From Candidatus Microgenomates bacterium (GTDB lineage: Bacteria; Patescibacteriota; Microgenomatia; UBA8517; JACQJR01), in assembly GCA_016204995.1 (NCBI GenBank), contig JACQJR010000001.1, forward strand, positions 539,034-603,033: DNA of 64,000 nucleotides, in the 5' to 3' direction. Each line of letters begins with the position of its first letter. Within the stretch, counting starts at the first letter, position 1. A model generated the notes under the pieces. The model was not told where the DNA came from. It made no database searches and worked only from the letters and a program-made list of their open reading frames with translations. The translations under genes were made by a program, and so were the position numbers. This document shows, one piece after another, positions 1 through 64,000 of this stretch.

Positions 1-22
1 TCGCCGTCGGCAGACAATTGTA

Positions 23-658
23 ATGGAAATAATCCCCGCTATCTTAACTAATGACAAGCAGGAGCTGGAAGAGAAGATGGCTCGGCTGGCAGGATTAGTT
101 AAAAGGGTACAGATTGATATTATTGATGGAGTTTTTAGCGACAACAAAACAGTTTTGCCGGATGCGCTGGGAAGCATAGAAACTGAATTGTTAATTGATT
201 TCCAATTAATGACCAAAGAGCCAATTGATTGGATAGAACATTGTGTTCGAGGGATGGCGGAGCGGATTTTTGGCCAGATTGAAATGATGAGTAGTCAAGA
301 GGAATTTGTGGGGAAAGTGCAGGAAGTGGGAGCAAAAGTAGGATTGGCTTTAGATTTAGATACACCAATTGAGCGCCTTGATACGGTCATTTTAACTAAT
401 ATTGATGCAGTGTTATTGATGTCAGTTAAAGCCGGATTTGGAGGGCAAAATTTTGATCCCCACATAATTTCTAAAATAAAAGCGTTGGATGAAATTCGCG
501 TGCGGGATAACACGCCGTTTGTAATTTGTGTGGATGGGGGAATTAATGAGGCTAATATAAAAGAGGTAAGACAGGCCGGAGCCGATGAAGTGGCTATCGG
601 CCGGAGACTTTTTGCAGGAGATGTAGAGGAAAATCTTAAGAGGCTGTTAGGCTCTTAG
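23..658 (+). CDS. rpe: ribulose-phosphate 3-epimerase
   Basis: 211-aa ORF; N-terminus MEIIPAILTNDK and length typical of Rpe TIM-barrel; first gene of a pentose-phosphate cluster. Confidence 0.75.
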   Translation: MEIIPAILTNDKQELEEKMARLAGLVKRVQIDIIDGVFSDNKTVLPDALGSIETELLIDFQLMTKEPIDWIEHCVRGMAERIFGQIEMMSSQEEFVGKVQEVGAKVGLALDLDTPIERLDTVILTNIDAVLLMSVKAGFGGQNFDPHIISKIKALDEIRVRDNTPFVICVDGGINEANIKEVRQAGADEVAIGRRLFAGDVEENLKRLLGS

Positions 659-725
659 GTAATTGGGCTTTTGGGTATTTAACCTAAGAGCCAAGGAGCC
701 TAATGCCCTAATAGTCTATATACGC

Positions 726-1331
726 ATGCAAAAGATTAAACAAATTTCTATTTTTGGTTTTGCCGATGCCCAGCGTGATGATCCTTTATACAAGGAAGCT
801 TATGAAGCGGCGCAAGTTTTGGCACAAGCAGGCTATGTCATTATTAATGGCGGTGGACCCGGGGTGATGCGGGCAGCTAGCGAAGGCGCCAAAGCCGTGG
901 GCGGTAAAACCATTGGGGTGACTTTTTATCCCCAGGATATTTCCCATTTTGAAGGCCGAGACCCGGATAATCCAATTGATCAGGAAATTGTCACTCAAAA
1001 TTATCTGGAGCGGACTTTAAAGCTTTTGGAATTAGGTGATGCCTATTTAATTTTCAAAGGCGGGACAGGGACTATTTCCGAATTTGGCATGGCCTGGGGA
1101 TTGGCGAGACTTTATTTTGGTCATCATAAGCCTTTAATTTTATACGGTAAGTTTTGGGAAGAAATAATTGCCTCTTTTATCAATAATATGAGAATGCGGC
1201 CGGAGGAAATGAAAGTCTATCGGATAGTTAGTAATCCTAGAGAGTTATTGGAGGCGATTGAATTATTGGAAGACTTTGCTCCACATGATGGACATTTGGC
1301 TAATGATCACGAACGAGCATTTCAGCTATGA
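726..1331 (+). CDS. LOG-family (TIGR00730 / lysine-decarboxylase-like) Rossmann-fold nucleotide-binding protein
   Basis: INGGGPGVMRAASEGA and GGKTIGV motifs characteristic of the LOG family; ORF-track start 663, but the internal Met at 726 (MQKIKQISIFGF) fits the family N-terminus better. Confidence 0.65.
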   Translation: MQKIKQISIFGFADAQRDDPLYKEAYEAAQVLAQAGYVIINGGGPGVMRAASEGAKAVGGKTIGVTFYPQDISHFEGRDPDNPIDQEIVTQNYLERTLKLLELGDAYLIFKGGTGTISEFGMAWGLARLYFGHHKPLILYGKFWEEIIASFINNMRMRPEEMKVYRIVSNPRELLEAIELLEDFAPHDGHLANDHERAFQL

Positions 1332-1356
1332 ATGACCAGATAACCAGGATACTCGG

Positions 1357-1428
1357 AAAACTCGGAGAACCAGAATATCAGAGAAATCTGATGCTCTGAT
1401 TATCTGATATTCTGGTTCTCCGAGTTTT
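1357..1428. repeat. perfect inverted repeat, 25-bp arms (aaaactcggagaaccagaatatcag / ctgatattctggttctccgagtttt) with 22-nt loop; member of the 'cagaa/ttctg' repeat family
   Basis: read directly; sits between the LOG gene and transketolase N-half; likely transcription terminator/attenuator hairpin; related copies at 27996-28090 and inside a CDS at 37311-37430. Confidence 0.8.
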
Positions 1429-1452
1429 CTGATTTTTCTGATTCTCTGAAAT

Positions 1453-2295
1453 ATGACTATCAAACAGTTAGAACAAAAAGCTAATGAAATCAGAGAAGAC
1501 ATTATTAATATGTTGGTAGCTGCTGGTAGCGGTCATTCGGCTGGTCCCTTGGGCATGGCTGATGTTTTTACCGCTCTCTATTTTCAAGTTCTAAATCATA
1601 AGCCCAAAAATCCCGATTGGCCAGAGCGCGACCGCTTAATTTTATCCAATGGTCATATTGTGCCGGTGAGATATGCGGCAATGAGCGCCGCCGGTTATTT
1701 TCCCAAAGAAGAACTATTAACTTTGCGCAAACTGGGCAGTCGTCTGCAAGGTCATCCGGAGAGAAGAAGATTGCCTGGCGTAGAAACCACTTCCGGCCCC
1801 TTGGGATCGGGTCTGGCCCAGGCAGCAGGTTTGGCCTATGCCGCCCGCATGGATAACCAAAAATTCAGAGTGTATTGCATTTGTTCTGACGGTGAGCATG
1901 ATGAGGGTAATCATTGGGAAGCAGTCCTTTTCGCTGCGAAAAGTAAACTGGCCAATTTAACCGCCATTATTGACCGTAACAATATTCAAATTGACGGCCA
2001 TACGGAAGATGTTATGCCGCTGGAGCCACTAACGGCTAAATATGAAGCTTTTGGCTGGCATGTTTTGGATATTGACGGCCATAATATGAAGGAAATTATT
2101 GATGCCTGTCATCATGCCAAGAGTATTTTTGAAAAACCCACCGTCATTATTGCCCACACCATTCCCGGTAAAGGCGTGTCTTTTATGGAAAATCTGCCCG
2201 AATGGCACGGCAAACCTCCTAGCCGCGAAGAAGCCCAAAAAGCTTTGCATGAATTACGGACACTAGGCGGGAGAATTAGGAGTGAGCATGAATAG
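1453..2295 (+). CDS. tkt: transketolase, N-terminal (TPP-binding) subunit of a split transketolase
   Basis: 280 aa; GSGHSAGPLGMADV TPP-binding signature; ends before the Pyr domain, which is encoded separately at 6234-7235. Confidence 0.85.
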   Translation: MTIKQLEQKANEIREDIINMLVAAGSGHSAGPLGMADVFTALYFQVLNHKPKNPDWPERDRLILSNGHIVPVRYAAMSAAGYFPKEELLTLRKLGSRLQGHPERRRLPGVETTSGPLGSGLAQAAGLAYAARMDNQKFRVYCICSDGEHDEGNHWEAVLFAAKSKLANLTAIIDRNNIQIDGHTEDVMPLEPLTAKYEAFGWHVLDIDGHNMKEIIDACHHAKSIFEKPTVIIAHTIPGKGVSFMENLPEWHGKPPSREEAQKALHELRTLGGRIRSEHE

Positions 2296-2815
2296 TGAGT
2301 ATATATTAAAATCTAGATTGGTCACTCCTATAATTTTAGCTAAAGATTTTATATTGATTTTAATAGTCATAGTCTTGATTTATTATGCAGCACCTCAAAT
2401 TTTAAATAGAGATAGGTTATGGCTTATCCTGATAGCACCTATTTTATATCTACTTACGATCTCTATGAGAATTAGTTCTAAGATTGTTTTATCCGATTCT
2501 CAGTTAGACTTTAGCAAGGAGGTGGCTACTGTTTTTGTATGGCCAGGATTAGGCTCCACCTACAAAGAAGTTTTAGATATTAAAGATATAGTTCAAATAA
2601 AGAAAAATTTCAAAGTAGTAACTATGAGGGGTTGGTATATGTGGTGGACTTTAGATTTGGTTCTAAAAGACGGCAAGCATAAGTCAATTAATTACTATTG
2701 GTATAAAAAGCAGGAATTAGGCAAACTTTTAAGTTTAATTATTACAAATAATCCACGAATAAAGGTTGATAGTTTTACTCAAAATCTAATTTCCACTTTT
2801 AAATTTACCCAATAA
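2282..2815 (+). CDS. hypothetical membrane protein (C-terminal STFKFTQ)
   Basis: 177 aa, GTG start, hydrophobic N-terminal half; last 23 nt identical to the end of ORF 3882-4190. Confidence 0.35.
   Translation: MSMNSEYILKSRLVTPIILAKDFILILIVIVLIYYAAPQILNRDRLWLILIAPILYLLTISMRISSKIVLSDSQLDFSKEVATVFVWPGLGSTYKEVLDIKDIVQIKKNFKVVTMRGWYMWWTLDLVLKDGKHKSINYYWYKKQELGKLLSLIITNNPRIKVDSFTQNLISTFKFTQ
2792..2814. repeat. 23-bp direct repeat copy 1 (tccacttttaaatttacccaata)
   Basis: identical 23-mer again at 4167-4189; the pair brackets a 1.35-kb segment carrying an RHH-PIN module. Confidence 0.7.
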
Positions 2816-2821
2816 CCAGGG

Positions 2822-2850
2822 CTTGACAATTCTATACAAATTATATACAA
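2822..2850 (+). promoter_or_regulatory. sigma70-like promoter (TTGACA-17-TACAAT) for RHH-PIN operon
   Basis: cttgacaattctatacaaattatatacaat read directly upstream of 2858 ORF. Confidence 0.5.
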
Positions 2851-2857
2851 TAGTTGT

Positions 2858-3106
2858 ATGCAAACACAGACTTTCAATATTGCTTTACCTAAAGAATTAG
2901 TAAAAATGGTAGATAGGACAGCTAAGAAGGAGTATAAGAATCGTAGCGAGCTGATTCGGGAGGCCCTTCGTGTTTATCTTAAAGACCAGGAAGATTGGGA
3001 ACAAATATTTCAAGCAGGAGAGGTAGGAATGAAGAAAATGGGTCTTAAAAACGAGAAGCAAGTAGATAATATAGTTTATGAATTTAGGCACGGCCGTAAA
3101 TTATAG
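2858..3106 (+). CDS. ribbon-helix-helix (CopG/MetJ-type) antitoxin
   Basis: 82 aa; N-terminal beta-strand plus two-helix pattern (FNIALPKELVKMVDRTAKKEYKNRSELIREALRVYL); overlaps downstream PIN gene. Confidence 0.55.
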   Translation: MQTQTFNIALPKELVKMVDRTAKKEYKNRSELIREALRVYLKDQEDWEQIFQAGEVGMKKMGLKNEKQVDNIVYEFRHGRKL

Positions 3107-3503
3107 AGTAGTTCTTGATACCAATATTTTAATTTCCGCCATTGGCTTCGGAGGCAAACCAAGAAAAATACTGCTACTAACTTTAGGTGATAATTTTCAA
3201 GGCGTAACATCCTCTATACTTCTGGCAGAGTTTCATGAAGTTATCATCAAGAAGTTTCCTGAACTGCAAAAAATATTACCAATAGTGGAACGAAAAATTA
3301 GCAAAAAGTTTCTTATAGTAAAACCCAGAAAGACATTGGATATCCTAAAGGATAAAGATGATAACAGAGTTTTGGAAGCTGCTATAGAAGGTAATTGTGC
3401 TTTCATAGTAACAGGCGATAAAGAGTTGTTGAAACTTAAAAATTATCAAGGTATAAAAGTTCTAACAGCAGAAGAATTTTTAAGTGTACGAAGATATTCT
3501 TGA
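3078..3503 (+). CDS. PIN-domain ribonuclease toxin (VapC-like)
   Basis: 141 aa; VVLDTNILISAI N-terminal PIN signature with the first acidic residue, and a later acidic TGDKELL motif; overlaps RHH gene by ~29 nt. Confidence 0.65.
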   Translation: MNLGTAVNYRVVLDTNILISAIGFGGKPRKILLLTLGDNFQGVTSSILLAEFHEVIIKKFPELQKILPIVERKISKKFLIVKPRKTLDILKDKDDNRVLEAAIEGNCAFIVTGDKELLKLKNYQGIKVLTAEEFLSVRRYS

Positions 3504-3530
3504 CAATCCTAAAAATGCTATACTGAATTA

Positions 3531-3785
3531 ATGTACTTCGGCTGGTTCGATTATACTCACCACAACTCCTCTCAGTATCATAGACAGCGTGGATTTGCTC
3601 CAATTTTAATAGTTATCTTATTTATTTTTGGCATTATCTTTTTTATCCCCTGGCCTACTTCTCATACGCATATGGCAGAATGTGTTAATTTGCCTCCTAG
3701 TCAGCGTGCAGTTACAGATTGCGTTGAGAGGGTGTGGAATCCTTCCATTGCTCAACAATTATGGACTTTATTTATTACAAAATAA
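3531..3785 (+). CDS. hypothetical small membrane protein
   Basis: 84 aa ORF with one hydrophobic segment; preceded by extended -10 tgctatact. Confidence 0.25.
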   Translation: MYFGWFDYTHHNSSQYHRQRGFAPILIVILFIFGIIFFIPWPTSHTHMAECVNLPPSQRAVTDCVERVWNPSIAQQLWTLFITK

Positions 3786-3881
3786 AATTCTATATCTACG
3801 AAGGGAATAGACATAACAGACGAAACAGCTAACTGGAAAACATATACAAATCATGGTGTTAGTTTTAAGTATCCTGTTGAT

Positions 3882-4190
3882 TTGGAGGTGTTAAGTGATA
3901 ATGAAAATAAAATCGAATTAAGTAATCCAATATGGAATATAGTTATTCTTTCAGTGCTGTTTACTGAAAATCAATCAACTCTAAGTACCGCTCAAATTCA
4001 AACCAGTTTTATTTTAGATAAAATACCAGCTATTCGATTCAATACTTCGAAAGATAATCGTTTTTATCGTGCTACTATTAAAACTACAGAAAAACCTTTT
4101 ATAGAAATCCAATATTATGTAGATATTACAAATCCTCAACCAGAATTTATTTTTGACAAAATCCTCTCCACTTTTAAATTTACCCAATAG
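3882..4190 (+). CDS. hypothetical protein (C-terminal STFKFTQ)
   Basis: 102 aa; shares only its last 23 nt with ORF 2282-2815. Confidence 0.3.
   Translation: MEVLSDNENKIELSNPIWNIVILSVLFTENQSTLSTAQIQTSFILDKIPAIRFNTSKDNRFYRATIKTTEKPFIEIQYYVDITNPQPEFIFDKILSTFKFTQ
4167..4189. repeat. 23-bp direct repeat copy 2 (tccacttttaaatttacccaata)
   Basis: identical to 2792-2814. Confidence 0.7.
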
Positions 4191-4420
4191 ATCTTGAAAT
4201 GAGTCCTAGGAGTGTGTGGGCGAACTCACATTAAAAGATTATTTATATCAAAATTTCTAGATTCTTTGGCGATTAATTTTTCTTTCCCACTGATATGTCT
4301 TCTCCAGCCTTTGAAAGCTATCGCTCTTTTAAGTTTATGACTTATAGATTTATTTTTATTGCTTAAGACGCTCATCAAAAGTAGTATACTCAAAATATAC
4401 CAAAAGACCTAATGTTAATT

Positions 4421-4479
4421 AGATGTAGTGCTTCTGCAACAACTAACATTAATTGTTGCAGTAAATTGATTTACTGCAA
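4421..4479. promoter_or_regulatory. nested palindromes upstream of Fic gene (tgcaacaa...ttgttgca; ttgcagtaaa-ttga-tttactgcaa)
   Basis: read directly; perfect 10-bp-arm inverted repeat 4456-4479 ~20 nt upstream of Fic start; probable operator. Confidence 0.5.
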
Positions 4480-4500
4480 CAACTGTGGTATATTTATCTA

Positions 4501-5565
4501 ATGACTAAGCCCAACCATCCTAATAAATTACCAGTAGAGATAGACTATGGGCGCATAGCTAAGCTTTTAGCTAGGGCGCAGTATGCCTTAGGCCGCTTAG
4601 ATGGTTTACATAACCAATTAAAAGAGCCGAATTTGATTCTTGCCCCTCTTACTACTAAGGAGGCTACAGTTAGTTCTAAAATAGAAGGAACACAAAGTTC
4701 AGTGAGGGATGTATTTTTGCATGAAGCTGGCGAGAAAACTAGATTCACTGATGTGGTGGAGGTTTCAAATTATAAAGAAGCTATGCAGTATGCAATTGAG
4801 GAATTAGAGGCTAGGCCATTAGTTCTAAATTTAATAAAAGAAATCCACGAGATTCTCTTAAGAGGAGTAAGGGGGAAAGGTAGAAAAGGGGTTTTTAGAG
4901 ATGATCAGGTCTGGCTTGGACAAGAAGGGGACCCAATAGAGAAGGCAACATATGTTCCGCCAGAGCAAAATTTAGTAGATGAATATATGACAAATCTTGA
5001 AAAATATATTCATTTTGAAAATGAAGATGTTTTGATACAAGCAGCTTTAATCCATTATCAATTTGAGGCCATTCACCCATTTAATGATGGTAATGGTAGG
5101 ATTGGAAGATTACTTATTCCGCTATTTTTGTATTATAAAAATAAGATTACATTACCAATTCTTTATCTAAGCGGATATTTTGAATCGAATAAAGATGCAT
5201 ATCTTGATGCCTTACATAAAGTAGATATTGATAATGACTACAATAATTGGATTCAATATTTTCTAAATGCCGTGATAAAGCAATCAGGCGAAACACAGAA
5301 ACTTATTGAAAAAATACTCAACTTAAATGAAGAAACGGCTAAAAAGGTGGAAGATATTAAGTCTCCTTATATTTCAAGAATAGTGGAATTTTTGTTCAAA
5401 AAACCCATATTTAATGTACCTATGTTGACGGAAGAAATATCAGCCCATAGGTCAACTATGATCCGTCTAGTAGAAGAATTAATAAGATTAAATATTTTAA
5501 TAGAGATAAAGTTAGAAAAACATAAACGCACATTTGTTTTTACAGACTTAGTGAAGATTCTTTAA
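4501..5565 (+). CDS. Fic/Doc-family protein (Fido domain, C-terminal winged helix)
   Basis: HPFNDGNGRIGRLL = canonical Fic motif HPFx[DE]GNGR; upstream SSKIEG matches the (S/T)xxxE(G/N) inhibitory motif. Confidence 0.85.
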   Translation: MTKPNHPNKLPVEIDYGRIAKLLARAQYALGRLDGLHNQLKEPNLILAPLTTKEATVSSKIEGTQSSVRDVFLHEAGEKTRFTDVVEVSNYKEAMQYAIEELEARPLVLNLIKEIHEILLRGVRGKGRKGVFRDDQVWLGQEGDPIEKATYVPPEQNLVDEYMTNLEKYIHFENEDVLIQAALIHYQFEAIHPFNDGNGRIGRLLIPLFLYYKNKITLPILYLSGYFESNKDAYLDALHKVDIDNDYNNWIQYFLNAVIKQSGETQKLIEKILNLNEETAKKVEDIKSPYISRIVEFLFKKPIFNVPMLTEEISAHRSTMIRLVEELIRLNILIEIKLEKHKRTFVFTDLVKIL

Positions 5566-5582
5566 AGAAGGAGAGCAAATAT

Positions 5583-5654
5583 ATGTCAAAAATTAAAATC
5601 TATTTTGATAAAAAGGGGCGGACTCTTAGTGTCTGGTTTGATGATCCCAATTGA
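5583..5654 (+). pseudogene. 23-codon remnant resembling the N-terminus of DUF2283 antitoxin-like proteins
   Basis: MSKIKIYFDKKGRTLSVWFDDP then stop; compare intact DUF2283-like ORF at 32435-32635 (MKVKYYKKDDLLVIELS). Confidence 0.25.
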
Positions 5655-5668
5655 GCTTAAAGTTACTT

Positions 5669-5709
5669 AGTCACAAATTTGTTGGTAGAAAGTGACTATT
5701 TTTTTTTTG
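5669..5709 (+). terminator. rho-independent terminator (agtcac...gtgact + T10)
   Basis: 6-bp stem, 17-nt loop, followed by run of ten T. Confidence 0.45.
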
Positions 5710-5839
5710 AAAAAAATTAATTTCAAAAACTGCTAATTTTTTAGCCTCGTTTTGTGCGAATTAAACTATTGACAAATGTGAAATAATTCTTCAATCTTAA
5801 TGATGTACCGTATGTTTTACTGACGGACAAAAACCAGCG

Positions 5840-6196
5840 ATGCCTGCAGGACGATATCACATCATTATCCACGCTAATGGCGTAAATAACGATAGCCTCA
5901 CAGATAAAGAAGGTCTAACTAATTTTCTCAATATTCTTCCCGGAAAAATTAACATGAGTATTTTAAATCCTCCGGTGGTAGTGGAAGGCATTCCGGCAAA
6001 TCCCGGACTGTCCGGTTTTGTCATTATTGATTTTTCCCATATCTCAATTCATACCTTTACCGAGTACAACCAGGTGATGGTGGATATTTTTTCTTGCAAA
6101 CCATATGATCAAGAAGACGCCACCCAAGCGGTGTTAGATTACTTCCAAGTGCCCCGTGAGCAGGCGATGGTGGAAAAGGTTTATTGGGGGGAGTAG
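5840..6196 (+). CDS. speH: S-adenosylmethionine decarboxylase proenzyme, small bacterial/archaeal type
   Basis: 118 aa; GLSGFVIIDFSHISIHTFTEY...VDIFSCKPYD aligns with Bacillus/Thermotoga SpeH ([20 protein letters not shown]...DVYTCGD) including the Ser that becomes pyruvoyl. Confidence 0.65.
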   Translation: MPAGRYHIIIHANGVNNDSLTDKEGLTNFLNILPGKINMSILNPPVVVEGIPANPGLSGFVIIDFSHISIHTFTEYNQVMVDIFSCKPYDQEDATQAVLDYFQVPREQAMVEKVYWGE

Positions 6197-6233
6197 AATA
6201 GACTCTAGATATTAGAGTTTAGATTTTAGAACT
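6197..6233. repeat. 'tagaa/ttcta' simple-repeat spacer (tagactctagatattagagtttagattttagaact)
   Basis: read directly; same family as 9941-10010, 22662-22705, 29128-29200, 47403-47520. Confidence 0.6.
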
Positions 6234-7235
6234 ATGCTAAATGCCTCTGCCCACCTTTCTTCGCACATTTTTTCTGCTGATATTGAAAAGATTGCCACGC
6301 GTCAAGGATATGGTGAGGGTTTGGTGGAGGCGGGAGAGAAAGATGAGAATATAGTGGTGTTATGCGCTGATTTGACCGAAAGCACCCGTTCTAATTTATT
6401 TGCTGAAAAATTTCCCGACAGGTTTATTGAAGTGGGAGTAGCAGAACAATTAATGGCGACCCTAGCAGCAGGGATGGCTAATTATGGCAAAATTCCCTTT
6501 ATCTCTTCCTATTCGGCTTTTTCGCCCGGCCGTAACTGGGAACAAATCAGAACCACCATTGCTTTAAACGATGTGCCGGTAAAAATTGCCGGCGCCCATT
6601 CGGGAATTTCGGTGGGGCCGGATGGAGCCACTCACCAGCAACTTGAGGATATTGCCATGATGTCCGCCATGCCCAATATGATAGTGGTGGTGCCAGCCGA
6701 TAGTGTGGAGGCTAAAAAAGCCACTCTGGCCATTGCCGAAAATGGCAAACCTTCCTATCTTCGTTTTGCCCGCCACAATTCTCCCCTTTTTACGACCAGC
6801 CAAACTCCTTTTAAGGTGGGCCGCGCCGAGATTTTCTGGCAAAGTAAAAAGCCGGAAGTAGCGATTATTGCCTGCGGCCCTCTAGTCTATGAAGCATTGC
6901 TGGCGGTCAAAGAATTGGAGGAGAATGGGATGGGGAGCATAGTGGTTAATAACCATACCGTTAAACCACTTGATGAACAAACTCTGGCCCGGGTTGCTAA
7001 AATTTGCGGCTGTGTAGTAACAGTGGAAGAACATCAAATCCAAGGAGGTTTGGGGGCGGCAGTAGCTGAAGTTTTAGCGCGTAGTTTTCCAGTGCCGATA
7101 GAATATGTGGGAATGCCTGATAGTTTTGGTGAGTCAGGCGAGCCAGAAGAACTTTTGGAAAAATATGGTATGACCGCCTGTTATATAATGGAAAAGGCCA
7201 AACTGGTAATTGGCCGAAAAAATCATGGAGATTAA
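6234..7235 (+). CDS. tkt: transketolase, C-terminal (Pyr + C-terminal domain) subunit
   Basis: 333 aa; EVGVAEQLMATLAAGMA... pyrimidine-binding domain signature; partner of 1453-2295 but separated by a 3.9-kb insert. Confidence 0.85.
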   Translation: MLNASAHLSSHIFSADIEKIATRQGYGEGLVEAGEKDENIVVLCADLTESTRSNLFAEKFPDRFIEVGVAEQLMATLAAGMANYGKIPFISSYSAFSPGRNWEQIRTTIALNDVPVKIAGAHSGISVGPDGATHQQLEDIAMMSAMPNMIVVVPADSVEAKKATLAIAENGKPSYLRFARHNSPLFTTSQTPFKVGRAEIFWQSKKPEVAIIACGPLVYEALLAVKELEENGMGSIVVNNHTVKPLDEQTLARVAKICGCVVTVEEHQIQGGLGAAVAEVLARSFPVPIEYVGMPDSFGESGEPEELLEKYGMTACYIMEKAKLVIGRKNHGD

Positions 7236-7974
7236 CAAAATTTTAAAAAATAATCATGGCATGCTACTGGCTTATGACCATGGTTTTGAACATGGACCGA
7301 CAGATTTTGATGAGCGGAGCGTTGACCCGGCCTGGATTATGGATATTGCCGATTCTGGTTTTTTTACCGGGGTAGTTTGTCAAAAAGGCATTGCTGAAAA
7401 GTATTATAATCGTGACAAATATAGCGTGCCTTTAATTGTCAAACTAAATGGCAAAACCGCTTTTCATAAAGATGAGGAGCCGGTTTCTTTGCAAAATTGT
7501 ACAGTGGAGGAAGCTGTTGCTTTGGGTGCAACAGGAGTAGGCTATACCATTTATGTCGGTTCAGAACATGAGCAAACGATGATTGCCGAGTTCGCGAAAA
7601 TTGAAAAAGAGGCCCACCAAAAAGGCCTCATTGTGATTGGCTGGATGTATCCGCGGGGATCACACGTCGCGAGTGATACAGATCGCGACACCTTAGCTTA
7701 TGCCGCCCGTTTAGGATTAGAACTAGGAGCAGATGCCATTAAAATTAAATACACCGGAGACGCGGAAAGTTTTTCCTGGGTGGTTAAAAGTGCCGGGGAA
7801 ACGAAAGTTTTTGTGGTAGGCGGACAAAAAACTGAAACAGCAGCAGAGCTTTATCAAACGGCGAGTGATATTTTGCGAGCCGGCGCCGTGGGTTTGGCCA
7901 TCGGCCGCAATGTCTGGCAGGCGGAAAAACCAATGGAGGTAGCTAAAAAATTAGGAGAAATACTGTATGGATAA
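7210..7974 (+). CDS. class I fructose-bisphosphate aldolase, archaeal DhnA/FbaB type
   Basis: LLAYDHGFEHGP and VKLNGKT motifs of the DhnA family; start may be the Met at ~7225. Confidence 0.65.
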   Translation: MAEKIMEINKILKNNHGMLLAYDHGFEHGPTDFDERSVDPAWIMDIADSGFFTGVVCQKGIAEKYYNRDKYSVPLIVKLNGKTAFHKDEEPVSLQNCTVEEAVALGATGVGYTIYVGSEHEQTMIAEFAKIEKEAHQKGLIVIGWMYPRGSHVASDTDRDTLAYAARLGLELGADAIKIKYTGDAESFSWVVKSAGETKVFVVGGQKTETAAELYQTASDILRAGAVGLAIGRNVWQAEKPMEVAKKLGEILYG

Positions 7975-8953
7975 TTTTGATTTAATCAGTATCGGCGATG
8001 CCTCTTTAGATGTGTTTATTGCTCCGACTGAACATGAAGAACTTTGCACACTGGATCGGGAAAAATGTTTGGTTTGTTTTAACTACGCTGATAAAATTCC
8101 CGTTCGCGATTTAACTTTTTCTATGGGAGGAAACGCGGCCAATAATGCGGTGGGCTCGGCTCGTTTAGGAGTAAAAGTAGCTTTGCTTGCCACCTTAGGC
8201 GATGATAAAACGGCAGGTCAAATTATGGACAATGCTCGCACGGAGGGGGTGGATACTACTTTTGTGACTAAACAGGCAGGAGTAATGTCTAATTATTCAA
8301 CGGCTATTATGTACAATGGGGAGCGGACCATTTTTGTTTATCACGCCCCTTACAATTATCAATTTCCCACCTTGCTTCCTGCTGCCCCGTGGGCATATCT
8401 CACTTCCATGGGGGAAGGTTTTGCGCCATTTTATCAGGGATTAATTGACTGGGCGCGAGCTCATGACACTAAAATCGTTTTTAACCCTGGCAGTTTTCAG
8501 ATGAAAGCCGGCATTGATGCTCTGCGTAATTTATTCCCCTTGATTGAAATTTTATTTGTTAATAAAGAAGAGGCAGCTCGTTTGATGGGAGATCACAATT
8601 CTGTTTCGGAAAAACAACTACTAGCCGGCATGGTGCAATTAGGAGCTAAAAAAGCCGTCATTACCGATGGGGCTAACGGCGCCTTTAGCTTTGACGGTCA
8701 AAAATATTGTCGTTCTCAAGTTTTGCCGGTTGATGCTTATGAGCGAACCGGAGCGGGAGACGCCTTTGCTTCAGGTACTTTAGCCGCCTTAATACAGGGT
8801 AAAAGTATGGATGAGGCTCTACTTTGGGGGACAGTTAATTCAGCATCGGTGATCGGTCATGTCGGTCCGCAGAGAGGGCTGTTAAAAAAAGAACAACTAT
8901 CAGAATGGCTAGAAAGAGCTCAATCAAGCGGAGTAAAAGTAGAAGAATTTTAA
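7967..8953 (+). CDS. PfkB-family carbohydrate kinase (ribokinase-like)
   Basis: GGNAANNAVGSARLG and C-terminal GAGDAFASG motifs. Confidence 0.75.
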   Translation: MDNFDLISIGDASLDVFIAPTEHEELCTLDREKCLVCFNYADKIPVRDLTFSMGGNAANNAVGSARLGVKVALLATLGDDKTAGQIMDNARTEGVDTTFVTKQAGVMSNYSTAIMYNGERTIFVYHAPYNYQFPTLLPAAPWAYLTSMGEGFAPFYQGLIDWARAHDTKIVFNPGSFQMKAGIDALRNLFPLIEILFVNKEEAARLMGDHNSVSEKQLLAGMVQLGAKKAVITDGANGAFSFDGQKYCRSQVLPVDAYERTGAGDAFASGTLAALIQGKSMDEALLWGTVNSASVIGHVGPQRGLLKKEQLSEWLERAQSSGVKVEEF

Positions 8954-9933
8954 TGAAAATATTTATCACTCGCCGAATACCTGGTTCAGCCTTAGATAAA
9001 TTGAAAGAAGTTGGTGATGTTACCATTTCTCCTTACGATCGGCCGATTCAGCTGGAAGAGTTGATTGCCGGCGTAAGAGATGCTGATGCGCTGTTATGTT
9101 TACTGAACGATCATATTGACGCTAAAGTGATGGAGATGGCTCCAAATTTAAAAATTATTGCCAATTATGCCGTTGGTTTTGATAATGTGGATGTGGCCGC
9201 GGCTACCGAACGGGGCATTGTGGTAACGAATACCAGTTCGGATGAAGTTAGCGAAGCCGTAGCCGAATTTAGCTGGGCTTTAATTTTATCTTTATCCCGC
9301 CGTATTATTGAAGGCGATGAATTTGGCCGCAAAGGCGCTTATCAAGGTTGGGAGCCGGATTTATTTTTAGGTCGGGATGTTTATGGCAAAACTTTAGGTA
9401 TTGTCGGTTTGGGCAGGATTGGAGTAATGGTGGCTCGCAGAGCCCGCGGTTTTAAGATGAAAGTACTTTATAACAAACGAGAAAGAGATGAAAAAGCAGA
9501 ACAGGAATTAGGGGTAGAATTTCGCGATTTAGATAGCCTTTTAGCAGAAGCAGATTTTGTTACTTTACATGTGCCGTTAAGTAAGGAAACTCGCCATTTA
9601 ATTTCCGAAGCGCAACTGGCTAAAATGAGACCAACTTCATATTTAATTAATACCAGTCGGGGCGGAGTAGTAGATGAACATGCTTTAGTTAGCGCTTTAA
9701 AGTCGGGCAAAATTGCCGGAAGCGCCTTGGATGTTCACGAAAATGAGCCGGAAATGAATCCTGAACTTTTAATGATGGAAAATGTGATTTTGACTCCGCA
9801 TATGGCTTCAGCCACCGAAGAGGTCAGAGAAAAAATGACCAGCCAGGCAGTAGAAGCAATAGTTAAAACTTTAGCCGGCGAGAAACCAGAAAATTTAATT
9901 AATCCGGAGGTGTGGGAGAAGAGGAAGAAGTAA
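8953..9933 (+). CDS. D-isomer-specific 2-hydroxyacid dehydrogenase (glycerate dehydrogenase-like)
   Basis: GLGRIGVMVARRARGFKMKV NAD-binding motif, catalytic HxxxE region; ORF-track start 8905, but MKIFITRR at 8953 is the likely start. Confidence 0.8.
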   Translation: MKIFITRRIPGSALDKLKEVGDVTISPYDRPIQLEELIAGVRDADALLCLLNDHIDAKVMEMAPNLKIIANYAVGFDNVDVAAATERGIVVTNTSSDEVSEAVAEFSWALILSLSRRIIEGDEFGRKGAYQGWEPDLFLGRDVYGKTLGIVGLGRIGVMVARRARGFKMKVLYNKRERDEKAEQELGVEFRDLDSLLAEADFVTLHVPLSKETRHLISEAQLAKMRPTSYLINTSRGGVVDEHALVSALKSGKIAGSALDVHENEPEMNPELLMMENVILTPHMASATEEVREKMTSQAVEAIVKTLAGEKPENLINPEVWEKRKK

Positions 9934-9940
9934 AATATTG

Positions 9941-10010
9941 AGGTTAGATGTTAGAGCTTAGAAGTTAGAAATATTTACTCTCTAATCTCTAATTTCTAAA
10001 ATCTAATATC
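9941..10010. repeat. inverted simple-repeat element (ttagatgttagagcttagaagttagaaat ... ctctaatctctaatttctaaaatctaa)
   Basis: read directly; downstream of dehydrogenase gene; terminator-like. Confidence 0.65.
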
Positions 10011-10020
10011 AAAAAAACTT

Positions 10021-10287
10021 ATGTTTAGGTTGGGCAGAAAAAAAGTCATTGAAGAGCCGATGAGAATTTCTTCTTCCGGCGCAGCCGGACCGCGGTACAA
10101 ACAAAAGCAGCCACCGAAGCCTTGGGGTAAAAAAGAGAGAATGCTGATAGTTTTTATCTTACTGGCTACCTTAATCGCCGGCCTAACCTCTTGGTTAAGT
10201 AATGGCGGAGGTGTATCCATACCTAGCTTTTCCCTGCCGAATTTTTCCCTAGAAATTCCCTCCCAAACCGTGGAATTAGGTCGGTGA
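10021..10287 (+). CDS. hypothetical small membrane protein
   Basis: 88 aa; basic N-terminus then one TM helix (MLIVFILLATLIAGLTSWL). Confidence 0.3.
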   Translation: MFRLGRKKVIEEPMRISSSGAAGPRYKQKQPPKPWGKKERMLIVFILLATLIAGLTSWLSNGGGVSIPSFSLPNFSLEIPSQTVELGR

Positions 10288-12759
10288 AGGAGGGGGTGAA
10301 TTCTCTTCTTTAGGAGCCAGTTTGCAATAATTTTTAGGCTGGTTTTCTTCCAGAAAAAACTCGCGTTTGACTGGACAATTCTCGCAAGGTAACGTTCCGG
10401 TGATAGAGCAAATGGGAATTTCTACGATGCCGGCCGGTTTTCCCCAAGAGTGATTAGTTGCATCACGCAATAATTCTGCCATAATGTTGTGCCAAATAGG
10501 GGTGGCGCCGGAAATTCCCGAGGCCACATGCGACATTGGTGTATTATCGTTGTTGCCTACCCAAGCTAGGACCACGTAGTTTTGGGTGTAGCCAATAGCC
10601 CAGTTGTCGCGCAGATTTTGGGTGGTGCCGGTTTTAACTGCCACCTCGCTGTGATTGGGAATTACCAGCAAAGAACGAGGGCCAAAAACCGGAAGGCGGG
10701 CATTATTGTCGCTTAAAATACTGGTGATTAAGAAGGCAATGCGAGGATCTAAGACCTGCTCGTCGTCACAAGCGAAATTATCATCTGGAGATTGTGCGGC
10801 CAAAGCTTTTGGAATTATAAATTGAAAATTGCTTATTGTAAATTGAAAATTATTCTGGCACTTGTTTTCTTCCAGCACGCGGCCGTTGCTATCGGTAATT
10901 TTCAGAATAGGATTTAAGGCTACTTTTTGGCCATAATTGGCCAAGGTGCCAAACACCACGGCCATATCTACCATTTTGACTTCACCGCCGCCTAAAGTAA
11001 GGGATAAGCCAAAGCGGGAAGGATCGTCCCAGGTAGTGATACCCAATTTTTTACCTTGCTCTATCATTTTAACTACCCCATAAGAATTTAAAACTTTGAC
11101 CGCCGGAACATTAAGAGATGATCCCAAGGCGGTTCTTAAAGTAACATTGCCGCGAAATTTACTGTCATAATTGTGAGGCGTATAGGGGGTTTGGCCGGCT
11201 TGTGGATAACTAACCGGCGTGTCCTGTAAAATAGTGGCCGGCGTATAACCATGAGCCAGGGCGTAGGAATAATTAACTGGTTTGATAGAGGAGCCGGGTT
11301 GACGACTGGCAGTCGTCACATTAAAATTACCGCTTTTTTTAACATTAAAATAGTCGGTGGAGCCAACCATCGCTAAAATTTCGCCGCTGGCAGGACTGGT
11401 GACCATGGCCGCTCCATTTCCTACTCTTAAGTTAGCCAGTCTGCCAACTTCAAGGGAGACAATTTTTTGGGCTTTTTCCTGTAAGTCTAAATCTAAAGTG
11501 GTAGTGACTGTTAAACCTCCTTCTTCCACCAGGCGCTCCCCGTATTTTTCTGCCAGGAGTTGTCTGACATACATCACAAAATGAGGGGCCCGGATTTCTT
11601 GAACATTAAGAGCAAATGTTAGAGGTTCATTTTCTGCTGTCTGGGCTTGATTAGTGCTGATATATCCTTCCTGGACCATTCTGTCTAAGACTAACTTTTG
11701 TCGAGACCGGGCTAGATCTGGGTCAGAGCCAAAAGGAGAAAACTTGGTCGGAGCAGCTGGCAGGCCGGCAAGGAGAGTGCTTTGAGCCAGATCTAAATCA
11801 CGTGCGCTTTTTCCAAAGTAAAGTTGAGCCGCTTCTTCCACCCCATAAGCTGCCCCGCCATAAGAAACCTCATTTAAATACATGGTCAAAATTTCTTTTT
11901 TGGTAAATTTAAATTCAGTAAAGACCGCCAGAATTATTTCTTTGAATTTTCTGCCCCAGGTTTTTTCCGGTGAGAGCAGGGCATTTTTTACCAGTTGTTG
12001 AGTAATGGTGGAGCCGCCGGTTAATTCTCCCCGGGCAATATTCCTTTGGGCGGAACGGACAATACCTCGTAAAGAGAAACCGGGGTGGGAATAAAATTCG
12101 GCATCCTCAATGGCAATGGTGGCCTGCTGCAGATTATTAGGAATTTCTGCTAAATTCAAATTAGTGCGGTTTTGATTTCGGTAAATTTTAAATAATAATT
12201 TGCCATTCCTGTCTAAAATATGAGTGGTTAAGGGTCGGGGTTTAGCCACTAAATCTTCCGGATTGGGCAAGTCGCGTAGAATTGTCCACCAAAATAAAAA
12301 AGATAGCAAAAAGGCTCCCGCTAGGGCCACGCCGACCACTTTAGTTCTTCTTTTAATCACGAGTGGAGCAGTAGTAGTGTGGCGGGGAATAATTTTCTCG
12401 GCCCTTCGGGTCAGTTTGGTGCCGGCTCGGGGAATTTTGGCAATTTTAGCTTTAACTTTTTCCAAAAAATATAAGGGAGTAATAATAATTGGTTTTTTCC
12501 AGAAGATTAAAAATTTCCAAGAATATTTTTTGATTTTGAGAATGACAATTCTAGCTGCTAAAAAGAGAAAGAGAATAAAAAAGGGAATTCGGCGGATAAA
12601 TAATTGGCCAATTTGATAAAAAAGAACCAGTAGAAGGATAATGATTGACTCAACTATTAAATATAATGGATAGCCAATAAAGGAGAAAAACTTAGTTAAC
12701 AATCTGACTAGTTTTTTTGTTACCGGAATGCGTTTGTGTTTGCGGGAAGTTCTAGCCAT
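10276..12759 (-). CDS. penicillin-binding protein 1A family (bifunctional transglycosylase/transpeptidase)
   Basis: 827 aa; GT51 motifs ATIAIEDAEFYSHPG and GGSTITQQLVKN; transpeptidase SGSSIKP; carries an in-frame aaattgaaaatt tandem at ~10817-10853. Confidence 0.85.
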   Translation of the reverse strand: MARTSRKHKRIPVTKKLVRLLTKFFSFIGYPLYLIVESIIILLLVLFYQIGQLFIRRIPFFILFLFLAARIVILKIKKYSWKFLIFWKKPIIITPLYFLEKVKAKIAKIPRAGTKLTRRAEKIIPRHTTTAPLVIKRRTKVVGVALAGAFLLSFLFWWTILRDLPNPEDLVAKPRPLTTHILDRNGKLLFKIYRNQNRTNLNLAEIPNNLQQATIAIEDAEFYSHPGFSLRGIVRSAQRNIARGELTGGSTITQQLVKNALLSPEKTWGRKFKEIILAVFTEFKFTKKEILTMYLNEVSYGGAAYGVEEAAQLYFGKSARDLDLAQSTLLAGLPAAPTKFSPFGSDPDLARSRQKLVLDRMVQEGYISTNQAQTAENEPLTFALNVQEIRAPHFVMYVRQLLAEKYGERLVEEGGLTVTTTLDLDLQEKAQKIVSLEVGRLANLRVGNGAAMVTSPASGEILAMVGSTDYFNVKKSGNFNVTTASRQPGSSIKPVNYSYALAHGYTPATILQDTPVSYPQAGQTPYTPHNYDSKFRGNVTLRTALGSSLNVPAVKVLNSYGVVKMIEQGKKLGITTWDDPSRFGLSLTLGGGEVKMVDMAVVFGTLANYGQKVALNPILKITDSNGRVLEENKCQNNFQFTISNFQFIIPKALAAQSPDDNFACDDEQVLDPRIAFLITSILSDNNARLPVFGPRSLLVIPNHSEVAVKTGTTQNLRDNWAIGYTQNYVVLAWVGNNDNTPMSHVASGISGATPIWHNIMAELLRDATNHSWGKPAGIVEIPICSITGTLPCENCPVKREFFLEENQPKNYCKLAPKEENSPPPSPT

Positions 12760-12824
12760 AAAATTGCCGAGGGCTAGCTTTGGGGTATTGTATCAGAGAG
12801 TGCAAGAGGAGTTAAGGGGTAAAA

Positions 12825-15077
12825 TTACAATTCATCGGGATTGATGACGGTTGATTCGGTGGCTTCAGGAGTACCTTCAACAAGGGTGCAATCAAGACAA
12901 ACTTGGGTACCCAGAATATCGGTGACAATAGAATGTTCCTGCACTTCAATATTTTCCGGCGGAGTTTTACTGTTAGCCAGGCGGCCGGTCGTTTTATCAA
13001 TATTAACCTGGCGGCGCAAATTTTCCGTTTCGGTGGGGACAGTCCCTTCCAGGAAATATTCAAAGCGGGTGGCGCAGCCGGGATTATCCGGTTGGTCTGG
13101 ATTGGGCGGCAAGAGTCCGGATGGCGTACAGATATTAGCTCCGATAACGCCATCAGGTTGGCGAGACCAGGGATGACCGTGTTTGCCCGATGATTCGCCT
13201 AAATCGCGGACTTCACCTGCCTCAATTTTATCCAGGGTAAATTTCATAATTTTATTCCAAATGGGAGAGGCGCCGGAGACGCCAGAAACGGCGCCAGACA
13301 TAGGCGTATTATCATTATTACCCACCCAAGCGGCCACCACGGCGTCGCTATCATAGCCGATCGTCCAGTTGTCCCGCCGATCATTAGTAGTACCGGTTTT
13401 GGCTGACACTTCAGGGTGATTACCAAGAACCAGGTATGAGACGGGGCCAAAAGTGGGCTGGCGGGCGTTGTTATCATAGAGAATATGAGAAATTAGGAAG
13501 GTCACCTCTAAAGGTAAAACCCGATCACCGTCTACTACCTCGTGTTTTTGTAATATTTTTCCTTTGGCATCCTTAACTTCGCGGATACCAAATAAATCCT
13601 GTTTGATGCCGCCGTTAGCAAAAACGCCAAAAGTAACTGCCATATCCACCATTTTGACTTCGCCGCCGCCCAAAGTGAGTGATAAGCCATAGCGGGTGGG
13701 ATCGGTAATAGTAGTTAACCCCATTTTTTGGGCAAAAGGGACAAATTCATTCAAGGTGTTGAGGGTTAACATTTTAACGGCCGGTAAATTATAAGAGTTA
13801 CCTAGCGCAAAACGGAGCTGGACTGGGCCATGAAAGCTATGATCATAATTAATGGGACAGTAAAGCGGTTGACCCACTACTTGAAAACAAGTGGGAATGT
13901 CGGCAAATAAAGAAGCCGGTGTGACTTTATGGTTTAACAGGCCGAGGGCGTAATTAATTGGTTTAATAGAGGAGCCTGGCTGGCGGGGAGAGAGAGTGAC
14001 ATTAACTTGACCGTCTTCATCTTCGGCAAAATAATTTTTAGAGCCTACCATGGCTAAAATTTCGCCGGTTTTGGGATGGGTGACTAAAGCTGCGCCATTA
14101 CCCACTTTTTGCTTAGCCAGTCTGCCTACTTCTTTAGCGACAGTTTCTTCTGCTGTTTTTTGAATGTCTAAATCTAAAGTAGTGGTAACTTGGAGGCCTC
14201 CTTGTTCCACTAGTCTTTCTCCAAATTCCTCCACCAGTTGTTCTTTAATCCACAGGGCAAAATGGATACCGGCTGGAGTTTTATTGTCGGCTGACTTTCT
14301 AAAGCGCAAGGAAGTTTTAGTCGCCTCATCCGCTTGCTCGGCAGTTATATATTTATCCTCCACCATCCGCCGCAACACTGCCTGTTGCCGGTTCTTGGCC
14401 AGTTGAGGGTTGGCGCCAAAAGGAGAAAATTTAGTAGGCGCTGCTGGCAAACCAGCTAGCAGAGCCGCTTCTGATAAAGTTAAATCGCTGGCTGATTTGC
14501 CAAAATAGGTTTGCGAGGCTGACTCAATGCCGTAAGCAGTGCCCCCATAGGGGATTTGGTTTAAGTACATTTCTAAAATTTGGTCTTTGGAGAAGATTAA
14601 CTCGGCTACTAGGGTTAGTGATAATTCGCGAAATTTACGCCGTAAACTGCGCTCTGGAGTAAGCAGGGCTGTTTTGACTAATTGTTGAGTGATGGTAGAA
14701 CCGCCTTGTAATTTTTGGTTGAATATGGTGTTGCGAGCTGCCCGAATAATACCGGCAGGATCAACGCCAAAATGTTTATAAAAGTCTTTATCTTCAATCG
14801 CGATAGTGGCCTGTTTAACATAAGGAGGTAATTCAGATAAACTAATCGGCGTCCGCCTTTTTTCCGTAAAAATTTCATAAATGAGCTGGCCGTTTCTGTC
14901 TAAAATTTTGGTAGAGATAGGAAAATATTCGCTGGAGGTTAAATGAAAAATCAATCTCAAATCAGTGATAATGGTGAGTAGCAGGAGGGCGGCAACGACG
15001 GCGAGTATCGCCTTAAGTGGGTGAATGCGGGCAAAAGTGCGAAATCGCTGCCATCTGGCCTTTATTTTTTCTAGCAT
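12825..15077 (-). CDS. penicillin-binding protein 1A family, second paralog
   Basis: 750 aa; ATIAIEDKDFYKHFG, GGSTITQQLVKT, PGSSIKP. Confidence 0.85.
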   Translation of the reverse strand: MLEKIKARWQRFRTFARIHPLKAILAVVAALLLLTIITDLRLIFHLTSSEYFPISTKILDRNGQLIYEIFTEKRRTPISLSELPPYVKQATIAIEDKDFYKHFGVDPAGIIRAARNTIFNQKLQGGSTITQQLVKTALLTPERSLRRKFRELSLTLVAELIFSKDQILEMYLNQIPYGGTAYGIESASQTYFGKSASDLTLSEAALLAGLPAAPTKFSPFGANPQLAKNRQQAVLRRMVEDKYITAEQADEATKTSLRFRKSADNKTPAGIHFALWIKEQLVEEFGERLVEQGGLQVTTTLDLDIQKTAEETVAKEVGRLAKQKVGNGAALVTHPKTGEILAMVGSKNYFAEDEDGQVNVTLSPRQPGSSIKPINYALGLLNHKVTPASLFADIPTCFQVVGQPLYCPINYDHSFHGPVQLRFALGNSYNLPAVKMLTLNTLNEFVPFAQKMGLTTITDPTRYGLSLTLGGGEVKMVDMAVTFGVFANGGIKQDLFGIREVKDAKGKILQKHEVVDGDRVLPLEVTFLISHILYDNNARQPTFGPVSYLVLGNHPEVSAKTGTTNDRRDNWTIGYDSDAVVAAWVGNNDNTPMSGAVSGVSGASPIWNKIMKFTLDKIEAGEVRDLGESSGKHGHPWSRQPDGVIGANICTPSGLLPPNPDQPDNPGCATRFEYFLEGTVPTETENLRRQVNIDKTTGRLANSKTPPENIEVQEHSIVTDILGTQVCLDCTLVEGTPEATESTVINPDEL

Positions 15078-15103
15078 ATCTATATTATAACTGATATGAT
15101 TAA

Positions 15104-15586
15104 TTGATGAATGATATTACCCAAAAACCGTGGTGGAGTTATTTAGAGACTAGCCAACAAGATTTATTACTGCAGTCGCAAATGCTACTGGTTAACGAAA
15201 AGGTCCAGGAGAGGCATTTTACCGACTATTCTTTTATTGTTTTTCCCGCCGCTAAGGCTTACGAAGGGTTTTTAAAAAAATTATTTTTTGATTTAGGTTT
15301 TATTAACGAGGCAGTTTATCAAGGTGACAGATTTCGGATTGGCAAAGCTTTAAATCCCAGTTTAGAGAAAGAGTGGCGGCATGAAAGTATTTACGATAAA
15401 TTGGCTGATTTTTGTCAAGGCAGTAAGTTGCCGGATCAATTATGGCAGGCCTGGAAAAATTCCAGAAACAGCGTTTTTCATTTTTGGCCTAATCATCATA
15501 ATTTACTAAGTTTGGAAGAAGCAGAAGCACGAGTGGCAGAAATTATTGCGGCCATCTCGGCCGCATTTGCAGAATGCAAAATATGA
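15104..15586 (+). CDS. hypothetical protein with possible HEPN-like Rx4H motif
   Basis: 160 aa; RNSVFHFW near the C-terminal third fits Rx4-6H; no other recognisable signature. Confidence 0.35.
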   Translation: MMNDITQKPWWSYLETSQQDLLLQSQMLLVNEKVQERHFTDYSFIVFPAAKAYEGFLKKLFFDLGFINEAVYQGDRFRIGKALNPSLEKEWRHESIYDKLADFCQGSKLPDQLWQAWKNSRNSVFHFWPNHHNLLSLEEAEARVAEIIAAISAAFAECKI

Positions 15587-16239
15587 ATAAATTAAAACAT
15601 GCCATTTCTCTTTATGCTTTTATCTTCGTCGTTTGGGGATTTTATCGCTTGCTTTTTAAATTGCCGGAGGTTGTGGAAGAATTAATGCTGAAACTCTTGG
15701 TTTGGCTGGTTCCGCTTTACTGGGTGCTCGCGAAGGAGGGTGTAAGCTCGTCCGCCGAAGCGCTGAAGAGCGTAGGATGGACTAACAAGAATATTTTCAA
15801 AAGTATTTATCTGGCCATTGGTTTGGGAGTGTTATTTGCCGCTGAAGGCATGATTATAAATAGCGTCAAATACGGCGGCTCTTTTAATTTCTTGCAAATT
15901 TCTTTAAGCGGCGTGGCCTTGCTGGGTGCTTTGGGATTGTCGCTGGTAACGGCCATTTCCGAAGAAACAGTTTTCCGGGGTTTTATTTTTAGCCGGGTTT
16001 GGCAAGCCATGAATAATGAATGGAAGGCTAATATTCTAACCAGTATTGCCTGGTCGCTGGTACATCTGCCAATTACCATTTTTGTTTTTAAATATGATCC
16101 GGCGCAAATTGCCAGTTTTCTCCTTTTAACTTTTCTTTTTGGAGCCGCTTCCAGTTTTGTCTACGCCAGAACCGGCAATATTGCCTCTTCCGTCTTACTT
16201 CATGTCTTCTGGGAATGGCCGATCATTTTGTTTAGATGA
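15574..16239 (+). CDS. CPBP-family intramembrane metalloprotease (CAAX protease / Abi)
   Basis: 221 aa multi-TM; ISEETVFRGF (EExxxR), SLVHLP (FxxxH) and LLHVFW motifs. Confidence 0.7.
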   Translation: MQNMNKLKHAISLYAFIFVVWGFYRLLFKLPEVVEELMLKLLVWLVPLYWVLAKEGVSSSAEALKSVGWTNKNIFKSIYLAIGLGVLFAAEGMIINSVKYGGSFNFLQISLSGVALLGALGLSLVTAISEETVFRGFIFSRVWQAMNNEWKANILTSIAWSLVHLPITIFVFKYDPAQIASFLLLTFLFGAASSFVYARTGNIASSVLLHVFWEWPIILFR

Positions 16240-16248
16240 GGAGTAAAT

Positions 16249-16356
16249 ATGACTGAATTACAAGCTTTTTATTTAATTTCAGCAATAGTCCTGCTAGCCC
16301 TTTCTCTTTTGGCCGCGCCAACATTATGGAAGCGCTCTAAAAAAAGAAAAAAGTAA
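16249..16356 (+). CDS. 35-aa single-TM peptide with basic tail (MTELQAFYLISAIVLLALSLLAAPTLWKRSKKRKK)
   Basis: below ORF-track cutoff; read from sequence immediately after CPBP gene. Confidence 0.25.
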   Translation: MTELQAFYLISAIVLLALSLLAAPTLWKRSKKRKK

Positions 16357-16406
16357 CTTCAATTAAATTTGCTTACAGCTTCAAAAAGTGCTATAAATTT
16401 CCATAT

Positions 16407-16598
16407 ATGAATTGGCAAGAAAGGATAAGGGAAGTAGAAATAAGACGACAAGGAGAGGAAAGAGGGCGACTACAGCAACAGTTGGTAGAACGCCAGCGGA
16501 TAGATACCGAAAGAAATGCTATTTTACAACGCCTGGAAGTAGAGAAGTTATTAAAAGGTATAAGAGATGAAGTGTGGGGAGGAGCAGGGGGATGTTAA
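16407..16598 (+). CDS. hypothetical coiled-coil protein, probably N-terminal part of a frameshifted gene
   Basis: 63 aa charged helical; overlaps next ORF by 32 nt across a G5 run. Confidence 0.3.
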   Translation: MNWQERIREVEIRRQGEERGRLQQQLVERQRIDTERNAILQRLEVEKLLKGIRDEVWGGAGGC

Positions 16599-17007
16599 AC
16601 CTTTACCAGGTAGTTTGGGTTTTGAGTTAACTTTTCAATATAGGGATATAACGATGGCAGGTGGTAGTCCCCGCGATATTCCTTATGCTATAGTTGTTAC
16701 CAAACAGCTTTCTTTAGAAGTAAGGTTGGACTATTGTGAAATTGGTGGTAAATATATGCACGGCAGCCAAAAATTGTATGAATATATATCATCTGCTGGG
16801 TATTATTTAGATGTAGATGCAGATGATTTGTGTAGTTATGGGGGTGCGAAAAATCATAAGTTGATTAAAACTGTAGATCCCAAAGCAAAAGAATTATTGA
16901 TAGATACTCTGGCAGATTATTGCTATCAGCAACGTTTAGACGGAAAACGCCTTCACCAACTAGCTGTTGGGGGAGAGAAAAATATTAGAGCTAATGGTTT
17001 AAAATAG
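16567..17007 (+). CDS. hypothetical protein, probably C-terminal part of the same frameshifted gene
   Basis: 146 aa; +1 frame relative to 16407 ORF. Confidence 0.3.
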   Translation: MKCGEEQGDVKPLPGSLGFELTFQYRDITMAGGSPRDIPYAIVVTKQLSLEVRLDYCEIGGKYMHGSQKLYEYISSAGYYLDVDADDLCSYGGAKNHKLIKTVDPKAKELLIDTLADYCYQQRLDGKRLHQLAVGGEKNIRANGLK

Positions 17008-17011
17008 CAAT

Positions 17012-18211
17012 GTGGTTAGTCTCCTTAAAATAAGTTTACTGCTAACAGTTTTTGCGTTACCCCTAATTTCTCCTTTTAATGCTTTTGGTTATGAGAAAGC
17101 TAAAGTAATAGTATTTCTTTTTCTTAATAGTTTTAATTTATTGTTATGGGTGCTTGCTTTATGGAAATATCCCAAGAAGATAAAAATTAAGTGGAATAAC
17201 TTAAAACTGGCAGGGTTAGTTTTTATTATAATTTTATTCATTGCTTCTCTAAGTGGCGTTGATCTATTAACTAGCTTAGTCGGCCGCGAGCCATACTTTC
17301 AAGGATGGGTAGTCTACAGCTATCTATTTACTTTTTATTTAATGGTTTCTTCAATAAAAATTCCTCTAAAAAATTGGGCGACAGTTTTAATAACTTCGGC
17401 CACCATAGTTTCTCTGATTGCTATTAAAGATTGGTTGCTGGTTTTTTTATTAAATATAAATTTAGCTACTTATGCCGGCCGAGTCGGTTCTACTTTTGGC
17501 CAGCCAAATTTTTATGCAGGTTTTCTATTATTGGCTTTGCCATTTCTAACTTTCTTAAAAATAAATAAATTAGCAAAAATTTTAGCAGCACTTATTTTAG
17601 GAACGGGGATAATATTAAGCGGATCGCGAATTGCCATTTTATTTTTACCATTTCTACTTTATTTTTGGCTGGTAATTAGTTTAAAAATTAATTTCAAAAA
17701 AGCGATAAAGGTTTTAGGAATAGTGATCACACTATTAATAATAGCCACGGGAATTTATCTATTGCCTCGTTACTTAGAAGATAGTTTTGGCAAAACAAAA
17801 AATTGGTATGACAGTTATAGCCCAGAAAGAAGAGAATATATTTGGCTGGAAAGTATAAATTTAATTAAAGAGAAATTTGTTTTAGGATATGGTTTAGAAA
17901 ATTTAGCAACCGTGTTTGGTAAAAATTTAAAACCGGAAATTCCCAACGGATTTCCCACCCATATTTTAAATGACATTAAAAATTTAACAGTTAATAGGAC
18001 TCATAATTATTTATTGGACTTGGCAATTTTCAGCGGTATTGGTGGTGTAATTAGTTATTTGGTAATACTCTGGTTAATATTCAAAAGAGCAAGCCAAAAA
18101 TTATTATTAATTCCTTTAATAATATATTTAATTTGGGTCCAATTTCAAAATCAATCAATAGTTCATCTGCTTTATTTTTGGCTGTTAGTAGGATTAATTG
18201 ACTCCGATTGA
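17012..18211 (+). CDS. O-antigen ligase / Wzy_C-family membrane protein
   Basis: 399 aa, ~10 TM; ILSGSRIAILFLPF resembles the GSRxA motif region of the O-antigen ligase family. Confidence 0.45.
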   Translation: MVSLLKISLLLTVFALPLISPFNAFGYEKAKVIVFLFLNSFNLLLWVLALWKYPKKIKIKWNNLKLAGLVFIIILFIASLSGVDLLTSLVGREPYFQGWVVYSYLFTFYLMVSSIKIPLKNWATVLITSATIVSLIAIKDWLLVFLLNINLATYAGRVGSTFGQPNFYAGFLLLALPFLTFLKINKLAKILAALILGTGIILSGSRIAILFLPFLLYFWLVISLKINFKKAIKVLGIVITLLIIATGIYLLPRYLEDSFGKTKNWYDSYSPERREYIWLESINLIKEKFVLGYGLENLATVFGKNLKPEIPNGFPTHILNDIKNLTVNRTHNYLLDLAIFSGIGGVISYLVILWLIFKRASQKLLLIPLIIYLIWVQFQNQSIVHLLYFWLLVGLIDSD

Positions 18212-18219
18212 ATCGGAGT
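18201..18219. repeat. palindrome actccgattgaatcggagt (CCGATTNAATCGG family)
   Basis: read directly; overlaps stop codon of 17012-18211; sister sites at 37936-37952, 39791-39809, 61216-61243. Confidence 0.8.
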
Positions 18220-18243
18220 TGATTCTGAAACCCAAATTGGGTC

Positions 18244-18271
18244 TTGACATGCTGGGGGGGGGAGTTAAATA
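18244..18271 (+). promoter_or_regulatory. sigma70-like promoter TTGACA-16-TAAATA
   Basis: cttgacatgctgggggggggagttaaata upstream of 18281 ORF. Confidence 0.4.
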
Positions 18272-18280
18272 TAAAAAGAG

Positions 18281-19321
18281 ATGGTAAATTCTCGCCAAAA
18301 AGGTTTTGCTCCAATCTTAATTTTACTTTTACTGCTAGGTGGTTTAGTAGTCGGCCTTTATCTGGTAAACCAAAGAACTAATCTTTTCCCATTCGCCTAT
18401 ATGCCTTCCAGGCCGATTAGCTGTGCGACTGATGCAGATTGTCTTCCTAATTATAAATGCCAAATCGATCCTGGGGTTAGTGGTGAGTGTATACCAATGA
18501 CACCTTCTCCTACGCCTAGACCTAAACCAACAACCACTCCTATTCCGACTCCTACGCCTGCAAATACAATTTCTGTTAAGCCTTCAGTGGTCACATCGGG
18601 AGATGATCTTATTGTTTCTTGGAATATCTCTAATGCTACCACTAAAGACTATATCAGAATTTTGACATCCGAGGGAAATCAGTATTTTGGTCTTGGTCCT
18701 TTGGGAATAAATCCAAGTAATAACTGTAATTTAAATAATATACCTGGTATAACTGCGCTCCCACAGGGAAGTTGTAAATTTACATCAGCCGCGATAGGTA
18801 GCGCTTTAGGAATATTTAGATTGGGCTATTTCAATCAAGGAGGAAGCTTGCTCACTAAAAGTGAGACATTTAGGGTTAATGCAGCATCATCGGGAGTTCT
18901 TACTGCAATCATAGTCAGTTCGCAAGTCCATTTGAGCTGGAATGGCATTAGTAATGCAACCACAAGCGATTATATTAATTACATTCACGTTAATGACTAT
19001 AGTGGTGCTGGAGTTCATACTTACTGGCCAACCAATAATTGTTCAATTTTCAGCGGTGGCACTACGCCAGTGCCTACGGGAAATTGTGATATAGAATTTC
19101 CGTTTTCTGGAGGAGATTATAGATTAGTTATGTCTAGTGATAACGGGGGTATTTTAGCAATTAGTAATAATATTACTATTCCACCCATATCTTTCGATGG
19201 TTTTAAAAAGGCTTATGGGGCGAAAAAGGGAGAAGCAAATTATGACGCACGATACGACGCTAATAATGACGGTAAGATAGATGTTTTTGATCTAATCCAA
19301 CTCCGTAGTCAATTTAAATAA
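18281..19321 (+). CDS. secreted/anchored protein with Cys-rich module, Pro/Thr linker and C-terminal dockerin-like Ca-binding repeat
   Basis: 346 aa; N-terminal TM ILILLLLLGGLVVGLYLV; TPSPTPRPKPTTTPIPTPTP linker; DANNDGKIDVFDLIQL matches DxNxDGxIDxxD. Confidence 0.5.
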   Translation: MVNSRQKGFAPILILLLLLGGLVVGLYLVNQRTNLFPFAYMPSRPISCATDADCLPNYKCQIDPGVSGECIPMTPSPTPRPKPTTTPIPTPTPANTISVKPSVVTSGDDLIVSWNISNATTKDYIRILTSEGNQYFGLGPLGINPSNNCNLNNIPGITALPQGSCKFTSAAIGSALGIFRLGYFNQGGSLLTKSETFRVNAASSGVLTAIIVSSQVHLSWNGISNATTSDYINYIHVNDYSGAGVHTYWPTNNCSIFSGGTTPVPTGNCDIEFPFSGGDYRLVMSSDNGGILAISNNITIPPISFDGFKKAYGAKKGEANYDARYDANNDGKIDVFDLIQLRSQFK

Positions 19322-19389
19322 CGGTTTACTTCCCGCCCCGGAAGCATTCCTTGACTTTTATTATTTAAGAGAATTATGATAAACAAAGC

Positions 19390-20013
19390 ATGTGGTATCG
19401 GGTGGCCTCTGTTGTAGCTCTCTTAATTTTTGCTGTTGGTGTTTTAACTACTTCTGTTCTGCGAGCGACCCTGCCGGAATATGCTTTTTCTAAGACTAAC
19501 TCCACCCCTAAACCAACTTTGCAAGTGACGGAAGTGGAATATTATCTTGCCTATCCGGGAATTTTGCCGGATCATTTTTTATGGCCGGCCAAAAATCTAC
19601 GCGATAATTTATGGCTCTTTTTAACCACCGATCCTTTAAAAAAGGCCGAGCTTTATTTAGTGCTAGCTGATAAAAGACTGGGGGCGGCGCTGGCATTGGC
19701 TGACGGAGGGAAAGAAAATTTAGCCGCGCCGACTGCCATAGAGGCGGAAAAATATTTACAGCAGGCAGTGGAGAAAGAAACAATTGCCCGTCAGAAAAGA
19801 GCAGATACCGGTCAGTTATTGGATAAGCTGGCTATAGCTACCCTCAAACACCGCCAGGTTTTGGAAGAGATATACAGTCAGGTTGATGAGGGTGAGAGAT
19901 CAGATATCGCCTCTGCTATTGACTATCCCAAAAAGATTTTTAGCCAGCTTAAGTCGGTTTTAGGTGCTCTTAATAGGGCAGTGCCACCTTCTCCTTTTGA
20001 TATTTCCGAGTAA
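19390..20013 (+). CDS. DUF5667-like membrane-anchored protein
   Basis: 207 aa; N-terminal TM; ILPDHFLWPAKNLRDN...KKAELYLVLADKRLGAA resembles the PxxxLYxxK...AELHL core of DUF5667. Confidence 0.4.
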   Translation: MWYRVASVVALLIFAVGVLTTSVLRATLPEYAFSKTNSTPKPTLQVTEVEYYLAYPGILPDHFLWPAKNLRDNLWLFLTTDPLKKAELYLVLADKRLGAALALADGGKENLAAPTAIEAEKYLQQAVEKETIARQKRADTGQLLDKLAIATLKHRQVLEEIYSQVDEGERSDIASAIDYPKKIFSQLKSVLGALNRAVPPSPFDISE

Positions 20014-20192
20014 ATATTTTATATATCAAATTTTGATGAGAGTAGTGATGATTTTTGCCCGACTAGCTTTCAGGAAAATTTAGCAAAATTTTTTAGCTTG
20101 GTTTTATCCGTAGACTGCCCATCTCTGATACACATTTTTATAGTTGACAGATTTTGGCCCGACAGGCAATTATAGGGTTGTAAACAACATCT

Positions 20193-22658
20193 ATGGAATT
20201 AGTCACTTTAAACGATACCAAAATACAAAAGAAGAAAAGGACTAATGGTAACGGTCATAGTAACGGTGACCTTAAAACCATTTTTGCTCCCAAACCTCAT
20301 TTTGTTTCTATGGATTATGGAACAGAACTTATCGGCATTCGCCGCGATATATTTTTGGATAGATATTCACTAAAAGATATTGATGGTAAAGCTTTGGAAA
20401 CTTACCCGGAGCAGATGTGGCGGAGAGTGGCTTGGGGAATTGCCCAAGTGGAAAAAAATGATAAATTAAAACTGGCATGGGAAGACAAATTTTATCAGGC
20501 AATGAGCGACTTTAAATTTGTCCCGGCTGGCCGCATTTTATCCGGCGCTGGTACTGGATACGAGGTGACTTTTTATAATTGCTACGTCATTCCCAGTCCG
20601 CCCGACTCCAGACACGGCATTATGCAAAATATTGAACTGACGGTGGAAATTCAAGCCCGAGGTGGCGGAGTAGGTATCAATTTATCATCGTTGCGTCCGC
20701 GTGGGGCCCGGGTGAAAAAAGTTAATGGTACTTCTTCCGGCCCGGTTAATTGGGCTGAGCTTTATTCTACCGCCAATCATGATGTTATTCAGCAGGGTGG
20801 CTCCAGACGCGGCGCCTTAATGTTAATGATTAACGATTGGCATCCGGATATAGAAGAATTTATTACCGTCAAACAGGATTTAAGGAAAATTCCTGGAGCT
20901 AATTTATCAGTTTGTGTCAGCGAGGCTTTTATGAAGGCGGTTCGCGAGGATGGGGAGTGGCAAACGGTTTTTCCCGATTTTACTACGTCGCTGTATGATG
21001 AGCTGTGGGATGGAGATTTACAAAAGTGGCAGGAGAGAGACTTGCCGGTTAAAGTTTATAAAACCTTTAAGGCTCGCTATTTGTGGGATTTAATTGCCGA
21101 GGCGGCCTGGAGAAGCGCCGAGCCGGGAGTGGTTTTTATTGACCGCTATAACGAAATATCTAACTCTTGGTATTTTGAAAAAATTATTGCCACCAATCCT
21201 TGCGGCGAACAAGGTTTGGGCGCTTGGGGAGTTTGTAATTTAGGACATATTAATTTATTGCCTTTTGTCAAAGACGGCAAAATGGATTATGAAAGTCTTC
21301 GTGAGCATGTCGCCATTGCTACCAGATTTTTAGATAATGTTATTGACTCCAATTATTATTTTGCCAAAGAAAATGAAGATGCCCAAAAATATGGTATTAG
21401 ACGAACTGGTTTGGGAACATTGGGACTGGCTGATGCTTTAATTAAAATGGGTATTCGTTACGGTAGCGAAGAGTCACTTTCCGAGATAGAAAAAATTTAT
21501 CAAATCATCCGTGACACAGCTTATGAAACTTCTGCAGATCTCTCTCGCGAGAAAGGGCCTTTTGCTAAATTTGAGAAAGAAAAATATTTGCAGAGCAAGT
21601 TTGTGAGCCAGTTGCCCCAAAATATCAAAAATAAAATTGCCAAACAGGGGATTAGGAATGGAATTTTACTTACTCAAGCGCCCACCGGCACCATCTCGCT
21701 TTTGGCCGGAGTTTCCAGCGGCATTGAGCCAGTTTATGAATTTAGCTACCGTCGAAATGATCGAACAGGGGAACATATTGTTAATCATCCGCTTTATCAA
21801 GATTGGCTAGACAAAAATCCCGCCCAGGGCGGCGAAGACGTACCGGATTATTTTGTCAGTGCCGGCGAGTTAACGCCGGAAGAACATATCAGAGTGCAGG
21901 CCATGGTGCAAAAATATACCGATGCCTCCATTTCTAAAACTGTTAATGCGCCTAATGCCCATACTGTGGACGATGTTAAAAATCTTTTTAATTTGGCTTA
22001 TAAATTAGGCTGTAAGGGAGTGACTTACTTCCGTGATGGTTCAAGAATGGGTGTGTTATCTAAAGTGGATGAGGAAAAACCAACCGTCGTCATTCAACAA
22101 GAATCGGTTAAGATACGACCGGTTAAGGCAATGGGTGCCACCTACCGAATTCCTACGCCGATGGGCAGCGCTTTTATCACCATTAATGAAGATGAAAATG
22201 GCGAACCGCTAGAAGTATTTTTGAATGTGGGGAAAGCCGGGTCAGATGTGACAGCCATGGCGGAAGCTTTGGGCCGACTTATTTCTACCTCTTTGAGATT
22301 ACGGGGTAATTTGTCGGCTCGGGAAAGAGTAGTAGAAATTGCCAATCAGCTGGCAGGAATCGGCGGCAGAAGATCATTAGGTTTTGGGCCGGATAAAGTC
22401 CGCTCTTTGCCGGATGCGATAGCCACAGCTTTAAGTATTCACTGCGGAGTCAAAATGAATGGTAATGGTAAAACTCATGATGAAGGAAAAGAAGTAGAAA
22501 CTTTACTGGAAAATTCTGAAAAGCAGCCTAGTTTTACCAATGGGAAACCCTCTTTGCATGCCGCTAAATTTGATCTTTGTCCGGAATGCGGAGCCAGCAG
22601 TATGGTTTACGAAGAAGGTTGCGCCAAATGTTACGAATGCGGCCATAGTGAGTGCTGA
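20193..22658 (+). CDS. nrdJ: ribonucleotide reductase, class II (adenosylcobalamin-dependent)
   Basis: 821 aa; active-site NPCGEQ and CNLG motifs; C-terminal CPECG...CAKCYECGHSEC zinc ribbon. Confidence 0.85.
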   Translation: MELVTLNDTKIQKKKRTNGNGHSNGDLKTIFAPKPHFVSMDYGTELIGIRRDIFLDRYSLKDIDGKALETYPEQMWRRVAWGIAQVEKNDKLKLAWEDKFYQAMSDFKFVPAGRILSGAGTGYEVTFYNCYVIPSPPDSRHGIMQNIELTVEIQARGGGVGINLSSLRPRGARVKKVNGTSSGPVNWAELYSTANHDVIQQGGSRRGALMLMINDWHPDIEEFITVKQDLRKIPGANLSVCVSEAFMKAVREDGEWQTVFPDFTTSLYDELWDGDLQKWQERDLPVKVYKTFKARYLWDLIAEAAWRSAEPGVVFIDRYNEISNSWYFEKIIATNPCGEQGLGAWGVCNLGHINLLPFVKDGKMDYESLREHVAIATRFLDNVIDSNYYFAKENEDAQKYGIRRTGLGTLGLADALIKMGIRYGSEESLSEIEKIYQIIRDTAYETSADLSREKGPFAKFEKEKYLQSKFVSQLPQNIKNKIAKQGIRNGILLTQAPTGTISLLAGVSSGIEPVYEFSYRRNDRTGEHIVNHPLYQDWLDKNPAQGGEDVPDYFVSAGELTPEEHIRVQAMVQKYTDASISKTVNAPNAHTVDDVKNLFNLAYKLGCKGVTYFRDGSRMGVLSKVDEEKPTVVIQQESVKIRPVKAMGATYRIPTPMGSAFITINEDENGEPLEVFLNVGKAGSDVTAMAEALGRLISTSLRLRGNLSARERVVEIANQLAGIGGRRSLGFGPDKVRSLPDAIATALSIHCGVKMNGNGKTHDEGKEVETLLENSEKQPSFTNGKPSLHAAKFDLCPECGASSMVYEEGCAKCYECGHSEC

Positions 22659-22661
22659 TAG

Positions 22662-22705
22662 AGCTTAGATTTTAGAGATTAGAACTTAGAAATTAGTTAA
22701 GGAAT
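22662..22705. repeat. 'tagaa' simple-repeat spacer (gagcttagattttagagattagaacttagaaattag)
   Basis: read directly downstream of nrdJ. Confidence 0.6.
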
Positions 22706-22755
22706 TTTTAGCCTGCCCTATTCCTGAACATCTAAAATCTATTATCTAACTTCAA

Positions 22756-23307
22756 ATGTCTATTTATACACGCCGCGGCGACACTGGCCAGACCAGTTTG
22801 TATGGAAGCCGAGAACGATATGCTAAAACCGACACCCGCTTTGTCGCTTTGGGAACAATTGATGAGCTTAATGCGCACCTCGGGTTGGTTTCTAGTGGAT
22901 GCACCGACCGAAGAGTTAAACGAGAGCTTACCGCAATCCAACAAACCATCTTTGAAATAGGGGCAGAAATTGCCGCGTCAAACGCGGCTAGCGCCACCTT
23001 CAAATTAAAGAAATCTGCTACCACCAGGCTGGAAAAATGGATTGACTTTTATTGGAATAAGTTACCGCCTTTAGCTAATTTTATTTTACCGGGAGGGAGT
23101 GAGGCGGCCGCCCAAACTCATATTGCCCGCACTGTCTGCCGCCGGGCCGAAAGGGCAATAGTGCGCCTGAATGATAAGGAAAGTGTAAACCCTAATATCT
23201 TAACCCACATTAATCGTTTATCAGATTATCTGTTGGCCTTAGCCCGTTGGGTAAATTACTTGGAAGGGGTGGGGGAGATTATTTGGCAAGGCGCTAAGAA
23301 AAAATAA
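22756..23307 (+). CDS. ATP:cob(I)alamin adenosyltransferase, PduO type
   Basis: 183 aa; N-terminal IYTRRGDTGQTSLYG typical of PduO/MMAB-type adenosyltransferases. Confidence 0.8.
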   Translation: MSIYTRRGDTGQTSLYGSRERYAKTDTRFVALGTIDELNAHLGLVSSGCTDRRVKRELTAIQQTIFEIGAEIAASNAASATFKLKKSATTRLEKWIDFYWNKLPPLANFILPGGSEAAAQTHIARTVCRRAERAIVRLNDKESVNPNILTHINRLSDYLLALARWVNYLEGVGEIIWQGAKKK

Positions 23308-23314
23308 CTGCCTC

Positions 23315-23356
23315 TTGACAAATTAATAATGACCATGCTACCATGACTATGGTCAT
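23315..23356 (+). promoter_or_regulatory. TTGACA promoter plus operator-like inverted repeat tgaccat-N11-atggtca overlapping the antitoxin start
   Basis: cttgacaaattaataatgaccatgctaccatgactatggtcatgc read directly. Confidence 0.45.
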
Positions 23357-23582
23357 GCAACAGCTAATTTCTAAATCTCAATTCAAAGCGCAACTATTGG
23401 AATATCTACGCATGGTAGAAAAGAAGAAACAACCTTTAATCGTGACACATGAAGGTAAGCCGGTAGTAAAAGTAATTCCTTATCAGGATGAATCAGTGTT
23501 GCAATCTCTTCGCAATACAGTTACTTATTATCACCTGCCGACAGAGCCGATAGGAGTTAAAAACTGGGAAGCTATAAAATGA
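23343..23582 (+). CDS. Phd/YefM-like antitoxin
   Basis: 79 aa; SKSQFKAQLLEYLRMVEK...PLIVTHEGKPVVKVIPY pattern; translationally coupled to the PIN gene; true start may be a downstream Met. Confidence 0.5.
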   Translation: MTMVMQQLISKSQFKAQLLEYLRMVEKKKQPLIVTHEGKPVVKVIPYQDESVLQSLRNTVTYYHLPTEPIGVKNWEAIK

Positions 23583-23977
23583 TTATTTTAGATACACATA
23601 CTCTTGTATGGTGGGTGAGTAATCCAGAAAAGCTATCCGCCAAGTCGCGAAAAGCAATAGAAGGCGAATTAAAGAAAAAGAAAGAGATTTTAGTTTCTTC
23701 AATTAGCGTGTGGGAAATTTGTTTATTAGTTAAGAAAGAAAGGCTGCAATTAACTATGGATATTGAGAGCTGGATTGATAAAATTAGCCAGCTATCCGCG
23801 TTTAAATTTATTGCCGTTGATAATCAAATTGCCGCCAAATCTGTTAATTTACCAGGCGTATTTCATGATGATCCAGCAGATAGAATGATTGTGGCGACAG
23901 CCCTAGAGTCTGGCGCGAGTCTTATAACTAGTGATAAAAGAATTAGAAAATATTCTCCCGTCAGATCTATTTGGTAA
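23579..23977 (+). CDS. vapC: PIN-domain toxin (VapC family)
   Basis: 132 aa; MIILDTHTLVWW N-terminus; start overlaps antitoxin stop (ATGA). Confidence 0.7.
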   Translation: MIILDTHTLVWWVSNPEKLSAKSRKAIEGELKKKKEILVSSISVWEICLLVKKERLQLTMDIESWIDKISQLSAFKFIAVDNQIAAKSVNLPGVFHDDPADRMIVATALESGASLITSDKRIRKYSPVRSIW

Positions 23978-24059
23978 ATGACGAGGTTTGACCCCGTATT
24001 ATCCGTAGTAGCTTATTTTTCTTCGCAAAATTATTCACCAGAAATGTTACAATATAAGT

Positions 24060-24356
24060 ATGGAAATTAAGACCATTCCGATGGTGGAGCATTTGCCCAA
24101 TGGCAGTCAGCCGTATCCGAAACTAGATGGCATGCCGGTAGGGTCGGTGGGACACGTAGGTGAACACGCCGAACACGAACCGATTGTCAGTGGCGGTCAG
24201 ATAGTAGCGGCACCCCCAGGACATGGTGTCCAGGTTAAGACTATCCCTTCAGCAGAAGAGGTGGAAAAGAGGATGAAAGAAAAGGCCGAGGAAGGTGGCA
24301 GATGGTGGGCAGTTTTTGGAAAGAGAGAAGGATTAAAGAAAGGCAATAGGGTTTAG
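24060..24356 (+). CDS. hypothetical protein
   Basis: 98-aa ORF, Gly/His-rich, no recognisable motif. Confidence 0.25.
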   Translation: MEIKTIPMVEHLPNGSQPYPKLDGMPVGSVGHVGEHAEHEPIVSGGQIVAAPPGHGVQVKTIPSAEEVEKRMKEKAEEGGRWWAVFGKREGLKKGNRV

Positions 24357-24420
24357 GCAATAGGCACTAGAAAGGAAACTTCCTACTAATGCCTAGTTAC
24401 TATTGCCTAGTGCCTAATTA
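24347..24420. repeat. 'aggcactag/ctagtgcct' inverted-repeat element
   Basis: ggcaataggcactagaaagg...ctactaatgcctagttactattgcctagtgcctaatt; sister copy at 59022-59125. Confidence 0.65.
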
Positions 24421-24422
24421 TT

Positions 24423-26762
24423 ATGGAATTTACCGCGCCAGTTACCAATAATATCAACCTTATTTTTTTAATTTTAATTTCTATTGGCCTATTAGGTCTA
24501 GCCGGGGCCATCTTGTTTTACATCGGCTTTACCCTTTTCCGTTTTCGCGACCGGGAAGAACGGTCATTATCCGGCGTACTGTTGCAAGTGGCTGTGCCGC
24601 GGGATAATGAAATCAAAATTGATGCGGCTGAACAGATGTTTGCCGCCCTTACTTCCATTAAAAAAGGCGGTTTCCGGCAAAAGTTTAAAAGCCAAGACAC
24701 GATCTCTTTTGAGATTGTGGCCAGGCAGGAAGATATTCGTTTTTATGTCTGGACACCCAAGCGGCTGATGGATTTAATTGAAAAACAAATTCATGGGGCC
24801 TACCCCGATGCAGAAGTGATAGAAGTAGAAGACCAAAATATTTTCGCCGCAGGAGGAAAAGTAGCATATGGGGCGCTGCAGCTGCGCGGCCTGCCTTATT
24901 ATCCTCTTAAAACTTATAAGGAACTGGCGACGGATCCGTTGTCGCTTTTGACAACAGCTCTAGCCAAGATGGGGCCGAACGAGGCGGCGGCTGTTCAGAT
25001 ATTAATTTCGCCAGCCGAAATGGATTGGCGGGGCTCGGGCCGATCTTTTATCTCTGGCACTAAAAAATCTGAAGCCGATCCGCAAAAAGCCAGTTACAAA
25101 GTAGATGCCAAGTCGCTGGAGGCTATAGAAAATAAAGTAGGCAAACCTGGTTTTGAAACCTCTATTAGAATTGTCGCTACGGCCCCGGAGATGGAAACGG
25201 CCAAGATGAATTTGGCTAATATTAGATCTGCCTTTGAGCAATTCTCCGGTGAGAATAATGGATTTAAAGGACGAAAAATTCGCAATAAAGGATCTTTTGT
25301 GACTGATTTTCTATATCGTTATCAACCGATGTTTCATGTCTTTGGCAACCACCCTTCTATTTTAAACAGTGAAGAGCTAGCTACTATTTTCCATTGGCCT
25401 AATAAACAAATTACGACTCCTCATATTTATTGGATTTATTCCCGTCGGGCTCCAGCTCCGGCCCAAATTCCTACAGAAGGGCTTTATATTGGTAAAAGTA
25501 GTTATCGGGGGATTGAGCGACCGGTTTATATTTCCGACAGCGATCGCAACCGCCATATTTATATTGTCGGTAAAACCGGTACCGGCAAATCAGAACTCTT
25601 GAAGGAATTGGTTTTACAAGATATCCGGGCCGGTAAAGGAGTTTGTTTTATTGATCCCCACGACACGATTGAGAAAATTTTACCCTTCATTCCGCCGGAG
25701 AGAGCAGAGGACGTGATTTATTTTTATCCGCGTGATTTTGACCGACCAATGGGATTAAATCTCCTGGAGGCAGAAACGGAAGAACAAAAGCATTTTATTA
25801 CTTCCAGTATCATTAATATGTTTTATAAATTATTTGATCCTTACCGCACCGGTATTGTCGGTCCTCGTTTTGAACATGGAATTCGTAATGCCATGCTGAC
25901 AGCCATGTCCGAGCCCGGCTCCACGTTTGTGGAAGTAGTGCGGATTATGACTGATGCCCGTTTTGTTCAGGAATTATTGCCTAAAGTGTCTGATCCGGTG
26001 GTGCGGCGTTACTGGACTGACCAGATTGCTCAAACCTCGGATTTTCATAAAAGCGAAGTTTTAGATTACACCGTTTCTAAATTTGGCCGCTTTGTCACCG
26101 ATAAAATGATCAGAAATATTATTGGTCAAAGTCAGAGCTCTTTTGATTTTAGAAAAGTAATGGATGAAGGAAAAATTTTACTGATTAATTTAGCCAAAGG
26201 TGAAATCGGGGAGGAGAATTGTAACTTTTTGGGAACGATTTTAATTCCGCGGCTTTTGATTGCTGCCATGTCCAGACAGGATGTGCCGGAAAGAGAGCGG
26301 CGGGATTTTTATCTCTATGTGGATGAATTTCAGAATTTTGCCACGCCCGACTTTGCCCAGATTTTATCAGAAGCCCGAAAATATAAATTGAGTTTGTGTG
26401 TGGCCAACCAATTTGTTGGTCAAATTGAAGAGGAGGTTAAAAACGCCATCTTTGGTAATGTCGGTAGTTTAATGTGCTTCCGGGTGGGAGTGCCGGATGC
26501 CAATTACTTGGCTCGCGAATTTGCCCCAGTCTTTTCCGAGGAAGATTTATTAAACATTGAGCGTTTCCATGTTTATATGAAGACCATTGTTAATAACGAG
26601 CCAGTGCCGCCTTTCTCGGTAGATTTAACCAAAGACGTAGCGGCCGAGGAAAAACAAGCTAATCCTCGCGTGGCAGAGCTTATCCGCGAAATGTCTCGCC
26701 TTAAATATGGCCGCGATCGGATAGCGGTGGAAGCGGAGATTGAAAGAAGAGCTAAATTATAG
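24423..26762 (+). CDS. membrane-anchored P-loop ATPase of the FtsK/HerA/VirD4 (type IV coupling protein-like) superfamily
   Basis: 779 aa; N-terminal TM pair; Walker A IVGKTGTGKSELLK ~residue 375; Walker B YLYVDEFQNF; no other secretion or conjugation genes nearby. Confidence 0.5.
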   Translation: MEFTAPVTNNINLIFLILISIGLLGLAGAILFYIGFTLFRFRDREERSLSGVLLQVAVPRDNEIKIDAAEQMFAALTSIKKGGFRQKFKSQDTISFEIVARQEDIRFYVWTPKRLMDLIEKQIHGAYPDAEVIEVEDQNIFAAGGKVAYGALQLRGLPYYPLKTYKELATDPLSLLTTALAKMGPNEAAAVQILISPAEMDWRGSGRSFISGTKKSEADPQKASYKVDAKSLEAIENKVGKPGFETSIRIVATAPEMETAKMNLANIRSAFEQFSGENNGFKGRKIRNKGSFVTDFLYRYQPMFHVFGNHPSILNSEELATIFHWPNKQITTPHIYWIYSRRAPAPAQIPTEGLYIGKSSYRGIERPVYISDSDRNRHIYIVGKTGTGKSELLKELVLQDIRAGKGVCFIDPHDTIEKILPFIPPERAEDVIYFYPRDFDRPMGLNLLEAETEEQKHFITSSIINMFYKLFDPYRTGIVGPRFEHGIRNAMLTAMSEPGSTFVEVVRIMTDARFVQELLPKVSDPVVRRYWTDQIAQTSDFHKSEVLDYTVSKFGRFVTDKMIRNIIGQSQSSFDFRKVMDEGKILLINLAKGEIGEENCNFLGTILIPRLLIAAMSRQDVPERERRDFYLYVDEFQNFATPDFAQILSEARKYKLSLCVANQFVGQIEEEVKNAIFGNVGSLMCFRVGVPDANYLAREFAPVFSEEDLLNIERFHVYMKTIVNNEPVPPFSVDLTKDVAAEEKQANPRVAELIREMSRLKYGRDRIAVEAEIERRAKL

Positions 26763-26822
26763 TAAACTCTATTTAGGAGTCTAATTGGTCGCTCGTGGGG
26801 CGGCTTTTTTGTTGTCAAATTT

Positions 26823-27983
26823 ATGAAAAAAAGACCATTATTTTTCCTTTACCTGACGGTGTTTATTAACATGATCGGTTTTGGCATGGTGTTTCCCTTA
26901 ATTCCTTTTTATGCCCAGGAATTTGGAGCGACTGCTTGGGAAGTAGGTTTGTTATTTGCTTCATTTTCCATCGTCCAATTTTTCTCTTCACCCATTTTAG
27001 GTAGAATTTCTGACCGTTTTGGCAGAAAACCAGTTCTATTTTGGGGAATGATTTTGGGAAGTGCCTCCATTTTTTTTACCGGTATTGCCGGTAGTCTGAC
27101 CCAGCTTTTTGTAGCCCGTTCTCTCCATGGGGCAGTGACGGCGGCGGTTCTTCCTACCGCCCGGGCTTATATGGCCGATGTGACACCGCCGGAAAGTAGA
27201 ATCGCCGCCATGGGTAAGGTGGGAGCGGCTTTCGCCTTGGGTTTTATGATTGGACCGGCCTTTGGTTCGGCCCTAGTGGGTTGGGGTGGAATTCACATGC
27301 CGTTTTTTGCGGCCTCGCTGATTGCTCTTTTCAACGCTTTATTTTTATGGCTCTTGCTGCCCGAATCTTTGGCTCAAAAGTCAGAGAAACTGGTGATTAA
27401 AGAAGGAATTTTTAATTTATTCCGCATTTTTTCTCATTTAAAAAGCGAACCAGGAATTTTATTTGGGGTGCTTTTTGTCTGGTCTTTTGGGCTGTCCAAT
27501 AATCAAGTGGCTTTTCCACTCTTAGTCAGCAGTAAATTTTCTCTAGGGGCTGATCACATTGGCTATTTCTTTACCGCCATTGCTTTAGTCTCGGCGGTAG
27601 TCCAAGGTGGCTTTTTAGCTAGAATTGTCAAACTTTTAGGGGAAAAACCAACGCTTTTTGCCGGCATGTTATTGCAGGGGGCGGGCCTATTTTTCATTAT
27701 TTTTGCCCCTAGTGTAGCAATACTAGCGGTTTCTTTTATGGTGGCAGGCTTTGGCAGTGCTCTAAACAGACCGACGGCAGAAGGAATTATTTCACGGCTG
27801 GCCGAGACTGGACAAGGGACGACTTTGGGAGTGGCTAACTCTTTTGAAAGCTTGGGAAGAGTGTTTGGGCCGCTCTTAGGAGGTAGTTTGTATGGGGTAA
27901 ATCCGGCATTTCCCTTTATTTTTTCGGCCGCGCTGTTATGGGGTTTAGGCGTCTTTTCCCTTCGTTTTTTGAAGGTGAAGTGA
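26823..27983 (+). CDS. MFS transporter
   Basis: 386 aa, 12 TM; GRISDRFGRKPVL motif between TM2 and TM3. Confidence 0.8.
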   Translation: MKKRPLFFLYLTVFINMIGFGMVFPLIPFYAQEFGATAWEVGLLFASFSIVQFFSSPILGRISDRFGRKPVLFWGMILGSASIFFTGIAGSLTQLFVARSLHGAVTAAVLPTARAYMADVTPPESRIAAMGKVGAAFALGFMIGPAFGSALVGWGGIHMPFFAASLIALFNALFLWLLLPESLAQKSEKLVIKEGIFNLFRIFSHLKSEPGILFGVLFVWSFGLSNNQVAFPLLVSSKFSLGADHIGYFFTAIALVSAVVQGGFLARIVKLLGEKPTLFAGMLLQGAGLFFIIFAPSVAILAVSFMVAGFGSALNRPTAEGIISRLAETGQGTTLGVANSFESLGRVFGPLLGGSLYGVNPAFPFIFSAALLWGLGVFSLRFLKVK

Positions 27984-27995
27984 TATACTACAATT

Positions 27996-28090
27996 CAGAT
28001 AATCAGTGATCAGAAAACTCAGAAAGCCAGAAAATCTGAATGTCTGAATTTCTGATACTCCGGTATTCCGAGTTTTCCGGTTATCTGAAT
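27996..28090. repeat. imperfect inverted-repeat element of the 'cagaa/ttctg' family
   Basis: cagataatcagtgatcagaaaactcagaaagccagaaaatctgaa...ccgagttttccggttatctgaat; terminal cagataa/ttatctg inverted. Confidence 0.7.
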
Positions 28091-28092
28091 TT

Positions 28093-28117
28093 GCGCCCGT
28101 AGCTCAGTGGTAGAGCG
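28093..28117 (+). other. tRNA 5'-half-like fragment (acceptor stem plus D-arm: gcgcccg ta gctc agtggta gagc g), no 3' half
   Basis: read directly; no matching cgggcgc 3' strand within 300 nt. Confidence 0.4.
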
Positions 28118-28136
28118 TCTATCTTATATCAATTTT

Positions 28137-28212
28137 GGGTGCGTAGCTCAGCGGTTAGAGCGCCACTCTTATAAAGTGGATGTCCTTGGTTCAAATCCAA
28201 GCGCACCCACCA
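28137..28212 (+). tRNA. tRNA with anticodon UAU (reads AUA; tRNA-Ile2-like), CCA encoded
   Basis: manual fold: acceptor gggtgcg/cgcaccc, D-arm gctc-agcggtta-gagc, anticodon stem ccact/agtgg with loop cttataa, T-arm cttgg-ttcaaat-ccaag, discriminator A, cca. Confidence 0.65.
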
Positions 28213-28278
28213 AAATTGATTAATCGCAAGCGAAGCGAGTCCGCCTCTGACGGACTGCGATATAAAGGATTTATATTA

Positions 28279-29127
28279 ATGTCAGAGATTGGTTTTATCG
28301 GTTATGGCATCGTCGGTCAAGCCACAGGCAAGGGGTTGGCTCGCGGCGGCCACACTATTTATTCTTTTGATAAATACCGCGCTCATTCTCATTCTTTGGA
28401 AGAGGTAATAGATAAAAGTGAGTTTATTTTTATCTGCGTGCCCACCCCCATGTATCACGACCACTCGGGGATTGATTCTTCTATCGTAGATGCAGTAGTG
28501 GATGCCGTTGCTCCCCAGGTGGCCGGTACCAAGAAAGTTTTGATTATTAAGTCTACGGTTTTACCAGGTACTACGGCTCGTTATGCCAAAATTTATCCCA
28601 AAACTAATTTTGCCATGGTGCCGGAGTTTTTAACCGAGGCCAAACCGGAGTGGGATTTTCTCCATCCCTATCGGACGATTATCGGAGCCTTAGATAAAAA
28701 GATAGCTAATCGTCTGAAAAAATTACACACCTCGGCTTTGCCAGCCCAAACGCCTTTTTTTATGACCGATCCGACCAGTGCGGAGCTAGCCAAATACATG
28801 AGTAATGTCATGTTAGCTAGTAAAGTAATGTTAGCCAATGAGTTTTACGCCTTGGCCAAAGTCTTAAAGTCTAATTATGACCAAGTGCAGAAAATGGTAA
28901 CAGCTGATCCTCGGATCGGCACTCATTTAAAAGTACCAGGGCCGGATGGCGATTTAGGTTTTGGCGGCAAGTGTTTCCCCAAGGATATTGTGGCCCTACT
29001 TGGTTTGGGGAGGGAATTAAAAGTTGATCTTTCAGTTATGGAGACAATCTGGCGCAAAAACTTAAAAATTCGCAAAAATCACGATTGGAAAGAGATTAAA
29101 GGAGCAGTGACTAAGAAATTGACCTAA
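28279..29127 (+). CDS. UDP-glucose/GDP-mannose dehydrogenase-family protein (short form)
   Basis: N-terminal GFIGYGIVGQ Rossmann motif; catalytic GGKCFPKD; ORF-track start 28180 overlaps the tRNA, so the Met at 28279 with an upstream aaagga SD is used. Confidence 0.65.
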   Translation: MSEIGFIGYGIVGQATGKGLARGGHTIYSFDKYRAHSHSLEEVIDKSEFIFICVPTPMYHDHSGIDSSIVDAVVDAVAPQVAGTKKVLIIKSTVLPGTTARYAKIYPKTNFAMVPEFLTEAKPEWDFLHPYRTIIGALDKKIANRLKKLHTSALPAQTPFFMTDPTSAELAKYMSNVMLASKVMLANEFYALAKVLKSNYDQVQKMVTADPRIGTHLKVPGPDGDLGFGGKCFPKDIVALLGLGRELKVDLSVMETIWRKNLKIRKNHDWKEIKGAVTKKLT

Positions 29128-29200
29128 TTATTCTAATTAACCTAATTGACCTAAAATTTTAGAAATTAGAGCAATTAGAAATTAGAAATTTCTCTCTTAG
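29128..29200. repeat. 'tagaa' simple-repeat spacer (cctaattattctaattaacctaattgacctaaaattttagaaattagagcaattagaaattagaaatttc)
   Basis: read directly between dehydrogenase and recombinase genes. Confidence 0.6.
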
Positions 29201-30045
29201 AGTTCTTCCAGCTGATTAGTTTTACCTTTGGCCGGTTCTTTAATCAGAGAAAGATAACGTTCAGTGGTAGACAATCTTTTGTGACCGACAATTTTAGAGA
29301 GAGTGACTAAATCTACTCCACGGGTCAGTTGATGGACAATAAAAGTATTTCTGATATCGTTGACGGTAGCGTCTTCAACACCAGCTTCCACAAAGCAGCG
29401 TTCAATGGTAGAGCGGATGTTGCGGATTAGTAAGGGCCGGCCGGTTTTGGTGATAAAGAGATGTTTGGAATTTTGAGAGCCGCGAGTTTTTAAATAATTA
29501 TCAATGGTGGTTTTAAGATTGGAATGTAAGGGCAAAGTTCGATCTCCCACTTTAATTCCCCTTGGGGTGATGTCATCCAAAGTTAAGGCGGCCAATTCGC
29601 TGATTCTCATACCGGTTTGCAGCAAAATTTCCACAATGGCGGCAGTTCGGGGATCGCTTCTGGCTGCATCGCGTAAGGCTCGGTATTCTAAAACGGATAA
29701 AACGCGCGGTGCAGGCATTTGGTATTTAGGATGAGCTACCGAAAAAGCCGGGTCGCTGCCAATAAGTGATTTTTGTCTTAACCAGCGGAAAAAGCCCTTG
29801 ATGGCGTTAAGCTTGCGGGCCACGGATTTAGGGGTGTATTTTTTTTCAGCCAACTCGGTTAAAAATGACTCCAAATCAATGGCTAAAACGCTGTTGGCTT
29901 CGGTTTTACCCAGGCGGGCTAAAAATTCCGTCAGCTGCTCCAAATCCTTTTTGTAGGCTATAATAGTAGAGTCAGATTTCTTTGTCTCGCGCAGATAGGC
30001 AATAAAATCAAGCACCAAATCAGCTAGTAGAGTACTGTTTGCCAT
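29197..30045 (-). CDS. tyrosine site-specific recombinase, XerC/XerD family
   Basis: 282 aa; RISELAALTLDDI and C-terminal HxxR...LGHKRLSTTERYLS with catalytic Tyr; size fits chromosomal Xer. Confidence 0.8.
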   Translation of the reverse strand: MANSTLLADLVLDFIAYLRETKKSDSTIIAYKKDLEQLTEFLARLGKTEANSVLAIDLESFLTELAEKKYTPKSVARKLNAIKGFFRWLRQKSLIGSDPAFSVAHPKYQMPAPRVLSVLEYRALRDAARSDPRTAAIVEILLQTGMRISELAALTLDDITPRGIKVGDRTLPLHSNLKTTIDNYLKTRGSQNSKHLFITKTGRPLLIRNIRSTIERCFVEAGVEDATVNDIRNTFIVHQLTRGVDLVTLSKIVGHKRLSTTERYLSLIKEPAKGKTNQLEEL

Positions 30046-30077
30046 AAACCTATATAATATATACTATAGCATAATTT

Positions 30078-30437
30078 ATGAAATTAGTCAAACTAGCCGT
30101 AATTATAGTCAGTTTGGTGATTTCAGTGAGCCTGGTGCGGAGTATCGTAACTGTCCTGGGGGTGAAAGATCGTCTCCGCCAGGCCCAAGAAGAAGTAGCC
30201 AGCTTACAGAAAAAACAGGCCGATCTTGAGGCCAGACTCGTGGAAGCGACCAGTAGTACTACGATTGAGAAGGTGTTGCGGGATAAATTGGGTTTGGCCA
30301 AAAGTAATGAATATGTGGTAGTTTTACCTGATAATCCGGAATTATTAAGGAATTTGAGCCCGGAATTAAATAAAGAAGAGATTGAATCCGAGCCTGTTTT
30401 ACCTACTTGGCAGAAGTGGCTCGTGCTATTTTTTTAA
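30078..30437 (+). CDS. septum-formation initiator family protein (FtsB/DivIC-like)
   Basis: 119 aa; N-terminal TM, coiled coil, then IEKVLRDKLGLAKSNEYVVVLPD matching the FtsB/DivIC C-terminal motif. Confidence 0.55.
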   Translation: MKLVKLAVIIVSLVISVSLVRSIVTVLGVKDRLRQAQEEVASLQKKQADLEARLVEATSSTTIEKVLRDKLGLAKSNEYVVVLPDNPELLRNLSPELNKEEIESEPVLPTWQKWLVLFF

Positions 30438-30473
30438 CTACTCAATTTACTTCTTGACAAACAATTCATACAC

Positions 30474-30758
30474 ATGATAATATGTATGTGTATGTTAACT
30501 AAAAGAACTAACATTTTATTTGACCAAGAATTATGGAAGAAGCTTATTTCTCTTGCTGAGAAACGTAGTATTTCCATCGGCGAACTTGTAAGGACAGCCG
30601 TCAGAAAACAATATTTAAATGATATTGCTGAAGAGCAAAGGAAAGAGGCAATAGTAGGAATTAAAGCATTCAGAGAAAAATATGGAAAAACCGCAGGGGG
30701 AGGGGAAGATAGCGCTTTAATTATAAGAAGAATGCGTGATAGTCGGTATGGGAAATAA
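30474..30758 (+). CDS. ribbon-helix-helix antitoxin-like protein
   Basis: NILFDQELWKKLISLAEKRSISIGELVRTAVRKQYL RHH pattern; overlaps downstream PIN gene. Confidence 0.5.
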   Translation: MIICMCMLTKRTNILFDQELWKKLISLAEKRSISIGELVRTAVRKQYLNDIAEEQRKEAIVGIKAFREKYGKTAGGGEDSALIIRRMRDSRYGK

Positions 30759-31155
30759 AATCCTTGACACATCGGTTATCGCTAAATGGTTTTGTGAGGA
30801 AGAGGGAAGTGATCGAGCGCAGAAATATTTAGATGAGTTTGGTCAAGGTAAGTATGGAATAACTGTTCCCACGCTTCTTTTTTACGAAATTGGGAATATG
30901 CTGCTTAATAAAAAAATAGAAACAATAAGGGTAAGTGAAATTATGAGTCGTTTGCAGAATGTAAGTTTCAATATTGTTGATATTGGTTATGAAGCCTTTA
31001 GAAAAATATTTCAAAACGCACAGGAATTAAGTATTACCTTTTATGATGCTGCCTACGTTACTTTAATGCAAAAGGAAGACGCGGAATTTATCACTGCTGA
31101 TAGGAAACTTTATGAGAAATTGCATCGTAAATTCTCTGCCGTCACGCTTCTGTAA
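30736..31155 (+). CDS. PIN-domain toxin (VapC-like)
   Basis: 139 aa; ILDTSVIAKWF N-terminal PIN signature and conserved acidic residues. Confidence 0.65.
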   Translation: MIVGMGNKILDTSVIAKWFCEEEGSDRAQKYLDEFGQGKYGITVPTLLFYEIGNMLLNKKIETIRVSEIMSRLQNVSFNIVDIGYEAFRKIFQNAQELSITFYDAAYVTLMQKEDAEFITADRKLYEKLHRKFSAVTLL

Positions 31156-31188
31156 AGTTGTTAAAGGATTTAGGGTATTTGCGAATAG

Positions 31189-31761
31189 TCATTTCTGAAA
31201 AATTAAAGCAAGTACACTTATGACCAACGTAAGTGTTACAGCGATACCAATTGAGATCAAAGTTAAATAACCAAATCGTTTACTAATAGAGATTGTGTTT
31301 CTTAGATACTCTTTAGCTGTTCCTTTCCTTCCATGTTGTTTTATCTTTAATCCGACAGTTTGTATTCCTAGATATAACCCATATATTACCAAACAAATTA
31401 AGATTAGATAACTTAAAAACTCACCTATCGGATTTTTCCAGAACATGTCAAACGATTCTTTAAAGAAAAATATCCATATTAAAAGAGGTATGCTTAATAT
31501 AACCAGTGTGGCTTGTCCCCAATATTCATATGATTCTTCATCTCCACCATCTCTTAATTTATTAAGAAGTTTCATTTCTAATAGGATTAAAAATCCTAAA
31601 CCTATGATGCCACCAAGTAGTTTACCTGGAGTTAATGAAGCAAAGGGAGTATCAAGAAAATCCTTAACACCAGGATAAAGAAACAGTAATAAAATTAGTA
31701 TTGGTTGCCCAAATTTGCCTACTTTAATATATAATTTTCGGTCAAATTCATTATCTTTCAT
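31189..31761 (-). CDS. hypothetical membrane protein
   Basis: 190 aa, ~5 TM helices. Confidence 0.35.
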   Translation of the reverse strand: MKDNEFDRKLYIKVGKFGQPILILLLFLYPGVKDFLDTPFASLTPGKLLGGIIGLGFLILLEMKLLNKLRDGGDEESYEYWGQATLVILSIPLLIWIFFFKESFDMFWKNPIGEFLSYLILICLVIYGLYLGIQTVGLKIKQHGRKGTAKEYLRNTISISKRFGYLTLISIGIAVTLTLVISVLALIFQK

Positions 31762-31898
31762 AAATCTTTTACAAATATTATTACAACAATAATTAATTGT
31801 ATCCTCAATATTTGACCATAGTCAAGAAATAAGTCATGGTAATAATTCACTTATAATTATCACTATTTTATTCTAAAAGAATTTTATATTGCTGCTTA

Positions 31899-32003
31899 TT
31901 AGTCCTCTACGTCAATTGCCACCCCGCCTTCATTAATTTCTTCTTCACTAATATCAACAACAGTATTTTCTGTATTTTCGATAGGATTTCCTTCTAAATT
32001 CAT
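31899..32003 (-). CDS. 34-aa acidic peptide (MNLEGNPIENTENTVVDISEEEINEGGVAIDVED) with strong SD
   Basis: below ORF-track cutoff; aaaggtggtg SD 7 nt upstream of ATG on the minus strand. Confidence 0.25.
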   Translation of the reverse strand: MNLEGNPIENTENTVVDISEEEINEGGVAIDVED

Positions 32004-32024
32004 ATTTTTTCACCACCTTTCACG

Positions 32025-32056
32025 AAAAAGGGGAACAATATTGTTCCCCTTTTTAT
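32025..32056. terminator. bidirectional rho-independent terminator (aaaaa-ggggaacaa-ta-ttgttcccc-ttttt)
   Basis: perfect 9-bp GC-rich stem with A5 and T5 flanks; a second hairpin ggccagg-agtcgcg-cctggcc follows at 32058-32088. Confidence 0.75.
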
Positions 32057-32196
32057 CTTATGTTGCGGGGCCAGGAGTCGCGCCTGGCCTGGAAGATTAT
32101 GAGCCTTCCGTGCAACTCTACACTACCCCGCATGTACCTGAACATTATACCCTTTGAACTTTACAGAGTCAACATTTTTAGTTATAATTTGTAAGG

Positions 32197-32463
32197 GTGT
32201 TTGAGTACACGATACACGCTAGAAATAAATTTAGACGTAAGAAAATTAGAGAATTGAGGATTAAGGCCAAGATTGTAGAAAATGTAGTTATTAAACCGGA
32301 CGTAATAGATGAAGATAGATATCCCAGAATTGCGGTAGCAGCTATAAGTAAGAATTTGTCTTTAGTGGTAGTTTTCAGAGAAGTAGAAAAAGGGTGTAGA
32401 ATTATTACCTTTTTTCCAGCAGAAAGGGGTCGTTATGAAAGTAAAATATTACAAGAAGGATGA
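32197..32463 (+). CDS. DUF4258-family (RelE-fold) toxin-like protein
   Basis: 88 aa; YTIHARNKFRRKKI N-terminal HAxxR and ...VVVFREVEKGCRIITFF core. Confidence 0.45.
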   Translation: MFEYTIHARNKFRRKKIRELRIKAKIVENVVIKPDVIDEDRYPRIAVAAISKNLSLVVVFREVEKGCRIITFFPAERGRYESKILQEG

Positions 32464-32635
32464 TTTATTGGTAATTGAACTTTCCAGAAAGCCTTTTGAT
32501 GATGCGGAAATGGAAGGGGATTTTATTGTGCATTACTCCAAGGATAAGGAGCCAGTATCTATAGAAGTTTTAAACGCCAGTAAATTTCTCAAGGCTACCA
32601 GCAAAGCAGTGGGAACAAAACAATTAACTGTTTGA
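32435..32635 (+). CDS. DUF2283-family antitoxin-like protein
   Basis: 66 aa; MKVKYYKKDDLLVIELS resembles the DUF2283 MKITYDxEADALYIRL start; overlaps DUF4258 gene. Confidence 0.45.
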   Translation: MKVKYYKKDDLLVIELSRKPFDDAEMEGDFIVHYSKDKEPVSIEVLNASKFLKATSKAVGTKQLTV

Positions 32636-32642
32636 GGTGTAT

Positions 32643-32716
32643 GCCAGGGTAGCTCAGTTGGTTAGAGCACCGGATTCATAAACCGGCGATCGTGGGTTCG
32701 ACCCCCACCCCTGGTA
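32643..32716 (+). tRNA. tRNA with anticodon CAU (elongator Met, or Ile2 if lysidinylated); CCA not encoded
   Basis: manual fold: acceptor gccaggg/ccctggt (G1-U72), D-arm gctc-agttggtta-gagc, anticodon arm ccgga-ttcataa-accgg, T-arm gtggg-ttcgacc-cccac. Confidence 0.65.
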
Positions 32717-32722
32717 CTAAAT

Positions 32723-32941
32723 ATGTGTGTGGAAATAAATTCGGACATCAACTGCGACCGGACCATCCTGGAAAGAGCCAAGAACGAACATAATAAAACT
32801 GCCGCCGGTTGCGTCTTACGCATCAAACCATCGGCCGGGAATGAGACAGGGCTGGTAGCAGAGGCGGCGCGTCATCACAGGGCGGCTCAATATATTGAAA
32901 AGGAGCTAGAGCCAGTTCATAAATTGGTGAGGGAACAGTAG
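32723..32941 (+). CDS. hypothetical protein
   Basis: 72-aa ORF directly after the tRNA; no motif. Confidence 0.2.
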   Translation: MCVEINSDINCDRTILERAKNEHNKTAAGCVLRIKPSAGNETGLVAEAARHHRAAQYIEKELEPVHKLVREQ

Positions 32942-32973
32942 ATTTTTCTTGACAGTAAGCGCTTAATTGAGCA

Positions 32974-33002
32974 TTGACAATGCGTACGCAAAAGCGTACA
33001 CT
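32974..33002 (+). promoter_or_regulatory. TTGACA-17-TACACT promoter with embedded palindrome gcgtacgc/gtacgc-aaaa-gcgtac; the -10 ends ~8 nt before the yefM ATG
   Basis: read directly; spacing means little or no 5' UTR (leaderless). Confidence 0.5.
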
Positions 33003-33010
33003 TATTCTGT

Positions 33011-33319
33011 ATGAATACAGTTTCCGCAACTACTGCTAGGGCTAATCTTTATGATTTAATTGACGAGGTGGCCTCGGGTAAACGCGTGGGAATCACCAAT
33101 AAGGGTGAGACTAAGGCTATTCTAGTTAGTCAAGAGGAATGGAATGCTATGATAGTTACTCTTGAGACTTTGTCTGATCCGGAACTCATGGAGCAAATAA
33201 AGGAAAGTAAAAAAGATATCAAAGCAGGAAGAGTTCATAATTGGGAAGATGTCAAAAAAGAGTTTAGTTTAGAGGATGTATCAGATAAAACTGTCAAATC
33301 GCGCAAAAAAAGAGCTTAA
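33011..33319 (+). CDS. yefM: YefM/Phd-family antitoxin
   Basis: 102 aa; ARANLYDLIDEV...ILVSQEEWNAMIVTLE classic YefM core. Confidence 0.75.
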   Translation: MNTVSATTARANLYDLIDEVASGKRVGITNKGETKAILVSQEEWNAMIVTLETLSDPELMEQIKESKKDIKAGRVHNWEDVKKEFSLEDVSDKTVKSRKKRA

Positions 33320-33530
33320 AAAACTGGCTTTAAATTATAAATCTAAAGTTACAAGAATAATAGATTTACTTAGCGAAAATCCTTTCCTAGGAGAAAAAAT
33401 GAGCGGTGAATTTAAAGGATGGTATAGTATTAAAATACCGCCGATTAGAATTATTTACACCACTGATTTTCAGAACAAGATAATCATAATTAGGGCTATT
33501 GGTCATCGGGGTGATATTTACAAAAACTGA
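33276..33530 (+). CDS. relE: RelE/ParE-family toxin
   Basis: 84 aa; MYQIKLSNRAKKELKKL start and ...IIIIRAIGHRGDIY C-terminus; overlaps the antitoxin 3' end. Confidence 0.7.
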   Translation: MYQIKLSNRAKKELKKLALNYKSKVTRIIDLLSENPFLGEKMSGEFKGWYSIKIPPIRIIYTTDFQNKIIIIRAIGHRGDIYKN

Positions 33531-33538
33531 AAGTCAAC

Positions 33539-33567
33539 TTGACAAGGAAAATTTTTATTTGTATACT
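33539..33567 (+). promoter_or_regulatory. consensus-like sigma70 promoter TTGACA-17-TATACT
   Basis: cttgacaaggaaaatttttatttgtatact read directly. Confidence 0.55.
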
Positions 33568-33573
33568 AAATTC

Positions 33574-33730
33574 ATAGTTATGAATAGTTGCTTAAATTCT
33601 AAATGGTTTCGGCATTATGTCGCCTAACAGGCGGGTTTTGTCGTGGCAGTTAGAAGGCAACAAATAATAAGAAAAAACTAAAAACTAATAAAAAAGACAA
33701 GATCCGCCACAAACTGGGCGGATTTTTTTA
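33574..33730 (+). ncRNA. candidate small RNA or leader (~155 nt) between the promoter and an intrinsic terminator
   Basis: no ORF above 16 codons; internal hairpin cgcctaacaggcg; ends with atccgcc-acaaact-ggcggat + T7. Confidence 0.25.
33702..33730 (+). terminator. rho-independent terminator (atccgcc...ggcggat + T-run)
   Basis: 7-bp GC stem, 7-nt loop, T7. Confidence 0.6.
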
Positions 33731-33945
33731 TGGAGATAGAAACATTTATTAATAAAGAGGTTTTGTTTTACCGCTCTTTAGCAGAGGATAAAGAGTTTTG
33801 TTGCAGCGGCTGTGGGAGTAAAGCATATAGGGTGATATTAAGTGCGGAAATTCCTGTAGATGGTAGACAAATCTTGCCAGAAGATTTAGAGATAATGAGA
33901 TTATGTAATATTTGTATTATGAATTCTAAAGAGGAGGTAATATAA
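33730..33945 (+). CDS. small Cys-rich (CxxC...CxxC) zinc-ribbon-like protein
   Basis: 71 aa; CCSGCGSKAY...CNICIMN; stop overlaps trpS start. Confidence 0.35.
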   Translation: MEIETFINKEVLFYRSLAEDKEFCCSGCGSKAYRVILSAEIPVDGRQILPEDLEIMRLCNICIMNSKEEVI

Positions 33946-34937
33946 TGAAACAAATGAACAGGCGAGTGTTATCGGGAATTCGCGCTACGGGCAGACTACA
34001 CCTGGGAAATTATCTGGGAGCGGTCAAGGGGATGTTGGCTTTACAGGCGGATCCTAATTATGAAACTTTTTACATGGTAGCTGATTTGCATACTATTACT
34101 ACCCCTTACGACCCTAAAATACTAAAAGAAAATGTCCGGGAAGTGATTTTGGATTATTTGGCAGCCGGTCTTGATCCGCAAAAGAGCGTTATTTTTATTC
34201 AGTCGCAAGTACCCCAACACACAGAATTGGGGTATCTTTTTTCCACTCTGGTAACTGTCGCCCGGATGCAGCATTTGCCAACTTTTAAGGAAAAAGTAAA
34301 GCAGCATCCAGAAAATGTGACTATGGCTCTTTTAAATTACCCGGTGTTGATGGCGGCTGATATTTTAATGTATAAAGCGAGCCTGGTGCCGGTGGGGATT
34401 GACCAGGAGCCGCATCTGGAAATTGCCCGGGAAATTGCTAGCAAGATCAACTCGCGATTTGGTTTAGCTTTTCCCGAACCCCAGCGTTTTGCCACCAGTG
34501 GCGAATACGTGCCGTCTTTAACTGGCGAAGGTAAAATGAGCAAAAGCGTAGAAGGAAGTAACATTGGTTTAAGTGATGATTTAGCAGCAATCCGCGAAAA
34601 ATTAGCCAAAGTGCCGACTGATTCTGGCAGTGGCAACCAGGTGCCTACCGAAGGCGGAGTGGCTACTTTATTAACTTTAGTAGAACTATTTGAGGGAAAG
34701 GAAAAAACAGAACAATATCGGAAGCAGTATCAAACAGAAGGCATCAAATATCAAGATTTAAAGAATGAGTTGGCAGAGGCGATTTATCAAGAACTTAAGC
34801 CAATTCAAGAGAGGCGATTAGAATTTGAAAACAAACCAGAAATGGTGGATAAGATTATTGAAGAAGGCAACGAAAAAGCCAGGCAGGAAGCCCAAAAAAC
34901 TCTCTCCGAAGTTAAACAGGCTATGGGTTTAATCTAG
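33945..34937 (+). CDS. trpS: tryptophan--tRNA ligase
   Basis: 330 aa; class I HIGH-type TGRLHLGNY and KMSKS (GKMSKSVEG). Confidence 0.9.
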   Translation: MKQMNRRVLSGIRATGRLHLGNYLGAVKGMLALQADPNYETFYMVADLHTITTPYDPKILKENVREVILDYLAAGLDPQKSVIFIQSQVPQHTELGYLFSTLVTVARMQHLPTFKEKVKQHPENVTMALLNYPVLMAADILMYKASLVPVGIDQEPHLEIAREIASKINSRFGLAFPEPQRFATSGEYVPSLTGEGKMSKSVEGSNIGLSDDLAAIREKLAKVPTDSGSGNQVPTEGGVATLLTLVELFEGKEKTEQYRKQYQTEGIKYQDLKNELAEAIYQELKPIQERRLEFENKPEMVDKIIEEGNEKARQEAQKTLSEVKQAMGLI

Positions 34938-34979
34938 CCATTTTCTTTTTCTGCCCTTTTTTGCTATAATTTCCCAGTT

Positions 34980-36893
34980 ATGAAACCGAGACTTCCTAAA
35001 GCTAAAGGCTCGCCTCGCGCCAACGGCGACGCAAGGCGCGGCGAAGCGGGCAAGAAATTTGAGTTGAAGATGCATTTAAATATGCGTAATGTTTTAATTG
35101 CTCTCTTGATTATTTTCTTCATCGGCCCATTTCTGTTTTCTTTAAGTGGCCGCCGGCCGGCAGAAGAAGTGGCGCTATCGGCGGCTATTTCTGACATCAA
35201 AGACAAAAAGGTCAGTGATGTTAAAGTTGATCAGGATCGGATTTTATTAACCTATAAAGATGGCAAGATGAAAACTGCCTTTAAAGAGCAGAATGCCTCT
35301 TTTGCGGAGCTTCTCAAAAATGCCGGTTTAGAACCCAACGCTGTTTCTTACAGTATTGTTGACCAAAGTTTATCCAAAGTGTGGCTGGATATTGCTGGCA
35401 TTGCTTTGCCCTTGGCTTTAATGGCCTTATTTTTCTTTTTTATTTTCCGCCAAGCCAGGGGGGCGCAAGATACTCTTTTTACCTTTGGTCAATCACGGGC
35501 CAAAATTTTTGCCAAAGGTAAACAATCAACTACTTTTAAAGATGTGGCCGGAGTGGATGAAGCTAAAAAAGAGCTGGAAGAAATAGTAGATTTTTTGAAA
35601 AATCCCGGCAAATATCGGACGATGGGAGCTCGGACGCCCAAGGGAGCGCTACTGGTGGGACCGGCTGGCGTTGGTAAAACTTTGCTAGCAAGGGCCGTAG
35701 CGGGAGAAGCAGGCGTACCTTATTTTTCTATCGCCGGTTCCGAATTTATGGAGATGCTGGTAGGGGTGGGTGCTTCCAGAGTGCGTGATTTATTTAACCA
35801 GGCCAAGAAATCCTCGCCGGCCATTATTTTTATTGACGAAATTGATGCTATTGGCCGTCAGCGCGGTTTTGGCATGGCCGGCGGGCACGACGAGCGGGAG
35901 CAAACTTTAAATCAGATTTTGGTAGAAATGGATGGTTTTACGCCCAGCGATAACGTGGTAGTTTTAGCAGCCACCAATCGGGGTGATTTGTTAGATCCGG
36001 CCTTGTTGCGGCCCGGCCGTTTTGACAGAAGAGTAGTTTTAGATATGCCGGATAAAGAAGGAAGGCTGGCTATTCTGCATATTCATGCCCGGGGCAAAAA
36101 ATTTGGCGAGAACATTAATTGGGGTCGGGTGGCGGAAAGAACCGTCGGATTTAGCGGCGCGGATTTAGAAAATATGCTTAATGAGTCTGCCATTTTAGCC
36201 GCCCGCGATAACAAGAAGGAAATTAGCATGCTAGACATTGAAGAGGCGGCTACTAAAGTGAAGCTGGGACCGGCCAAGAAGCGGCTGCAAAGCGAGGAAG
36301 ATAAAAGAATTACGGCCTACCATGAAGCCGGGCATGGTATTGTAACTCACAAGCTGCCCCACATGGATCCGGTCCATCGGATTTCTATCGTGGCCCGCGG
36401 CATGAGTCTGGGCCATACTTTGATTCCGCCGGCGGCTGATCGGTCACACGAAACCAAGAGTCATTTAATTGAGCAAATTACAGCCATGCTCGGAGGTCGG
36501 GCGGCGGAAGAGTTGATCTTTAATGAGATGACCACTGGTGCATCAAATGATATTGAAGCCGCCACTCGCTTGGCCCGCCACATGGTCATTGACTTTGGGA
36601 TGAGTGAGTTAGGCCCAATTGATTTGGGGCCACAGGTTGATTATGGAGAGTTTGGCCGCTCTTGGGTAGAGCCGACCCAAGTTTCTCAATCCATGCAAGA
36701 GAGAATTGATAGTGAAACCAAAAAAATTATTGATTTAAGTTATAAAAATGCCAAGTTAATTCTGGCTAAAAGTAAAAAAACGCTGGATAAAGTTGCTCAG
36801 GCTTTATTAGTTCGCGAAACCCTGGAAAGGGATGATTTTGAAAAATTAGTCGGAGCCAAAACTCAAGTTTTACCTGCTTTTATCAAAGCTTAA
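34980..36893 (+). CDS. ftsH: ATP-dependent zinc metalloprotease FtsH
   Basis: AAA Walker [12 protein letters not shown], zinc-binding HEAGH; true start probably the downstream Met near 35070 (MHLNMRNV...) before the TM helix. Confidence 0.9.
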
Positions 36894-36894
36894 T

Positions 36895-37971
36895 GTGTCT
36901 TCGCCGTACGCATGCTACAATTACTTCGTGAGTGATAAAAAACGACTGGTCTTAATTGATGGCAATGCCATTCTTCATCGGGCCTACCATGCTTTGCCGC
37001 CTTTAACTTCTCGGTCCGGCCAATTGGTGAATGCCGTCTATGGTTTTTGTGCGATGCTATTTAAAGTGGTAAATGACCTGCAGCCTGATTTTTTGGCTGT
37101 CACTTTTGATACACCTAAACCGACTTTTCGCCATGCCGCTTATGTTGGTTATCAAGCTCACCGGCCGCGGATGGAATCTGACCTATCAGATCAAATTGAA
37201 CTGGTGCATGAAGTAGTGCGGGCGGCTGATATTCCGATTTATGAAGAGCCGGGTTATGAGGCAGATGATGTAATTGGGACGCTTGCCATGCAAGCTGTTT
37301 CGGAGAATCAGGCTACTCAGAAAACTCAGAAAACTCAGAAAACCAGAAAGCCAGAAAGCCAGAAAGCCAGAATTTCTGATATTCAGAATCTCCGGTCCTC
37401 TGAGTCTTCCGAGTTTTCTGGTCCTCTGGAAGTAATCATAGTTTCCGGTGATCGGGATTTACTGCAATTAGTCAATGACCGTGTCAAGGTTTATATGCCG
37501 ATTAAAGGCGTTACCGAAGCTAAGTTATTTGGGACTGCCGAAGTAGAAGAAAGAATGGGGGTTAAACCCTCACAAATTGTGGACTTAAAAGCTTTGATGG
37601 GCGATGCTTCTGATAATTATCCTGGCATTCCTGGCATTGGCCCTAAAACTGCTGCTATCTTAATTGGCAAATTTGGCACCTTAGAAAATATTTTTAGCCA
37701 GCTTGATAAAATTGATGATAAGACCGTGGCAAAACTGGCGGCGGGACATGAGAGTGGAGTGCTGTCTAAAAAATTAGCCCGAATTGAAATTAATGCTCCC
37801 GTCACTTTAGATTTAGAAAAAGTCCGGTTGACTCCCCTAGTTGGTAATAAAAACTTAATTGAGAAACTAGCAGAATTTGGTTTTAAAAGTTTAACGGCCC
37901 GGGCCCGGGGGATAGTTAAGAAAGAAGACGATCAATCCCGATTAAATCGGGACCAGTTGAAGTTGATATAA
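36895..37971 (+). CDS. 5'-3' exonuclease (Pol I N-terminal/FEN-like domain protein)
   Basis: LVLIDGNAILHRAYHALPP and acidic metal-binding motifs; contains a ~40-aa low-complexity insertion encoded by repeat 37311-37430. Confidence 0.8.
   Translation: MSSPYACYNYFVSDKKRLVLIDGNAILHRAYHALPPLTSRSGQLVNAVYGFCAMLFKVVNDLQPDFLAVTFDTPKPTFRHAAYVGYQAHRPRMESDLSDQIELVHEVVRAADIPIYEEPGYEADDVIGTLAMQAVSENQATQKTQKTQKTRKPESQKARISDIQNLRSSESSEFSGPLEVIIVSGDRDLLQLVNDRVKVYMPIKGVTEAKLFGTAEVEERMGVKPSQIVDLKALMGDASDNYPGIPGIGPKTAAILIGKFGTLENIFSQLDKIDDKTVAKLAAGHESGVLSKKLARIEINAPVTLDLEKVRLTPLVGNKNLIEKLAEFGFKSLTARARGIVKKEDDQSRLNRDQLKLI
37311..37430. repeat. ~120-bp 'cagaa/ttctg'-family repeat element embedded in-frame in the exonuclease CDS
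   Basis: ctcagaaaa x3, ccagaaag x3, then tctgatattcagaatctccggtcctctgagtcttccgagttttctgg; encodes QATQKTQKTQKTRKPESQKARISDIQNLRSSESSEFSGPLE. Confidence 0.75.
37936..37952. repeat. palindrome tcccgattaaatcggga (CCGATTNAATCGG family) inside the exonuclease 3' end
   Basis: read directly; encodes SRLNRD. Confidence 0.75.
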
Positions 37972-38011
37972 TAACATTGAAAACCAACTTGTCAAGAGCG
38001 GATTAACATAT

Positions 38012-39148
38012 ATGAAAGTAGCGATAGTCCATGATTATTTGAATGAATTTGGGGGAGCAGAAAGAGTAGTATTGGCAATGTCTGCGATCTGGCCCGATGC
38101 GCCGATTTATACTTCTTTTTATAAAAAAGGTTCTCCGGCCTGGGAAAGATTTAAAGATAAAGACGTGCGAGTGTCGTGGGTACACTACATTCCATTTTTT
38201 GCCACTTTTCTGCATAGCCCTTTAAGATTTTTAGCTCCTTTAATTTGGAATAGTTGGGATTTTTCAGCTTATGATGTAGTCATTACTTCCTCTGGCTGGT
38301 ATGTGACAAAGGGAATTAGAAAAGGTCCAAAAACAGTGGAAATTTGCTATTGCCACACTCCGCCCCGCTGGCTGTACGGTTATAAAACTTCTATAGAATT
38401 TCAAAAGTATTGGCCGGTGAGGGTGTATGCTGCCATCGTGGGTCATTTTATGAGAATGTATGATTTTTGGGCAGCGCAAAGAGTCAATTATTTTATTGCT
38501 AATTCTCAAAACGTCCAAGCGCGGATTGAAAAATTTTACAGAAGAGAGTCAACCGTGATATATCCGCCGGTGAGTTTAGATGTTAGAGGTTTGAGCTTAG
38601 AGCTTAGTAAAAAATCTAACGTCCAAAATCTAAAATCTAATAACTATTTTTTGGTGATTTCCCGGATTGTGGGAGGCAAGGGTTTGGATTTGGCGGTAGA
38701 AGCAGCCTTGAGGTTAGGGTTGAAATTAAAAATTGCTGGTCGTCCTGCTGGTTATTATACCGAGTATAAAAAATTAGCCAAGCGTGCAGGCGGTAAGGTG
38801 GAATTTTTAGGCTATGTTAGCGATGAGGAATTAGTGCGGCTTCACCAGGGAGCCAAAGCTTTTCTGGCCTTAGCGACAGATGAAGATTTTGGCATGACAG
38901 TGGTAGAAGCCCAAGCCTGTGGTACGCCAGTAATTGCCTATAAAGGCGGTGGTTATTTGGAAACAGTAATAGATGGTAAAACCGGCATGTTTTTTGACGA
39001 ACCTAATGTTGATGCATTAGTTAATACCTTGAAACAGTTTGACAGTAAAAAATGGAATCATGCCTTAATCGCCAAACATGCTCAAAAGTTTTCCAAAACC
39101 CGATTTCAAAAAGAAATACAAGAATTTGTTGAAAAACATCTAAAATAA
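38012..39148 (+). CDS. GT4-family glycosyltransferase
   Basis: 378 aa; C-terminal EDFGMTVVEAQACGTPVIAY (EX7E); contains in-frame 'tagaa' repeat at 38583-38642. Confidence 0.8.
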   Translation: MKVAIVHDYLNEFGGAERVVLAMSAIWPDAPIYTSFYKKGSPAWERFKDKDVRVSWVHYIPFFATFLHSPLRFLAPLIWNSWDFSAYDVVITSSGWYVTKGIRKGPKTVEICYCHTPPRWLYGYKTSIEFQKYWPVRVYAAIVGHFMRMYDFWAAQRVNYFIANSQNVQARIEKFYRRESTVIYPPVSLDVRGLSLELSKKSNVQNLKSNNYFLVISRIVGGKGLDLAVEAALRLGLKLKIAGRPAGYYTEYKKLAKRAGGKVEFLGYVSDEELVRLHQGAKAFLALATDEDFGMTVVEAQACGTPVIAYKGGGYLETVIDGKTGMFFDEPNVDALVNTLKQFDSKKWNHALIAKHAQKFSKTRFQKEIQEFVEKHLK

Positions 39149-39193
39149 TGCTAGCCGTAGCTATCTTTAGTCTTTTTGTTATACTACGTTAGT

Positions 39194-40147
39194 ATGCCGG
39201 AGCTTCCAGAAGTAGAAACTATCCGCGGCGGACTTGAGAAGAAAATTGTTGGGTTGACGATTAAAAAGGTTGATATTTGTGCTCCTAAAAGCTTCATCGG
39301 CAAAGCGCAGGAAGTCCAAGGCAAGAAAGTAATTAAGGTATGGCGCAGAGCCAAAATGTTGGGAATAGATCTAACGACGGGTCCTGCCGGGGGCTCGTCC
39401 CGCCCGATGTCCTCGCTGAACGCTGCGGGCACTCGTCGGGACTCCCTCCGCCCCCGTCACCCGTCGCTTGCACTTTTGTTTCATCTGAAAATGACCGGGC
39501 AGCTGGTTTTGGATGATAGAAAGTGGAAAGTGGAAGGTGGAAGGATGGTTGGGGGACACCCCACTCCTGATATGCGGGATGCAATGCCTAATTCTCACAC
39601 GAGGGTAGTTTTTTCTTTTAGTGATGGATCCCGTCTTTATTTTAATGACCAAAGGCGTTTTGGGTGGGTGAAAGTAGTTCAGAGTTCGGAGTTAGGAGTT
39701 CAGGGTTTGTTTGAGAAATTAGGGCCGGAGCCGTTAGAAAAAGAATTTACTTGGCAGATTCTCAAGCAGAATTTATTAAAACATAAATCCACCCCGATTA
39801 AATCGGGGTTAATGGATCAACAAGTGGTGTCCGGAGTGGGGAATATTTACGCTAATGAAGCGTGTTTTAATGCTAGGATAGATCCTAGAGCTAGGAGCTT
39901 AGAGCTTAGTAACGCACAGTTTAAAAAATTGCATCAAGGTGTTGTTAAAGCCCTTCGCGACGGTATTAAACATGGTGGTTCAACCAGAGCTCATTTTGTA
40001 GACAGCGAAGGGCATCGGGGTTATTTTTTAGATTATGCCTATGTTTATGGCCGGGACGAGCATCCTTGTAAAATTTGCCAAACAGAAATTAAAAAAGTGA
40101 CTTTAGGCGGCCGCGGTACCTACTTTTGTCCCGCCTGCCAGCGCTAG
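39194..40147 (+). CDS. mutM: formamidopyrimidine-DNA glycosylase
   Basis: starts MPELPEVE (catalytic Pro2); C-terminal CKICQ...CPACQR zinc finger; carries at least three repeat-derived in-frame insertions; ORF-track start 39176. Confidence 0.85.
   Translation: MPELPEVETIRGGLEKKIVGLTIKKVDICAPKSFIGKAQEVQGKKVIKVWRRAKMLGIDLTTGPAGGSSRPMSSLNAAGTRRDSLRPRHPSLALLFHLKMTGQLVLDDRKWKVEGGRMVGGHPTPDMRDAMPNSHTRVVFSFSDGSRLYFNDQRRFGWVKVVQSSELGVQGLFEKLGPEPLEKEFTWQILKQNLLKHKSTPIKSGLMDQQVVSGVGNIYANEACFNARIDPRARSLELSNAQFKKLHQGVVKALRDGIKHGGSTRAHFVDSEGHRGYFLDYAYVYGRDEHPCKICQTEIKKVTLGGRGTYFCPACQR
39376..39465. repeat. ~90-bp GC-rich palindromic element in-frame inside fpg (termini gacgggt / acccgtc; internal gtcccg / cgggac)
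   Basis: base composition contrasts sharply with the flanking gene; encodes TTGPAGGSSRPMSSLNAAGTRRDSLRPRHPSLA; 90 bp is a multiple of 3. Confidence 0.6.
39791..39809. repeat. palindrome accccgattaaatcggggt (CCGATTNAATCGG family) inside fpg
   Basis: read directly; encodes TPIKSG. Confidence 0.8.
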
Positions 40148-40185
40148 GCGCAGTCTTGGCGGGCAGGCCTCACTGCCAATCTTAA

Positions 40186-41289
40186 ATGCTATTAAAAAAT
40201 ATCCATCTGCAAAATTTTCGCAGCTTTAATAAAGTTTCTTTTAATTTTTCTGCTACCACCACAGCTATTGTCGGTCCTAATACGGCTGGTAAAACTAATC
40301 TTCTAGAAGCAGTTTATTTATTGGCTACCGGTAAATCTTTTCGGGCCAGCCTGGAGGAAGAAATGATTCAAACTGGTACTGAATTTAGCAGGGTTAAGGG
40401 TGCGATAACCCTGCCTGCTGGCGCAGACAAGCCTGCGCAGGCAGGTAGTGAAACTTTAGAAGTAATTTTAACTCGCGGTGAAGTGGGGGGAGAAAGAGTC
40501 AACCGAAAGATGTTAAAGGTTAATAATTTAGGTAAAAGATTGGTGGATTATCAGGGGATTTTGCGGGTGGTGATTTTCGGCCCCTGGGATTTGGAATTAA
40601 TTATTGATTCACCCTCTGTCAGGCGTAAATTTTTAGACAGCGTCCTTTTGCAAGTAGACCGGGAGTATCGGAGATCAGTGATGGCCTATGAGAAGGGATT
40701 AAGATCCAGGAATAGACTCTTGGAAAGAATTAGAGAGGAAAATTTAAGCCGGTCGCAACTGCTGTTTTGGGATAAATTGCTGATCAAAAACGGCGATTAC
40801 ATCTCCCAAAAAAGGGAAGAGCTGATTGATTTTATTAATCAAACAAAACCTTTAAGTAACGAGCAATTCCAATTAATTTATGATAAAAGTGCTATTTCCG
40901 AGGGTAGACTGGCTCAATATAGCCAAGAAGAAGTGGCGGCGGCGACTACTTTAGTCGGTCCACACAGAGATAATATTATATTCCAAGTTCTAAATTCTAA
41001 GCTCCAAACTCTAAACTTAGAAGTTTATGGATCGCGCGGGGAACAGCGGATGTGCGCTTTATGGATCAAGCTAGCTGAACTGGCTTTTATTGAACAGGCC
41101 ACCGCCACACGTCCGGTCTTGCTGTTGGATGATATTTTTTCCGAGCTGGATCACGAGCATCGGGAAGTTGTGATGAATGTTGTAGGAGAGCAGCAAACAA
41201 TTCTGACTACCGCCGATCCGCATATGATTAGCGGCCTGCCTGCGCAGGCAGGTTTAAAAAATGGATTAGAGAAGATTGAATTGGGCTAG
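40186..41289 (+). CDS. recF: DNA replication and repair protein RecF
   Basis: N-terminal Walker A GPNTAGKTNLLEA; C-terminal ABC signature and LLLDDIFSELD Walker B; contains two copies of the palindrome cctgc(c)tgcgcaggcagg. Confidence 0.85.
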   Translation: MLLKNIHLQNFRSFNKVSFNFSATTTAIVGPNTAGKTNLLEAVYLLATGKSFRASLEEEMIQTGTEFSRVKGAITLPAGADKPAQAGSETLEVILTRGEVGGERVNRKMLKVNNLGKRLVDYQGILRVVIFGPWDLELIIDSPSVRRKFLDSVLLQVDREYRRSVMAYEKGLRSRNRLLERIREENLSRSQLLFWDKLLIKNGDYISQKREELIDFINQTKPLSNEQFQLIYDKSAISEGRLAQYSQEEVAAATTLVGPHRDNIIFQVLNSKLQTLNLEVYGSRGEQRMCALWIKLAELAFIEQATATRPVLLLDDIFSELDHEHREVVMNVVGEQQTILTTADPHMISGLPAQAGLKNGLEKIELG

Positions 41290-41546
41290 CGTTTTTTCTT
41301 TTTCTGTTCTTTGCTTTTCAGTTTTTCTGATAGTTGGGATAGCTGGATGGTAATCACCACAGCTAGAATTGTGACAGTGAGGGCGTAGACCAACAGGGAA
41401 ATGATACCGCTTTTGTCTCCCGGTAGCCACTGCTTGATATACTGGTTGACAAATTCCTGGATGACATTATTCCAGGCGAGTGCCGCCACTAAGCCAAAAC
41501 CGCTGGTAGAAAGAGTTAAGATTTGTTTAATAATTTCCCGATGCAA
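41286..41546 (-). CDS. hypothetical small membrane protein with Lys-rich tail
   Basis: 86 aa, two TM segments; C-terminal KEQKKKKR. Confidence 0.35.
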   Translation of the reverse strand: MHREIIKQILTLSTSGFGLVAALAWNNVIQEFVNQYIKQWLPGDKSGIISLLVYALTVTILAVVITIQLSQLSEKLKSKEQKKKKR

Positions 41547-41686
41547 GATCCTCCTTTTAGCCGGAAATAATTACCAATTTCAAATCAATTATAAAATAAA
41601 AAATATTAAATATTTAGATATTCTTTATTGATTGGTATTTATTGGTAGTATTGGTATTTATTTTTATTATTCTCATGTTACTATAA

Positions 41687-42757
41687 TTGTATCACACCAT
41701 GTATGCTCCTAAATACACCATTAACAATGCCATCTTGAAAAATATTGGTACCATTGAAGCCTGTCGGGAGGTGATTGATAATGCCCCTCTTGTTCCAGCT
41801 TATGAGAAAAAATTCAAAGACGAGGCAGCTTTGCGCACTGTTTACCACGGTACTCATTTAGAAGGGAATGATTTAAGTTTTAGCCAGGCCCAACGGATTT
41901 TAGAAGGCGAAGAAATTTCAGCCCGTGACCGCGACATTCAGGAAATTATTAATTATAGAAATGTAGTCAATTTTTTAGACGGCATTGTTAAGCCGCTAAC
42001 TTACAGCGTGGATTTATTGTGTCGCTTGCATGAGTTAACGACGGATAAGTTGTTGACAGCCGATAAAGTGGGCCAGATTCGGACTTCGCAGGTGGTAATT
42101 AAAGATGGGGCAACAGGGGAGATTACTTTTCGGCCACCGCCAGCCATTGAAGTGCCGTTTTTGCTGGCTGATTTTTTTGACTGGCTTAACTCGTCCATGG
42201 GGCGTGAGGTTCATCCAATTTTAAGAGGGGGAATTGCTCACTACGCGCTAGTCGCCATCCATCCTTTTGTGGAGGGAAACGGCCGGGTCTCGCGGGCTTT
42301 TGCCACCTTAATTTTATACGCCGAAGGTTATGACACCAAACGTCTTTTTTCCCTGGAGGAGTATTTTGATAGAGATGCGGCGAGCTACTACGATACCTTA
42401 ATTAACACTTCGTCACAGTCAGAGGAACTGGCAGGGCGGGATTTAACAGAGTGGCTTAGTTATTTTACCAAAGGCTTGGCGATTGAACTGGAGAGGGTGA
42501 GAGATCAGATTCGGCGCATTTCGGCTGATTTGCAAATTAAAAAAAGGATGGGGCAGCAGGTGGCCTTATCTGATAGACAGCTTAAGCTAATGGAATATCT
42601 CAATCAACACAGCCGAATCCAAATGAGAGAGGCTAAAAAGTTGTTGCCGATGGTATCAGAAGATACCATTTTGCGGGAGTTTCAGGATTTGTTTAAGAAG
42701 GGTATAATTAAAAGAGAGAGCTTTGGCCGCGGCGCGGTATATAAATTAAGAACATGA
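41687..42757 (+). CDS. Fic/Doc-family protein, second paralog
   Basis: HPFVEGNGRVSRAF Fic motif; C-terminal HTH-like region. Confidence 0.8.
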   Translation: MYHTMYAPKYTINNAILKNIGTIEACREVIDNAPLVPAYEKKFKDEAALRTVYHGTHLEGNDLSFSQAQRILEGEEISARDRDIQEIINYRNVVNFLDGIVKPLTYSVDLLCRLHELTTDKLLTADKVGQIRTSQVVIKDGATGEITFRPPPAIEVPFLLADFFDWLNSSMGREVHPILRGGIAHYALVAIHPFVEGNGRVSRAFATLILYAEGYDTKRLFSLEEYFDRDAASYYDTLINTSSQSEELAGRDLTEWLSYFTKGLAIELERVRDQIRRISADLQIKKRMGQQVALSDRQLKLMEYLNQHSRIQMREAKKLLPMVSEDTILREFQDLFKKGIIKRESFGRGAVYKLRT

Positions 42758-42948
42758 CTGCCACTGACCCGCAATTTTTTTACATGGTGTTAATTTTGCC
42801 GACCCTGTTTGGTTTGACTTTGGTGGGCGAGGGCTTGGTTAAAATTTTCCATGATGAGAGTGGGGGTTGGCTGTCTATGATCTTCGGCGGCATTTTCATT
42901 ATGGTGGTAATTTTAGCCTTTCTTTTTTTCTCCACCATGATGAAGTAA
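42754..42948 (+). CDS. hypothetical small membrane protein
   Basis: 64 aa, two hydrophobic helices; start overlaps Fic stop. Confidence 0.25.
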   Translation: MTATDPQFFYMVLILPTLFGLTLVGEGLVKIFHDESGGWLSMIFGGIFIMVVILAFLFFSTMMK

Positions 42949-43087
42949 GAAGTGCGCTGCTCGGTCGCCGTGTTCACATCGCATGCGAGCGTTAGCGTCT
43001 GAATGCTAGCGCGTTCAGATACGGCCTGCGGCCTAGTGAATGCTCGTTCAACGGCTTCCTTGCACGCTTAAATGTGATAGAATTAAG

Positions 43088-44875
43088 ATGGTTATGACTT
43101 TTCAGAAACTGGCTCTTTATTTAGAAAAGTTAGAACAAACTTCTTCCCGGCTGGCCTTAATTGATATCTTAGTTGATCTCTTCAAAGAAGTTAATTCACC
43201 CCAAGAAATAGCTTTAATTTCCTATTTGGCCCAAGGCCGAGTGGCCCCATTTTATGAACCGGTAGAAATTGGTATGAGTGAGAAACTAGTCGCCCAGGCG
43301 ATTGCCCGTGCTTATGAGATAGAGCGCGAAAAGGTGTTAGAGGAATACGGTAGAATAGGTGATTTGGGAAAAGTGGCAGAGAAACTCAAATCTCAAAACT
43401 CAAATCTCAAAACCATAACTCATAACAAAGCAAAGCTTGGCCCTTCGGGCGCAAAACTTTCAGTACAAGAAGTATTTAATTCTTTATTAGAAATTGCACG
43501 TGCTTCGGGTGCAGGCACGGTGGAAAAAAGAGTTTCAATTTTGTCTGATTTATTAAAAAAGATAGATGGTGTTTCAGCTAAACATTTAGTACGAATTCCC
43601 TTAGGGACTTCGCGTTTGGGAGTAGGCGACCCCACTATTTTAGACGCTTTTGCCAAAGCCAAACTGGGAGATAAAAGCAAACGGAAATTATTGGAGGGAG
43701 CTTATAATCGGGTTTCTGATTTAGGCTTAATTGGCCAAACTTTGTGGAAGGGGGGACTATCGGCAGTAGAAAGATTAAAAGTAACAGTCGGTCGGCCAAT
43801 TCGTTCCGAGCTGGCCGAGCGTTTGCCCACGGCCGAGAAAATCGTAGAAAAACTCGGTACAGTTAATGCCCAGCGCAAAATCGATGGATTTAGGGTACAA
43901 ATTCACAAAGACGGAGACAAGGTTAGGCTTTTTTCCCGCAATTTAGAAGAGACAACCCCCATGTTTCCGGAAATTGTCCAAGCAGCTAAAGTCCAAATTA
44001 AAGCCAGGACTGCTATTTTAGATGCTGAAGCTATTGGCTATAACCCGAGTTCGGGTGAATTTTTGCCTTTTCAGGAAACTACCCAGCGCCGCCGTAAATA
44101 TCATATCGCGGAAATGGCCCAAAAAATTCCTCTAAAAGCTTTTATTTTTGACATCCTTTATAAAAATGGCCAGTCGTTAATTGATCAGCCCTTAACTGAC
44201 AGACTTCAGGTTTTAAAGAAGACGGTTTCGGCGGGCAATACCCTGGTAATAGAAGAGGGGGTAGAGGTGCGCGATAAAGATAAATTGCAGCTACTCATGG
44301 ATCAGTCCATTACCGATGGCTTAGAAGGACTCGTGGTCAAGCGGCCTGATTCCAAATACGAAGCCGGTGCCCGTAATTTCAATTGGGTCAAATTAAAACG
44401 GCATTCTGACGGCGAGCTGAAAGATACCATTGATTGTGTCATTCTAGGCTACATTTTCGGCCGGGGCAAAAGAGCTGAATTTGGGGCAGGGGCACTTTTA
44501 GTAGGGCTTTATGATAATAAAAAAGATGAATTCGTGACAGTGTCTAAAATTGGGACCGGTTTGACAGATGAAGAATGGCGGGAAATCCACCGGCGGGCGG
44601 ATAGGATTAAAGTAGACCAAAAGCCAGCCCGAGTCAGGGCGATTTTGACTCCTTCGGTGTGGATCAAGCCCCAGATTGTCATTGAGGTGTTGGCTGATGA
44701 GATTACTCGTTCTCCCATTCATACTGCCGGTAAAAATGATTCAGAGCCAGGCTATGCTTTGCGTTTTCCCAGGTTAGTAAAGTTCCGCGAAGCCGATAAA
44801 AAGGCCGAGGACGCCACGACTGTCAAAGAATTAATTGAGATGTACAAGCAGCAAGGCCACGTTCATGTAAGCTGA
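43088..44875 (+). CDS. lig: ATP-dependent DNA ligase (Lig I/archaeal-eukaryal type)
   Basis: adenylation motif KIDGFR (KxDG), motifs III-VI, OB domain; ORF-track start 43040; contains an in-frame ctcaaatctcaaaactcaaatctcaaaa repeat. Confidence 0.8.
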   Translation: MVMTFQKLALYLEKLEQTSSRLALIDILVDLFKEVNSPQEIALISYLAQGRVAPFYEPVEIGMSEKLVAQAIARAYEIEREKVLEEYGRIGDLGKVAEKLKSQNSNLKTITHNKAKLGPSGAKLSVQEVFNSLLEIARASGAGTVEKRVSILSDLLKKIDGVSAKHLVRIPLGTSRLGVGDPTILDAFAKAKLGDKSKRKLLEGAYNRVSDLGLIGQTLWKGGLSAVERLKVTVGRPIRSELAERLPTAEKIVEKLGTVNAQRKIDGFRVQIHKDGDKVRLFSRNLEETTPMFPEIVQAAKVQIKARTAILDAEAIGYNPSSGEFLPFQETTQRRRKYHIAEMAQKIPLKAFIFDILYKNGQSLIDQPLTDRLQVLKKTVSAGNTLVIEEGVEVRDKDKLQLLMDQSITDGLEGLVVKRPDSKYEAGARNFNWVKLKRHSDGELKDTIDCVILGYIFGRGKRAEFGAGALLVGLYDNKKDEFVTVSKIGTGLTDEEWREIHRRADRIKVDQKPARVRAILTPSVWIKPQIVIEVLADEITRSPIHTAGKNDSEPGYALRFPRLVKFREADKKAEDATTVKELIEMYKQQGHVHVS

Positions 44876-44877
44876 AC

Positions 44878-45861
44878 GTGGCAAGGCAAAAAACAATGAC
44901 TATTTTGATTGTTATTTTACTTTTTCTCTTTCTCGCTTTGCTTTTATATGGAGCCAGTTTAACAGTTGGGGGATTGCGTAAATTGACTGCCACTACCCAT
45001 GCCGGCGTTTTTGCTATCTCGGCAGTCCTTTTGGGTTTAGCTACCTCTTTCCCCGAACTGTCAGTAGCTATTAAATCCGGTTTGTCTGGTAATTCTGCTC
45101 TTTCCTTGGGCAATATTTTAGGAGCCAATATTGCTAATTTAACTTTGGTAGCAGGCAGCGCAGCCTTAATCGCCGGCAAAATTAAAGTGGAGGGTTCATC
45201 TATGATTCGTGAAATTATTGCTACCTTTTTAGCTGGTCTAGCTCCCTTACTTTTTTTACTTGATGGTCAGATTTCCGGTTTAGAAGGAATAATATTGATA
45301 GCATTTTGGGTTGGTTATGTCTTGCACTTTTTTCATTTCCGTTTTGCTAGACATGCCCAAGTTGTGCAGGAAGAGAAAAAATGGCATCGCTTTATCCATC
45401 AGAAAAATTTGCGGCAGATGGAGGGAGAAGTAATTCATTTACTAATTGGTATAGCCTTGATGGTGGCGGCTGCAGAAGTGGTAGTTAGGTTGGCCATATT
45501 TTTATCAACCAGCCTGGGAATTTCTTTATTTGTAATTGGAGTAATCATATTGGCCATCGGTACTACTTTATCCGAGCTGATTTTTTCCTTTAGATCAATT
45601 TTGGCCGGTGAATCTAAAATGCTTTTAGGGAATATCATGGGGGCAATCGTAGCTAATTCTACTTTGGTGGTGGGGGTAGCAGCCTTATTTTCTCCCATAG
45701 TTACGCCTTTTGCCACCAGCCTCATGATTGGTTTAATTTTTATCTTAGCTTATTTACTTTTTTGGTATTTTATTGGCGCCACGCATGAAATTAACCGCTT
45801 TGAAGGGGGAGTTTTGCTGCTTCTTTATTTGATTTTTATCTTAGTGGTAGTGGTCAGGTGA
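44878..45861 (+). CDS. Ca2+/cation antiporter (CaCA/YrbG family)
   Basis: two alpha-repeats GNILGANIANLTLVAGSAAL and GNIMGAIVANSTLVVGVAAL. Confidence 0.75.
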   Translation: MARQKTMTILIVILLFLFLALLLYGASLTVGGLRKLTATTHAGVFAISAVLLGLATSFPELSVAIKSGLSGNSALSLGNILGANIANLTLVAGSAALIAGKIKVEGSSMIREIIATFLAGLAPLLFLLDGQISGLEGIILIAFWVGYVLHFFHFRFARHAQVVQEEKKWHRFIHQKNLRQMEGEVIHLLIGIALMVAAAEVVVRLAIFLSTSLGISLFVIGVIILAIGTTLSELIFSFRSILAGESKMLLGNIMGAIVANSTLVVGVAALFSPIVTPFATSLMIGLIFILAYLLFWYFIGATHEINRFEGGVLLLLYLIFILVVVVR

Positions 45862-45996
45862 GTGGTTTTCATCTGATACAATACCTTTATGTCCACCTTA
45901 TTTTCGCACTCGGCTTTATAATTCTACTGCGAAGCAGTAAGCTTTGCTTATTCGAATACGCCTCGTGCCAAAATTATTGGCGGATAAGCAGATTTT

Positions 45997-47406
45997 ATGA
46001 AAGTTTTAGCTGATTTGCATTCTCATTCCAGATTTTCCCGAGCAGTTTCCCAACAAATGACCTTGCCGGTAATGGCCGAGTGGTCGCGGCGTAAGGGGAT
46101 AGATCTAGTGACGACAGCTGACTGGACCCATCCGTTGTGGTTAAAAGAGCTCCAGAGCGGCCTAGAAGAAGCGACAGAAGGTCTATATAAGTTAAAGGGT
46201 GGCCAGCCATCACCTTTGTTCCTTCTGTCTACAGAAGTGGCGGCGATTTATTCTCAAGGAGGTAAACAGCGGAGAATTCACTTATTGATTTTTGCGCCAA
46301 ATTTTGCGGCGGCTACCAAAATCAATGCCGCCTTAACCCGTTTAAGAATGAACTTATTTTCCGATGGACGGCCAATTTTAGGCATGAGCGCCCGCGATAT
46401 TACCAGGCTCGTGATGGAAACAGATGGGCGAAGCCTGGTGATTCCGGCTCATGTCTGGACTCCCTGGTTTTCTTTGTATGGCTCCATGTCCGGTTTTGAT
46501 TCTATTGAGGAATGTTTTGGTGATATGGCTAAATTTATTTATGGCATTGAAACAGGGCTATCTTCTGATCCGGCCATGAATTGGCGGGTTCAGGATCTGG
46601 ATAATAGGTCTATTTTATCTTTTTCCGATGCCCATAGCCCGGCCAAACTTTTGCGGGAAGCGACAGTTTTTGAGTTGGAAGAATTAAGTTATGGTAATAT
46701 TTACCAGGCTATTAGGCTCTCGGGCTCCTTGGCTCTTGGGCCGGAAGAAAAAAATCCTAATAGCCTAATGCCCCAACAGCCTAAGAGCCGTATTCTCTAT
46801 ACACTTGAATTCTATCCCGAAGAAGGAAAATATCATTACACCGGGCATAGAAATTGTGGGGTAAAACAAACACCGGAAGAAACTAAAAAAACGGGAGTAA
46901 TTTGTCCCAAATGTCACCGGCCGTTGACGGTAGGGGTGATGCAGCGCGTGCAGGATTTGGCCCGCGAATTTTCAAGCCCGCAGGGCCAAGCTCCGCTTAT
47001 GTCAAATGTCCAATTTCCAATGGATGAGTACGGAGTAAGATGGATGAAAAGTCAAGAATCTCGTCTGCCATATGTGATGATGGTGCCGCTTTTGGAGATA
47101 ATTTCCGAGGCCCTTAATTCAACAGTTTCCAGCCAAAAAGTGTTAAATGAATATAAAAAATTAACAGACGTGTGTGAAAATGAGAGCACAGTTTTACTCC
47201 GAACAAGGGGCGAAGAAATTGAAAGAGTATCAGGCCGAAAAATAAGCGAAGGAATTGAGAAAGTTAGACGGGGAGATATTTTTGTAGACCCGGGTTTTGA
47301 CGGAGAATTTGGCAAGGTAAAAATTTGGTCTGAAGGAGAGGATGGGGAAGAAAGTATAGAAAAAGTTGATAAGGTTGACCCAAAAGAACAGTTAGGACTG
47401 TTCTAG
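45997..47406 (+). CDS. PHP-domain protein with C-terminal zinc finger (endonuclease Q-like)
   Basis: DLHSHSRFSRA PHP start, later HVWTP and CPKCHRPL Cys cluster; EndoQ assignment is inference. Confidence 0.5.
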   Translation: MKVLADLHSHSRFSRAVSQQMTLPVMAEWSRRKGIDLVTTADWTHPLWLKELQSGLEEATEGLYKLKGGQPSPLFLLSTEVAAIYSQGGKQRRIHLLIFAPNFAAATKINAALTRLRMNLFSDGRPILGMSARDITRLVMETDGRSLVIPAHVWTPWFSLYGSMSGFDSIEECFGDMAKFIYGIETGLSSDPAMNWRVQDLDNRSILSFSDAHSPAKLLREATVFELEELSYGNIYQAIRLSGSLALGPEEKNPNSLMPQQPKSRILYTLEFYPEEGKYHYTGHRNCGVKQTPEETKKTGVICPKCHRPLTVGVMQRVQDLAREFSSPQGQAPLMSNVQFPMDEYGVRWMKSQESRLPYVMMVPLLEIISEALNSTVSSQKVLNEYKKLTDVCENESTVLLRTRGEEIERVSGRKISEGIEKVRRGDIFVDPGFDGEFGKVKIWSEGEDGEESIEKVDKVDPKEQLGLF

Positions 47407-47520
47407 GAAATTTCTAATTTTCAATTTCTAATTTCTAATGAATTTTCAATGATTAAATGTTTAAAACATTAAAAAATTAAAAATTGATTGAAAATTGTAG
47501 ATTAAAAATTAAACCTATGT
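47403..47520. repeat. AT-rich 'ttcta/tagaa' simple-repeat spacer
   Basis: gaaatttctaattttcaatttctaatttctaatgaattttcaatgatt...aaaattaaaaattgattgaaaattgtagattaaaaattaaa. Confidence 0.6.
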
Positions 47521-48140
47521 TTCAAAATCGTTATCAAGCCGGTCAATTATTAGGAGAGGAATTAAAGAAGAGAGGTTATGGTAAAAATTGTATTATCTTG
47601 GCTATTCCGAGAGGTGGAGTGGTGACAGGTAAAGCAGTGGCAGACATTTTAGGAGCTAAATTAGATGTGGTGGTGGTACGTAAACTGGGAGCGCCGCCGC
47701 AGCCCGAGCTAGCAGTTGGTGCTGTTGGACCTGGAGGAATTAGGGTTATTAATCAAAATTTGATTAATAGTTTTGGATTAGATAGCCAGGATTTAGAAAA
47801 TATGGTTAGTATTTTAGAGGAGGAAATTAAAGAGAGAGAAGAAAAATTTAGAAGCGGAAAACGACATTTGATCCTAAAAAATAAAATAGTAATTTTAGTG
47901 GATGACGGAATTGCCACTGGGGCCACCATAGAAGCAGCTCTGGAATATATTAAATCAAAAAAGCCTTTACAGGTGGTTTTGGCTGCGCCGGTGGCTTCAG
48001 CCGATACTTTGATGCACTTAGAGATGTTAGTAGATAGTTTAGTAGTATTAGAAAAGCCGGTAGAATTCGGATCAATGGGCCAGTTTTATGGTGAATTTCC
48101 CCAAGTGACAGACGAAGAAGTGGTACAATTATTGTTATGA
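47517..48140 (+). CDS. phosphoribosyltransferase-family protein
   Basis: ILVDDGIATGATIEAAL PRPP-binding motif; start at the Met at 47517. Confidence 0.65.
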   Translation: MFQNRYQAGQLLGEELKKRGYGKNCIILAIPRGGVVTGKAVADILGAKLDVVVVRKLGAPPQPELAVGAVGPGGIRVINQNLINSFGLDSQDLENMVSILEEEIKEREEKFRSGKRHLILKNKIVILVDDGIATGATIEAALEYIKSKKPLQVVLAAPVASADTLMHLEMLVDSLVVLEKPVEFGSMGQFYGEFPQVTDEEVVQLLL

Positions 48141-48613
48141 AATTAATTATCGGTTTAGGTAATCCAGGAGCAGAATATGCCAATACCCGACATAATGTAG
48201 GATATATGGTAGTTGATCAATTAAAAGTGCAAAGTGCAAAGTTCAAAGATATGACATTTGCTAAAACTAATGTTTTTATGAATGAGTCAGGTCAAGCAGT
48301 AAAAAGGATAATGCCAAATGCCAAATGCCAAATGCCAAATTTATACATAGTTCACGATGACTTAGACATCCCGCTGGGCCAATTTAAGATCCAGTTTGGT
48401 AAAGGTCCCAAAGACCATAAAGGTATTCAATCTATTGAAGAAGCGCTCAAAACAGATCAATTTTGGCGAGTAAGGGTAGGGGTGGACAACCGTGATCCCA
48501 AATCTAGGATTCCAGGTGAAGAATATGTGCTGCAGGAATTTAATAGTCAGGAGCAGGAAGTTTTGACTGGCGTCATCTCCAAAGTTACCCAAGAGCTTGC
48601 TAAATTACCATGA
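48137..48613 (+). CDS. pth: peptidyl-tRNA hydrolase
   Basis: MKLIIGLGNPGAEYANTRHNVG with catalytic His; contains in-frame tandem repeats at 48224-48248 and 48311-48340. Confidence 0.8.
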   Translation: MKLIIGLGNPGAEYANTRHNVGYMVVDQLKVQSAKFKDMTFAKTNVFMNESGQAVKRIMPNAKCQMPNLYIVHDDLDIPLGQFKIQFGKGPKDHKGIQSIEEALKTDQFWRVRVGVDNRDPKSRIPGEEYVLQEFNSQEQEVLTGVISKVTQELAKLP

Positions 48614-48915
48614 GTCATTTTGATAATGTTGGTAGCATTTTGAAACGTTTTAATCCACTCTCGGACAAATATATTTCGCGGGAATTCCAAAAGTATGGTT
48701 ATGATTTGGCGCTGGAGTTCGCAGATGAAGATCATAAATCCTTATATATCAAGCTGGCCAAAGAATTACCCCGGGCTCTTTTGGAAGAAGCGCGTTATTT
48801 TGTTAAAGAAGCCAAAGCCGATTCTAAGCCTAAACTATTTATGTGGAAATTAAAGCAACTCAAAACTCAAATGTTAAATGTCAAATCCGAAGCTCAAAAT
48901 CTAAAATCCAGATAG
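48610..48915 (+). CDS. hypothetical protein
   Basis: 101 aa; C-terminal codons overlap a 'tagaa'-family repeat. Confidence 0.3.
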   Translation: MSHFDNVGSILKRFNPLSDKYISREFQKYGYDLALEFADEDHKSLYIKLAKELPRALLEEARYFVKEAKADSKPKLFMWKLKQLKTQMLNVKSEAQNLKSR

Positions 48916-48989
48916 TTTTTAGATTTAAGTTATAGTTTTGAGCTTTGCACCCGAGGGGTCAAGCTTCGCTTCGTTCTAAGTTTTGAATT

Positions 48990-49961
48990 ATGTTAAACGG
49001 TAATTGGGTAGATTTAATAATTTTAGTCATCCTGGCCTTTTATATTTTGGAGGGCCTGGAGAGAGGATTTTGGGTGCTGGTAGCAGAACTGGCGGGATTT
49101 TTAGGGTCTATTGCGGCGGCTTTACGTTTCTATCCACTGGTTGCTAAGCTACTGATTGATAATTTCAATTTGCCCCATTCTTTGGCTAATGCCTTAGGTT
49201 TTCTGGCGGCGGCAGTTGCCAGTGAGATGGCGATTTCTTATCTAATTGTCAAAATAATTTGGCCGCGGATTCCCAGACGTTTTTTAGAAACTCCTATTCA
49301 AAAATTTCTAGGCATTATTCCATCACTTTTTAATGGTTTGATACTGATCGCTTTTTTCTTAACACTCTTTTTAGCTTTGCCTCTTAACCCGCAAATTAAA
49401 GCTGATATCAATAATTCCAAAGTTGGCGGCTATTTAGTTGATCGGACAGTTGGCTTGGAAAGAAAGCTGGCTGACATTTTTGGTGGTGCTATTCGTGATA
49501 GTTTGACATATTTTACTGTAGAGCCGAAATCTAATGAAAGGGTTAGTTTAACAAACCTGACGCCTGCTAAATTAACTATAGATACACAGGCAGAAACACA
49601 ACTGTTTGCCTTAGTGAATAAAGAGAGGCGGGATCGGGGGATAGCAGAGTTGGTCTGGGATCCCCAAATTGTGGAAGTGGCCCGAAAACACTCTCGCGAT
49701 ATGTGGGAGCGGCATTATTTTGCCCATGTTGATCCGGATGGTAAAGATCCGGGAGATAGACTGAAAGCAGGGGGCATATCTTTTACCTTAGCCGGAGAGA
49801 ATCTGGCTTTGGCTCCGACTACTCAAATGGCCCATCAAGGCTTAATGAATAGTGAAGGCCACCGTCGTAATATTTTAGATCCGGATTTTAAGAAAATTGG
49901 TATTGGAGTTATTGATGGAGGAGTATATGGAAAAATGTTTACACAGAATTTTACGGATTGA
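48990..49961 (+). CDS. CvpA-like membrane domain fused to a CAP/SCP (PR-1-like) domain
   Basis: N-terminal 4-TM CvpA-like region; C-terminal HYFAHVDPDG...GENLA...GHRRNIL CAP signature motifs. Confidence 0.55.
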   Translation: MLNGNWVDLIILVILAFYILEGLERGFWVLVAELAGFLGSIAAALRFYPLVAKLLIDNFNLPHSLANALGFLAAAVASEMAISYLIVKIIWPRIPRRFLETPIQKFLGIIPSLFNGLILIAFFLTLFLALPLNPQIKADINNSKVGGYLVDRTVGLERKLADIFGGAIRDSLTYFTVEPKSNERVSLTNLTPAKLTIDTQAETQLFALVNKERRDRGIAELVWDPQIVEVARKHSRDMWERHYFAHVDPDGKDPGDRLKAGGISFTLAGENLALAPTTQMAHQGLMNSEGHRRNILDPDFKKIGIGVIDGGVYGKMFTQNFTD

Positions 49962-50382
49962 TATATTCCTGATATTCTCCTGATTCAATTCTGCTCAAAA
50001 CACTTTTAATTAACTCGTAATCGCCTGATTCTAAAGCTATTTTTTCCTTGTCAAAAACTCCTGTAATAAGTTTTCTGGCTTGACCGGTTGATGTAAAGAA
50101 ATAACCAACATTTCCAGATGCTGTCTCTTCGTCAAATTTTATGTTAACTATCTCACCCTCAAGTTCAGGTAGAAATAATTTAAATGTTGCGTTAGAGGGG
50201 CAATCTTTTCCATTCACACTAAGCAATATAAATCTATAATCTGTGTTGGAAGCAGAAGTAAAAAAATCCTTTCTTTGCTGGGTGAAAGGATAAAACTCTT
50301 TATTTCCCACCACGATTCTTTTTATCTGATTTGCTATTTCACTATTCAACATCCTTAAACTTTCTTCCTCTTGTTTTTCCAT
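49951..50382 (-). CDS. hypothetical protein
   Basis: 143-aa ORF, no recognisable motif. Confidence 0.3.
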   Translation of the reverse strand: MEKQEEESLRMLNSEIANQIKRIVVGNKEFYPFTQQRKDFFTSASNTDYRFILLSVNGKDCPSNATFKLFLPELEGEIVNIKFDEETASGNVGYFFTSTGQARKLITGVFDKEKIALESGDYELIKSVLSRIESGEYQEYINP

Positions 50383-50439
50383 AACTATGATATTATATCA
50401 TAAATGAGGCTAAAAATATTTTTAATTGCGGTTGGTTTT

Positions 50440-50730
50440 ATGAAACTCCAGAAAGATATCTATCGCTTAATTAAGAAAATTCCCCGGGGCAAAGTAACTA
50501 CTTATGGAACTATTGCCAGAGAACTAAAAATTTCTGCCAGAAGTGTGGGGCAAATTTTACACCGCAATCCAGATCCGGCACATATTCCCTGTCATAGAGT
50601 AGTAGACAGAAATGGTCGTTTAGCCGAAAATTTCGCTTTCGGCGGGGCCAGGGAACAGTACAGACTATTATTTAATGAAGGCGTGAAGTTTAAGGATTTC
50701 TTGCATGTTGATTTAGAAAAATATCTGTAA
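50440..50730 (+). CDS. methylated-DNA-protein-cysteine methyltransferase, DNA-binding/catalytic domain only (Ogt-like)
   Basis: TYGTIA...IPCHRVV with the acceptor Cys in PCHR; ORF-track start 50404. Confidence 0.65.
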   Translation: MKLQKDIYRLIKKIPRGKVTTYGTIARELKISARSVGQILHRNPDPAHIPCHRVVDRNGRLAENFAFGGAREQYRLLFNEGVKFKDFLHVDLEKYL

Positions 50731-50775
50731 GCAAAGCTTGTAAAGCCGTGGGCTTTATAGTACAGTTTAGAAGGC

Positions 50776-51513
50776 ATGCGAAAAATTAAGAAGTGGATTT
50801 TGTGGGGTGGGGTGGGGGTAGTAATAATAGCCGGACTGTGGTGGTTAGCTCGCGAGGCGACTAAACCAGTGCCGGGCGAGACTTTGGGAGAAAAAGTGGC
50901 CGATATGGGAGCAAATCATGTTACCGATATTTCTGGGGTGACTTATAATTCCGATCCTCCCACCTCCGGACCTCATTTTGGTATCTGGGCCAAGAAGGGA
51001 GTTTATGATCGGGTCATTTCCGATGGACATTTGATTCATTCCCTAGAACATGGTTATGTAGCTGTTTCCTATAACTGCGACAAACTAGTGCCTAGTGCCT
51101 ACTCCGAAGGAGCAAGCTTTGCTTACTATCTAGTGCCTTCTGTATTGGCCCATGAGAGTGATGAACCGCATGAGGAAGCAACTGTTTCTGGTACTGCCAC
51201 CGATAGTGCTCGTCCTTTAACTAGAATGAACACCAGCGGCATGAGTTTTTTTACGCCCAGTAATCCACCAGCCAGCGAGGTGACTCTTTCAGAAAATTTC
51301 CAAAGCGAGGGGTGTAAAAAGCTGGTCAATGATCTTTGGGAGACTGTTAAAGGTTGGCAGAGAGTCATTGTGGTGCCGCGACCAAATATGGATAGCCCAA
51401 TTACGCTAACTGCTTGGACCAGAATTTTGAAATTGGATTCATACGACAGCCAAAAAATTAAAGAATTTGTGGAAGCTTTTCATAATCGGGGACCGGAAAA
51501 AACAACAGAGTAA
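50776..51513 (+). CDS. DUF3105-domain protein with N-terminal membrane anchor
   Basis: HSLEHGYV and PTSGPHF motifs typical of DUF3105. Confidence 0.45.
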   Translation: MRKIKKWILWGGVGVVIIAGLWWLAREATKPVPGETLGEKVADMGANHVTDISGVTYNSDPPTSGPHFGIWAKKGVYDRVISDGHLIHSLEHGYVAVSYNCDKLVPSAYSEGASFAYYLVPSVLAHESDEPHEEATVSGTATDSARPLTRMNTSGMSFFTPSNPPASEVTLSENFQSEGCKKLVNDLWETVKGWQRVIVVPRPNMDSPITLTAWTRILKLDSYDSQKIKEFVEAFHNRGPEKTTE

Positions 51514-51521
51514 ACTATTTA

Positions 51522-52715
51522 TTGAAGATGAAAATATCCTTATTTTTAATTTTTAGCGGCCTAATCTGGTTGGGATTCTGGCTGGGCTTAAACGTAGGTA
51601 AAATCTCCAGTTTTGTGCGGAGCCCGCGACTGCCGGCTATTTATTTGCCAAGTGCAGGCGAGAATATGACACCTAAACAGCTGCAAGAAGCCCTATCCAA
51701 CAAAAATTTTACTTTCATTAATGTCCACACTCCTTATGAAGGGGAGATAGCAAAGACAGATTTGTTTATTAACTTTGACGAAATGCAGGCCAATGAAAAA
51801 CTCTTGCCCCAAGATAAAAATACTGCCATTGTCCTTTATTGCAAAACCGGCAATATGAGCGGTCAGGCTCTCTCCACCTTAAAGAAAATGGGCTACACCA
51901 ATGTTCGTCATTTAGCAGGCGGTATGGATTCTTGGCAAAAGAATGGTCAAGCTGTCTTGGATTTGTCCAAACTGACAGAGCAAGTGTTACCCAAAGATGG
52001 AGTGACTTTGCCGGTTAACTGGGGTGGGCTTGGTCCCAAGCTGGTCGCGGCCGGAGTAATTGATCTGGACAAATTTACCAAAGCTACGAAGTTAACTGAC
52101 GAGCAGAAAAAGATTTTGAGCCAAGGGGGAGAGATGCCGATTAAGATTGATAATAGTAATAGCCATTTCGTCGTTAATGTGCTTTGGGCCTTGGGGCTGG
52201 CCCAAAAAAGCCTAGTTTACGATGAAGGGCCGTTGGGCAAGGAATACAAAAATAAAGCCGGCAACTTTGCTTCTACCGGCGGCTGGACTTTAGCTAAAGG
52301 AACGGCCACAAATTATCTGAATAAATTTGATTTAATTCCTTTAACTGGCGATCAGCAAAAGAAAGTAGGTGAGATTGCCAAAAATATCTACCGTCCTTGT
52401 TGCGGCAACCCTACCTGGTTTCCGGATTGCAATCATGGCATGGCAGCTTTGGCGGTGATTGAGCTATTAGTGTCTCAAAACCTCTCGGAATCAGAAATTT
52501 ATAAATATATCTTGGGTTTTAATTCCTTCTGGTTTCCTGATAATTATTTAACCGCCGCTACTTACTTTGCCCGTCAGGGAACTAAATGGGATCAAGTTGA
52601 TGCTAAAAGAGTCTTGTCGGCCGAATTTTCTTCGGCCAAAGGAGCTTCCGAAGTTGCCAAAAAAGTCGGGCCGCTGCCTTATGCTAATATCAGCGGCGGC
52701 AGTTGTGGTGCCTAA
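51522..52715 (+). CDS. rhodanese-domain protein with uncharacterised C-terminal domain
   Basis: N-terminal signal/TM; rhodanese active-site loop YCKTGNMSG; C-terminal ~230 aa unassigned, with a CCGNPTWFPDCNHG cluster. Confidence 0.5.
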   Translation: MKMKISLFLIFSGLIWLGFWLGLNVGKISSFVRSPRLPAIYLPSAGENMTPKQLQEALSNKNFTFINVHTPYEGEIAKTDLFINFDEMQANEKLLPQDKNTAIVLYCKTGNMSGQALSTLKKMGYTNVRHLAGGMDSWQKNGQAVLDLSKLTEQVLPKDGVTLPVNWGGLGPKLVAAGVIDLDKFTKATKLTDEQKKILSQGGEMPIKIDNSNSHFVVNVLWALGLAQKSLVYDEGPLGKEYKNKAGNFASTGGWTLAKGTATNYLNKFDLIPLTGDQQKKVGEIAKNIYRPCCGNPTWFPDCNHGMAALAVIELLVSQNLSESEIYKYILGFNSFWFPDNYLTAATYFARQGTKWDQVDAKRVLSAEFSSAKGASEVAKKVGPLPYANISGGSCGA

Positions 52716-53356
52716 TACAAAAGTTTATCTACTTCAACTGTCAGCTCTTGATTTCTGATTGCCATGGCCGGGTCGTCTTTAATGAACTTGACAATTCCTT
52801 CTTTGTCAATTAAGACGTAGCTATGTCCGGGAAATTGACCTTTGTGCATTGAAGAGGGAAGGGTTAAGACTCCATATTTTTGGGAAATTTCCCGTCCGCT
52901 ATCAAAAAGCACGGTGGCCAAAGCCAACTCGGGCATTTTGTTTACCGCCGCTTTCCAATCATTTTTAGGATCAACTGTAATATTTAAAATTACTGCTTTA
53001 CTATTTAATGTCGTATCTTTACTAAAGGCGGTAATTTGATTCCAACAAGACGGATAACACATTAATCCTTCGTTAAAAAAAAGAATGACGTTTTTACCTT
53101 TTAACTGGCTCAAAGAGATTTTTTTACTATCATAAGTTTCCAGAGTGAAGCCGGGCGCTGTTTTGCCCACTAAACCGTTAAAAATGGTAGCATCCACCGC
53201 TGCGCCACTTCCATGATGATCGGCTGTAGAAACTGTAGAATTAGCCTGGGTGTTAGTAGTGGCAGTTTTGTCTTTGGTAGTAAGGTTAATAAAAAATACA
53301 ATCAGTGTTAAAATTATGCCGTTGACGGTAATGACAATAAATATATTTTTAGCCAT
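52712..53356 (-). CDS. thioredoxin-fold thiol-disulfide oxidoreductase (redoxin/TlpA-like), membrane anchored
   Basis: VILFFNEGLMCYPSC Cys pair in thioredoxin-fold context; N-terminal TM. Confidence 0.5.
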   Translation of the reverse strand: MAKNIFIVITVNGIILTLIVFFINLTTKDKTATTNTQANSTVSTADHHGSGAAVDATIFNGLVGKTAPGFTLETYDSKKISLSQLKGKNVILFFNEGLMCYPSCWNQITAFSKDTTLNSKAVILNITVDPKNDWKAAVNKMPELALATVLFDSGREISQKYGVLTLPSSMHKGQFPGHSYVLIDKEGIVKFIKDDPAMAIRNQELTVEVDKLLY

Positions 53357-53359
53357 TTT

Positions 53360-54259
53360 TCACCTCCTTTTACTTTTGGTAGCTTTACGCGAAAATGAGC
53401 TTCGTCTAAGAGACATAAACTGTTTAATGGCTAAATAAATAAGCAGTATGGTTATGCCTATAAAAATAGCCGCCCACACATTTTCCGGAACAAAGCTGGT
53501 GAAATTACCTATCAATTTAATAAATTTGGTCAAGTAAATATTAAGAGCTACTTGATAGGAGGCATGCGAGGTTAATCCACCTACCATAGCCAGATAAATA
53601 ATCATTATTCCCAGAATTAAAAACATTAATCCGGAAAATAGATTAGCTAAAGTTAAACTGATTTTTTGACCTAGGATAGTATAAGAAAAGCCTCTCCTAA
53701 AGACAAAAAATTTCTTGGTAAAATCTATTTTATCCAAAAAGAAAGCGATGGTAAATAAAGGCAGTACCATGCCCAAAACATAAGCTAAGGTATAAACTCC
53801 TCCTAAAAAGACTGAGCCGGGAAGAGCAGATAAAGTCAAGACGCCAGCCAAGACCGGAGCGCAACAAGTGGTGGCCACAGCCGAAAATACTCCTAAAATA
53901 TAGACAGAGATAAAATCCTGCCTTTTTAACTCGGGGTGGGCACTAAAGGGTAAAGAAAACTGTTGTCCCAAAAGCAAACTAGTGCCCAAGAATAATAAAA
54001 AGATGCCTCCGGCAATAAAAATCGTGTCGTGATATTGACTGAAGATTTGAGTGATAAAGGAAACCCCTAGGCCAATTGGCAAAAAGATAGATAGAATACC
54101 TAGAAAATAGACAAAAGTCATTAAAAAGACGGTCGTTTTTTGCTTGAAAATGGAAGCCAAATAGGTGGGTAAAAGTACAGTAATACAACAAGGAGCAAAA
54201 AGAGCGGCAATGCCGGCGACAAAGGAGGCGATAAAAGAAGCACTGACTAAAAGGTCCAC
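53360..54259 (-). CDS. ccdA: cytochrome c-type biogenesis/disulfide-transfer protein CcdA (DsbD core) family
   Basis: FAPCCITVLLP and TTCCAPVLAG: two TM Cys pairs characteristic of DsbD/CcdA. Confidence 0.7.
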   Translation of the reverse strand: MDLLVSASFIASFVAGIAALFAPCCITVLLPTYLASIFKQKTTVFLMTFVYFLGILSIFLPIGLGVSFITQIFSQYHDTIFIAGGIFLLFLGTSLLLGQQFSLPFSAHPELKRQDFISVYILGVFSAVATTCCAPVLAGVLTLSALPGSVFLGGVYTLAYVLGMVLPLFTIAFFLDKIDFTKKFFVFRRGFSYTILGQKISLTLANLFSGLMFLILGIMIIYLAMVGGLTSHASYQVALNIYLTKFIKLIGNFTSFVPENVWAAIFIGITILLIYLAIKQFMSLRRSSFSRKATKSKRR

Positions 54260-54675
54260 CTAAAACTCCTTTCTGTTACACCACCCACATTTTTAATCTT
54301 TAATTCAATAGATTTCGGTCTGGGAGAAATAGTCTTAAATTTTAGTATTCCACGGCGGTGATGGCCGCCTGGCGGATCACCCTCCCACGAAAGCGGTTTA
54401 AACACCTTTCCTTGATCATCCATTAGAAGAGACATTGCCACTAAATCTGTGTTAAGTTCCTCTGAATGAGTGTCCAGAGTGATATCAAAATCCCAAGTGT
54501 TTACTCCATTTTCCCAACCGTGAGGAGCAACGGTTACCGTCACCGGTCCTTCACTATTTTCTTTGACTGCCAGAATGATATTACTGCCAGTATCTGGCGG
54601 GGGGTTAATTATCATTTTGGCTGCCACTCCTACTAGTGCTATCACAACTAAGATAATTATAATTTTTTTCATCAT
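54247..54675 (-). CDS. hypothetical exported protein
   Basis: 142 aa, N-terminal signal anchor; His-rich patch GGHHRRG. Confidence 0.3.
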   Translation of the reverse strand: MMKKIIIILVVIALVGVAAKMIINPPPDTGSNIILAVKENSEGPVTVTVAPHGWENGVNTWDFDITLDTHSEELNTDLVAMSLLMDDQGKVFKPLSWEGDPPGGHHRRGILKFKTISPRPKSIELKIKNVGGVTERSFRWTF

Positions 54676-54702
54676 TTGAGATTAGTGGAATAATTCTCGT
54701 GT

Positions 54703-55158
54703 CTATTGCTGGTAATTTAATACCTTGTTGCCAATAAAATATATGCCTAAAAGATTAAAAAATAAACCAATCCAGAAAAATTGGACTTGATATTGACCAA
54801 TAATGGTAATTATCCCCGTTGCTCCCAAAATTGGCAAGATGTTGGTTAGATAGTGAGCACAACAAGAAATCATCGCGGCAGTGGAGGTGGCTCCGGTAGT
54901 TGCTAAAACTTGCGGCGAAGCATTTTTAATCAGAGCTTTTAGATAACTATACAAACCAACTTGTATCCCGAAACCGATGGCTAAGGCCATGATAAAATAC
55001 CAAAACCGAGAAAATTGGTCTTGAGCAAAAACCCAACCAGAGATGGAGGTGAGAATAATAAAATATATCGCCAATAAAATTATGATAGCGATAAAACCTG
55101 TCAAGATTGCCTTGACGATAAGTTCCAGCTTAAAATCACTTTTCATAAAGTAATGCAA
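54703..55158 (-). CDS. hypothetical membrane protein with intramembrane Cys-Cys pair
   Basis: 151 aa, 4 TM; SCCAHY. Confidence 0.3.
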   Translation of the reverse strand: MHYFMKSDFKLELIVKAILTGFIAIIILLAIYFIILTSISGWVFAQDQFSRFWYFIMALAIGFGIQVGLYSYLKALIKNASPQVLATTGATSTAAMISCCAHYLTNILPILGATGIITIIGQYQVQFFWIGLFFNLLGIYFIGNKVLNYQQ

Positions 55159-55222
55159 AAACTAGCTGTTACTAAATTTACGAGAAAACAATTAGTACAG
55201 CTATTTGCCACCTTTCATGTAG

Positions 55223-55501
55223 TTAGGCATCGGGTTTCAATTTATTATAAACACCGGCAAAAACATAACCGACCAACCAGGTACCGATCATAGCGCTGAC
55301 TAATCCCAACACAAAATTACTGCGGGGAGTACCGGTCCAAATTTGGTTTAAATCCAAACCATGAAACCAACTCTCAGCCAGTGCTTTGGAAAAATCTGGC
55401 AAAAAGGCTACGGCTGCCGCGCACACCACATAGATAAGACCAGTGACAATAGCCGACGCATTAGCCCAAGCCAATTCATTTAATTTCATCTTTATTTTCA
55501 C
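55223..55501 (-). CDS. hypothetical small membrane protein
   Basis: 92 aa, 2-3 TM; immediately upstream of the P-type ATPase in the same orientation. Confidence 0.3.
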   Translation of the reverse strand: MKIKMKLNELAWANASAIVTGLIYVVCAAAVAFLPDFSKALAESWFHGLDLNQIWTGTPRSNFVLGLVSAMIGTWLVGYVFAGVYNKLKPDA

Positions 55502-55514
55502 CTCCTTTCGGTTT

Positions 55515-57683
55515 TTATACAGAAATTAGATCTTTCTCAGCGCGATTTAGTAGTACGGCATTAGTTGCGACAATAATGGAAGAGATGCTCATTAAAAGCG
55601 CCGAGATTTCCGGTCTAAGGGAAATGCCAAAACCAGGGTAGAGAATACCGGCGGCAATAGGAATGGCAAGCAGGTTATAGATTGAGGCCCAAAAGAGATT
55701 TTGTTTCATCTTGCTGACAGTGGCTTTAGAAAGTCTAATTGCTCTTAAAATATCAGTCGGGTCAGATTTCATTAGAACCACTTTGGCGGTTTCGACGGCG
55801 ACATCAGTACCGGCCCCAATCGCCATGCCGATATCAGCTTGAGCGAGAGCCGGAGCGTCGTTAACTCCATCTCCCACCATGGCCACAAATTTTCCCTCCT
55901 CTTGTAGCTTTTTGACATACTTGGCTTTATCTTCTGGCAACACTTCTGCAAATATGCGGTTGATTCCTAGCTCCTGACCAATTGCCTTCGCTGTTTTTTG
56001 ATTATCACCTGTAATCATCGCCACCTCAAGTCCCAGCTCTTTCATTTTTTGAATCGCTTTTGGGGCAGTAGATTTAATGGGGTCGGCCGCCGCCGCTACT
56101 CCCACCACTTTGCCTGCTACTGCCAGTATCATAATGGTTTTGCCTTGATCCAGTAGTTTATCAATTTCTTTTTGTAGAGGAGTAATATTAATTTTTCTAT
56201 TCCTCATTAATTTGACAGTGCCCACTAAAACCTGTTTACCGTCAACTCTGGCTTCTACGCCCAGGCCGGTAATATTAGTAAATTTTTCCACTTTAGTGGG
56301 GATTTTAATTCTCCTTCTCACCGCCTCTTCTAAGATGGCTTTACTTAAAGGATGGGATGATTTAGCCTCTACTGCTGCATCTAATTTAATAATTTCATCC
56401 TGGGAAAACCCGCGGGTAGTTATAACATCGGTGATGATTGGTTTGCCCTCGGTCAGCGTTCCCGTTTTATCTAAGACGACGGCTTGAATTTTAGAAGTTT
56501 GTTCAAGCGTTGGAGCGTCTTTAATTAAGATATTATGTTTGGCGCCCAAACCGGTGCCGACGGCGACGGCGGTGGGGGTGGCTAGACCCAAAGCATCGGG
56601 ACAGGCAATCACGACGGTAGAAATAGCAAAAGTTAAAGCAAAAAGGAGTGGTTGTCCTAAAATCAAAAACCAGACGGCAAAGGTAATTAAACCTCCGCCT
56701 ACAGCCACGATCACCAAATACTTGGCAAAGCGATCGGCAATCTTTTGTCCCGGAGCTTTGGAGCTTTGGGCAATTTCTACCATTTTGATAATTTGAGCCA
56801 GAGCTGTATCTTCGCCAATCCTAGTGGCTTTAAATTTAACTGAACCGGTGGTGTTAAGAGAGCCGCCAATGGCCCGATCGCCGACTTTTTTGGCAACTGG
56901 CAGCGATTCGCCGGTGACTAAGGACTCATCTATGGCTGTTTCACCCTCAATGATTTGGCCATCAACCGCCACTTTGTCTCCAGGTTTTAAGATTAAAATG
57001 TCACCAATTTTAACTTGGCTGGTAGGAATAATTTCTTCTTTCCCCCGACGTAATACCCGAGCTTGAGGGGGGACGAGAGCAAATAAAGCTTGTAAGGCAT
57101 CAGTGGTGCCGCGGCGCGATTTCATTTCCATCCAATGACCAAACAGGACAAAGGTAATAAGAAGTGCTGCTGCTTCATAGTAAGAGTCGCTGCTGTTAGT
57201 TAAAGTTAACACCACGCTAAAACCAAAAGCAGCAGTAATACCGACAGCAATTAAAACCGCCATATTGAGGGTTTTGGCTTGCAATGCCTTAAAAGTAGAG
57301 TAGAGGAAAATCCAGCCTGAATAAAAAAACACCGGTGTGGTCAGCAGGAATAAAATCCAGCTGGCGGGAATGGGTGTGGGCAAAGTTACTCCCAGAATTT
57401 TTTCTCCTAAAGGCGAATAGAGAATAATGGGCAGGGAAAAAACAAGGGCAAAGAAAAATTTGTGGCGAATATCTTCTTCCATAAGTTTTGCCATCTCCCG
57501 GCCAGCCAGACCACCATGTTCCATGCCCATGGTCATGCCCATGCTCATTTTGAATTTTTCCCAACCTGACATTTGGGAAACTGTGGCGTTTTTGATTTCG
57601 TGAAGTGCCATACCGCAGGAGGGACATCTACCGGGTTGATCGGTTTGTATTTGAGGATGCATGGGACAGGTATACATTTTCAT
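55515..57683 (-). CDS. heavy-metal (probably copper) translocating P1B-type ATPase
   Basis: DKTGTLT phosphorylation motif, GDGVNDAP; TM6 motif is CPD (IACPDALGLATP, checked on DNA) rather than CPC; N-terminal YTCPMHP...CPSCGM domain and MGMTMGMEHG Met-rich stretch. Confidence 0.85.
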   Translation of the reverse strand: MKMYTCPMHPQIQTDQPGRCPSCGMALHEIKNATVSQMSGWEKFKMSMGMTMGMEHGGLAGREMAKLMEEDIRHKFFFALVFSLPIILYSPLGEKILGVTLPTPIPASWILFLLTTPVFFYSGWIFLYSTFKALQAKTLNMAVLIAVGITAAFGFSVVLTLTNSSDSYYEAAALLITFVLFGHWMEMKSRRGTTDALQALFALVPPQARVLRRGKEEIIPTSQVKIGDILILKPGDKVAVDGQIIEGETAIDESLVTGESLPVAKKVGDRAIGGSLNTTGSVKFKATRIGEDTALAQIIKMVEIAQSSKAPGQKIADRFAKYLVIVAVGGGLITFAVWFLILGQPLLFALTFAISTVVIACPDALGLATPTAVAVGTGLGAKHNILIKDAPTLEQTSKIQAVVLDKTGTLTEGKPIITDVITTRGFSQDEIIKLDAAVEAKSSHPLSKAILEEAVRRRIKIPTKVEKFTNITGLGVEARVDGKQVLVGTVKLMRNRKINITPLQKEIDKLLDQGKTIMILAVAGKVVGVAAAADPIKSTAPKAIQKMKELGLEVAMITGDNQKTAKAIGQELGINRIFAEVLPEDKAKYVKKLQEEGKFVAMVGDGVNDAPALAQADIGMAIGAGTDVAVETAKVVLMKSDPTDILRAIRLSKATVSKMKQNLFWASIYNLLAIPIAAGILYPGFGISLRPEISALLMSISSIIVATNAVLLNRAEKDLISV

Positions 57684-57684
57684 A

Positions 57685-57960
57685 TCATTGATGGATTCTT
57701 TTAAATAGTCTTTTAAGTTCTTCTATAGCCTTATCTTGTTGATGCTGAAATTGATCTGCGACGTGGGTTTTTAAGTGCTTTTCAAAAATAAGAGCATCTA
57801 AACTTTTGATAGAATTTTGAATAGCCAGGCTTTGATTAAGTAAATCTATACAATACTTATCTTCTTCAATCATTTTCAAAAGTCCTTCCAGCTGTCCTTT
57901 AATAATATTAATTCTTTTTTTGGCCTCGTTCTTAACACTTTCAGAGTTTTTCATATACAC
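57685..57960 (-). CDS. csoR: CsoR/RcnR-family metal-sensing transcriptional repressor
   Basis: 91 aa; KYCIDLLNQ...H...H helix-bundle pattern with the Cys/His metal ligands of CsoR; adjacent to and co-oriented with the ATPase. Confidence 0.7.
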   Translation of the reverse strand: MYMKNSESVKNEAKKRINIIKGQLEGLLKMIEEDKYCIDLLNQSLAIQNSIKSLDALIFEKHLKTHVADQFQHQQDKAIEELKRLFKRIHQ

Positions 57961-57965
57961 CCATA

Positions 57966-57986
57966 ATATACCCCCCTAGGGTATAT
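57966..57986. promoter_or_regulatory. CsoR-type operator candidate: atataccc-cccta-gggtatat (GC tract flanked by an AT palindrome)
   Basis: perfect 8-bp inverted arms immediately upstream of csoR. Confidence 0.55.
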
Positions 57987-58046
57987 GTCAACCCCGTTCA
58001 GCTGGGCGTAGCAGGTATCACTGATTTGTGATATGATATCTAATTA

Positions 58047-58463
58047 ATGCGGGGATTTGTGAATGGTTTGCTATTAGGAATTTTGCTGGCCGGCTTTTTA
58101 TTTCTCTTTAACTTTTTATCAATTGCTAAAATTAGGCTAATTTGGCAAAACAGCACTGCCAGACTTAGTGAATTGACGGGTTTACAAAATTTAGCTATTG
58201 CTCAGGCAGTTAAAGATGGCAATTACCACTGTTGCATTAATCCGCCTTGCACCATGTGTTTTTGGCAGGGTAATAAGTGGAATTATAATACGCCCGGTAC
58301 TTGTGATTGCGATGCCTTTATCGCTCGGGGAGAAGAGGCTTGTCCGCAATGTGCTCGAGGTGAAAAAGAGGGAAAGTGCGGCGGCAGTTCTGGCGTGTCT
58401 ACTTCTAGTTCGCCGACTAGTTGCCTCTTTGTTCCCCAAAGTTTTACTCGAAGTGGGGCTTGA
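58047..58463 (+). CDS. membrane-anchored Cys-rich protein (12 Cys), possible metal-binding
   Basis: N-terminal TM then HCCINPPCTMC...CDCDAF...CPQC...KCGG clusters. Confidence 0.35.
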   Translation: MRGFVNGLLLGILLAGFLFLFNFLSIAKIRLIWQNSTARLSELTGLQNLAIAQAVKDGNYHCCINPPCTMCFWQGNKWNYNTPGTCDCDAFIARGEEACPQCARGEKEGKCGGSSGVSTSSSPTSCLFVPQSFTRSGA

Positions 58464-58499
58464 CACTTACCGCCCCTTTTGTGGTATGGTGAAAAACGT

Positions 58500-58817
58500 A
58501 TGATAGCGGCAGTGACTGATAATGATTTTGAAGAAGAGGTTTTAAAAAATCCCAAGCCTGTTCTAGTTGACCTGTGGGCTGTTTGGTGCGGGCCTTGTCG
58601 GCTGGCCGAGCCGATTTTGGAAGAGTTAGCCGATCAATATAAAGAACAAGTCATAGTAGCCAAACTTGATGTGGATAAAAATCCCGCGACTGCCCAAAAA
58701 TATAACGTCATGTCTATTCCCACTACCATTTTATTTAAAAATGGCCAAGAGGTGGGGCGTCAGGTGGGATTTTCCGGTAAAGCTCCGTTTGAAAATTTAA
58801 TTAAGAAAGGATTATGA
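58500..58817 (+). CDS. trxA: thioredoxin
   Basis: WAVWCGPCR active site, ~105 aa from the Met at 58500; ORF-track start 58479 is a TTG. Confidence 0.85.
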   Translation: MIAAVTDNDFEEEVLKNPKPVLVDLWAVWCGPCRLAEPILEELADQYKEQVIVAKLDVDKNPATAQKYNVMSIPTTILFKNGQEVGRQVGFSGKAPFENLIKKGL

Positions 58818-58836
58818 GAGGGGGTGAATTAATTTA

Positions 58837-59016
58837 ATGGATCCAAATCAAAATCAACCAGCTCAACCAGTTAATCCGCCAGCAGATACTCCTGTTGCAC
58901 CGAGTACGCCTGTCCCGACTGGGTCGGGACCAGCAGCACCAACCATGCCAGAACCAACAACACCTCCTACTGCTGAAGAACCAGAAACAGAGCAGCCCGC
59001 TCAACCAGCAGCGTAG
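58837..59016 (+). CDS. 59-aa Pro/Thr/Gln-rich peptide (MDPNQNQPAQPVNPPADTPVAP...)
   Basis: below ORF-track cutoff; gagagggggtg SD upstream; low complexity. Confidence 0.2.
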   Translation: MDPNQNQPAQPVNPPADTPVAPSTPVPTGSGPAAPTMPEPTTPPTAEEPETEQPAQPAA

Positions 59017-59021
59017 AGTAA

Positions 59022-59125
59022 GGCACTAGGCAATAGGCAAAGCTTGACTCTTCGGGTTAGATACTAGGCACTAGAAATAAGAAAAAAATTAGTGCCTAAT
59101 GCCTAGTCCCTAATGCCTAATACAT
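59022..59125. repeat. 'aggcactag/ctagtgcct' repeat element, second copy, running into the trxB start codon
   Basis: gtaaggcactaggcaataggcaaagc...tactaggcactagaaataag...ttagtgcctaatgcctagtccctaatgcctaat. Confidence 0.65.
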
Positions 59126-60090
59126 ACGACATAGCAGTTATTGGTTCTGGTCCAGCTTCTCTTACGGCGGCCATTTACACCAGTCGCGGCGCCGCTAAAA
59201 CCGTCATTTTGGCAGGCAGTAATTGGGGTGGTCAGTTAATGCTGACGACAGAAGTGGAAAATTTCCCCGGCTTTGATCATATTTTAGGGCCGGAGTTAAT
59301 GGCCAAAATGAAGAATCATGCTGTCAAATTCGGGTCAGAATTTATAGGAGCAGATGTAGAAGAAGTAGATTTTAGCCGGCAGCCGTTTACTCTGAAAGCT
59401 AATGGAAAGGATTATCAGACCAAGTCGGTAATTATTACCACCGGCGCCAATGCTCGTTGGTTGAATCTGCCATCCGAGCGGGAGTTTATCGGCCGCGGAG
59501 TTTCCTCTTGCGCTCCTTGCGACGCCCCCTTTTTTAAGGAAAAAAACGTCATTGTAGTGGGCGGGGGAGATAGTGCTATGGAAGAAGCGCTGGTGTTGAC
59601 TAAATATGCTGCGAGTGTCACGATTGTTCATCGCCGCAGTAACTTTCGCGCTTCCAAAATTATGCAAAGCAAGGTGCTAAATCATCCCAAAATTAAAGTA
59701 ATTTGGGATACGGAAGTTACGGAAATTTTAGGGACAGATAAGGTTAGCGGGGTCAAATTAAAAAATGTTAAAACCGGCGAAACTCGTGACATGCCGATTG
59801 ATGGAGTTTTTGTCGCCATCGGCCATGATCCCAATACCAAACTGTTTGCGGGAAAGTTAGAGCTAGATGAAAAAGGATACATCAAGATAATTTCTAATTC
59901 CAAATTTCTAATTTCTAATGAAAAAGGGGAAGAGGTGGGAAACAGATTTTCTACGATGACTTCGATAGAAGGAATTTTTGCGGCCGGAGATGTGCATGAT
60001 TTCCGCTACCGCCAAGCGATTACCGCCGCCGGCTTTGGCTGTCAGGCAGCAATGGATGCGCTGTCGTGGCTTGAGGAGGTTCGTCCATGA
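59113..60090 (+). CDS. trxB: thioredoxin-disulfide reductase
   Basis: FAD motif VIGSGPAS, redox-active CAPCD, NADPH motif VVGGGDSAMEEA; in-frame repeat at 59888-59920. Confidence 0.85.
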   Translation: MPNTYDIAVIGSGPASLTAAIYTSRGAAKTVILAGSNWGGQLMLTTEVENFPGFDHILGPELMAKMKNHAVKFGSEFIGADVEEVDFSRQPFTLKANGKDYQTKSVIITTGANARWLNLPSEREFIGRGVSSCAPCDAPFFKEKNVIVVGGGDSAMEEALVLTKYAASVTIVHRRSNFRASKIMQSKVLNHPKIKVIWDTEVTEILGTDKVSGVKLKNVKTGETRDMPIDGVFVAIGHDPNTKLFAGKLELDEKGYIKIISNSKFLISNEKGEEVGNRFSTMTSIEGIFAAGDVHDFRYRQAITAAGFGCQAAMDALSWLEEVRP

Positions 60091-60782
60091 AGTCTGTTCC
60101 AAATTTGCTAACCCTCATTCTAATTACTCTTTTAGTAGTCTGTGCTTTTTTAATCGGTATGTTTTGGACTAAAGTGCAGACTTTGGAAAAGGGTGTTGCT
60201 GTTTCTGGAACTCCCACTTTAAGGCCCGCTCCGCCGGTTTTATCCGCTGATAAATTTAACGAAGTGGTCAAAGAGGCCATCTTTGTCGGTGGCGATCCTA
60301 ATTCCAAAGTAAAATTAGTAGAATTTGCTGATTTTCAGTGTCCGGTCTGCGGCAACTTTTTTACAAACTACTTGCCGACGATTGAAAAAGAATATATTGA
60401 TACTAAAAAAATTGGTTTTTATATTCGCCATTTTCCGCTTTACTCTTTGCACCCTGACGCGGAAAATGCGGCTTTGGCTATGGAATGCGCCCGGGAGCAG
60501 GATAAATTTAAGGCTCTGCACGATGTTCTTTTTCAAAATCAGCAAAGTTTGTCTACTACTGACCTGAAAAAATACGCCGCCCAGCTTCAAATGAAAACCA
60601 GTCAATTTAATGCCTGTTTAGATTCTAAAAAATACAAGGCTAATATTGATCGGGATGTCAAGCTGGGTGAATCTTTAGGAGTGACAGGCACGCCTAATTT
60701 TTTCCTTAACGGTCGCTTAATTGCCGGAATTTCTACCCTAGCCGCTTTCCAAGTTACCCTTGACGAAGAGTTGAAGAAGTGA
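60087..60782 (+). CDS. DsbA-family thiol:disulfide oxidoreductase, membrane anchored
   Basis: N-terminal TM; FADFQCPVCGNF CxxC in DsbA-like context. Confidence 0.7.
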   Translation: MKSVPNLLTLILITLLVVCAFLIGMFWTKVQTLEKGVAVSGTPTLRPAPPVLSADKFNEVVKEAIFVGGDPNSKVKLVEFADFQCPVCGNFFTNYLPTIEKEYIDTKKIGFYIRHFPLYSLHPDAENAALAMECAREQDKFKALHDVLFQNQQSLSTTDLKKYAAQLQMKTSQFNACLDSKKYKANIDRDVKLGESLGVTGTPNFFLNGRLIAGISTLAAFQVTLDEELKK

Positions 60783-61193
60783 TTAGGATTTTTTAATTAC
60801 TACATATCCCGTCCCAGTTAGCATAATTGCTAATAGCCCCATCACCCACAAGGGGAATCCTGTTTTTGGTAGTTGGCTGACCGGCGATGGTTTGGGGGTA
60901 GCAGTGGCTTTGGGGCTGGCCCCGATTTTATCGGGGCTGGTAGTCGGTAAAGTAAAGCCCGGATAAGGAGTTGGTTTAACAGTAGAAGTTGGCAAAGGAT
61001 AGAAAGTAGGAGTGGGTTTGACAGTGGAAGATTTAGTGGCATTTTGCCACAAAGCAATTAAAACCACAATAATAACTAAAACTACCAGGGCGCCAAGAGC
61101 GATAGAGGCAATGTTGCCAAAGCGGGGAGAGAGGGAAGGTAATTTGGATCGGTCAAAGCCCTCAAACATATTTTGAGGCAGAGGTAGAGTCAA
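60783..61193 (-). CDS. Pro/Thr-rich surface protein with C-terminal LPXTG-type sorting signal
   Basis: 136 aa; N-terminal TM; C-terminus ...QLPKTGFPLWVMGLLAIMLTGTGYVVIKKS = LPKTG + hydrophobic helix + basic tail. Confidence 0.55.
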   Translation of the reverse strand: MTLPLPQNMFEGFDRSKLPSLSPRFGNIASIALGALVVLVIIVVLIALWQNATKSSTVKPTPTFYPLPTSTVKPTPYPGFTLPTTSPDKIGASPKATATPKPSPVSQLPKTGFPLWVMGLLAIMLTGTGYVVIKKS

Positions 61194-61215
61194 GTATAGG
61201 ATAATTTAAACTCTT

Positions 61216-61243
61216 GTCAAGCCCCGATCAAATCGGGGTTGAC
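61216..61243. repeat. palindrome gtcaag-ccccgatcaaatcgggg-ttgac (CCGATTNAATCGG family), intergenic
   Basis: read directly between the LPXTG-protein gene and the response regulator. Confidence 0.8.
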
Positions 61244-61266
61244 TCTTTCTAGTATAATCTTAATAT

Positions 61267-61935
61267 ATGAACAGCATCCTAATTGTAGAAGATGATCAAG
61301 GAGTGCAAAAATTCTTAAAAGAATTTTTGCTGGATAACGGTTTTTCAGTCAGAATGGTCGGTGACGGGTTAGAAGCAATGGCACAAATTGAAAAGTTACC
61401 CCCGGATGTTGTTATTTTGGATTTAGGTTTGCCTAATATGAGCGGAGAAACAGTTTGCACCGAGGTCAAGAAACAATACCCTCATTTACCAATTATTATT
61501 TTAACAGCCCGCGACACCACTTCAGATATCGTTCAGGGACTCAACTTAGGAGCAGATGACTATATGACTAAACCTTTTGTGGCTGATGAGTTACTGGCGA
61601 GGATCAAGGCTCGGCTGCGAGCTGATGGTTTGGCTACTACTAGGGTTAAAATAGCAGATTTAGAACTGGATAAAAATCTGATAGAGGTCAAGCGCAATGG
61701 TAAATTAATTTCGTTAACTCCGCAAGAATTTAAACTACTGGAATATTTAATGAATAACGCCGGCCGTATTTTGACTCGGGATATGATTTTAGATCGGGTT
61801 TGGTCTTATTCAGCGGAGATAGAAAGTAGGGCAGTAGATGTTTATATTGGATATCTACGTAAGAAAATTGATAATGGTTCTAAAAAGAAGCTAATTCATT
61901 CAGTTAGAGGCTTCGGTTACGTAATTAAAGAATAA
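61267..61935 (+). CDS. OmpR/PhoB-family response regulator
   Basis: REC domain with phospho-acceptor Asp (VVILDLGLP) and winged-helix DNA-binding domain. Confidence 0.85.
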   Translation: MNSILIVEDDQGVQKFLKEFLLDNGFSVRMVGDGLEAMAQIEKLPPDVVILDLGLPNMSGETVCTEVKKQYPHLPIIILTARDTTSDIVQGLNLGADDYMTKPFVADELLARIKARLRADGLATTRVKIADLELDKNLIEVKRNGKLISLTPQEFKLLEYLMNNAGRILTRDMILDRVWSYSAEIESRAVDVYIGYLRKKIDNGSKKKLIHSVRGFGYVIKE

Positions 61936-62974
61936 GGCGGCGGTGAATTGGTTTATCCAAGATTGGCATAAAGGACACTATATATCGATCGGCTGGTACT
62001 CCTAAATCTTCAAACGTAAATTGAGCAAAGGTAGCTTCATCCCTGGCATTAATGTTACTGCCTAAGGCTTCCATGGCTAAGGATTTGCGAATAATATCTC
62101 GTTCAGAGGATTGGTCAAAAATCTCCCGAGAAAGATCATAGGACATTTCAGCCATTCTTTCTGGATTATAATTTTCCGGTAGTTTAATTTTTTCGGCCTT
62201 TTGGTAAAATTTTTCCGCCCCAACTCTTTCCCTAAAAGCATGGACCTGGTTTCTTGCCTCCCTTTTAATTACCGCAGTTTCTTCCAGGGTGGCCATATTG
62301 ATGAACCATTCTTTGATTTTTGCCCCCGCTTCTTTAGAGTCATCTAAATCTACAATTTCTTTAAATTTTTCTCTCATAGTTCTTATTACAGCTTCGTCTG
62401 ATAATTGGGGAATTTCTTCTCGCATGGCAAGTCCTTTGCTTTGATGATAAGCATGGTTAATTAAGTAGATAAATAAAGTATTATTCATATTGGCGGCTAT
62501 ATATTCAAAGGCAGTTACGCCTCGATCTTTGGGGAATTTGTCGCCGACTGAGGGCGATTCAATTAAATGGATAGCCTTGATATTATAACCAGGATAGATC
62601 ACAATTGCCTCACTAGGATGATTGATTTTTTCCAGAAAAAAAATATTAAATTCAGGTGAATCCGGAATGATTCCTTTAGATCGGGCATCGGCTAATTCTT
62701 TTTCATATAAAATTTTATTAATCGCGAGAGGAACTTGCAGAATTTGTGCATTCTGCTCCAGGGTGCTAGTGATTTGCTCCAACAAGGTGCTCTTGCCGGC
62801 TAAGGGCGGACCCATTAGAAAAAAAGTATCAATTTGAGTGTCAAACAACAATCTATAAATTAAATTTTGAGCAATCAATTGACCTTCGGTGTCAGTCAAG
62901 CCGGCCAGTACCTCACAGGTTTCTTGATCAATCACGATCATTTCCGGAGTAATATTTCTTTCAGATTCGGCCAT
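61925..62974 (-). CDS. hypothetical P-loop NTPase
   Basis: 349 aa; Walker A LMGPPLAGKSTLLEQ; overlaps histidine-kinase gene stop by 14 nt. Confidence 0.4.
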   Translation of the reverse strand: MAESERNITPEMIVIDQETCEVLAGLTDTEGQLIAQNLIYRLLFDTQIDTFFLMGPPLAGKSTLLEQITSTLEQNAQILQVPLAINKILYEKELADARSKGIIPDSPEFNIFFLEKINHPSEAIVIYPGYNIKAIHLIESPSVGDKFPKDRGVTAFEYIAANMNNTLFIYLINHAYHQSKGLAMREEIPQLSDEAVIRTMREKFKEIVDLDDSKEAGAKIKEWFINMATLEETAVIKREARNQVHAFRERVGAEKFYQKAEKIKLPENYNPERMAEMSYDLSREIFDQSSERDIIRKSLAMEALGSNINARDEATFAQFTFEDLGVPADRYIVSFMPILDKPIHRRLIL

Positions 62975-64000
62975 CTATTCCTTTCAAAATGGGTAATTTT
63001 ATTTCAAAAATTGTTTCTTTGTGTGGTTTGGAGTGGACGGTGATTGTGCCGTGATGCTGGTCAATAATATTTTTGGCTAAAAATAATCCGAGGCCCATAC
63101 CGCTTTTTTCTTTGCCAGAAGTACCTTTATAAAAGCCCTCAAAAATTTTTTCTAACTCTTCAACGGCGATGCCTTTACCACGATTTTTTATTTTTAAAGT
63201 AACAATGTTACCATCTCCCTTGAGAGTAACATGAATAGGGTGGGCGGGTGAGGAAAATTTAGCGGCATTATCTAAAAGATTAATAATTACCTGCATAATT
63301 TTATCAAAATCAGCCACGATTAAATCGCTTTGGCCCACTAAAAGATCAGCGAAAATCACTTCGCGGCCTGGATGGGTAAACCTAAAATCAGTAAAAGCCC
63401 GGCTTAGAATGACCCTAAAACTACATTCTTGCCAGGAATATTGTAATTGACCCGTTTTAGCTTGTTCAACTTGAACTAATTCCTGGACTAGTTTAGTTAG
63501 TCTGGTAGCTTCCCAAGATAATTCTTCCACCCATCTTTTTTCCGTCGGCAGCTCGTCTGGTATTCTATTTTTGAGCATTTGGACATAGCCGTTAATGGTG
63601 GTCAAGGGTGTACGCAATTCATGAGTGGCCATAGCAATAAATAAGTCGCGATTGACAATTGCCTGTGTTAATTCTGTATAGAGCTGGTTTTTCCTAATTG
63701 CCAGAGAGGCCATAGAGCCAAATAGTCTTAGAATACTTAACCCTTTTGAGTTAAAATATTTTCTTTTCAGAGAGTCCAGAGAGAGAAGGCCGATAGAGCT
63801 ATTTTTGTAAGACAAAGGGATATAAATAATGGACTTGATTCCTTTTCTTTTAATTTCCGGATGAATCTTTTCAATACTTTCTGTATCAATGATGGAAGGT
63901 TTATTAGCTTTGAATGCTTTAAAGGTGAACCCCCTTTTTCTGGCTTTTATTTTAAATAAGAATGGTTGGTTTGCATAAACCTTTTCCAGTTCATCGCCGC
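62961..64000 (-). CDS. sensor histidine kinase (GAF-like + HisKA + HATPase), 5' end beyond window
   Basis: H-box ATHELRTPL, N/G-box HATPase motifs; the reading frame stays open upstream of the track's start (a TTG at 63813-63815) to the window edge. Confidence 0.8.
   Translation of the reverse strand, partial: GDELEKVYANQPFLFKIKARKRGFTFKAFKANKPSIIDTESIEKIHPEIKRKGIKSIIYIPLSYKNSSIGLLSLDSLKRKYFNSKGLSILRLFGSMASLAIRKNQLYTELTQAIVNRDLFIAMATHELRTPLTTINGYVQMLKNRIPDELPTEKRWVEELSWEATRLTKLVQELVQVEQAKTGQLQYSWQECSFRVILSRAFTDFRFTHPGREVIFADLLVGQSDLIVADFDKIMQVIINLLDNAAKFSSPAHPIHVTLKGDGNIVTLKIKNRGKGIAVEELEKIFEGFYKGTSGKEKSGMGLGLFLAKNIIDQHHGTITVHSKPHKETIFEIKLPILKGIDGRI

What the first reader, a model, noticed from the sequence alone, without database searches (positions are those of the whole stretch)
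2296..6233. Split transketolase halves are separated by a 3.9-kb accessory insert
The transketolase N- and C-terminal subunit genes are normally adjacent or overlapping. Here they are 3.9 kb apart, separated by two hypothetical membrane ORFs, an RHH-PIN toxin-antitoxin pair, a Fic protein with palindromic operators, a degenerate DUF2283 remnant and a speH-like SAM decarboxylase.
This looks like an accessory island, or serial insertions, that landed inside the tkt operon.
Basis: partly seen in the sequence, partly recalled or inferred. Interest (0 to 1): 0.55.

Follow-up and report, generated by a model that had tools for sequence, protein, structure and literature searches.

The report
Accessory genes between split transketolase halves
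In this groundwater Microgenomates (CPR) bacterium, the two genes of the split transketolase are held 3.9 kb apart by two layers of inserted accessory genes, a common and tolerated situation in this phylum, not a rarity.

Summary
tktN ends at 2295 and tktC starts at 6234, so 3,938 bp separate them, and every ORF between them is on the + strand. The arrangement is 100% identical in four independent read sets, so it is not an assembly artefact.

The insert has two layers:
- **Old layer (5740-6196).** The speH-like (AdoMet_dc-fold) gene and its ~100-nt leader sit at the same place in three related lineages. The protein has diverged as much as tkt itself (76-82% identity). This is a long-standing resident, not recent cargo.
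- **Young layer (2296-~5739, 3.44 kb).** It is found only in this lineage and is the lowest-GC stretch of the window (32.3% against 41.4%). It carries an orphan membrane ORF, an RHH/PIN toxin-antitoxin pair, a secreted-protein gene broken by an in-frame TAA, a SoFic-type Fic gene with operator palindromes, and a 23-codon ORF. It has no integrase, no flanking repeats, and no evidence that it was pre-assembled.

The premise that the halves are "normally adjacent" is only half true here: 34 of 75 Patescibacteria carry 150-3,200 bp of unrelated, co-oriented genes at this junction.

Verdict: an ordinary accessory/defence islet in a recurrently used permissive site. Interest is low to moderate.

The parts
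1453..2295 (+). tktN, the transketolase N-terminal (TPP-binding) subunit, 280 aa, intact. Its stop codon TAG is at 2293-2295.
   Evidence: PF00456, E 4.4e-61. 76-83% identical to the tktN of relatives.
2296..5739 (+). Young, lineage-specific accessory block of about 3.44 kb. It starts at the first base after the tktN stop. It ends where homology to the relatives' tktN-AdoMet_dc spacer resumes (TTTAGCCTC, 5740-5748).
   Evidence: Junction alignments with L085, L092 and L094. GC 32.3%, the lowest of 606 windows of equal size, and the top tetranucleotide outlier. Absent from every relative examined.
2288..2815 (+). orf177 (175 aa counted from ATG 2288), an orphan membrane protein. Its ATG lies inside the last codons of tktN (cATGAAtag). 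Its last 11 residues carry the ILSTFKFTQ tail of an unrelated family.
   Evidence: The only match among 5.8 billion proteins is itself (MBI4059158.1, HY404_02875). Hydrophobic stretch at residues 9-64. hhalign against the ANWKTY/ILSTFKF family aligns only residues 165-175.
2792..2814 (+). Copy 1 of an exact 23-nt direct repeat, TCCACTTTTAAATTTACCCAATA, at the 3' end of orf177.
   Evidence: 2 matches, 0 expected. Similarity extends about 12 nt upstream across a 1-2 nt indel, so it is DNA-level similarity and not codon-level.
2823..2851 (+). Promoter-like site, TTGACA-17-TACAAT (11 of 12 matches), 7 nt upstream of the RHH gene.
   Evidence: This is the best-scoring site in the region, but the total number of sites there is no more than chance.
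2858..3106 (+). Ribbon-helix-helix (CopG-type) antitoxin, 82 aa.
   Evidence: PF01402, 35.7 bits against a cut-off of 20.5. Weak ParD/RelB-type hits in NCBIfam.
3078..3503 (+). PIN-domain toxin, 141 aa. It overlaps the antitoxin gene by 29 nt.
   Evidence: PF13470 PIN_3, E 2.4e-18. TIGR00305 'putative TA toxin, PIN family', 61.9 bits against a cut-off of 29.15.
3531..4190 (+). One secreted or membrane-anchored protein gene, interrupted by an in-frame TAA at 3783-3785. It was annotated as orf84 plus orf102. It has an N-terminal TM segment, an ANWKTYTN..FKYP motif and an ILSTFKFTQ C-terminus. It is probably a pseudogene.
   Evidence: The two ORFs share a frame with a single stop between them. 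The read-through product aligns from end to end with the 203-aa protein P0285, E 3e-23. 262 family representatives were found, many spanning residues 9-133 of the read-through, which begins upstream of the annotated start. The stop is present in all four independent assemblies that cover it.
4167..4189 (+). Copy 2 of the exact 23-nt direct repeat, at the 3' end of the interrupted gene.
4434..4482 (.). Three alternating half-sites, CTGCAACAA / TTGTTGCAG / CTGCAACAA, which include a 14-nt perfect inverted repeat. They overlap a promoter-like site at 4466-4494 and lie 19-67 nt upstream of Fic. This is a probable operator.
   Evidence: Fold z-score -3.07. The closest Fic relatives (51-55% aa; L107, L108, L109) carry arrays of inverted half-sites of a different sequence (TGTAACATTT) at the same place: three alternating copies in L107 and L108, one inverted repeat in L109.
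4501..5565 (+). SoFic-type Fic protein, 354 aa. The catalytic motif HPFNDGNGRIGR is at residues 192-203 and the inhibitory motif SSKIEG at 58-63. It has a C-terminal winged-helix domain.
   Evidence: Pfam Fic_N, Fic and SoFic-like_C. PADLOC SoFic, E 5.6e-111, full length. Aligns from end to end with solved SoFic structures 9vjc, 9tc4 and 3eqx, E about 1e-32. Motif positions. It is below the NCBIfam equivalog cut-off, 181.9 against 550.
5583..5654 (+). 23-codon ORF, MSKIKIYFDKKGRTLSVWFDDPN, 18 nt after the Fic stop, with an AAGGAG Shine-Dalgarno sequence. Its identity is unverified.
   Evidence: Translation. No Pfam hit and no alignment to the intact DUF2283 of this window. No conserved small ORF follows the Fic genes of relatives.
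5740..5839 (+). Conserved leader of the AdoMet_dc-like gene. It has TTGACA (5769-5774), a 17-nt spacer, CAATCT (5792-5797), a short hairpin and AACCAGCG before the ATG. It is the probable promoter and 5' UTR that drive AdoMet_dc-like and tktC.
   Evidence: 78-82% identical to L085 and L094 over about 79 nt, against 45-48% at third codon positions of the adjacent gene. The same TTGACA-17-CAnnCT layout lies upstream of the stand-alone homologue in L104 and L106. Promoter function is inferred.
5840..6196 (+). AdoMet_dc-fold (SpeH/SpeD class 1b-like) pyruvoyl-enzyme homologue, 118 aa. It is the old resident of the junction.
   Evidence: PF02675, 71 bits. S66, H71 and C86 align with T. maritima S63, H68 and C83 (roles of these residues from PMC10407285). 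Below the NCBIfam cut-off, 55.8 against 75.65. Found at the same position in L085, L092/L093 and L094/L095.
6234..7235 (+). tktC, the transketolase C-terminal (pyrimidine-binding plus C-terminal domain) subunit, 333 aa, intact.
   Evidence: PF02779, E 9e-43, and PF02780, E 2e-27. 71-78% identical to relatives.

Best explanation
The boundary between the two split-transketolase genes is a permissive site that was filled in at least two steps.

**Step 1 (old).** A small AdoMet_dc-fold gene arrived with its own promoter and leader. It settled directly upstream of tktC and has since been inherited along with tkt in several lineages.

**Step 2 (young, this lineage only).** About 3.44 kb of low-GC flexible-genome DNA was added between the tktN stop codon and that leader. 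This block is a mosaic of self-contained modules:
- an RHH/PIN (VapBC-like) toxin-antitoxin pair, which can stabilise the DNA by addiction;
- a SoFic-type AMP-transferase, preceded by an operator that it probably binds through its C-terminal winged helix;
- a decayed secreted-protein gene;
- an orphan membrane ORF whose start codon lies within the last codons of tktN.

**Why it is tolerated.** Every inserted gene points the same way as the operon. The two transketolase subunits are separate polypeptides in any case. tktC is probably transcribed from the conserved AdoMet_dc leader, so it would not depend on read-through from tktN.

**How it got there.** No mobility gene is present. Acquisition was probably by recombination, either homologous exchange through the flanking core genes or illegitimate joining, and not by a self-mobile element.

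**Shown and inferred.** Shown: the gene content, the boundaries, the two layers, absence from relatives, the compositional deviation and reproducibility across assemblies. Inferred: promoter use, operator binding, addiction and the acquisition route.
For: **Two layers.**
- AdoMet_dc lies at the same junction in L085, L092/L093 and L094/L095.
- The protein is 76-82% identical to the window's, comparable to tktC at 73-75%.
- The leader is 78-82% identical, against 45-48% at third codon positions.
- The left and right junctions of the young block map to the tktN stop and to TTTAGCCTC at 5740.

**Foreign and flexible nature of the young block.**
- It has the lowest GC of 606 equal-size windows and the highest tetranucleotide distance.
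- orf177 is an orphan.
- The secreted-protein gene carries an in-frame stop.

**Independence of the modules.**
- In 91 loci holding Fic relatives (at most 55% identical), none of the other insert genes is nearby, apart from one PIN at 28% identity.
- The operator architecture travels with Fic.
- An internal 23-nt exact repeat marks a rearrangement.

**Not an artefact.** Four independent assemblies are identical.

**A permissive site.**
- 34 of 75 Patescibacteria have 150 bp or more at this junction. The figure is 2 of 34 for the rpe-LOG and LOG-tktN junctions (Fisher p = 2e-5) and 7 of 33 for rpe-tktN (p = 0.02).
- The cargo comes from many unrelated families: five groups recur in two or more loci, six further families were identified by Pfam, and most of the rest are unmatched singletons.
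- The longest gap ORF is co-oriented in 28 of 33 loci, and no minus-strand gene is supported.

**Other junctions.** Other junctions of the same glycolysis/pentose-phosphate cluster also carry TA pairs in relatives (L082, L087, L092).
Against: - No transcription data exist. The promoter scan finds no more sites than chance overall.
- The hairpin and T-run after Fic is not significantly stable. Neither co-transcription nor independent transcription of tktC is therefore shown.
- The tkt phylogeny is poorly resolved, and the window lineage is the longest branch. I cannot say whether AdoMet_dc was gained once and then lost, or was transferred between lineages.
- A single loss of the young block in a sister clade cannot be excluded by parsimony alone.
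- The young block could still have arrived in one event.
- The hotspot statistics treat genomes as independent. Some cargo (DUF5671 in 5 loci, the Cys-rich membrane protein in 6) is clearly inherited within clades.
Confidence: 0.72

Rival explanations
1. One pre-assembled accessory island spanning all of 2296-6233, speH-like gene included, was inserted in a single event.
For: All the ORFs are co-oriented and contiguous. GC is uniformly low across 2296-5738.
Against: - The speH-like gene and its leader are shared with L085, L092 and L094, which lack the rest. Its GC of 39.6% is close to that of the host.
- There is no integrase and no outer repeats.
- None of the modules co-occurs with another in the loci of Fic relatives.
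- A weaker form of this rival, in which only 2296-5739 arrived at once, is not excluded.
Confidence: 0.15
2. The arrangement is ancestral, and the relatives have lost the block by deletion.
For: The window lineage branches outside the sampled relatives under midpoint rooting. One loss in their common ancestor would therefore be as parsimonious as one gain.
Against: - More distant Microgenomates and Parcubacteria also lack the block, and many have overlapping tktN and tktC.
- The block is the strongest compositional outlier of the window.
- It contains an orphan gene.
Confidence: 0.07
3. The inserted genes are functionally tied to transketolase, for example as regulators or partners of the enzyme, and are not passengers.
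For: - The junction is occupied unusually often.
- AdoMet_dc is stably linked to tktC and shares or overlaps its start codon in L085 and L094.
- orf177 overlaps the tktN stop.
Against: - The cargo families across 34 genomes are unrelated to one another: NUDIX, CBS, DUF3800, PCC, TA pairs and membrane proteins.
- SoFic and PIN/RHH are generic defence or TA modules.
- In other Microgenomates the AdoMet_dc homologue is a stand-alone gene next to dnaG and rpoD.
Confidence: 0.04
4. The arrangement is an assembly chimera that joins tkt halves from different places or strains.
For: - It comes from a metagenome-assembled genome.
- Two close relatives' contigs (L081, L084) break just upstream of tktC.
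Against: - Four Logan contigs, each assembled independently from a different run, reproduce the region with no mismatch. L088 and L089 run from inside tktN through the insert into tktC.
- The junction sequences are homologous to the relatives' junctions on both sides.
Confidence: 0.01

Closest known systems
Split-gene transketolase (separate N- and C-terminal subunits forming an alpha2beta2 enzyme, e.g. Carboxydothermus hydrogenoformans; PMC7661550)
   Same: There are two separate ORFs with the canonical domain split: PF00456 in one, and PF02779 plus PF02780 in the other. Both are intact.
   Different: The two genes are not adjacent. 3,938 bp and about seven other ORFs lie between them. Across Patescibacteria the junction is occupied in 45% of the genomes sampled.
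Core-gene-flanked integration hotspots and defence islets of the flexible genome, as described for Enterobacteria and Pseudomonas (from general knowledge). CPR are reported to be dense in defence systems in aquifers, with SoFic among the commonest families in groundwater bacteria (PMC12259885).
   Same: Variable, low-GC cargo, enriched in TA and defence-type genes, sits between two conserved core genes, and the content differs between genomes.
   Different: The site lies inside an operon, between the two subunit genes of one enzyme. The cargo is small (0.15-3.9 kb) and strictly co-oriented. There is no integrase, tRNA or att repeats.
VapBC-type type II toxin-antitoxin modules
   Same: The RHH antitoxin gene comes first and overlaps a PIN-domain toxin gene. 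It has a strong promoter-like site of its own.
   Different: The PIN belongs to the PIN_3/TIGR00305 group and not to classical VapC. Neither toxicity nor neutralisation has been tested.
SoFic single-gene anti-phage system (PADLOC SoFic; structures 3eqx and 9tc4; E. coli SoFic with its downstream 47-aa antitoxin AS1, PMC12249575)
   Same: The architecture matches over the full length. The catalytic HPFxxGNGRxxR motif and the inhibitory SxxxEG motif are both intact. A short ORF with a strong Shine-Dalgarno sequence follows the gene.
   Different: Only about 110-116 bits against the solved SoFic proteins, and below the NCBIfam equivalog cut-off. The downstream ORF is 23 codons long and is not conserved among Fic relatives. 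A three-half-site operator lies upstream.
Class 1b AdoMetDC (SpeH/SpeD) and its neofunctionalised arginine and ornithine decarboxylase derivatives (PMC10407285)
   Same: The fold family is the same (PF02675), and the self-processing and catalytic Ser, His and Cys are conserved.
   Different: The sequence reads FS where T. maritima has ES at the cleavage site, and HTFTE where it has HTWPE. It is below the NCBIfam cut-off. No polyamine gene was seen beside it. The substrate is unknown.

Membership tests
Split transketolase (TktN/TktC) | A separate ORF of about 280 aa carrying the TPP-binding N-terminal domain. | tested here: met
   PF00456, E 4.4e-61, residues 9-263.
Split transketolase (TktN/TktC) | A separate ORF of about 330 aa carrying the pyrimidine-binding and C-terminal domains. 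| tested here: met
   PF02779, E 8.9e-43, and PF02780, E 2e-27. 71-78% identical to relatives.
Split transketolase (TktN/TktC) | The two genes are adjacent or overlapping (the usual operon layout). | tested here: not met
   3,938 bp lie between them. In 75 Patescibacteria the median gap is 69 bp, but 45% have 150 bp or more.
Split transketolase (TktN/TktC) | The subunits assemble into an active alpha2beta2 enzyme. | not testable with these tools
   This needs biochemistry (see PMC7661550 for the reference case).
Self-mobile genomic island / integrative element | Encodes an integrase, recombinase or transposase. | tested here: not met
   No such domain appears in any ORF of 2296-6233. The nearest tyrosine recombinase is at 29197-30045.
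Self-mobile genomic island / integrative element | Flanking direct repeats (att sites) or a tRNA target. | tested here: not met
   There are no repeats at the outer junctions 2295/2296 and 5739/5740. There is no tRNA within 20 kb. The only repeat is an internal 23-nt one.
Self-mobile genomic island / integrative element | Compositional deviation and absence from close relatives. | tested here: met
   for composition. for absence.
Type II TA, VapBC-like | A PIN-domain toxin. | tested here: met
   PF13470, E 2.4e-18. TIGR00305, 61.9 bits against a cut-off of 29.15.
Type II TA, VapBC-like | An upstream, overlapping antitoxin gene with a DNA-binding domain. | tested here: met
   RHH_1, 35.7 bits against a cut-off of 20.5. 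The overlap is 29 nt.
Type II TA, VapBC-like | The toxin arrests growth and the antitoxin neutralises it. | not testable with these tools
   Acidic residues are present (D14, E51, D95, D114), but activity has not been tested.
SoFic (Fic-domain defence protein) | Fic_N, Fic core and C-terminal winged-helix architecture over the full length. | tested here: met
   PADLOC SoFic, E 5.6e-111, residues 3-354 against profile positions 7-358 of 361. PDB 9vjc, 9tc4 and 3eqx, E about 1e-32, from end to end.
SoFic (Fic-domain defence protein) | The catalytic motif HxFx(D/E)GNGRxxR and the N-terminal inhibitory motif (S/T)xxxE(G/N). | tested here: met
   HPFNDGNGRIGR at 192-203 and SSKIEG at 58-63.
SoFic (Fic-domain defence protein) | Reaches NCBI's equivalog cut-off for protein adenylyltransferase SoFic. 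| tested here: not met
   181.9 bits against a cut-off of 550.
SoFic (Fic-domain defence protein) | Protects against phage. | not testable with these tools
   This needs plaque assays.
AdoMetDC class 1b (SpeH/SpeD) | Pfam AdoMet_dc domain above the gathering score. | tested here: met
   71 bits against a cut-off of 25.
AdoMetDC class 1b (SpeH/SpeD) | The self-processing Ser and the catalytic His and Cys (T. maritima S63, H68, C83). | tested here: met
   S66, H71 and C86 align with them. The roles of these residues are taken from PMC10407285.
AdoMetDC class 1b (SpeH/SpeD) | Bona fide AdoMetDC signature: the NCBIfam equivalog cut-off, and the residues that flank the processing Ser in T. maritima (ES; HTWPE). 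| tested here: not met
   55.8 bits against a cut-off of 75.65. The sequence reads FS and HTFTE. That the Pro of HTWPE is the diagnostic Pro of PMC10407285 is my assumption.
DUF2283 | A match to the family profile or to a family member. | tested here: not met
   No Pfam hit at E<=5. No BLASTP alignment to the DUF2283 at 32435-32635, which itself scores E 6.6e-10. At 23 residues the ORF is too short to be decisive.

The most novel reading that the evidence does not exclude
The tktN|tktC boundary may be a phylum-wide landing pad for accessory, TA and defence genes in Patescibacteria, constrained in orientation. It is occupied in about 45% of species-level genomes by cargo from many unrelated families, always co-oriented. 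This may be because tktC has or acquires its own promoter, and because cargo is exchanged by recombination through the two conserved flanking genes. A 147-nt diverged duplicate of the tktC 5' end beside a DUF3800 insert in L003 would be a footprint of such exchange. The window would then be the largest known, multi-layered instance.
Probability: 0.4. Interest if true: 0.5.

Novelty: new member of a known kind. Interest (0 to 1): 0.3.

Why it matters
For this locus the value is mostly corrective:
- The two transketolase genes are intact.
- The separation is real and stable.
- It comes from ordinary flexible-genome cargo (a toxin-antitoxin pair, a SoFic defence gene, decayed secreted-protein genes), layered onto an older resident gene.

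The wider pattern is more useful. In CPR bacteria the conserved glycolysis/pentose-phosphate cluster keeps its gene order but is peppered with small co-oriented inserts. The boundary between the two transketolase subunit genes is occupied far more often than its upstream neighbours. If that survives a test corrected for phylogeny, it gives two things:
- a simple core-gene anchor for mining accessory and defence genes in genomes that mostly lack recognisable mobile elements;
- a natural test of how reduced genomes tolerate insertions inside operons.

Tried and rejected
- **Exact look-up of the window's tktN.** It found nothing. The source genome was reached through the AdoMet_dc protein instead.
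- **Rfam on the whole window.** It returned only two tRNAs and nothing in the region.
- **tkt gene fragments inside the insert**, as seen in L003. None was found by tblastn or blastn.
- **Phage origin.**
  - Fic relatives in IMG/VR are at most 41% identical, and orf177 has no relative there.
  - In JGI metagenomes the best Fic relatives are 49-55% identical and never lie next to the other insert genes.
- **The 23-nt repeat as an att site.**
  - The ILSTFKF C-terminus is a common protein motif in Patescibacteria, seen 6 times in 1.27 Mb of unrelated loci, each with different codons.
  - The exact DNA identity in the window therefore points to a local duplication or conversion. It flanks only part of the block.
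  - I treat it as a rearrangement scar, not as island ends.
- **orf177 as a paralogue of the interrupted gene.** hhalign supports only the last 11 residues, at 9% probability.
- **A terminator after Fic.** The hairpin and T-run is no more stable than shuffled sequence.
- **Promoter scan.** The number of sites equals chance. Only the RHH site (11 of 12 matches) and the conserved AdoMet_dc leader are worth citing.
- **DUF2283 identity of the small ORF.** It could not be verified. An AS1-like antitoxin role is not supported by conservation.
- **Polarising gain and loss with tkt trees.** Support was too low.

Full report
**What is there.**
The window comes from a Candidatus Microgenomates (CPR/Patescibacteria) genome. 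The proteins of the region are NCBI MBI4059158.1 to MBI4059164.1, with locus tags HY404_, on a 609,565-bp contig. The best tktC homologues are 71-78% identical and are named Microgenomates or Woesebacteria.

The region lies in a conserved, co-oriented carbon-metabolism cluster. The order is rpe (23-658), a LOG/TIGR00730 protein (663-1331), tktN (1453-2295), tktC (6234-7235), a DeoC/DhnA-type aldolase (7210-7974), a PfkB kinase (7967-8953) and a 2-hydroxyacid dehydrogenase (8905-9933). tktN and tktC are both full length with the expected domains. The 3,938 bp between them hold only + strand ORFs:
- orf177 (2288-2815);
- an RHH antitoxin (2858-3106) overlapping a PIN_3 toxin (3078-3503);
- orf84 (3531-3785) and orf102 (3882-4190);
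- a Fic protein (4501-5565);
- a 23-codon ORF (5583-5654);
- an AdoMet_dc-fold ORF (5840-6196).

There is one exception. The "DUF2283 remnant" cannot be verified: it has no Pfam hit and no alignment to the intact DUF2283 at 32435-32635.

**It is not an artefact.**
Four contigs assembled independently from four sequencing runs (L088-L091) match the window with no mismatch and one 1-nt gap. Two of them run from inside tktN through the whole insert into tktC and beyond.

**The insert has two layers.**
One of the closest relatives, L085, has tktN, then 92 nt, then a 118-aa AdoMet_dc gene, then tktC. L092/L093 and L094/L095 have the same order, with spacers of 132-166 nt.

The AdoMet_dc proteins are 76-82% identical to the window's. 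That matches the divergence of tktN (79-83%) and tktC (73-75%).

The roughly 80 nt upstream of the gene are 78-82% identical between lineages, whereas third codon positions of the adjacent gene are only 45-48% identical. This is a selected promoter or leader: TTGACA at 5769-5774, a 17-nt spacer, CAATCT, then a short hairpin.

A more distant homologue (64% identical) is a stand-alone gene next to dnaG and rpoD, and it has the same TTGACA-17-CAnnCT layout. The AdoMet_dc-fold gene therefore moved into the junction with its own promoter long ago.

Aligning L085 with both ends of the window's insert places the younger block exactly. It starts at the first base after the tktN stop (2296). It ends where TTTAGCCTC (5740) resumes the conserved spacer.

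**The young block, 2296-~5739.**
At 32.3% GC it is the lowest of 606 windows of equal size (mean 41.4%, sd 2.7%). It is also the strongest tetranucleotide outlier. The leader plus AdoMet_dc segment (39.6%) is close to the flanks at 43-44%.

None of its genes has a tblastn match (E<=1e-5) within 10 kb of tkt in the 80 other Patescibacteria genomes. The block is also absent from the close relatives L082, L083, L086 and L087, where tktN and tktC overlap or lie about 110 nt apart.

It contains no integrase or transposase. There are no repeats at its outer ends, no tRNA nearby and no tkt fragments inside it.

**The modules.**

1. *orf177.* It is an orphan: the only match among 5.8 billion proteins is itself. 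It has a long hydrophobic N-terminal stretch. Its ATG lies within the last codons of tktN.

2. *RHH/PIN.* This is a standard antitoxin-first, overlapping type II pair. The toxin passes the TIGR00305 cut-off. An 11-of-12 promoter-like site lies 7 nt upstream.

3. *orf84 and orf102.*
   - They are in the same frame, separated only by a TAA at 3783-3785.
   - The read-through product aligns from end to end with a 203-aa protein, P0285 (E 3e-23).
   - 262 family representatives match. Many match from the ANWKTYTN..FKYP motif, which lies upstream of the annotated orf102 start, to the ILSTFKF C-terminus.
   - This is one interrupted gene, probably a pseudogene.

4. *The 23-nt repeat.*
   - The last 23 nt of orf177 and of the interrupted gene are identical (2792-2814 and 4167-4189; 0 matches expected by chance).
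   - Similarity continues upstream across an indel, so it is DNA-level similarity.
   - The body of orf177 is unrelated to that family.
   - Other ILSTFKF tails in Patescibacteria use different codons.
   - I read the repeat as a local duplication or conversion scar. It shows that at least one rearrangement took place inside the block.

5. *Fic.*
   - It is a full-length SoFic-type protein (PADLOC E 5.6e-111; PDB SoFic structures at E about 1e-32).
   - The catalytic and inhibitory motifs are intact.
   - It is below NCBI's equivalog cut-off.
   - Three alternating half-sites (4434-4482) overlap a promoter-like site just upstream.
   - The closest Fic relatives (51-55% identical) carry arrays of inverted half-sites of a different sequence at the same place: three alternating copies in L107 and L108, one inverted repeat in L109. 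This supports an operator that co-evolves with the protein.
   - SoFic is among the commonest defence families in groundwater bacteria, and CPR are dense in defence systems there (PMC12259885).

6. *The 23-codon ORF.* It follows Fic with a strong Shine-Dalgarno sequence. E. coli SoFic has a 47-aa antitoxin encoded downstream (PMC12249575). No comparable ORF is conserved after the Fic genes of relatives, so I leave it unassigned.

**One island or several events?**
In 91 loci that hold Fic relatives, none of the other insert genes lies nearby, except one distant PIN. Each module has its own regulatory signals. The block also holds a pseudogene, an orphan gene and an internal repeat.

This favours a mosaic built from independent pieces. 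It cannot exclude that the 3.44 kb arrived together. What is certain is that the full 3.9 kb reflects at least two events widely separated in time.

**The junction in general.**
In 75 Patescibacteria loci with both genes, the tktN-tktC gap has a median of 69 bp. It is 150 bp or more in 34 loci (45%) and 500 bp or more in 24%. The maximum elsewhere is 3,234 bp, so the window is the largest case seen.

The neighbouring junctions are far less often occupied. The figures are 0 of 15 for rpe-LOG, 2 of 19 for LOG-tktN (Fisher p = 2e-5 for the two combined) and 7 of 33 for rpe-tktN in genomes without LOG (p = 0.02). Junctions downstream of tktC are also variable. Relatives carry TA pairs and 23S_rRNA_IVP genes at other junctions of the same cluster.

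The cargo at the tkt junction is heterogeneous:
- DUF5671 membrane proteins (5 loci);
- a Cys-rich membrane protein (6 loci);
- DUF3800 (2 loci) and the PCC domain (2 loci);
- NUDIX, CBS, 23S_rRNA_IVP, a DUF6036/AbiEii-like nucleotidyltransferase and PDDEXK_3;
- a Gp49/HTH TA pair;
- several small membrane proteins.

The gap is lower in GC than the flanking tkt genes in every one of the 34 loci. The longest gap ORF is co-oriented with tkt in 28 of 33 loci. In the other five there is no supported minus-strand gene.

These counts are not phylogenetically independent, so the hotspot remains a lead and not a result.

**How it most likely works.**
- The transketolase subunits are separate polypeptides (reference case: PMC7661550), so separating the genes does not break the protein.
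- Co-orientation avoids transcriptional collisions.
- The conserved leader in front of AdoMet_dc-tktC probably supplies tktC with its own transcription start. An insertion upstream of it would then not be polar. This is inferred, not shown.
- The TA pair can stabilise the block by addiction. SoFic is a candidate abortive-infection defence gene kept in check by its inhibitory helix and, probably, by autorepression at the operator. All of this is inferred from the families.

**The AdoMet_dc-fold protein.**
It keeps the processing Ser and the catalytic His and Cys (PMC10407285). It departs from bona fide AdoMetDC at the neighbouring positions and scores below the equivalog cut-off. Its substrate is open. 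Neofunctionalised arginine and ornithine decarboxylases of this fold are reported in CPR (PMC10407285).

**Verdict.**
The feature is an ordinary flexible-genome islet, a new member of a known kind, in a publicly annotated genome. Two corrections apply:
- The speH-like gene is an old, conserved resident with its own promoter.
- Separation of the tkt halves is common in this phylum.

The possibly new element is the recurrent, orientation-constrained use of this junction. It needs a survey corrected for phylogeny.

Noticed in passing
window 1337-1448: A 112-nt near-perfect hairpin (49-nt arms, -64.7 kcal/mol, z = -11) fills the LOG-tktN spacer. There is one copy in the window, and relatives lack it (their LOG-tktN gap is mostly 60 nt or less). 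It could be a MITE-like insertion or a strong RNA structure directly upstream of tktN.
   Followed up: partly
window 29197-33530: A second low-GC accessory islet. It holds a tyrosine recombinase (29197-30045, minus strand), an RHH-like ORF plus PIN (30474-31155), a membrane ORF, a probable DUF4258-type partner ORF with no Pfam hit (32197-32463) plus an intact DUF2283 (32435-32635), a Phd/ParE-type pair (33011-33530) and two tRNA-Met genes (32062-32132 and 32643-32717).
   Followed up: partly
window 16250-18250: A third low-GC stretch (31-35% GC). It includes a Wzy_C/O-antigen-ligase-like membrane protein (17012-18211) and two ORFs with no family match.
   Followed up: partly
window 28137-28212: ARAGORN calls a tRNA-Ile with anticodon TAT (UAU). 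Most bacteria instead read AUA with a lysidine-modified CAU tRNA.
   Followed up: no
L003 8820-8966 and 10001-10147: In Woesebacteria RIFCSPLOWO2_01_FULL_39_10 a 147-nt copy of the tktC 5' end lies to the left of a DUF3800 plus membrane-ORF insert. It is about 87% identical to the genome's own tktC, and the last 26 nt are identical. It may be a footprint of recombination with a diverged donor at this junction.
   Followed up: partly
window 5740-5839; L085 4705-4796; L094 1185-1267: A non-coding leader upstream of the AdoMet_dc-like gene is 78-82% identical across lineages, whereas synonymous sites are only 45-48% identical. It has a TTGACA box and a small conserved hairpin (CAGTATGTTTT(GG)TACTG). 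Its function is unknown beyond a probable promoter or 5' UTR.
   Followed up: partly
window 3786-4190; P0241-P0390: A large Patescibacteria protein family (262 representatives at 50% identity). It is defined almost only by an N-terminal ANWKTYTN..FKYP motif and a C-terminal ILSTFKF(T/I)x end, with a variable middle and no Pfam model. The C-terminal motif also ends proteins of quite different length in unrelated loci.
   Followed up: partly
L081 1-75; L084 1-42: Two contigs from close relatives end 75 and 42 nt upstream of tktC, in AT-rich non-coding sequence that is not the tktN 3' end. This may reflect strain-level variation at the same junction.
   Followed up: no
L083 3304-3418: The 115-nt tktN-tktC spacer of this relative is GC-rich and looks structured. 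It is unlike the AT-rich spacers elsewhere.
   Followed up: no
L082 2684-3266 and 9572-10308; L087 1975-2358 and 2977-3554; L092 3937-4567: Other junctions of the same glycolysis/pentose-phosphate cluster in relatives hold TA pairs (DUF433/DUF5615, PemK, PIN) and 23S_rRNA_IVP genes. Some are on the opposite strand.
   Followed up: no

Follow-up and report, generated by a model that had tools for sequence, protein, structure and literature searches.

Rickettsia palindromic elements (RPEs) are repeats of ~100–150 bp with hairpin potential that are dispersed in many copies over small genomes. A large share of them lies in frame in unrelated housekeeping genes, where they encode fold-compatible peptides. 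To our knowledge, no transposase is known for RPEs, they have not been described as periodic unit arrays, and high-frequency in-frame palindromic inserts are regarded largely as a peculiarity of Rickettsia. In R. conorii, nearly half of the 44 copies lie in ORFs (PMC10969869), and in R. bellii 53 of 526 lie in protein genes (PMC1458961). MITEs such as Correia/NEMIS and ERIC are small, non-coding elements with conserved inverted termini that occur between and sometimes within genes, and bacterial MITEs can be co-transcribed as a hairpin (PMC10969869). Elements of the REP/BIME/REPIN type are intergenic palindromes of operon spacers, with REPINs being doublets that form long hairpins. REPs measure 20–40 nt, are extragenic by definition and are linked to a RAYT gene. 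Short-unit tandem arrays are found in operon spacers as STRR heptamers in heterocystous cyanobacteria and as MIRU in mycobacteria; both are direct arrays, not palindromes, and we know of no report of either as a frequent in-frame insert in enzymes.

We analyzed a 64-kb stretch of DNA from Candidatus Microgenomates bacterium (the window), in which an initial inspection by a model (the sequence-only reading) had noticed a palindromic repeat inside an exonuclease gene. The features considered here are as follows:

36895..37971, plus strand: host gene, a stand-alone 5'-3' exonuclease of the FEN / Pol I N-terminal type (ORF, Pfam, NCBI HY404_03095).
37300..37429, plus strand: in-gene copy of the TCNGA-octamer palindrome (sequence, inverted repeat, TRF, fold z, relaxed core detector).
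37300–37372: left half of the in-gene copy, consisting of TCGGAGAA, TCAGGCTAC, then CTCAGAAAA three times and CCAGAAAG three times.
37373–37429: right half of the in-gene copy, consisting of TCTGA / TCAGA / TCCGG / TCTGA / TCCGA / TCTGG units.
1337..1449, unstranded: sister copy, the best-preserved hairpin (inverted repeat, fold, 11 cores, Pfam of neighbours).
27996..28090, unstranded: sister copy, imperfect (inverted repeat, fold, 9 cores, Pfam of neighbours).

The host ORF matched the Pfam families 5_3_exonuc_N (1.3e-52, split in two stretches) and 5_3_exonuc (1.1e-29). It was 100% identical to NCBI HY404_03095 from Candidatus Microgenomates bacterium (609,565-bp contig), and its closest other relative showed 61% identity. 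The NCBI product is 347 aa long, 11 residues shorter than the ORF, implying a start at 36928. Inside this gene, the unit ctcagaaaa occurs three times at 37316–37342 and ccagaaag three times at 37343–37366, followed by an inverted half, just as the sequence-only reading had described. Tandem Repeats Finder (TRF) detected 6.6 copies of period 8 at 37318–37372 with 95% matches. An inverted-repeat search returned an imperfect palindrome with 48-nt arms (37318–37365 / 37373–37420; 75% complementary) and a 7-nt gap, and a relaxed core detector marked 37300–37339 and 37375–37429. The RNA fold of this copy reached −42.3 kcal/mol, compared with −27.7 ± 3.3 for shuffled sequences (z = −4.47), and none of the 200 shuffles matched it.

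Alignment to orthologues and solved structures placed the inserted codons, 136–177, at 37300–37425 (126 nt, ~42 codons) between QA-V and L-EVIIV. The element initially located at 37311–37430 was thereby retained, with slightly wider alignment boundaries. The frame is open and free of stops, in line with the ~40-aa in-frame peptide that had been proposed, and the insert translates as SENQATQKTQKTQKTRKPESQKARISDIQNLRSSESSEFSGP. The DNA across the element was identical in two independent assemblies, SRR12113430 and SRR12113384 (over 2044 and 1623 nt, respectively), indicating that it is not an assembly artefact.

Solved structures and orthologues both identified this segment as additional to the enzyme. 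Alignments to Pol I from M. smegmatis (6vde) and Taq (1taq) were split into query residues 13–138 and 179–325, and the chain residues flanking the break are almost contiguous in both structures, so that ~40 query residues are extra. The insert occupies a 3-residue loop between helix ...GTLAxQA and strand (L/I)EVIIV. AlphaFold2 predicted the exonuclease with a mean pLDDT of 86.4 (core >90), whereas the values over residues 141–180 were 81, 62, 52 and 78, compared with 91–98 in the adjacent blocks; in the model, the preceding helix is lengthened and followed by coil. The stretch from EADDxxGTL to GDRDxxQL measured 13–17 residues in 39 of 118 orthologues and up to 74 in the rest. The low pLDDT is in line with the suspected surface-loop insertion, and the absence of the segment from the Pol I structures and from these 39 orthologues argues against ancestral protein sequence shared with unrelated lineages. 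The insert is most likely translated as a flexible loop rich in Ser, Glu, Gln, Lys and Thr, and it is best read as tolerated, presumably neutral surface-loop sequence.

The two sister copies lie between genes. The copy at 1337–1449 has 49-nt arms that were 86% complementary in the inverted-repeat search, and it contains a perfect Watson-Crick stem of 27 bp (1356–1382 / 1403–1429) where a perfect hairpin with 25-bp arms had been noted at 1357–1428. Its fold has a free energy of −64.7 kcal/mol (z = −11.4), and the copy fills the 121-nt spacer that separates a LOG/SLOG-family gene (stop 1331) from a gene for a transketolase N-terminal subunit (ATG 1453). The copy at 27996–28090, noted earlier as an imperfect one adjoining a tRNA, has arms at 28013–28040 / 28050–28077 with 75% complementarity (z = −4.9). 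It starts 12 nt past the stop of an MFS transporter gene (27983) and ends 46 nt ahead of tRNA-Ile(TAT); a tRNA-like fragment also follows it. The perfect 27-bp stem at 1356–1429 hints at a fresh copy.

All three window copies (113 nt, ~95 nt and 126–130 nt; 60–140 nt across the family) are arrays of TCNGA cores at 8–9-nt spacing with a common unit order. Across family members, spacings of 8 nt and 9 nt were counted 241 and 69 times, respectively. Cores of the left half have a purine (A/G) as centre base and cores of the right half a pyrimidine (T/C), as in AAAAAAATTCTCT, and this switch at the dyad makes the halves complementary and able to form a long hairpin. The two or three outermost 9-mers, TCNGAATAC and TCNGAAAAC with their complement, are conserved, whereas the inner 8-mers vary. 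Written as a pair, the outer units read TCNGAAAAC / GTTTTCNGA, with the right-hand outer end being ..GAGTTTTCNGA. The units TCNGAATAC and TCNGAAAAC with their complement end most copies, including those found without them as query. A generic detector, which required six or more TCNGR cores at a spacing of 8 or 9 nt and tolerated one missing core, marked exactly these three places in the 64-kb window. It returned no arrays in 50 shuffles of the window and none in 80 loci of other bacteria including CPR, among which the matches listed had at most 52% exonuclease identity. Rfam placed only tRNAs of the window above the gathering threshold, and the elements gave sub-threshold matches to eukaryotic microRNA precursor models (e.g., 32 bits vs. 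a threshold of 100).

Subsequently, we searched metagenome contigs with the two-arm pattern GAAAACTCRGA N{40,70} TCYGAGTTTTC and obtained 100 stretches, 85 of which were unique. At least 55 of these 85 had the periodic architecture, and the remainder were unrelated palindromes or chance matches. Together with the three window copies, these stretches confirm the prediction that more copies exist. Several loci hold 2–3 arrays per contig according to the generic detector, with which we located 69 unique arrays and classified them by position:

Inside a long open frame: 33/69.
Between co-directional genes, often few nt from stop and start: 22/69.
Between convergent genes: 4/69.
Between divergent genes: 5/69.
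At a contig end: 5/69.

We estimate that ~40–50% of the true family members lie in frame within long ORFs. Of the 17 periodic-array ORFs scanned, 14 had Pfam host domains spanning or flanking the insert. The same was true of L155, whose decayed array failed the periodicity filter. The hosts comprise Mur ligase, RsmB/F, RadA (two different sites), UvrC, UvrA, DUF2298, a FolC-like ligase, GT1 glycosyltransferase, amine oxidoreductase, an RNase_T exonuclease, a Pol-beta-type nucleotidyltransferase, an intein and LeuRS. The Pfam match spans the insert in RsmB/F (profile positions 2–198 stretched over 234 residues), UvrC, RadA, the L099 Mur ligase, DUF2298 and the amine oxidoreductases, and flanks it on either side in UvrA, LeuRS and the GT1 glycosyltransferase. 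The inserts use at least two reading frames, giving QKTQNTQK...SEFSEFS(G) and SENSENSD...SEYSEFSE. A profile built from 14 insert peptides, a short and low-complexity query, gave one match at E ≤ 1e-3 against 5.8 billion proteins. These results substantiate the idea that in-frame insertion is tolerated in housekeeping genes. In viral contigs we found no true arrays, one two-arm match without periodic units and six matches to a 23-nt terminus pattern without arrays, which gives no indication of phages as carriers.

On this evidence, we assign a probability of about 60% to the reading that the 126-nt segment belongs to a family of palindromic repeats, non-coding and non-autonomous, that is carried by CPR/Microgenomates-type bacteria and behaves like RPEs. 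The TCNGA family shares with RPEs the size range, the hairpin potential, the many dispersed copies, the small host genomes and the large share of in-frame copies in unrelated housekeeping genes. Since its host is Candidatus Microgenomates, a CPR bacterium and not Rickettsia, the element is at most an RPE analogue, not a member, and is likened by behaviour, not by sequence. It also differs from RPEs in its strict periodicity, with 8–9-nt units and a purine-to-pyrimidine switch at the dyad, and in that its inserts are read in two or more frames instead of giving a single conserved peptide for each family. The suggested likeness to RPEs therefore held for the in-frame copies and the many hosts, whereas the accompanying analogy to Correia-type MITEs proved weaker, because neither target-site duplications nor near-identical paralogues were found, and no partner transposase or related insertion sequence was noticed in the loci. 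Unlike in MITEs, the interior is not conserved between copies (60–75% identity) and has an internal tandem-unit structure. The family further differs from REPs and REPINs in that its copies are 60–140 nt long, lie inside ORFs in about half of the cases and have arms made of tandem 8-mers. With STRR and MIRU, the likeness lies in the 7–9-nt unit size, which resembles that of other arrays in the window. We found no description of such elements in open-access papers on CPR/Patescibacteria, in agreement with the sequence-only reading, which had been aware of no such family for this kind of genome. What would be new here is RPE-like behaviour in a host from a different phylum, combined with a strictly periodic octamer architecture.

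We examined the copies for traces of a transposition mechanism. No target-site duplication was detected among 60 copies, as the longest common string in 15-nt flanks averaged 3.63 nt in native and 3.56 nt in mismatched pairs. Paralogous copies on the same contig were only 60–75% identical, and no near-identical pair was found on shared contigs except for one inside a duplicated intein, giving no sign of a recent copy-and-paste burst. Among the loci examined, no transposase or other partner gene was noticed in passing. When arms were swapped between copies, the chimeric left and right arms folded at −32.1 kcal/mol compared with −29.4 kcal/mol for native pairs, revealing no copy-specific co-evolution of arms. 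A foreign arm pairs as well as the copy's own, so that hairpin potential is a property of the family and not of the individual copy; hence, apart from the hint given by the 1356–1429 stem, no single copy is marked as freshly made.

The hairpins inside genes showed a strand preference. Among 37 in-ORF copies, 28 formed a more stable hairpin on the antisense than on the sense strand (p = 2e-4). In 8-nt units, the TGA of TCTGA falls in frame every third unit, and some positions of the right arm read TCCGA or TCTGG in coding copies. The weaker sense hairpin might be explained by replacement of right-arm TCTGA units whose TGA would lie in frame. Inside genes, the elements appear to be constrained by coding rather than by RNA structure. 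Hairpins were not found to be weaker in genes than in spacers (p = 0.78), in a sample biased by a search pattern that demanded intact termini.

We infer that the family is mobile. New copies would arise at the DNA level; they might be mobilised in trans or be templated by an existing copy while DNA is replicated or repaired, and the interior would gain and lose units by slippage. In compact genomes, the only landing sites at which copies survive would be short intergenic spacers or, if the copy is in frame and stop-free, surface loops of proteins, and the exonuclease copy would represent the latter kind. We read the family as selfish or near-neutral, shaped by birth and death of copies, interior slippage and strong filtering of insertion sites.

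Orthologues from other lineages also carry repeats in the exonuclease loop. In L081, L083, L084 and L190, the TCNGA family is present at the matching codon position with matching termini, e.g., tcagaaaactcagaatactcaga ... tccgagttttctgg in the orthologue DNA. The same loop holds GAAGATGG units instead in L085, GATAT/ATATC 8-mers instead in L188 and GGGAAGTG units in L189 (fold −59.7 kcal/mol). P0027 exceeds its 84%-identical relative P0033 by 48 nt, consisting of a one-armed GAAAATT tandem array without a hairpin. The insert peptide of P0119 is very different from that of its close relative P0072. A 14-member exonuclease clade (95.5% NJ bootstrap) carries an insert of 42–74 residues in every member, with the families interleaved, and the window protein and P0061 fell outside this clade in 200 of 200 NJ replicates. 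Presence and absence of the insert among orthologues were seen only at deep divergence (50–60% identity), the nearest relative being 61% identical. The loop is a recurrent landing or growth site, and the simplest reason for the recurrent inserts is that only this 3-residue loop tolerates added sequence. The exonuclease, in which at least four repeat families have used one 3-residue loop, is thus a natural setting in which insertion and selection can be weighed against each other. Inserts of orthologues were 56–76% identical, compared with 34–46% at third codon positions of the flanks, in exonucleases that are ~50–55% identical; as the insert value equals the family background of 60–75%, it does not discriminate old from new copies.

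The diversity of units in this loop raises a broader possibility. Other cores found in the exonuclease loop or in window spacers include GAAGATGG, GATAT/ATATC, GGGAAGTG, TAGGCA and TTAGA. TCNGA could thus be one of many periodic-unit palindrome families in CPR that are all made and turned over by one lineage-wide process, a proposal we regard as tentative. Short palindromic cores might be the target of such a process, be it an enzyme or a repair pathway, which would continually remodel the surface loops of essential proteins and fill operon spacers. If true, it would be a major overlooked source of protein-length variation in CPR and of 'hypothetical' low-complexity peptides.

We considered whether the insert might have grown in place, with slippage of A-rich loop codons producing 8–9-nt units and an intrastrand template switch producing the inverted half. 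Nothing would then have been inserted, and the likeness to the intergenic copies would reflect mutational bias. The one-armed 48-nt expansion in P0027 relative to P0033, the near-continuous range of loop lengths from 13 to 74 residues and the lack of target-site duplication are consistent with such growth. Moreover, unrelated window genes contain other in-frame 7-nt arrays, and arrays of period 7–9 are ~5–10 times denser in CPR loci (11.6–23 per 100 kb) than in other bacteria (2.4 per 100 kb). The unrelated 7–9-nt arrays in CPR and the P0027 case suggest that local slippage contributes to the loop in some lineages. However, the exonuclease insert shares its unit order, namely outer 9-mers TCNGAAAAC / TCNGAATAC, inner 8-mers and a purine-to-pyrimidine switch, with the intergenic copies and with copies inserted in frame in 14 or more unrelated gene families. 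It is unlikely that dozens of unrelated sites converged independently on so detailed an architecture, and we consider growth in place an improbable origin of the window insert.

A functional cis-element was also considered, in which the TCNGA arrays would be selected sites for protein binding or modification, or would form an RNA hairpin for mRNA processing, stability or termination, with the in-gene copies being regulatory or adaptive linkers. Palindromic cores such as TCNGA are the type of site bound by dimeric DNA-binding proteins. The intergenic copies lie mostly between co-directional genes, tight to stop and start codons. In two pairs of loci with alignable flanks (67–88% identical), taken to be the same spacer in related genomes, the element was present in both members with interior indels of 3–11 nt; the termini had been required by the search pattern, which makes this comparison uninformative on terminus conservation. 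Such a function may apply to the intergenic copies, for which the positive support consists of position and persistence. The family pattern is likewise kept across hosts, with inserts more alike than flank third positions, but this similarity is the background between any two family members. The lack of copy-specific arm covariation, the weakened sense-strand hairpins in genes and the mutually unrelated host genes and insertion sites further argue against a selected element, and we think it unlikely that the family as a whole acts in this way.

Specific roles of this kind were rejected for the window. None of the three copies was scored as similar to an intrinsic (Rho-independent) terminator, which has a short G+C-rich stem and a run of T after it; their stems are instead long and rich in A+T, and the sequence next to copy 1 is aaatATG. 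No promoter consensus matches were found at any of the three. TCNGA, which we take to be the Hpy188I site, occurs in the window about as often as expected (189 occurrences vs. 183 ± 12), also outside the arrays, in disagreement with a restriction-modification target or a selected site.

An ancestral low-complexity linker of the exonuclease subfamily, unrelated to the intergenic hairpins, can practically be dismissed, since, even though many Microgenomates orthologues are extended at the loop, the segment is missing from the Pol I structures and the 39 short orthologues, the extensions derive from several unrelated DNA families (TCNGA, GAAGATGG, GATAT/ATATC and GGGAAGTG), and the DNA of the insert belongs to the family of the intergenic copies.

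The reading as an RPE-like repeat family has several implications. RPE-like behaviour in CPR with a different architecture points to convergence among small genomes or to a shared mechanism that has gone unrecognised, and it bears on the tolerance of selfish DNA in reduced genomes and on the origin of new loops in essential enzymes such as UvrA, RadA, LeuRS and the 5'-nuclease. For the annotation of CPR MAGs, stretches like QKTQNTQK...SEFSEFSE are repeat-derived and, if unrecognised, could distort alignments, gene calls and structure predictions.

The gene neighbourhood of the exonuclease recurs in other loci. FtsH lies upstream and a GT4 glycosyltransferase downstream in the window; the FtsH–exonuclease–glycosyltransferase order is also found in L081 and L186, and one additional gene is interposed in L085, L187 and L188.

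We counted tandem arrays with a period of 7-9 and at least three copies across the whole window, loci L001-L080 from other bacteria, CPR (the bacterial radiation that includes Microgenomates) among them, and the exonuclease-orthologue loci L081, L085 and L186-L188. Per 100 kb, the window contained 15.6 such arrays and the CPR loci 11.6, with 23.0 in the Microgenomates exonuclease loci compared to 2.4 in the non-CPR bacterial loci. CPR loci far exceeded other bacteria in these raw densities, which are uncorrected for base composition.

Besides the TCNGA elements, which are hairpin-forming palindromic repeats, two further hairpin families were observed in the window. The second family consists of units of about 7 nt with the core TAGGCA / TGCCTA, and the third of 7-nt units, TTAGA(N)(N) / (N)(N)TCTAA, located in spacers:

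641-701, TAGGCA / TGCCTA hairpin, intergenic
24341-24416, TAGGCA / TGCCTA hairpin, intergenic
59021-59111, TAGGCA / TGCCTA hairpin, intergenic
9951-10013, TTAGA / TCTAA hairpin, spacer
22659-22748, TTAGA / TCTAA hairpin, spacer
29117-29190, TTAGA / TCTAA hairpin, spacer

All three TAGGCA / TGCCTA copies fold (z-scores of -3.5 to -4.2) and lie directly between co-directional genes, as in the spacer between the ribulose-phosphate epimerase gene and a LOG-family gene. One TTAGA-family hairpin separates the ribonucleotide reductase gene from the cobalamin adenosyltransferase gene, and a hairpin resembling this family is also present at 13858-13948 of L188.

Window ORFs additionally hold one-armed 7-nt tandem arrays in frame, whose products are short low-complexity peptides:

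39519-39542, GAAAGTG x3.4, in ORF 39176..40147
43382-43426, AAACTCA x6.6, in ORF 43040..44875
48224-48248 and 48310-48340, AAAGTGC and AATGCCA arrays, in the peptidyl-tRNA-hydrolase-like ORF 48137..48613
59888-59919, TAATTTC x4.6, in a Pyr_redox_2 ORF

Just 3' of the intergenic TCNGA hairpin at 27996-28090, the stretch 28094-28136 resembles a tRNA's 5' half (GCGCCCGTAGCTCAGTGGTAGAGCG...CTTATA...) and lies directly upstream of a complete tRNA-Ile (28137-28212) with the unusual anticodon TAT. In two orthologous loci whose exonuclease gene carries a TCNGA insert, a small GIY-YIG protein, stand-alone and 94-96 aa long, is encoded immediately downstream of that gene (L083, 1819-2109; L084, 1871-2155).

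Among the metagenome stretches matched by the two-arm TCNGA pattern, L162 contains two arrays (3254-3342 and 4169-4248) that are 87% identical and in frame within the same open frame of 1942 residues, which has intein splicing-domain matches. The first array follows a CVTGDTLLP motif. Because the sequence around the arrays is itself repeated (e.g., GGEYVLSLNEQTGAIEPRQI), the two copies probably arose through duplication of their surrounding region.

At the apex of two TCNGA elements, in L133 (about 1749-1836) and L166 (about 862-932), we observed small G+C-rich palindromes, GGCCAGTTGGCGGAC and CCGCCAGATGGCGGA, respectively. This may be a case of one element nested in another, or of variation at the apex. 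In L156 and L106, relatives with alignable flanks, and so apparently in the same spacers, have ordinary 8-mers at that point.

Follow-up and report, generated by a model that had tools for sequence, protein, structure and literature searches.

A GC-rich palindromic insert in fpg/mutM is probably a mobile hairpin element of a family dispersed among candidate-phyla-radiation bacteria

The fpg/mutM gene of the window, a term used here for the whole analysed stretch of 64 kb, carries a GC-rich block which is most probably (with a probability of about 0.78) a resident copy of a non-autonomous palindromic element, mobile or recently mobile through an activity supplied in trans and tolerated as a translated flexible loop. 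Members of the family to which the block belongs occur at many loci in many genomes of candidate-phyla-radiation (CPR) bacteria, and copies at separate loci can be identical or approximately 90% identical while residing in host genes that are unrelated or far more diverged. The family was previously uncatalogued: it has no match in Rfam, and no description of such elements in CPR bacteria was found in the full-text literature.

A first-pass annotation, made from the sequence alone, had singled out a block of approximately 90 bp in fpg whose composition departs from that of its surroundings. A compositional scan bears this out, with a GC content of 41.4% for the window and of 74–75% for the hairpin core (Table 1). 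The block outranks every other GC island of the window in both length and strength: in 60-nt windows, GC content stays at or above 68% throughout 39367–39480, with a peak of 75%, and the 90-nt window 39380–39469 stands at 74.4%. The length needs amendment, since the core comprises 86 nt, or 92 nt when the extra stem is counted, and not exactly 90. The reported terminal inverted repeats (gacgggt...acccgtc) are real and in fact extend to 8 bp (cgacgggt/acccgtcg), and the inner pair gtcccg/cgggac was likewise recovered. The block folds as a single long imperfect hairpin with an energy of −50.1 kcal/mol (z = −3.2), a value equalled by one in 200 shuffled sequences. A covariance model of the family matches 39372–39469 with 85 bits (E = 2.7e-19), compared with 11.6 bits for the next-best match in the window. 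No second copy was detected in the 64 kb, either with an 18-mer allowing up to three mismatches or with the covariance model run with its filters off.

Table 1. Coordinates, in the window, of the host gene and of the parts of the inserted hairpin
Feature	Position	Strand	Remarks
fpg/mutM host gene	39194..40147	+	317-aa ORF; ATG at 39194; stop included
Extra loop codons, residues 61–91, TTGPAGGSSRPMSSLNAAGTRRDSLRPRHPS	39374..39466	+	Translation
Outermost stem, 5' arm cgacgggt	39375..39382	+	First 3 bases outside family core
Conserved hairpin core, 86 nt, CGGGTCCTG...GTCACCCG	39378..39463	+	End-to-end alignment with 35 other distinct copies
5' terminal motif GGGTCCTG	39379..39386	+	Invariant, 36/36 distinct copies
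Core motif CGATGTCCTC, type A	39405..39414	+	5' side of irregular inner helix
Variable apical stem and loop	39415..39423	+	~7 to 17 nt across family
Core motif TGCGGGCACTC	39424..39434	+	3' side of inner helix
3' terminal motif CACCCG	39458..39463	+	CACCC invariant in family
Outermost stem, 3' arm acccgtcg	39459..39466	+	Inverted-repeat search, folding

The search for further copies, empty within the window, was productive in genome and metagenome collections, where pattern scans recovered 11 true copies and approximately 35 copies, respectively. The resulting set of approximately 45 copies, 36 of them distinct and with 42 distinct flank pairs, resides in contigs of 35–48% GC that are mostly labelled as CPR (Patescibacteria) lineages, whereas the elements themselves have a GC content of 60–78%. 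The family is GC-rich wherever it is found, and high GC does not testify to a transferred gene segment; the earlier suggestion of a foreign origin needs rewording, the element being foreign only as any mobile DNA would be. Elements measure approximately 85–100 bp and share the asymmetric termini GGGTCCTGyC...GyCACCC, common to all copies. The search patterns themselves dictated some of the conserved core, including most of the type A motif CGATGTCCTC, and the copies also share motifs beyond those imposed. The 5' terminal motif was not demanded by the first database pattern and is retained in four of the five additional ychF copies that protein homology brought to light, the fifth (L094) having GGGGCCTG; among copies recovered without a search pattern, a second core type, GATGCTC, also occurs. 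The supposition that these palindromes form a distinct family is thus upheld by their dispersed copies, conserved ends and covarying stems, and they are unrelated to the AT-rich CAGAAAAY palindromes of the window.

From the alignment of the 36 distinct sequences a 27-pair consensus hairpin emerges, with compensatory double changes at 13 of the pairs. The first and last bases of the core covary (pair 7–102 is GC in 27 copies, CG in seven and AU in one), and the ends pair as GGGGT/ACCCC over 5 bp, extended to 8 bp in the window copy, although the conserved end motifs (GGGTCCTG and CACCC) are asymmetric and the whole element is one hairpin. The flanks follow the consensus ttGYTC before and TCRC after the element, and positions −4/−3 covary with +3/+4; judging from this pattern, the conserved flanks look like part of the hairpin and not like a target duplication, and no constant target-site duplication could be derived from the flank logos. 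An apparent T/C coupling, which links the base that follows CCTG to the one that precedes CACCC, was found to reflect two subfamilies with recombinants and not a structural pair; the string CGTC is present internally in one subfamily only. In 35 of the 36 copies it is the G-rich antisense strand that folds better, a bias expected from composition alone, and therefore no inference on RNA function was drawn from it. In the low-GC (<50% GC) loci examined, no parent element consisting of the 5' end, a gene and a distant 3' end was present, nor was a transposase with matching ends found in the loci examined, and viral contigs gave two chance matches only, both in GC-rich contigs.

Housekeeping genes harbour approximately 30 copies, some in one orientation and some in the other, and approximately 14 fill short intergenic gaps; the copies found in short ORFs are intergenic and do not mark broken genes. 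Twenty host genes were identified by Pfam, including those for a ValRS-like protein, UvrD, PolA, Nfo, PGK, CarB, Mur ligases, a ClpB-like protein, DNA ligase, YchF, RecG, Pdf, TopA and a glycosyltransferase. Several comparisons speak for mobility. The nearest relative of the window copy, 89.5% identical and with the same CGA|CGGG junction, is located in recG (L050), whereas identity to its counterpart at the orthologous site in fpg (L001) is only 68%. Identical 85-nt copies occupy polA (L007) and pgk (L012) in one MAG, and one 91-nt subfamily is found at nine or more different sites. Two ychF copies (L044 and L092) are 91% identical, compared with 63–74% for the flanking ychF DNA, and at one glycosyltransferase site the element stands in opposite orientations in two genomes. 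Two protein searches for a closely related empty site returned no orthologue nearer than 73–78%.

The same data bear on the possibility that, wherever it resides, the hairpin has been selected as a cis-acting RNA or DNA structure that serves the host, for instance in translational pausing for co-translational folding, in mRNA stabilization or as a protein-binding site, and is not merely selfish. Double changes at 13 of 27 stem pairs and the strong conservation of unpaired motifs are in line with this explanation, as is the persistence of the hairpin and its ends at the ychF site in six orthologues whose proteins are 64–78% identical, one of them (L094) with a compensatory change from U-A to C-G; retention at ychF across hosts could indeed also reflect structural selection in place, linked to a host function, instead of re-insertion. 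On the other hand, genes hold the element in both orientations, and transcripts of opposite orientation are different RNAs; approximately 20 unrelated genes and a number of intergenic gaps share no functional theme; for every host gene, the majority of orthologues have no insert; elements resemble one another more closely than their host genes do, as would be expected of a recent arrival more than of ancient selection; and Rfam offers no match. A host function at each site is therefore regarded as unlikely.

The reading frames of the intragenic copies are informative on what becomes of the element after transcription. At all 15 distinct same-orientation host sites, the frame used is xGG GGT CCT, and frame use is nearly always restricted to one per orientation. 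In at least 32 of the 36 copies none of the three frames contains a stop codon, and the frame in use is the one with the fewest cysteine and hydrophobic residues. The core lengths of copies within ORFs include values of 0, 1 and 2 modulo 3, and neither gene disruption nor an out-of-frame intragenic copy was seen among the copies recovered; a split recF in L001, considered as a candidate for the latter, contains no element at the break, which is merely a stop or frameshift. The intragenic copies are thus apparently translated, to judge from frame and stop patterns, as floppy surface loops. It would be very unlikely, on this evidence, for the element to be removed or bypassed and remain untranslated, whether as a mini-intron, as a self-cleaving RNA or through a translational bypass comparable to that of the byps of Magnusiomyces mitochondria. 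In favour of such a process are the strong structure and GC richness of the segment in an AT-rich genome, which recall mitochondrial GC clusters and byps (PMC8811140), and the conserved core with its irregular helices. Removal or bypass would, however, lift the constraint on frame and stop codons, as in byps and the T4 gene 60 gap, where the skipped insert is free of it, whereas here the host frame is kept, the frame in use is stop-free and no out-of-frame intragenic copy was seen; moreover, genes hold both orientations. Rfam searches at gathering thresholds over the window and eight loci returned tRNAs alone, and at E ≤ 10 over 39300–39550 they gave two chance-level matches and no ribozyme or intron family. 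An HDV-like ribozyme, considered for the strings UCCUCGC and GGGCA, was dropped because the element is a simple nested hairpin in which P1 pairing is impossible and the Rfam HDV models have no match.

The host ORF in the window is intact except for the inserted block. Its Pfam matches, all over cut-off, are PF01149 (90.9 bits), PF06831 (87.1 bits) and PF06827 (29.6 bits), corresponding to the set Fapy_DNA_glyco, H2TH and zf-FPG_IleRS (an N-terminal glycosylase domain, H2TH and a C-terminal zinc finger), and MutM entries of the PDB match the protein with E ~1e-47. The catalytic residues P2 and E3, the lysine of the RRxK motif (K54) and the intercalating methionine of HLxM (M100) occupy invariant columns of the homologue alignment, as do the four zinc-ligand cysteines C292, C295, C312 and C315, in line with the intact zinc finger that had been proposed. 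The same annotation had placed the insertion in a loop between Fpg motifs, and comparison with orthologues agrees: the RRAK and HLKM motifs are separated by 12–14 residues in 70 of 114 close homologues but by 41 in the window protein, an empty-site orthologue having the sequence MLGIEVEEGMTLLF. The net insertion amounts to approximately 28 aa (84 nt), which is indeed a multiple of three, although this carries little weight because the block is stop-free in every frame. In the AlphaFold2 model, residues 63–91 are coil, with pLDDT <50 at 65–88, and are flanked by strands 55–62 and 92–97; the insert is accordingly predicted to be a disordered loop at a β-hairpin turn of the N-terminal domain. Compatibility of the insertion site with the host fold was assessed for Fpg alone among the host proteins.

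The turn that holds the insert is a recurrent site of expansion. Inserts are present there in 44 of the 114 Fpg homologues and fall into at least 12 unrelated peptide families, and the five that were examined as DNA all form hairpins, in most cases much more stable than those of shuffled controls. In ychF and in a 5'–3' exonuclease gene, the same loops likewise hold unrelated hairpin families in related genomes. An Arg-, Ser- and Pro-rich, in-frame, surface-exposed insert at a turn which many homologues have expanded might be taken for a lineage-specific loop selected for a new function, with its hairpin potential and GC richness being incidental. This explanation is highly improbable, given that unrelated genes carry this nucleotide sequence, in either orientation, as do intergenic regions, that the inserts of the homologues at this turn are mutually unrelated, and that the 3' half of the element is read in different frames among copies, so that it is the nucleotides and not the amino acids that are conserved. 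A chimeric join or other assembly or sequencing artefact is scarcely credible: the source is a metagenome-assembled genome, and one contig (L062) appears to be a chimera joined across identical element copies, but the fpg ORF is uninterrupted, its flanks are colinear with those of orthologues and the family recurs in similar contexts in independent assemblies from NCBI, ENA, JGI and Logan.

For the preferred explanation, that of a palindromic element mobilized in trans, the following course may be envisaged. The element would spread at the DNA level as a folded single-stranded or cruciform hairpin, recognized by its conserved ends by a trans-acting enzyme, which might be of the HUH/Y1 type, the DDE type or another. 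Selection would then remove insertions that break the frame and those read as a Cys-rich or hydrophobic peptide, and the survivors would be transcribed and translated with the host gene to give a Gly/Pro/Ser/Arg-rich disordered loop that Fpg tolerates, tolerance being a proposed consequence of translation into a flexible loop. The DNA of the expanded loop could serve as a neutral landing pad for later hairpins, which would explain why the same loops contain different hairpin families in related genomes. Benefit to the host would not be required, and intergenic hairpins may incidentally act as terminators or stabilizers. A more far-reaching version, possible but rather doubtful, is that of an active, structure-specific mobile hairpin system in CPR genomes, in which a putative enzyme recognizes the ends GGGTCCTG...CACCC and the element, in one orientation or the other, returns again and again to particular loops of essential proteins and displaces earlier hairpins there; selection at the peptide level would police the frame, and the irregular core might be a catalytic or recognition element. 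If this were true, selfish DNA would account for a measurable fraction of the protein insertions specific to CPR lineages.

Odd protein lengths and insertions within rRNA genes are known traits of CPR bacteria, and selfish DNA in protein-coding genes is best known from Rickettsia. Hairpin repeats translated as loops in essential genes would provide a concrete source for part of the protein-length variation and would carry the phenomenon beyond Rickettsia, into a bacterial radiation that is both very distinct and very large. The signature GGGTCCTGyC...GyCACCC may be used to mask inserts in alignments, phylogenies and structure predictions, and the family draws attention to contigs of metagenome assemblies that are chimeric because of repeats. 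How proteins accommodate, and perhaps recruit, additional segments can be approached quantitatively through the recurrent occupation of particular loops and the strict choice of frame.

Among known systems, REP/BIME palindromes with GTAG or CGTC tags and their RAYT enzymes are likewise dispersed GC-rich stem-loops, occasionally intragenic and with compensatory changes (PMC3733652), and REPs are thought to be mobilized as single-stranded hairpins by an enzyme of the IS200/IS605 type (PMC3733652). REPs, however, measure 20–40 bp, end in GTAG or CGTC as an unpaired tag and are often arranged as dimers (PMC3733652), whereas the CPR element exceeds them in length by a factor of two to four, consists of one compound hairpin and lacks such a terminal tag; with its 82–94 nt, compound structure and ends GGGTCCTG and CACCC, it falls outside the structural definition of a REP. 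Bacterial MITEs, such as Correia, ERIC, RU-1/2/3 and the Coxiella QMITEs, are also non-autonomous, multi-copy and foldable, and sometimes contain an open frame or are fused in-frame to host genes, but the classical forms possess clear terminal inverted repeats matching those of a parent IS and target duplications of fixed length (PMC10969869, PMC5896051, PMC2759123). The GC clusters of yeast mitochondria, including those in-frame in var1, and the byps of Magnusiomyces share with the CPR hairpin a mobile, palindromic and GC-rich nature within an AT-rich genome, a mostly intergenic location with in-frame occurrence in a coding gene as well, and the merging and nesting of elements; they differ in being organellar, in measuring approximately 30–50 bp and in having AG/TAG terminal repeats taken as target duplications (PMC8811140). 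Byps are, in addition, skipped by the ribosome (PMC8811140), whereas the frame and stop pattern of the CPR hairpin argues for translation.

The closest parallel is offered by the Rickettsia palindromic elements RPE-1 to RPE-10 (Ogata et al., 2000, via PMC10969869 and PMC3733652). As far as they are portrayed in those two accounts, RPEs share with the CPR hairpin the character of small palindromic repeats in a reduced genome, with no transposase of their own, found both intergenically and in-frame in many unrelated housekeeping genes, where they are read in a consistent frame as a family-specific peptide at sites compatible with the fold of the host protein. The hosts of RPEs are Alphaproteobacteria and not Patescibacteria, and the lengths given in the same accounts, approximately 100–150 bp, exceed the approximately 85–100 bp observed here; the CPR hairpin is further distinguished by being strongly GC-rich relative to its host, by its presence in genes in both orientations and by its asymmetric ends GGGTCCTG...CACCC. 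Because phylum, length and composition differ, sequence homology to RPE-1 to RPE-10 is unlikely, the two being set apart by description. The CPR family nevertheless resembles RPEs in its occurrence at many unrelated loci, its stable hairpin, the preservation of the host reading frame and, in Fpg, its location in a loop.

The GC-rich block within the fpg (mutM) gene represents a new family of an already known kind of element, namely palindromic selfish DNA that is inserted in frame and predicted to be translated. The region 39367-39480 is the strongest and longest GC island of the window, which has an overall GC content of 41.4%; 60-nt windows peak at 75% and a 90-nt window (39380-39469) reaches 74.4%. 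The block folds as a single long imperfect hairpin of -50.1 kcal/mol, with z = -3.2 relative to dinucleotide-shuffled sequences. The first-pass annotation had noted a GC-rich palindromic block in fpg, and the GC scan, the repeats and the fold all bear this out: its inner gtcccg/cgggac pair is present, as is its terminal inverted repeat, with a length of 8 bp. Since every frame of the block is open on both strands, little weight can be placed on the lack of stop codons. The product of the fpg ORF matches solved MutM structures with an E value of about 1e-47, and its zinc-finger and catalytic residues are intact.

Comparison with the best 120 listed Fpg homologues, all from the candidate phyla radiation (CPR) and several named Daviesbacteria, locates the block within the protein. 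In 114 of them the RRAK-to-HLKM interval has clear limits; it comprises 12-14 residues in 70, versus 41 residues in the window protein. An orthologue with an empty site (L088; L-numbers denote loci from other genomes and metagenomes) reads MLGIEVEEGMTLLF, while the window protein reads MLGIDL-TTGPAGGSSRPMSSLNAAGTRRDSLRPRHPSLA-LLF, a net gain of about 28 residues (84 nt). The AlphaFold2 model, for which the homologue alignment served as input, shows residues 63-91 as a coil between strands 55-62 and 92-97, with pLDDT values below 50 at residues 65-88. Judging from the strand geometry of this model, the insertion turn is likely to lie at the β-hairpin end distal to the Lys54/Met100 strand ends. 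The alignment, the empty site and the disordered model loop thus agree with the loop insertion between conserved Fpg motifs proposed initially. A short GAAAGTG/GAAGGTG heptamer run further along fpg (39519-39545, encoding KWKVEGG) falls at a second length-variable site of the homologues, after QLIYDDGK, where others carry different inserts.

In a different metagenome, a homologue (L001, 37% GC) has a related element at the same fpg site; the two copies share the blocks CGGGTCCTG, CGATGTCCTC, TGCGGGCACTC and CACCCG, and the intervening stem shows compensatory changes. The apical pattern, run against bacterial and archaeal genomes with each species represented once, returned 18 loci, 11 of which also have flanking GGGGTCCTGyC and GyCACCCC, neither required by the pattern; the remaining seven are chance matches in GC-rich genomes. 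The hosts of the 11 are Daviesbacteria, Levyibacteriota, Saccharimonadales, an unclassified Patescibacteria genome and five MAG contigs titled 'uncultured Gammaproteobacteria' (L004, L007, L011, L012 and L018; 40-42% GC). This last label has been handled cautiously and may be wrong, because proteins of L007 and L011 are 60-63% identical to those of CPR loci. A looser pattern applied to metagenome contigs returned 65 loci, about 35 of them true members, all in contigs of 35-48% GC; two viral-contig matches were attributed to chance. For the 36 distinct copies alignable along their full length, RNAalifold yielded one hairpin of 27 pairs, 13 of which show pair-preserving changes on both sides. 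With the covariance model derived from this alignment, the window copy reaches 85 bits (E = 2.7e-19), and nothing else in the 64-kb window exceeds 11.6 bits; Rfam holds no match to the element, whether gathering thresholds or a limit of E <= 10 are applied. Dispersed copies, shared ends and paired stem changes establish the distinct palindromic family that had been suspected.

The search patterns themselves fixed CGATGTCC and GGGCAC, so the conservation of these positions cannot be assessed from pattern matches; their unconstrained neighbours (TC, TGC and TC) are nearly invariant. Seven further copies obtained without a DNA pattern retain GGGTCCTGyC (except L094, which has GGGGCCTG) and GyCACCC, together with the C-rich bulge and covarying stems. 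They keep these ends but show two core types, A (CGATGTCCTC...TGCGGGCACTCG) and B (GATGCTC...TGCGCGTC); conservation is accordingly broadest at the ends. One type A copy carries a U-A to C-G change within the core, which is predicted to be an irregular helix differing among subfamilies.

Positions of the fpg element, its host gene, pattern-free copies and AT-rich palindromes
Feature	Location	Strand	Details
Host ORF fpg	39194-40147	+	317 aa; formamidopyrimidine-DNA glycosylase, three Pfam domains
Outer inverted repeat, 5' arm	39375-39382	+	cgacgggt
Outer inverted repeat, 3' arm	39459-39466	+	acccgtcg
Pattern-free copy	L016 3707-3818		covariance model in neighbouring DNA
Pattern-free copy	L043 4235-4345		covariance model in neighbouring DNA
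Five pattern-free copies	ychF		protein homology of host gene
AT-rich palindrome copy	37318-37420		in frame in 5'-3' exonuclease ORF 36895-37971; peptide QATQKTQKTQKTRKPESQKARISDIQNLRSSESSEFSGP
AT-rich palindrome copy	1337-1448		seemingly intergenic by coordinates
AT-rich palindrome copy	28013-28077		seemingly intergenic by coordinates

About 30 copies, in either orientation, lie within long ORFs, and a Pfam identity was obtained for 20 hosts. Hosts include a class I tRNA synthetase (ValRS-like), UvrD, DNA polymerase I (twice), AP endonuclease 2, phosphoglycerate kinase, the carbamoyl-phosphate synthase large chain, GT1/GT4 (twice) and GT2 glycosyltransferases, Mur-type ligases (twice), a ClpB-like AAA protein, ATP-dependent DNA ligase, YchF, RecG, peptide deformylase, a 5'-3' exonuclease and topoisomerase I, as well as an ORF without a Pfam match (L035). 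Copies found only in short ORFs fill small gaps between genes, and no gene broken by a copy was seen among those examined. At least 32 of the 36 copies lack stops in all three frames; nevertheless, same-orientation copies read xGG GGT CCT G... (Gly-Pro...) at 15 of 15 distinct host sites, with a probability of roughly 1e-7 if the three frames were equally used, and their peptides resemble RGPVAPSSHPMSSVASSLRALDGTPSSRATPR. Opposite-orientation copies mostly encode RGG..GGPPSSARSE.RTS.GG..RQDPE. Cysteine and hydrophobic residues are fewer in the frames that are used than in those that are not. Such frame use is what translation, coupled to selection against disruptive peptides, would predict, whereas splicing out of the element or its bypass by the ribosome would not. 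The apical loop is not of constant length, so that copies differ in the frame in which their 3' half is read, and conservation is therefore at the nucleotide rather than the peptide level.

Several observations fit repeated arrival of the element. The polA and pgk genes of one MAG (L007 and L012) hold identical 85-nt copies, and one 91-nt subfamily is present at nine or more separate sites, of which four come from one metagenome. The nearest relative of the window copy is a recG copy in the opposite orientation (L050, 89.5%); the element at the orthologous fpg site matches the window copy at only 68%. The ychF elements of L044 and L092 are 91% identical in surrounding coding DNA of 63-74% identity, and at one glycosyltransferase site two genomes carry the element in opposite orientations. 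Gene conversion by other copies would fit these data as well, though less simply. A single ancient insertion drifting along with its host does not fit them. In L062 (1193-1289), the identical 85-nt element bridges the pgk copy's 5' flank and the polA copy's 3' flank, reflecting either a repeat-induced assembly chimera or genuine recombination between copies.

The flank consensus of the copies is ttGYTC|core|TCRC, and since positions -4/-3 covary with +3/+4 the flanks are probably part of the hairpin; some copies lengthen the stem by other complementary flanks, such as CGAC/GTCG (window), GAAAG/CTTTC (L044) and ACCG/CGGT (L028). Core lengths of intra-ORF copies fall in all classes modulo 3, and the frame must therefore be restored through variable flanks or through compensating indels acquired later. 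The low-GC loci searched (under 50% GC) yielded neither a parent element nor a transposase with the same ends.

The fpg turn is itself a hot spot, with inserts in 44 of the 114 homologues belonging to at least 12 unrelated peptide families; the five checked as DNA all fold as hairpins, most of them well below shuffled controls. The ychF site and the 5'-3' exonuclease loop behave likewise, the latter containing an AT-rich palindrome of CAGAAAAY heptamer runs and their complement in the window, a GGGTCCTG-family element, i.e. the present family, in L079 and a third kind of insert in L088. A loop tolerating 30 extra residues could act as a landing pad, its DNA becoming free for further elements and deletions; alternatively, the insertion machinery may target pre-existing hairpins. 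The ATP-dependent DNA ligase copy (L040 3111-3240, likewise in L048 and L059) carries a second small hairpin (CACGCCTGTCAAGCAGGCG...) nested in the 3' arm with the frame kept, a case of an element inserted into an element. Fpg-turn inserts of P0019, P0100, P0002, P0004, P0057 and other homologue proteins (loci L089 and L002) encode peptides such as VPANAGIQ...LDSRLRGNDN, HSGAKRSEAIES...SLQDD and SLRD..AKQS..EIA..PRND. Strings of the VPANAGIQ/SLRD type recur in hypothetical proteins across many phyla. These peptides look like translated GTCATT...AATGAC-type hairpin repeats, and several more hairpin families therefore probably share the in-gene lifestyle.

Other features were observed in passing. 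A small GC-rich palindrome, CCTGCCTGC...GCAGGCAGG, occurs twice in frame in the recF ORF of the window (40186-41289): as a bare 18-nt form at 41235-41252 (peptide LPAQAG) and, at 40410-40445, with 18 additional central nucleotides, matching a 12-residue gap (TLPAGADKPAQA) relative to the L088 RecF. In L001, a stop or frameshift at 3800-3900 leaves recF as two ORFs; no repeat element lies at the break, which points to either a pseudogene or an error in sequencing. ARAGORN predicted a tRNA-Ile with anticodon TAT at 28137-28212, the presence of a tRNA being confirmed by Rfam, and a tRNA-Met at 32062-32132 (-), where the Rfam tRNA model is silent at the gathering score. A tRNA-Ile(TAT) is an uncommon bacterial means of reading AUA.

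The loop insertion and the dispersed family support the original view of an in-frame, coding-tolerated palindromic element of a distinct family. Its strict frame choice, reuse of protein loops and conserved asymmetric ends may reflect an active, targeted system in CPR bacteria. The full texts searched hold no account of such elements in these bacteria, an absence that is not proof of novelty. The element is too long for a strict REP and lacks a terminal GTAG or CGTC tag, and the family cannot yet be classed as a MITE, a name that calls for a target duplication and for terminal inverted repeats like those of a parent IS. In composition, it is similar to the yeast mitochondrial GC clusters, of which some likewise lie in frame in var1 (PMC8811140). 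In behaviour, it resembles the Rickettsia palindromic elements, small palindromic repeats found in frame in many housekeeping genes and encoding a family-specific peptide (PMC10969869, PMC3733652).
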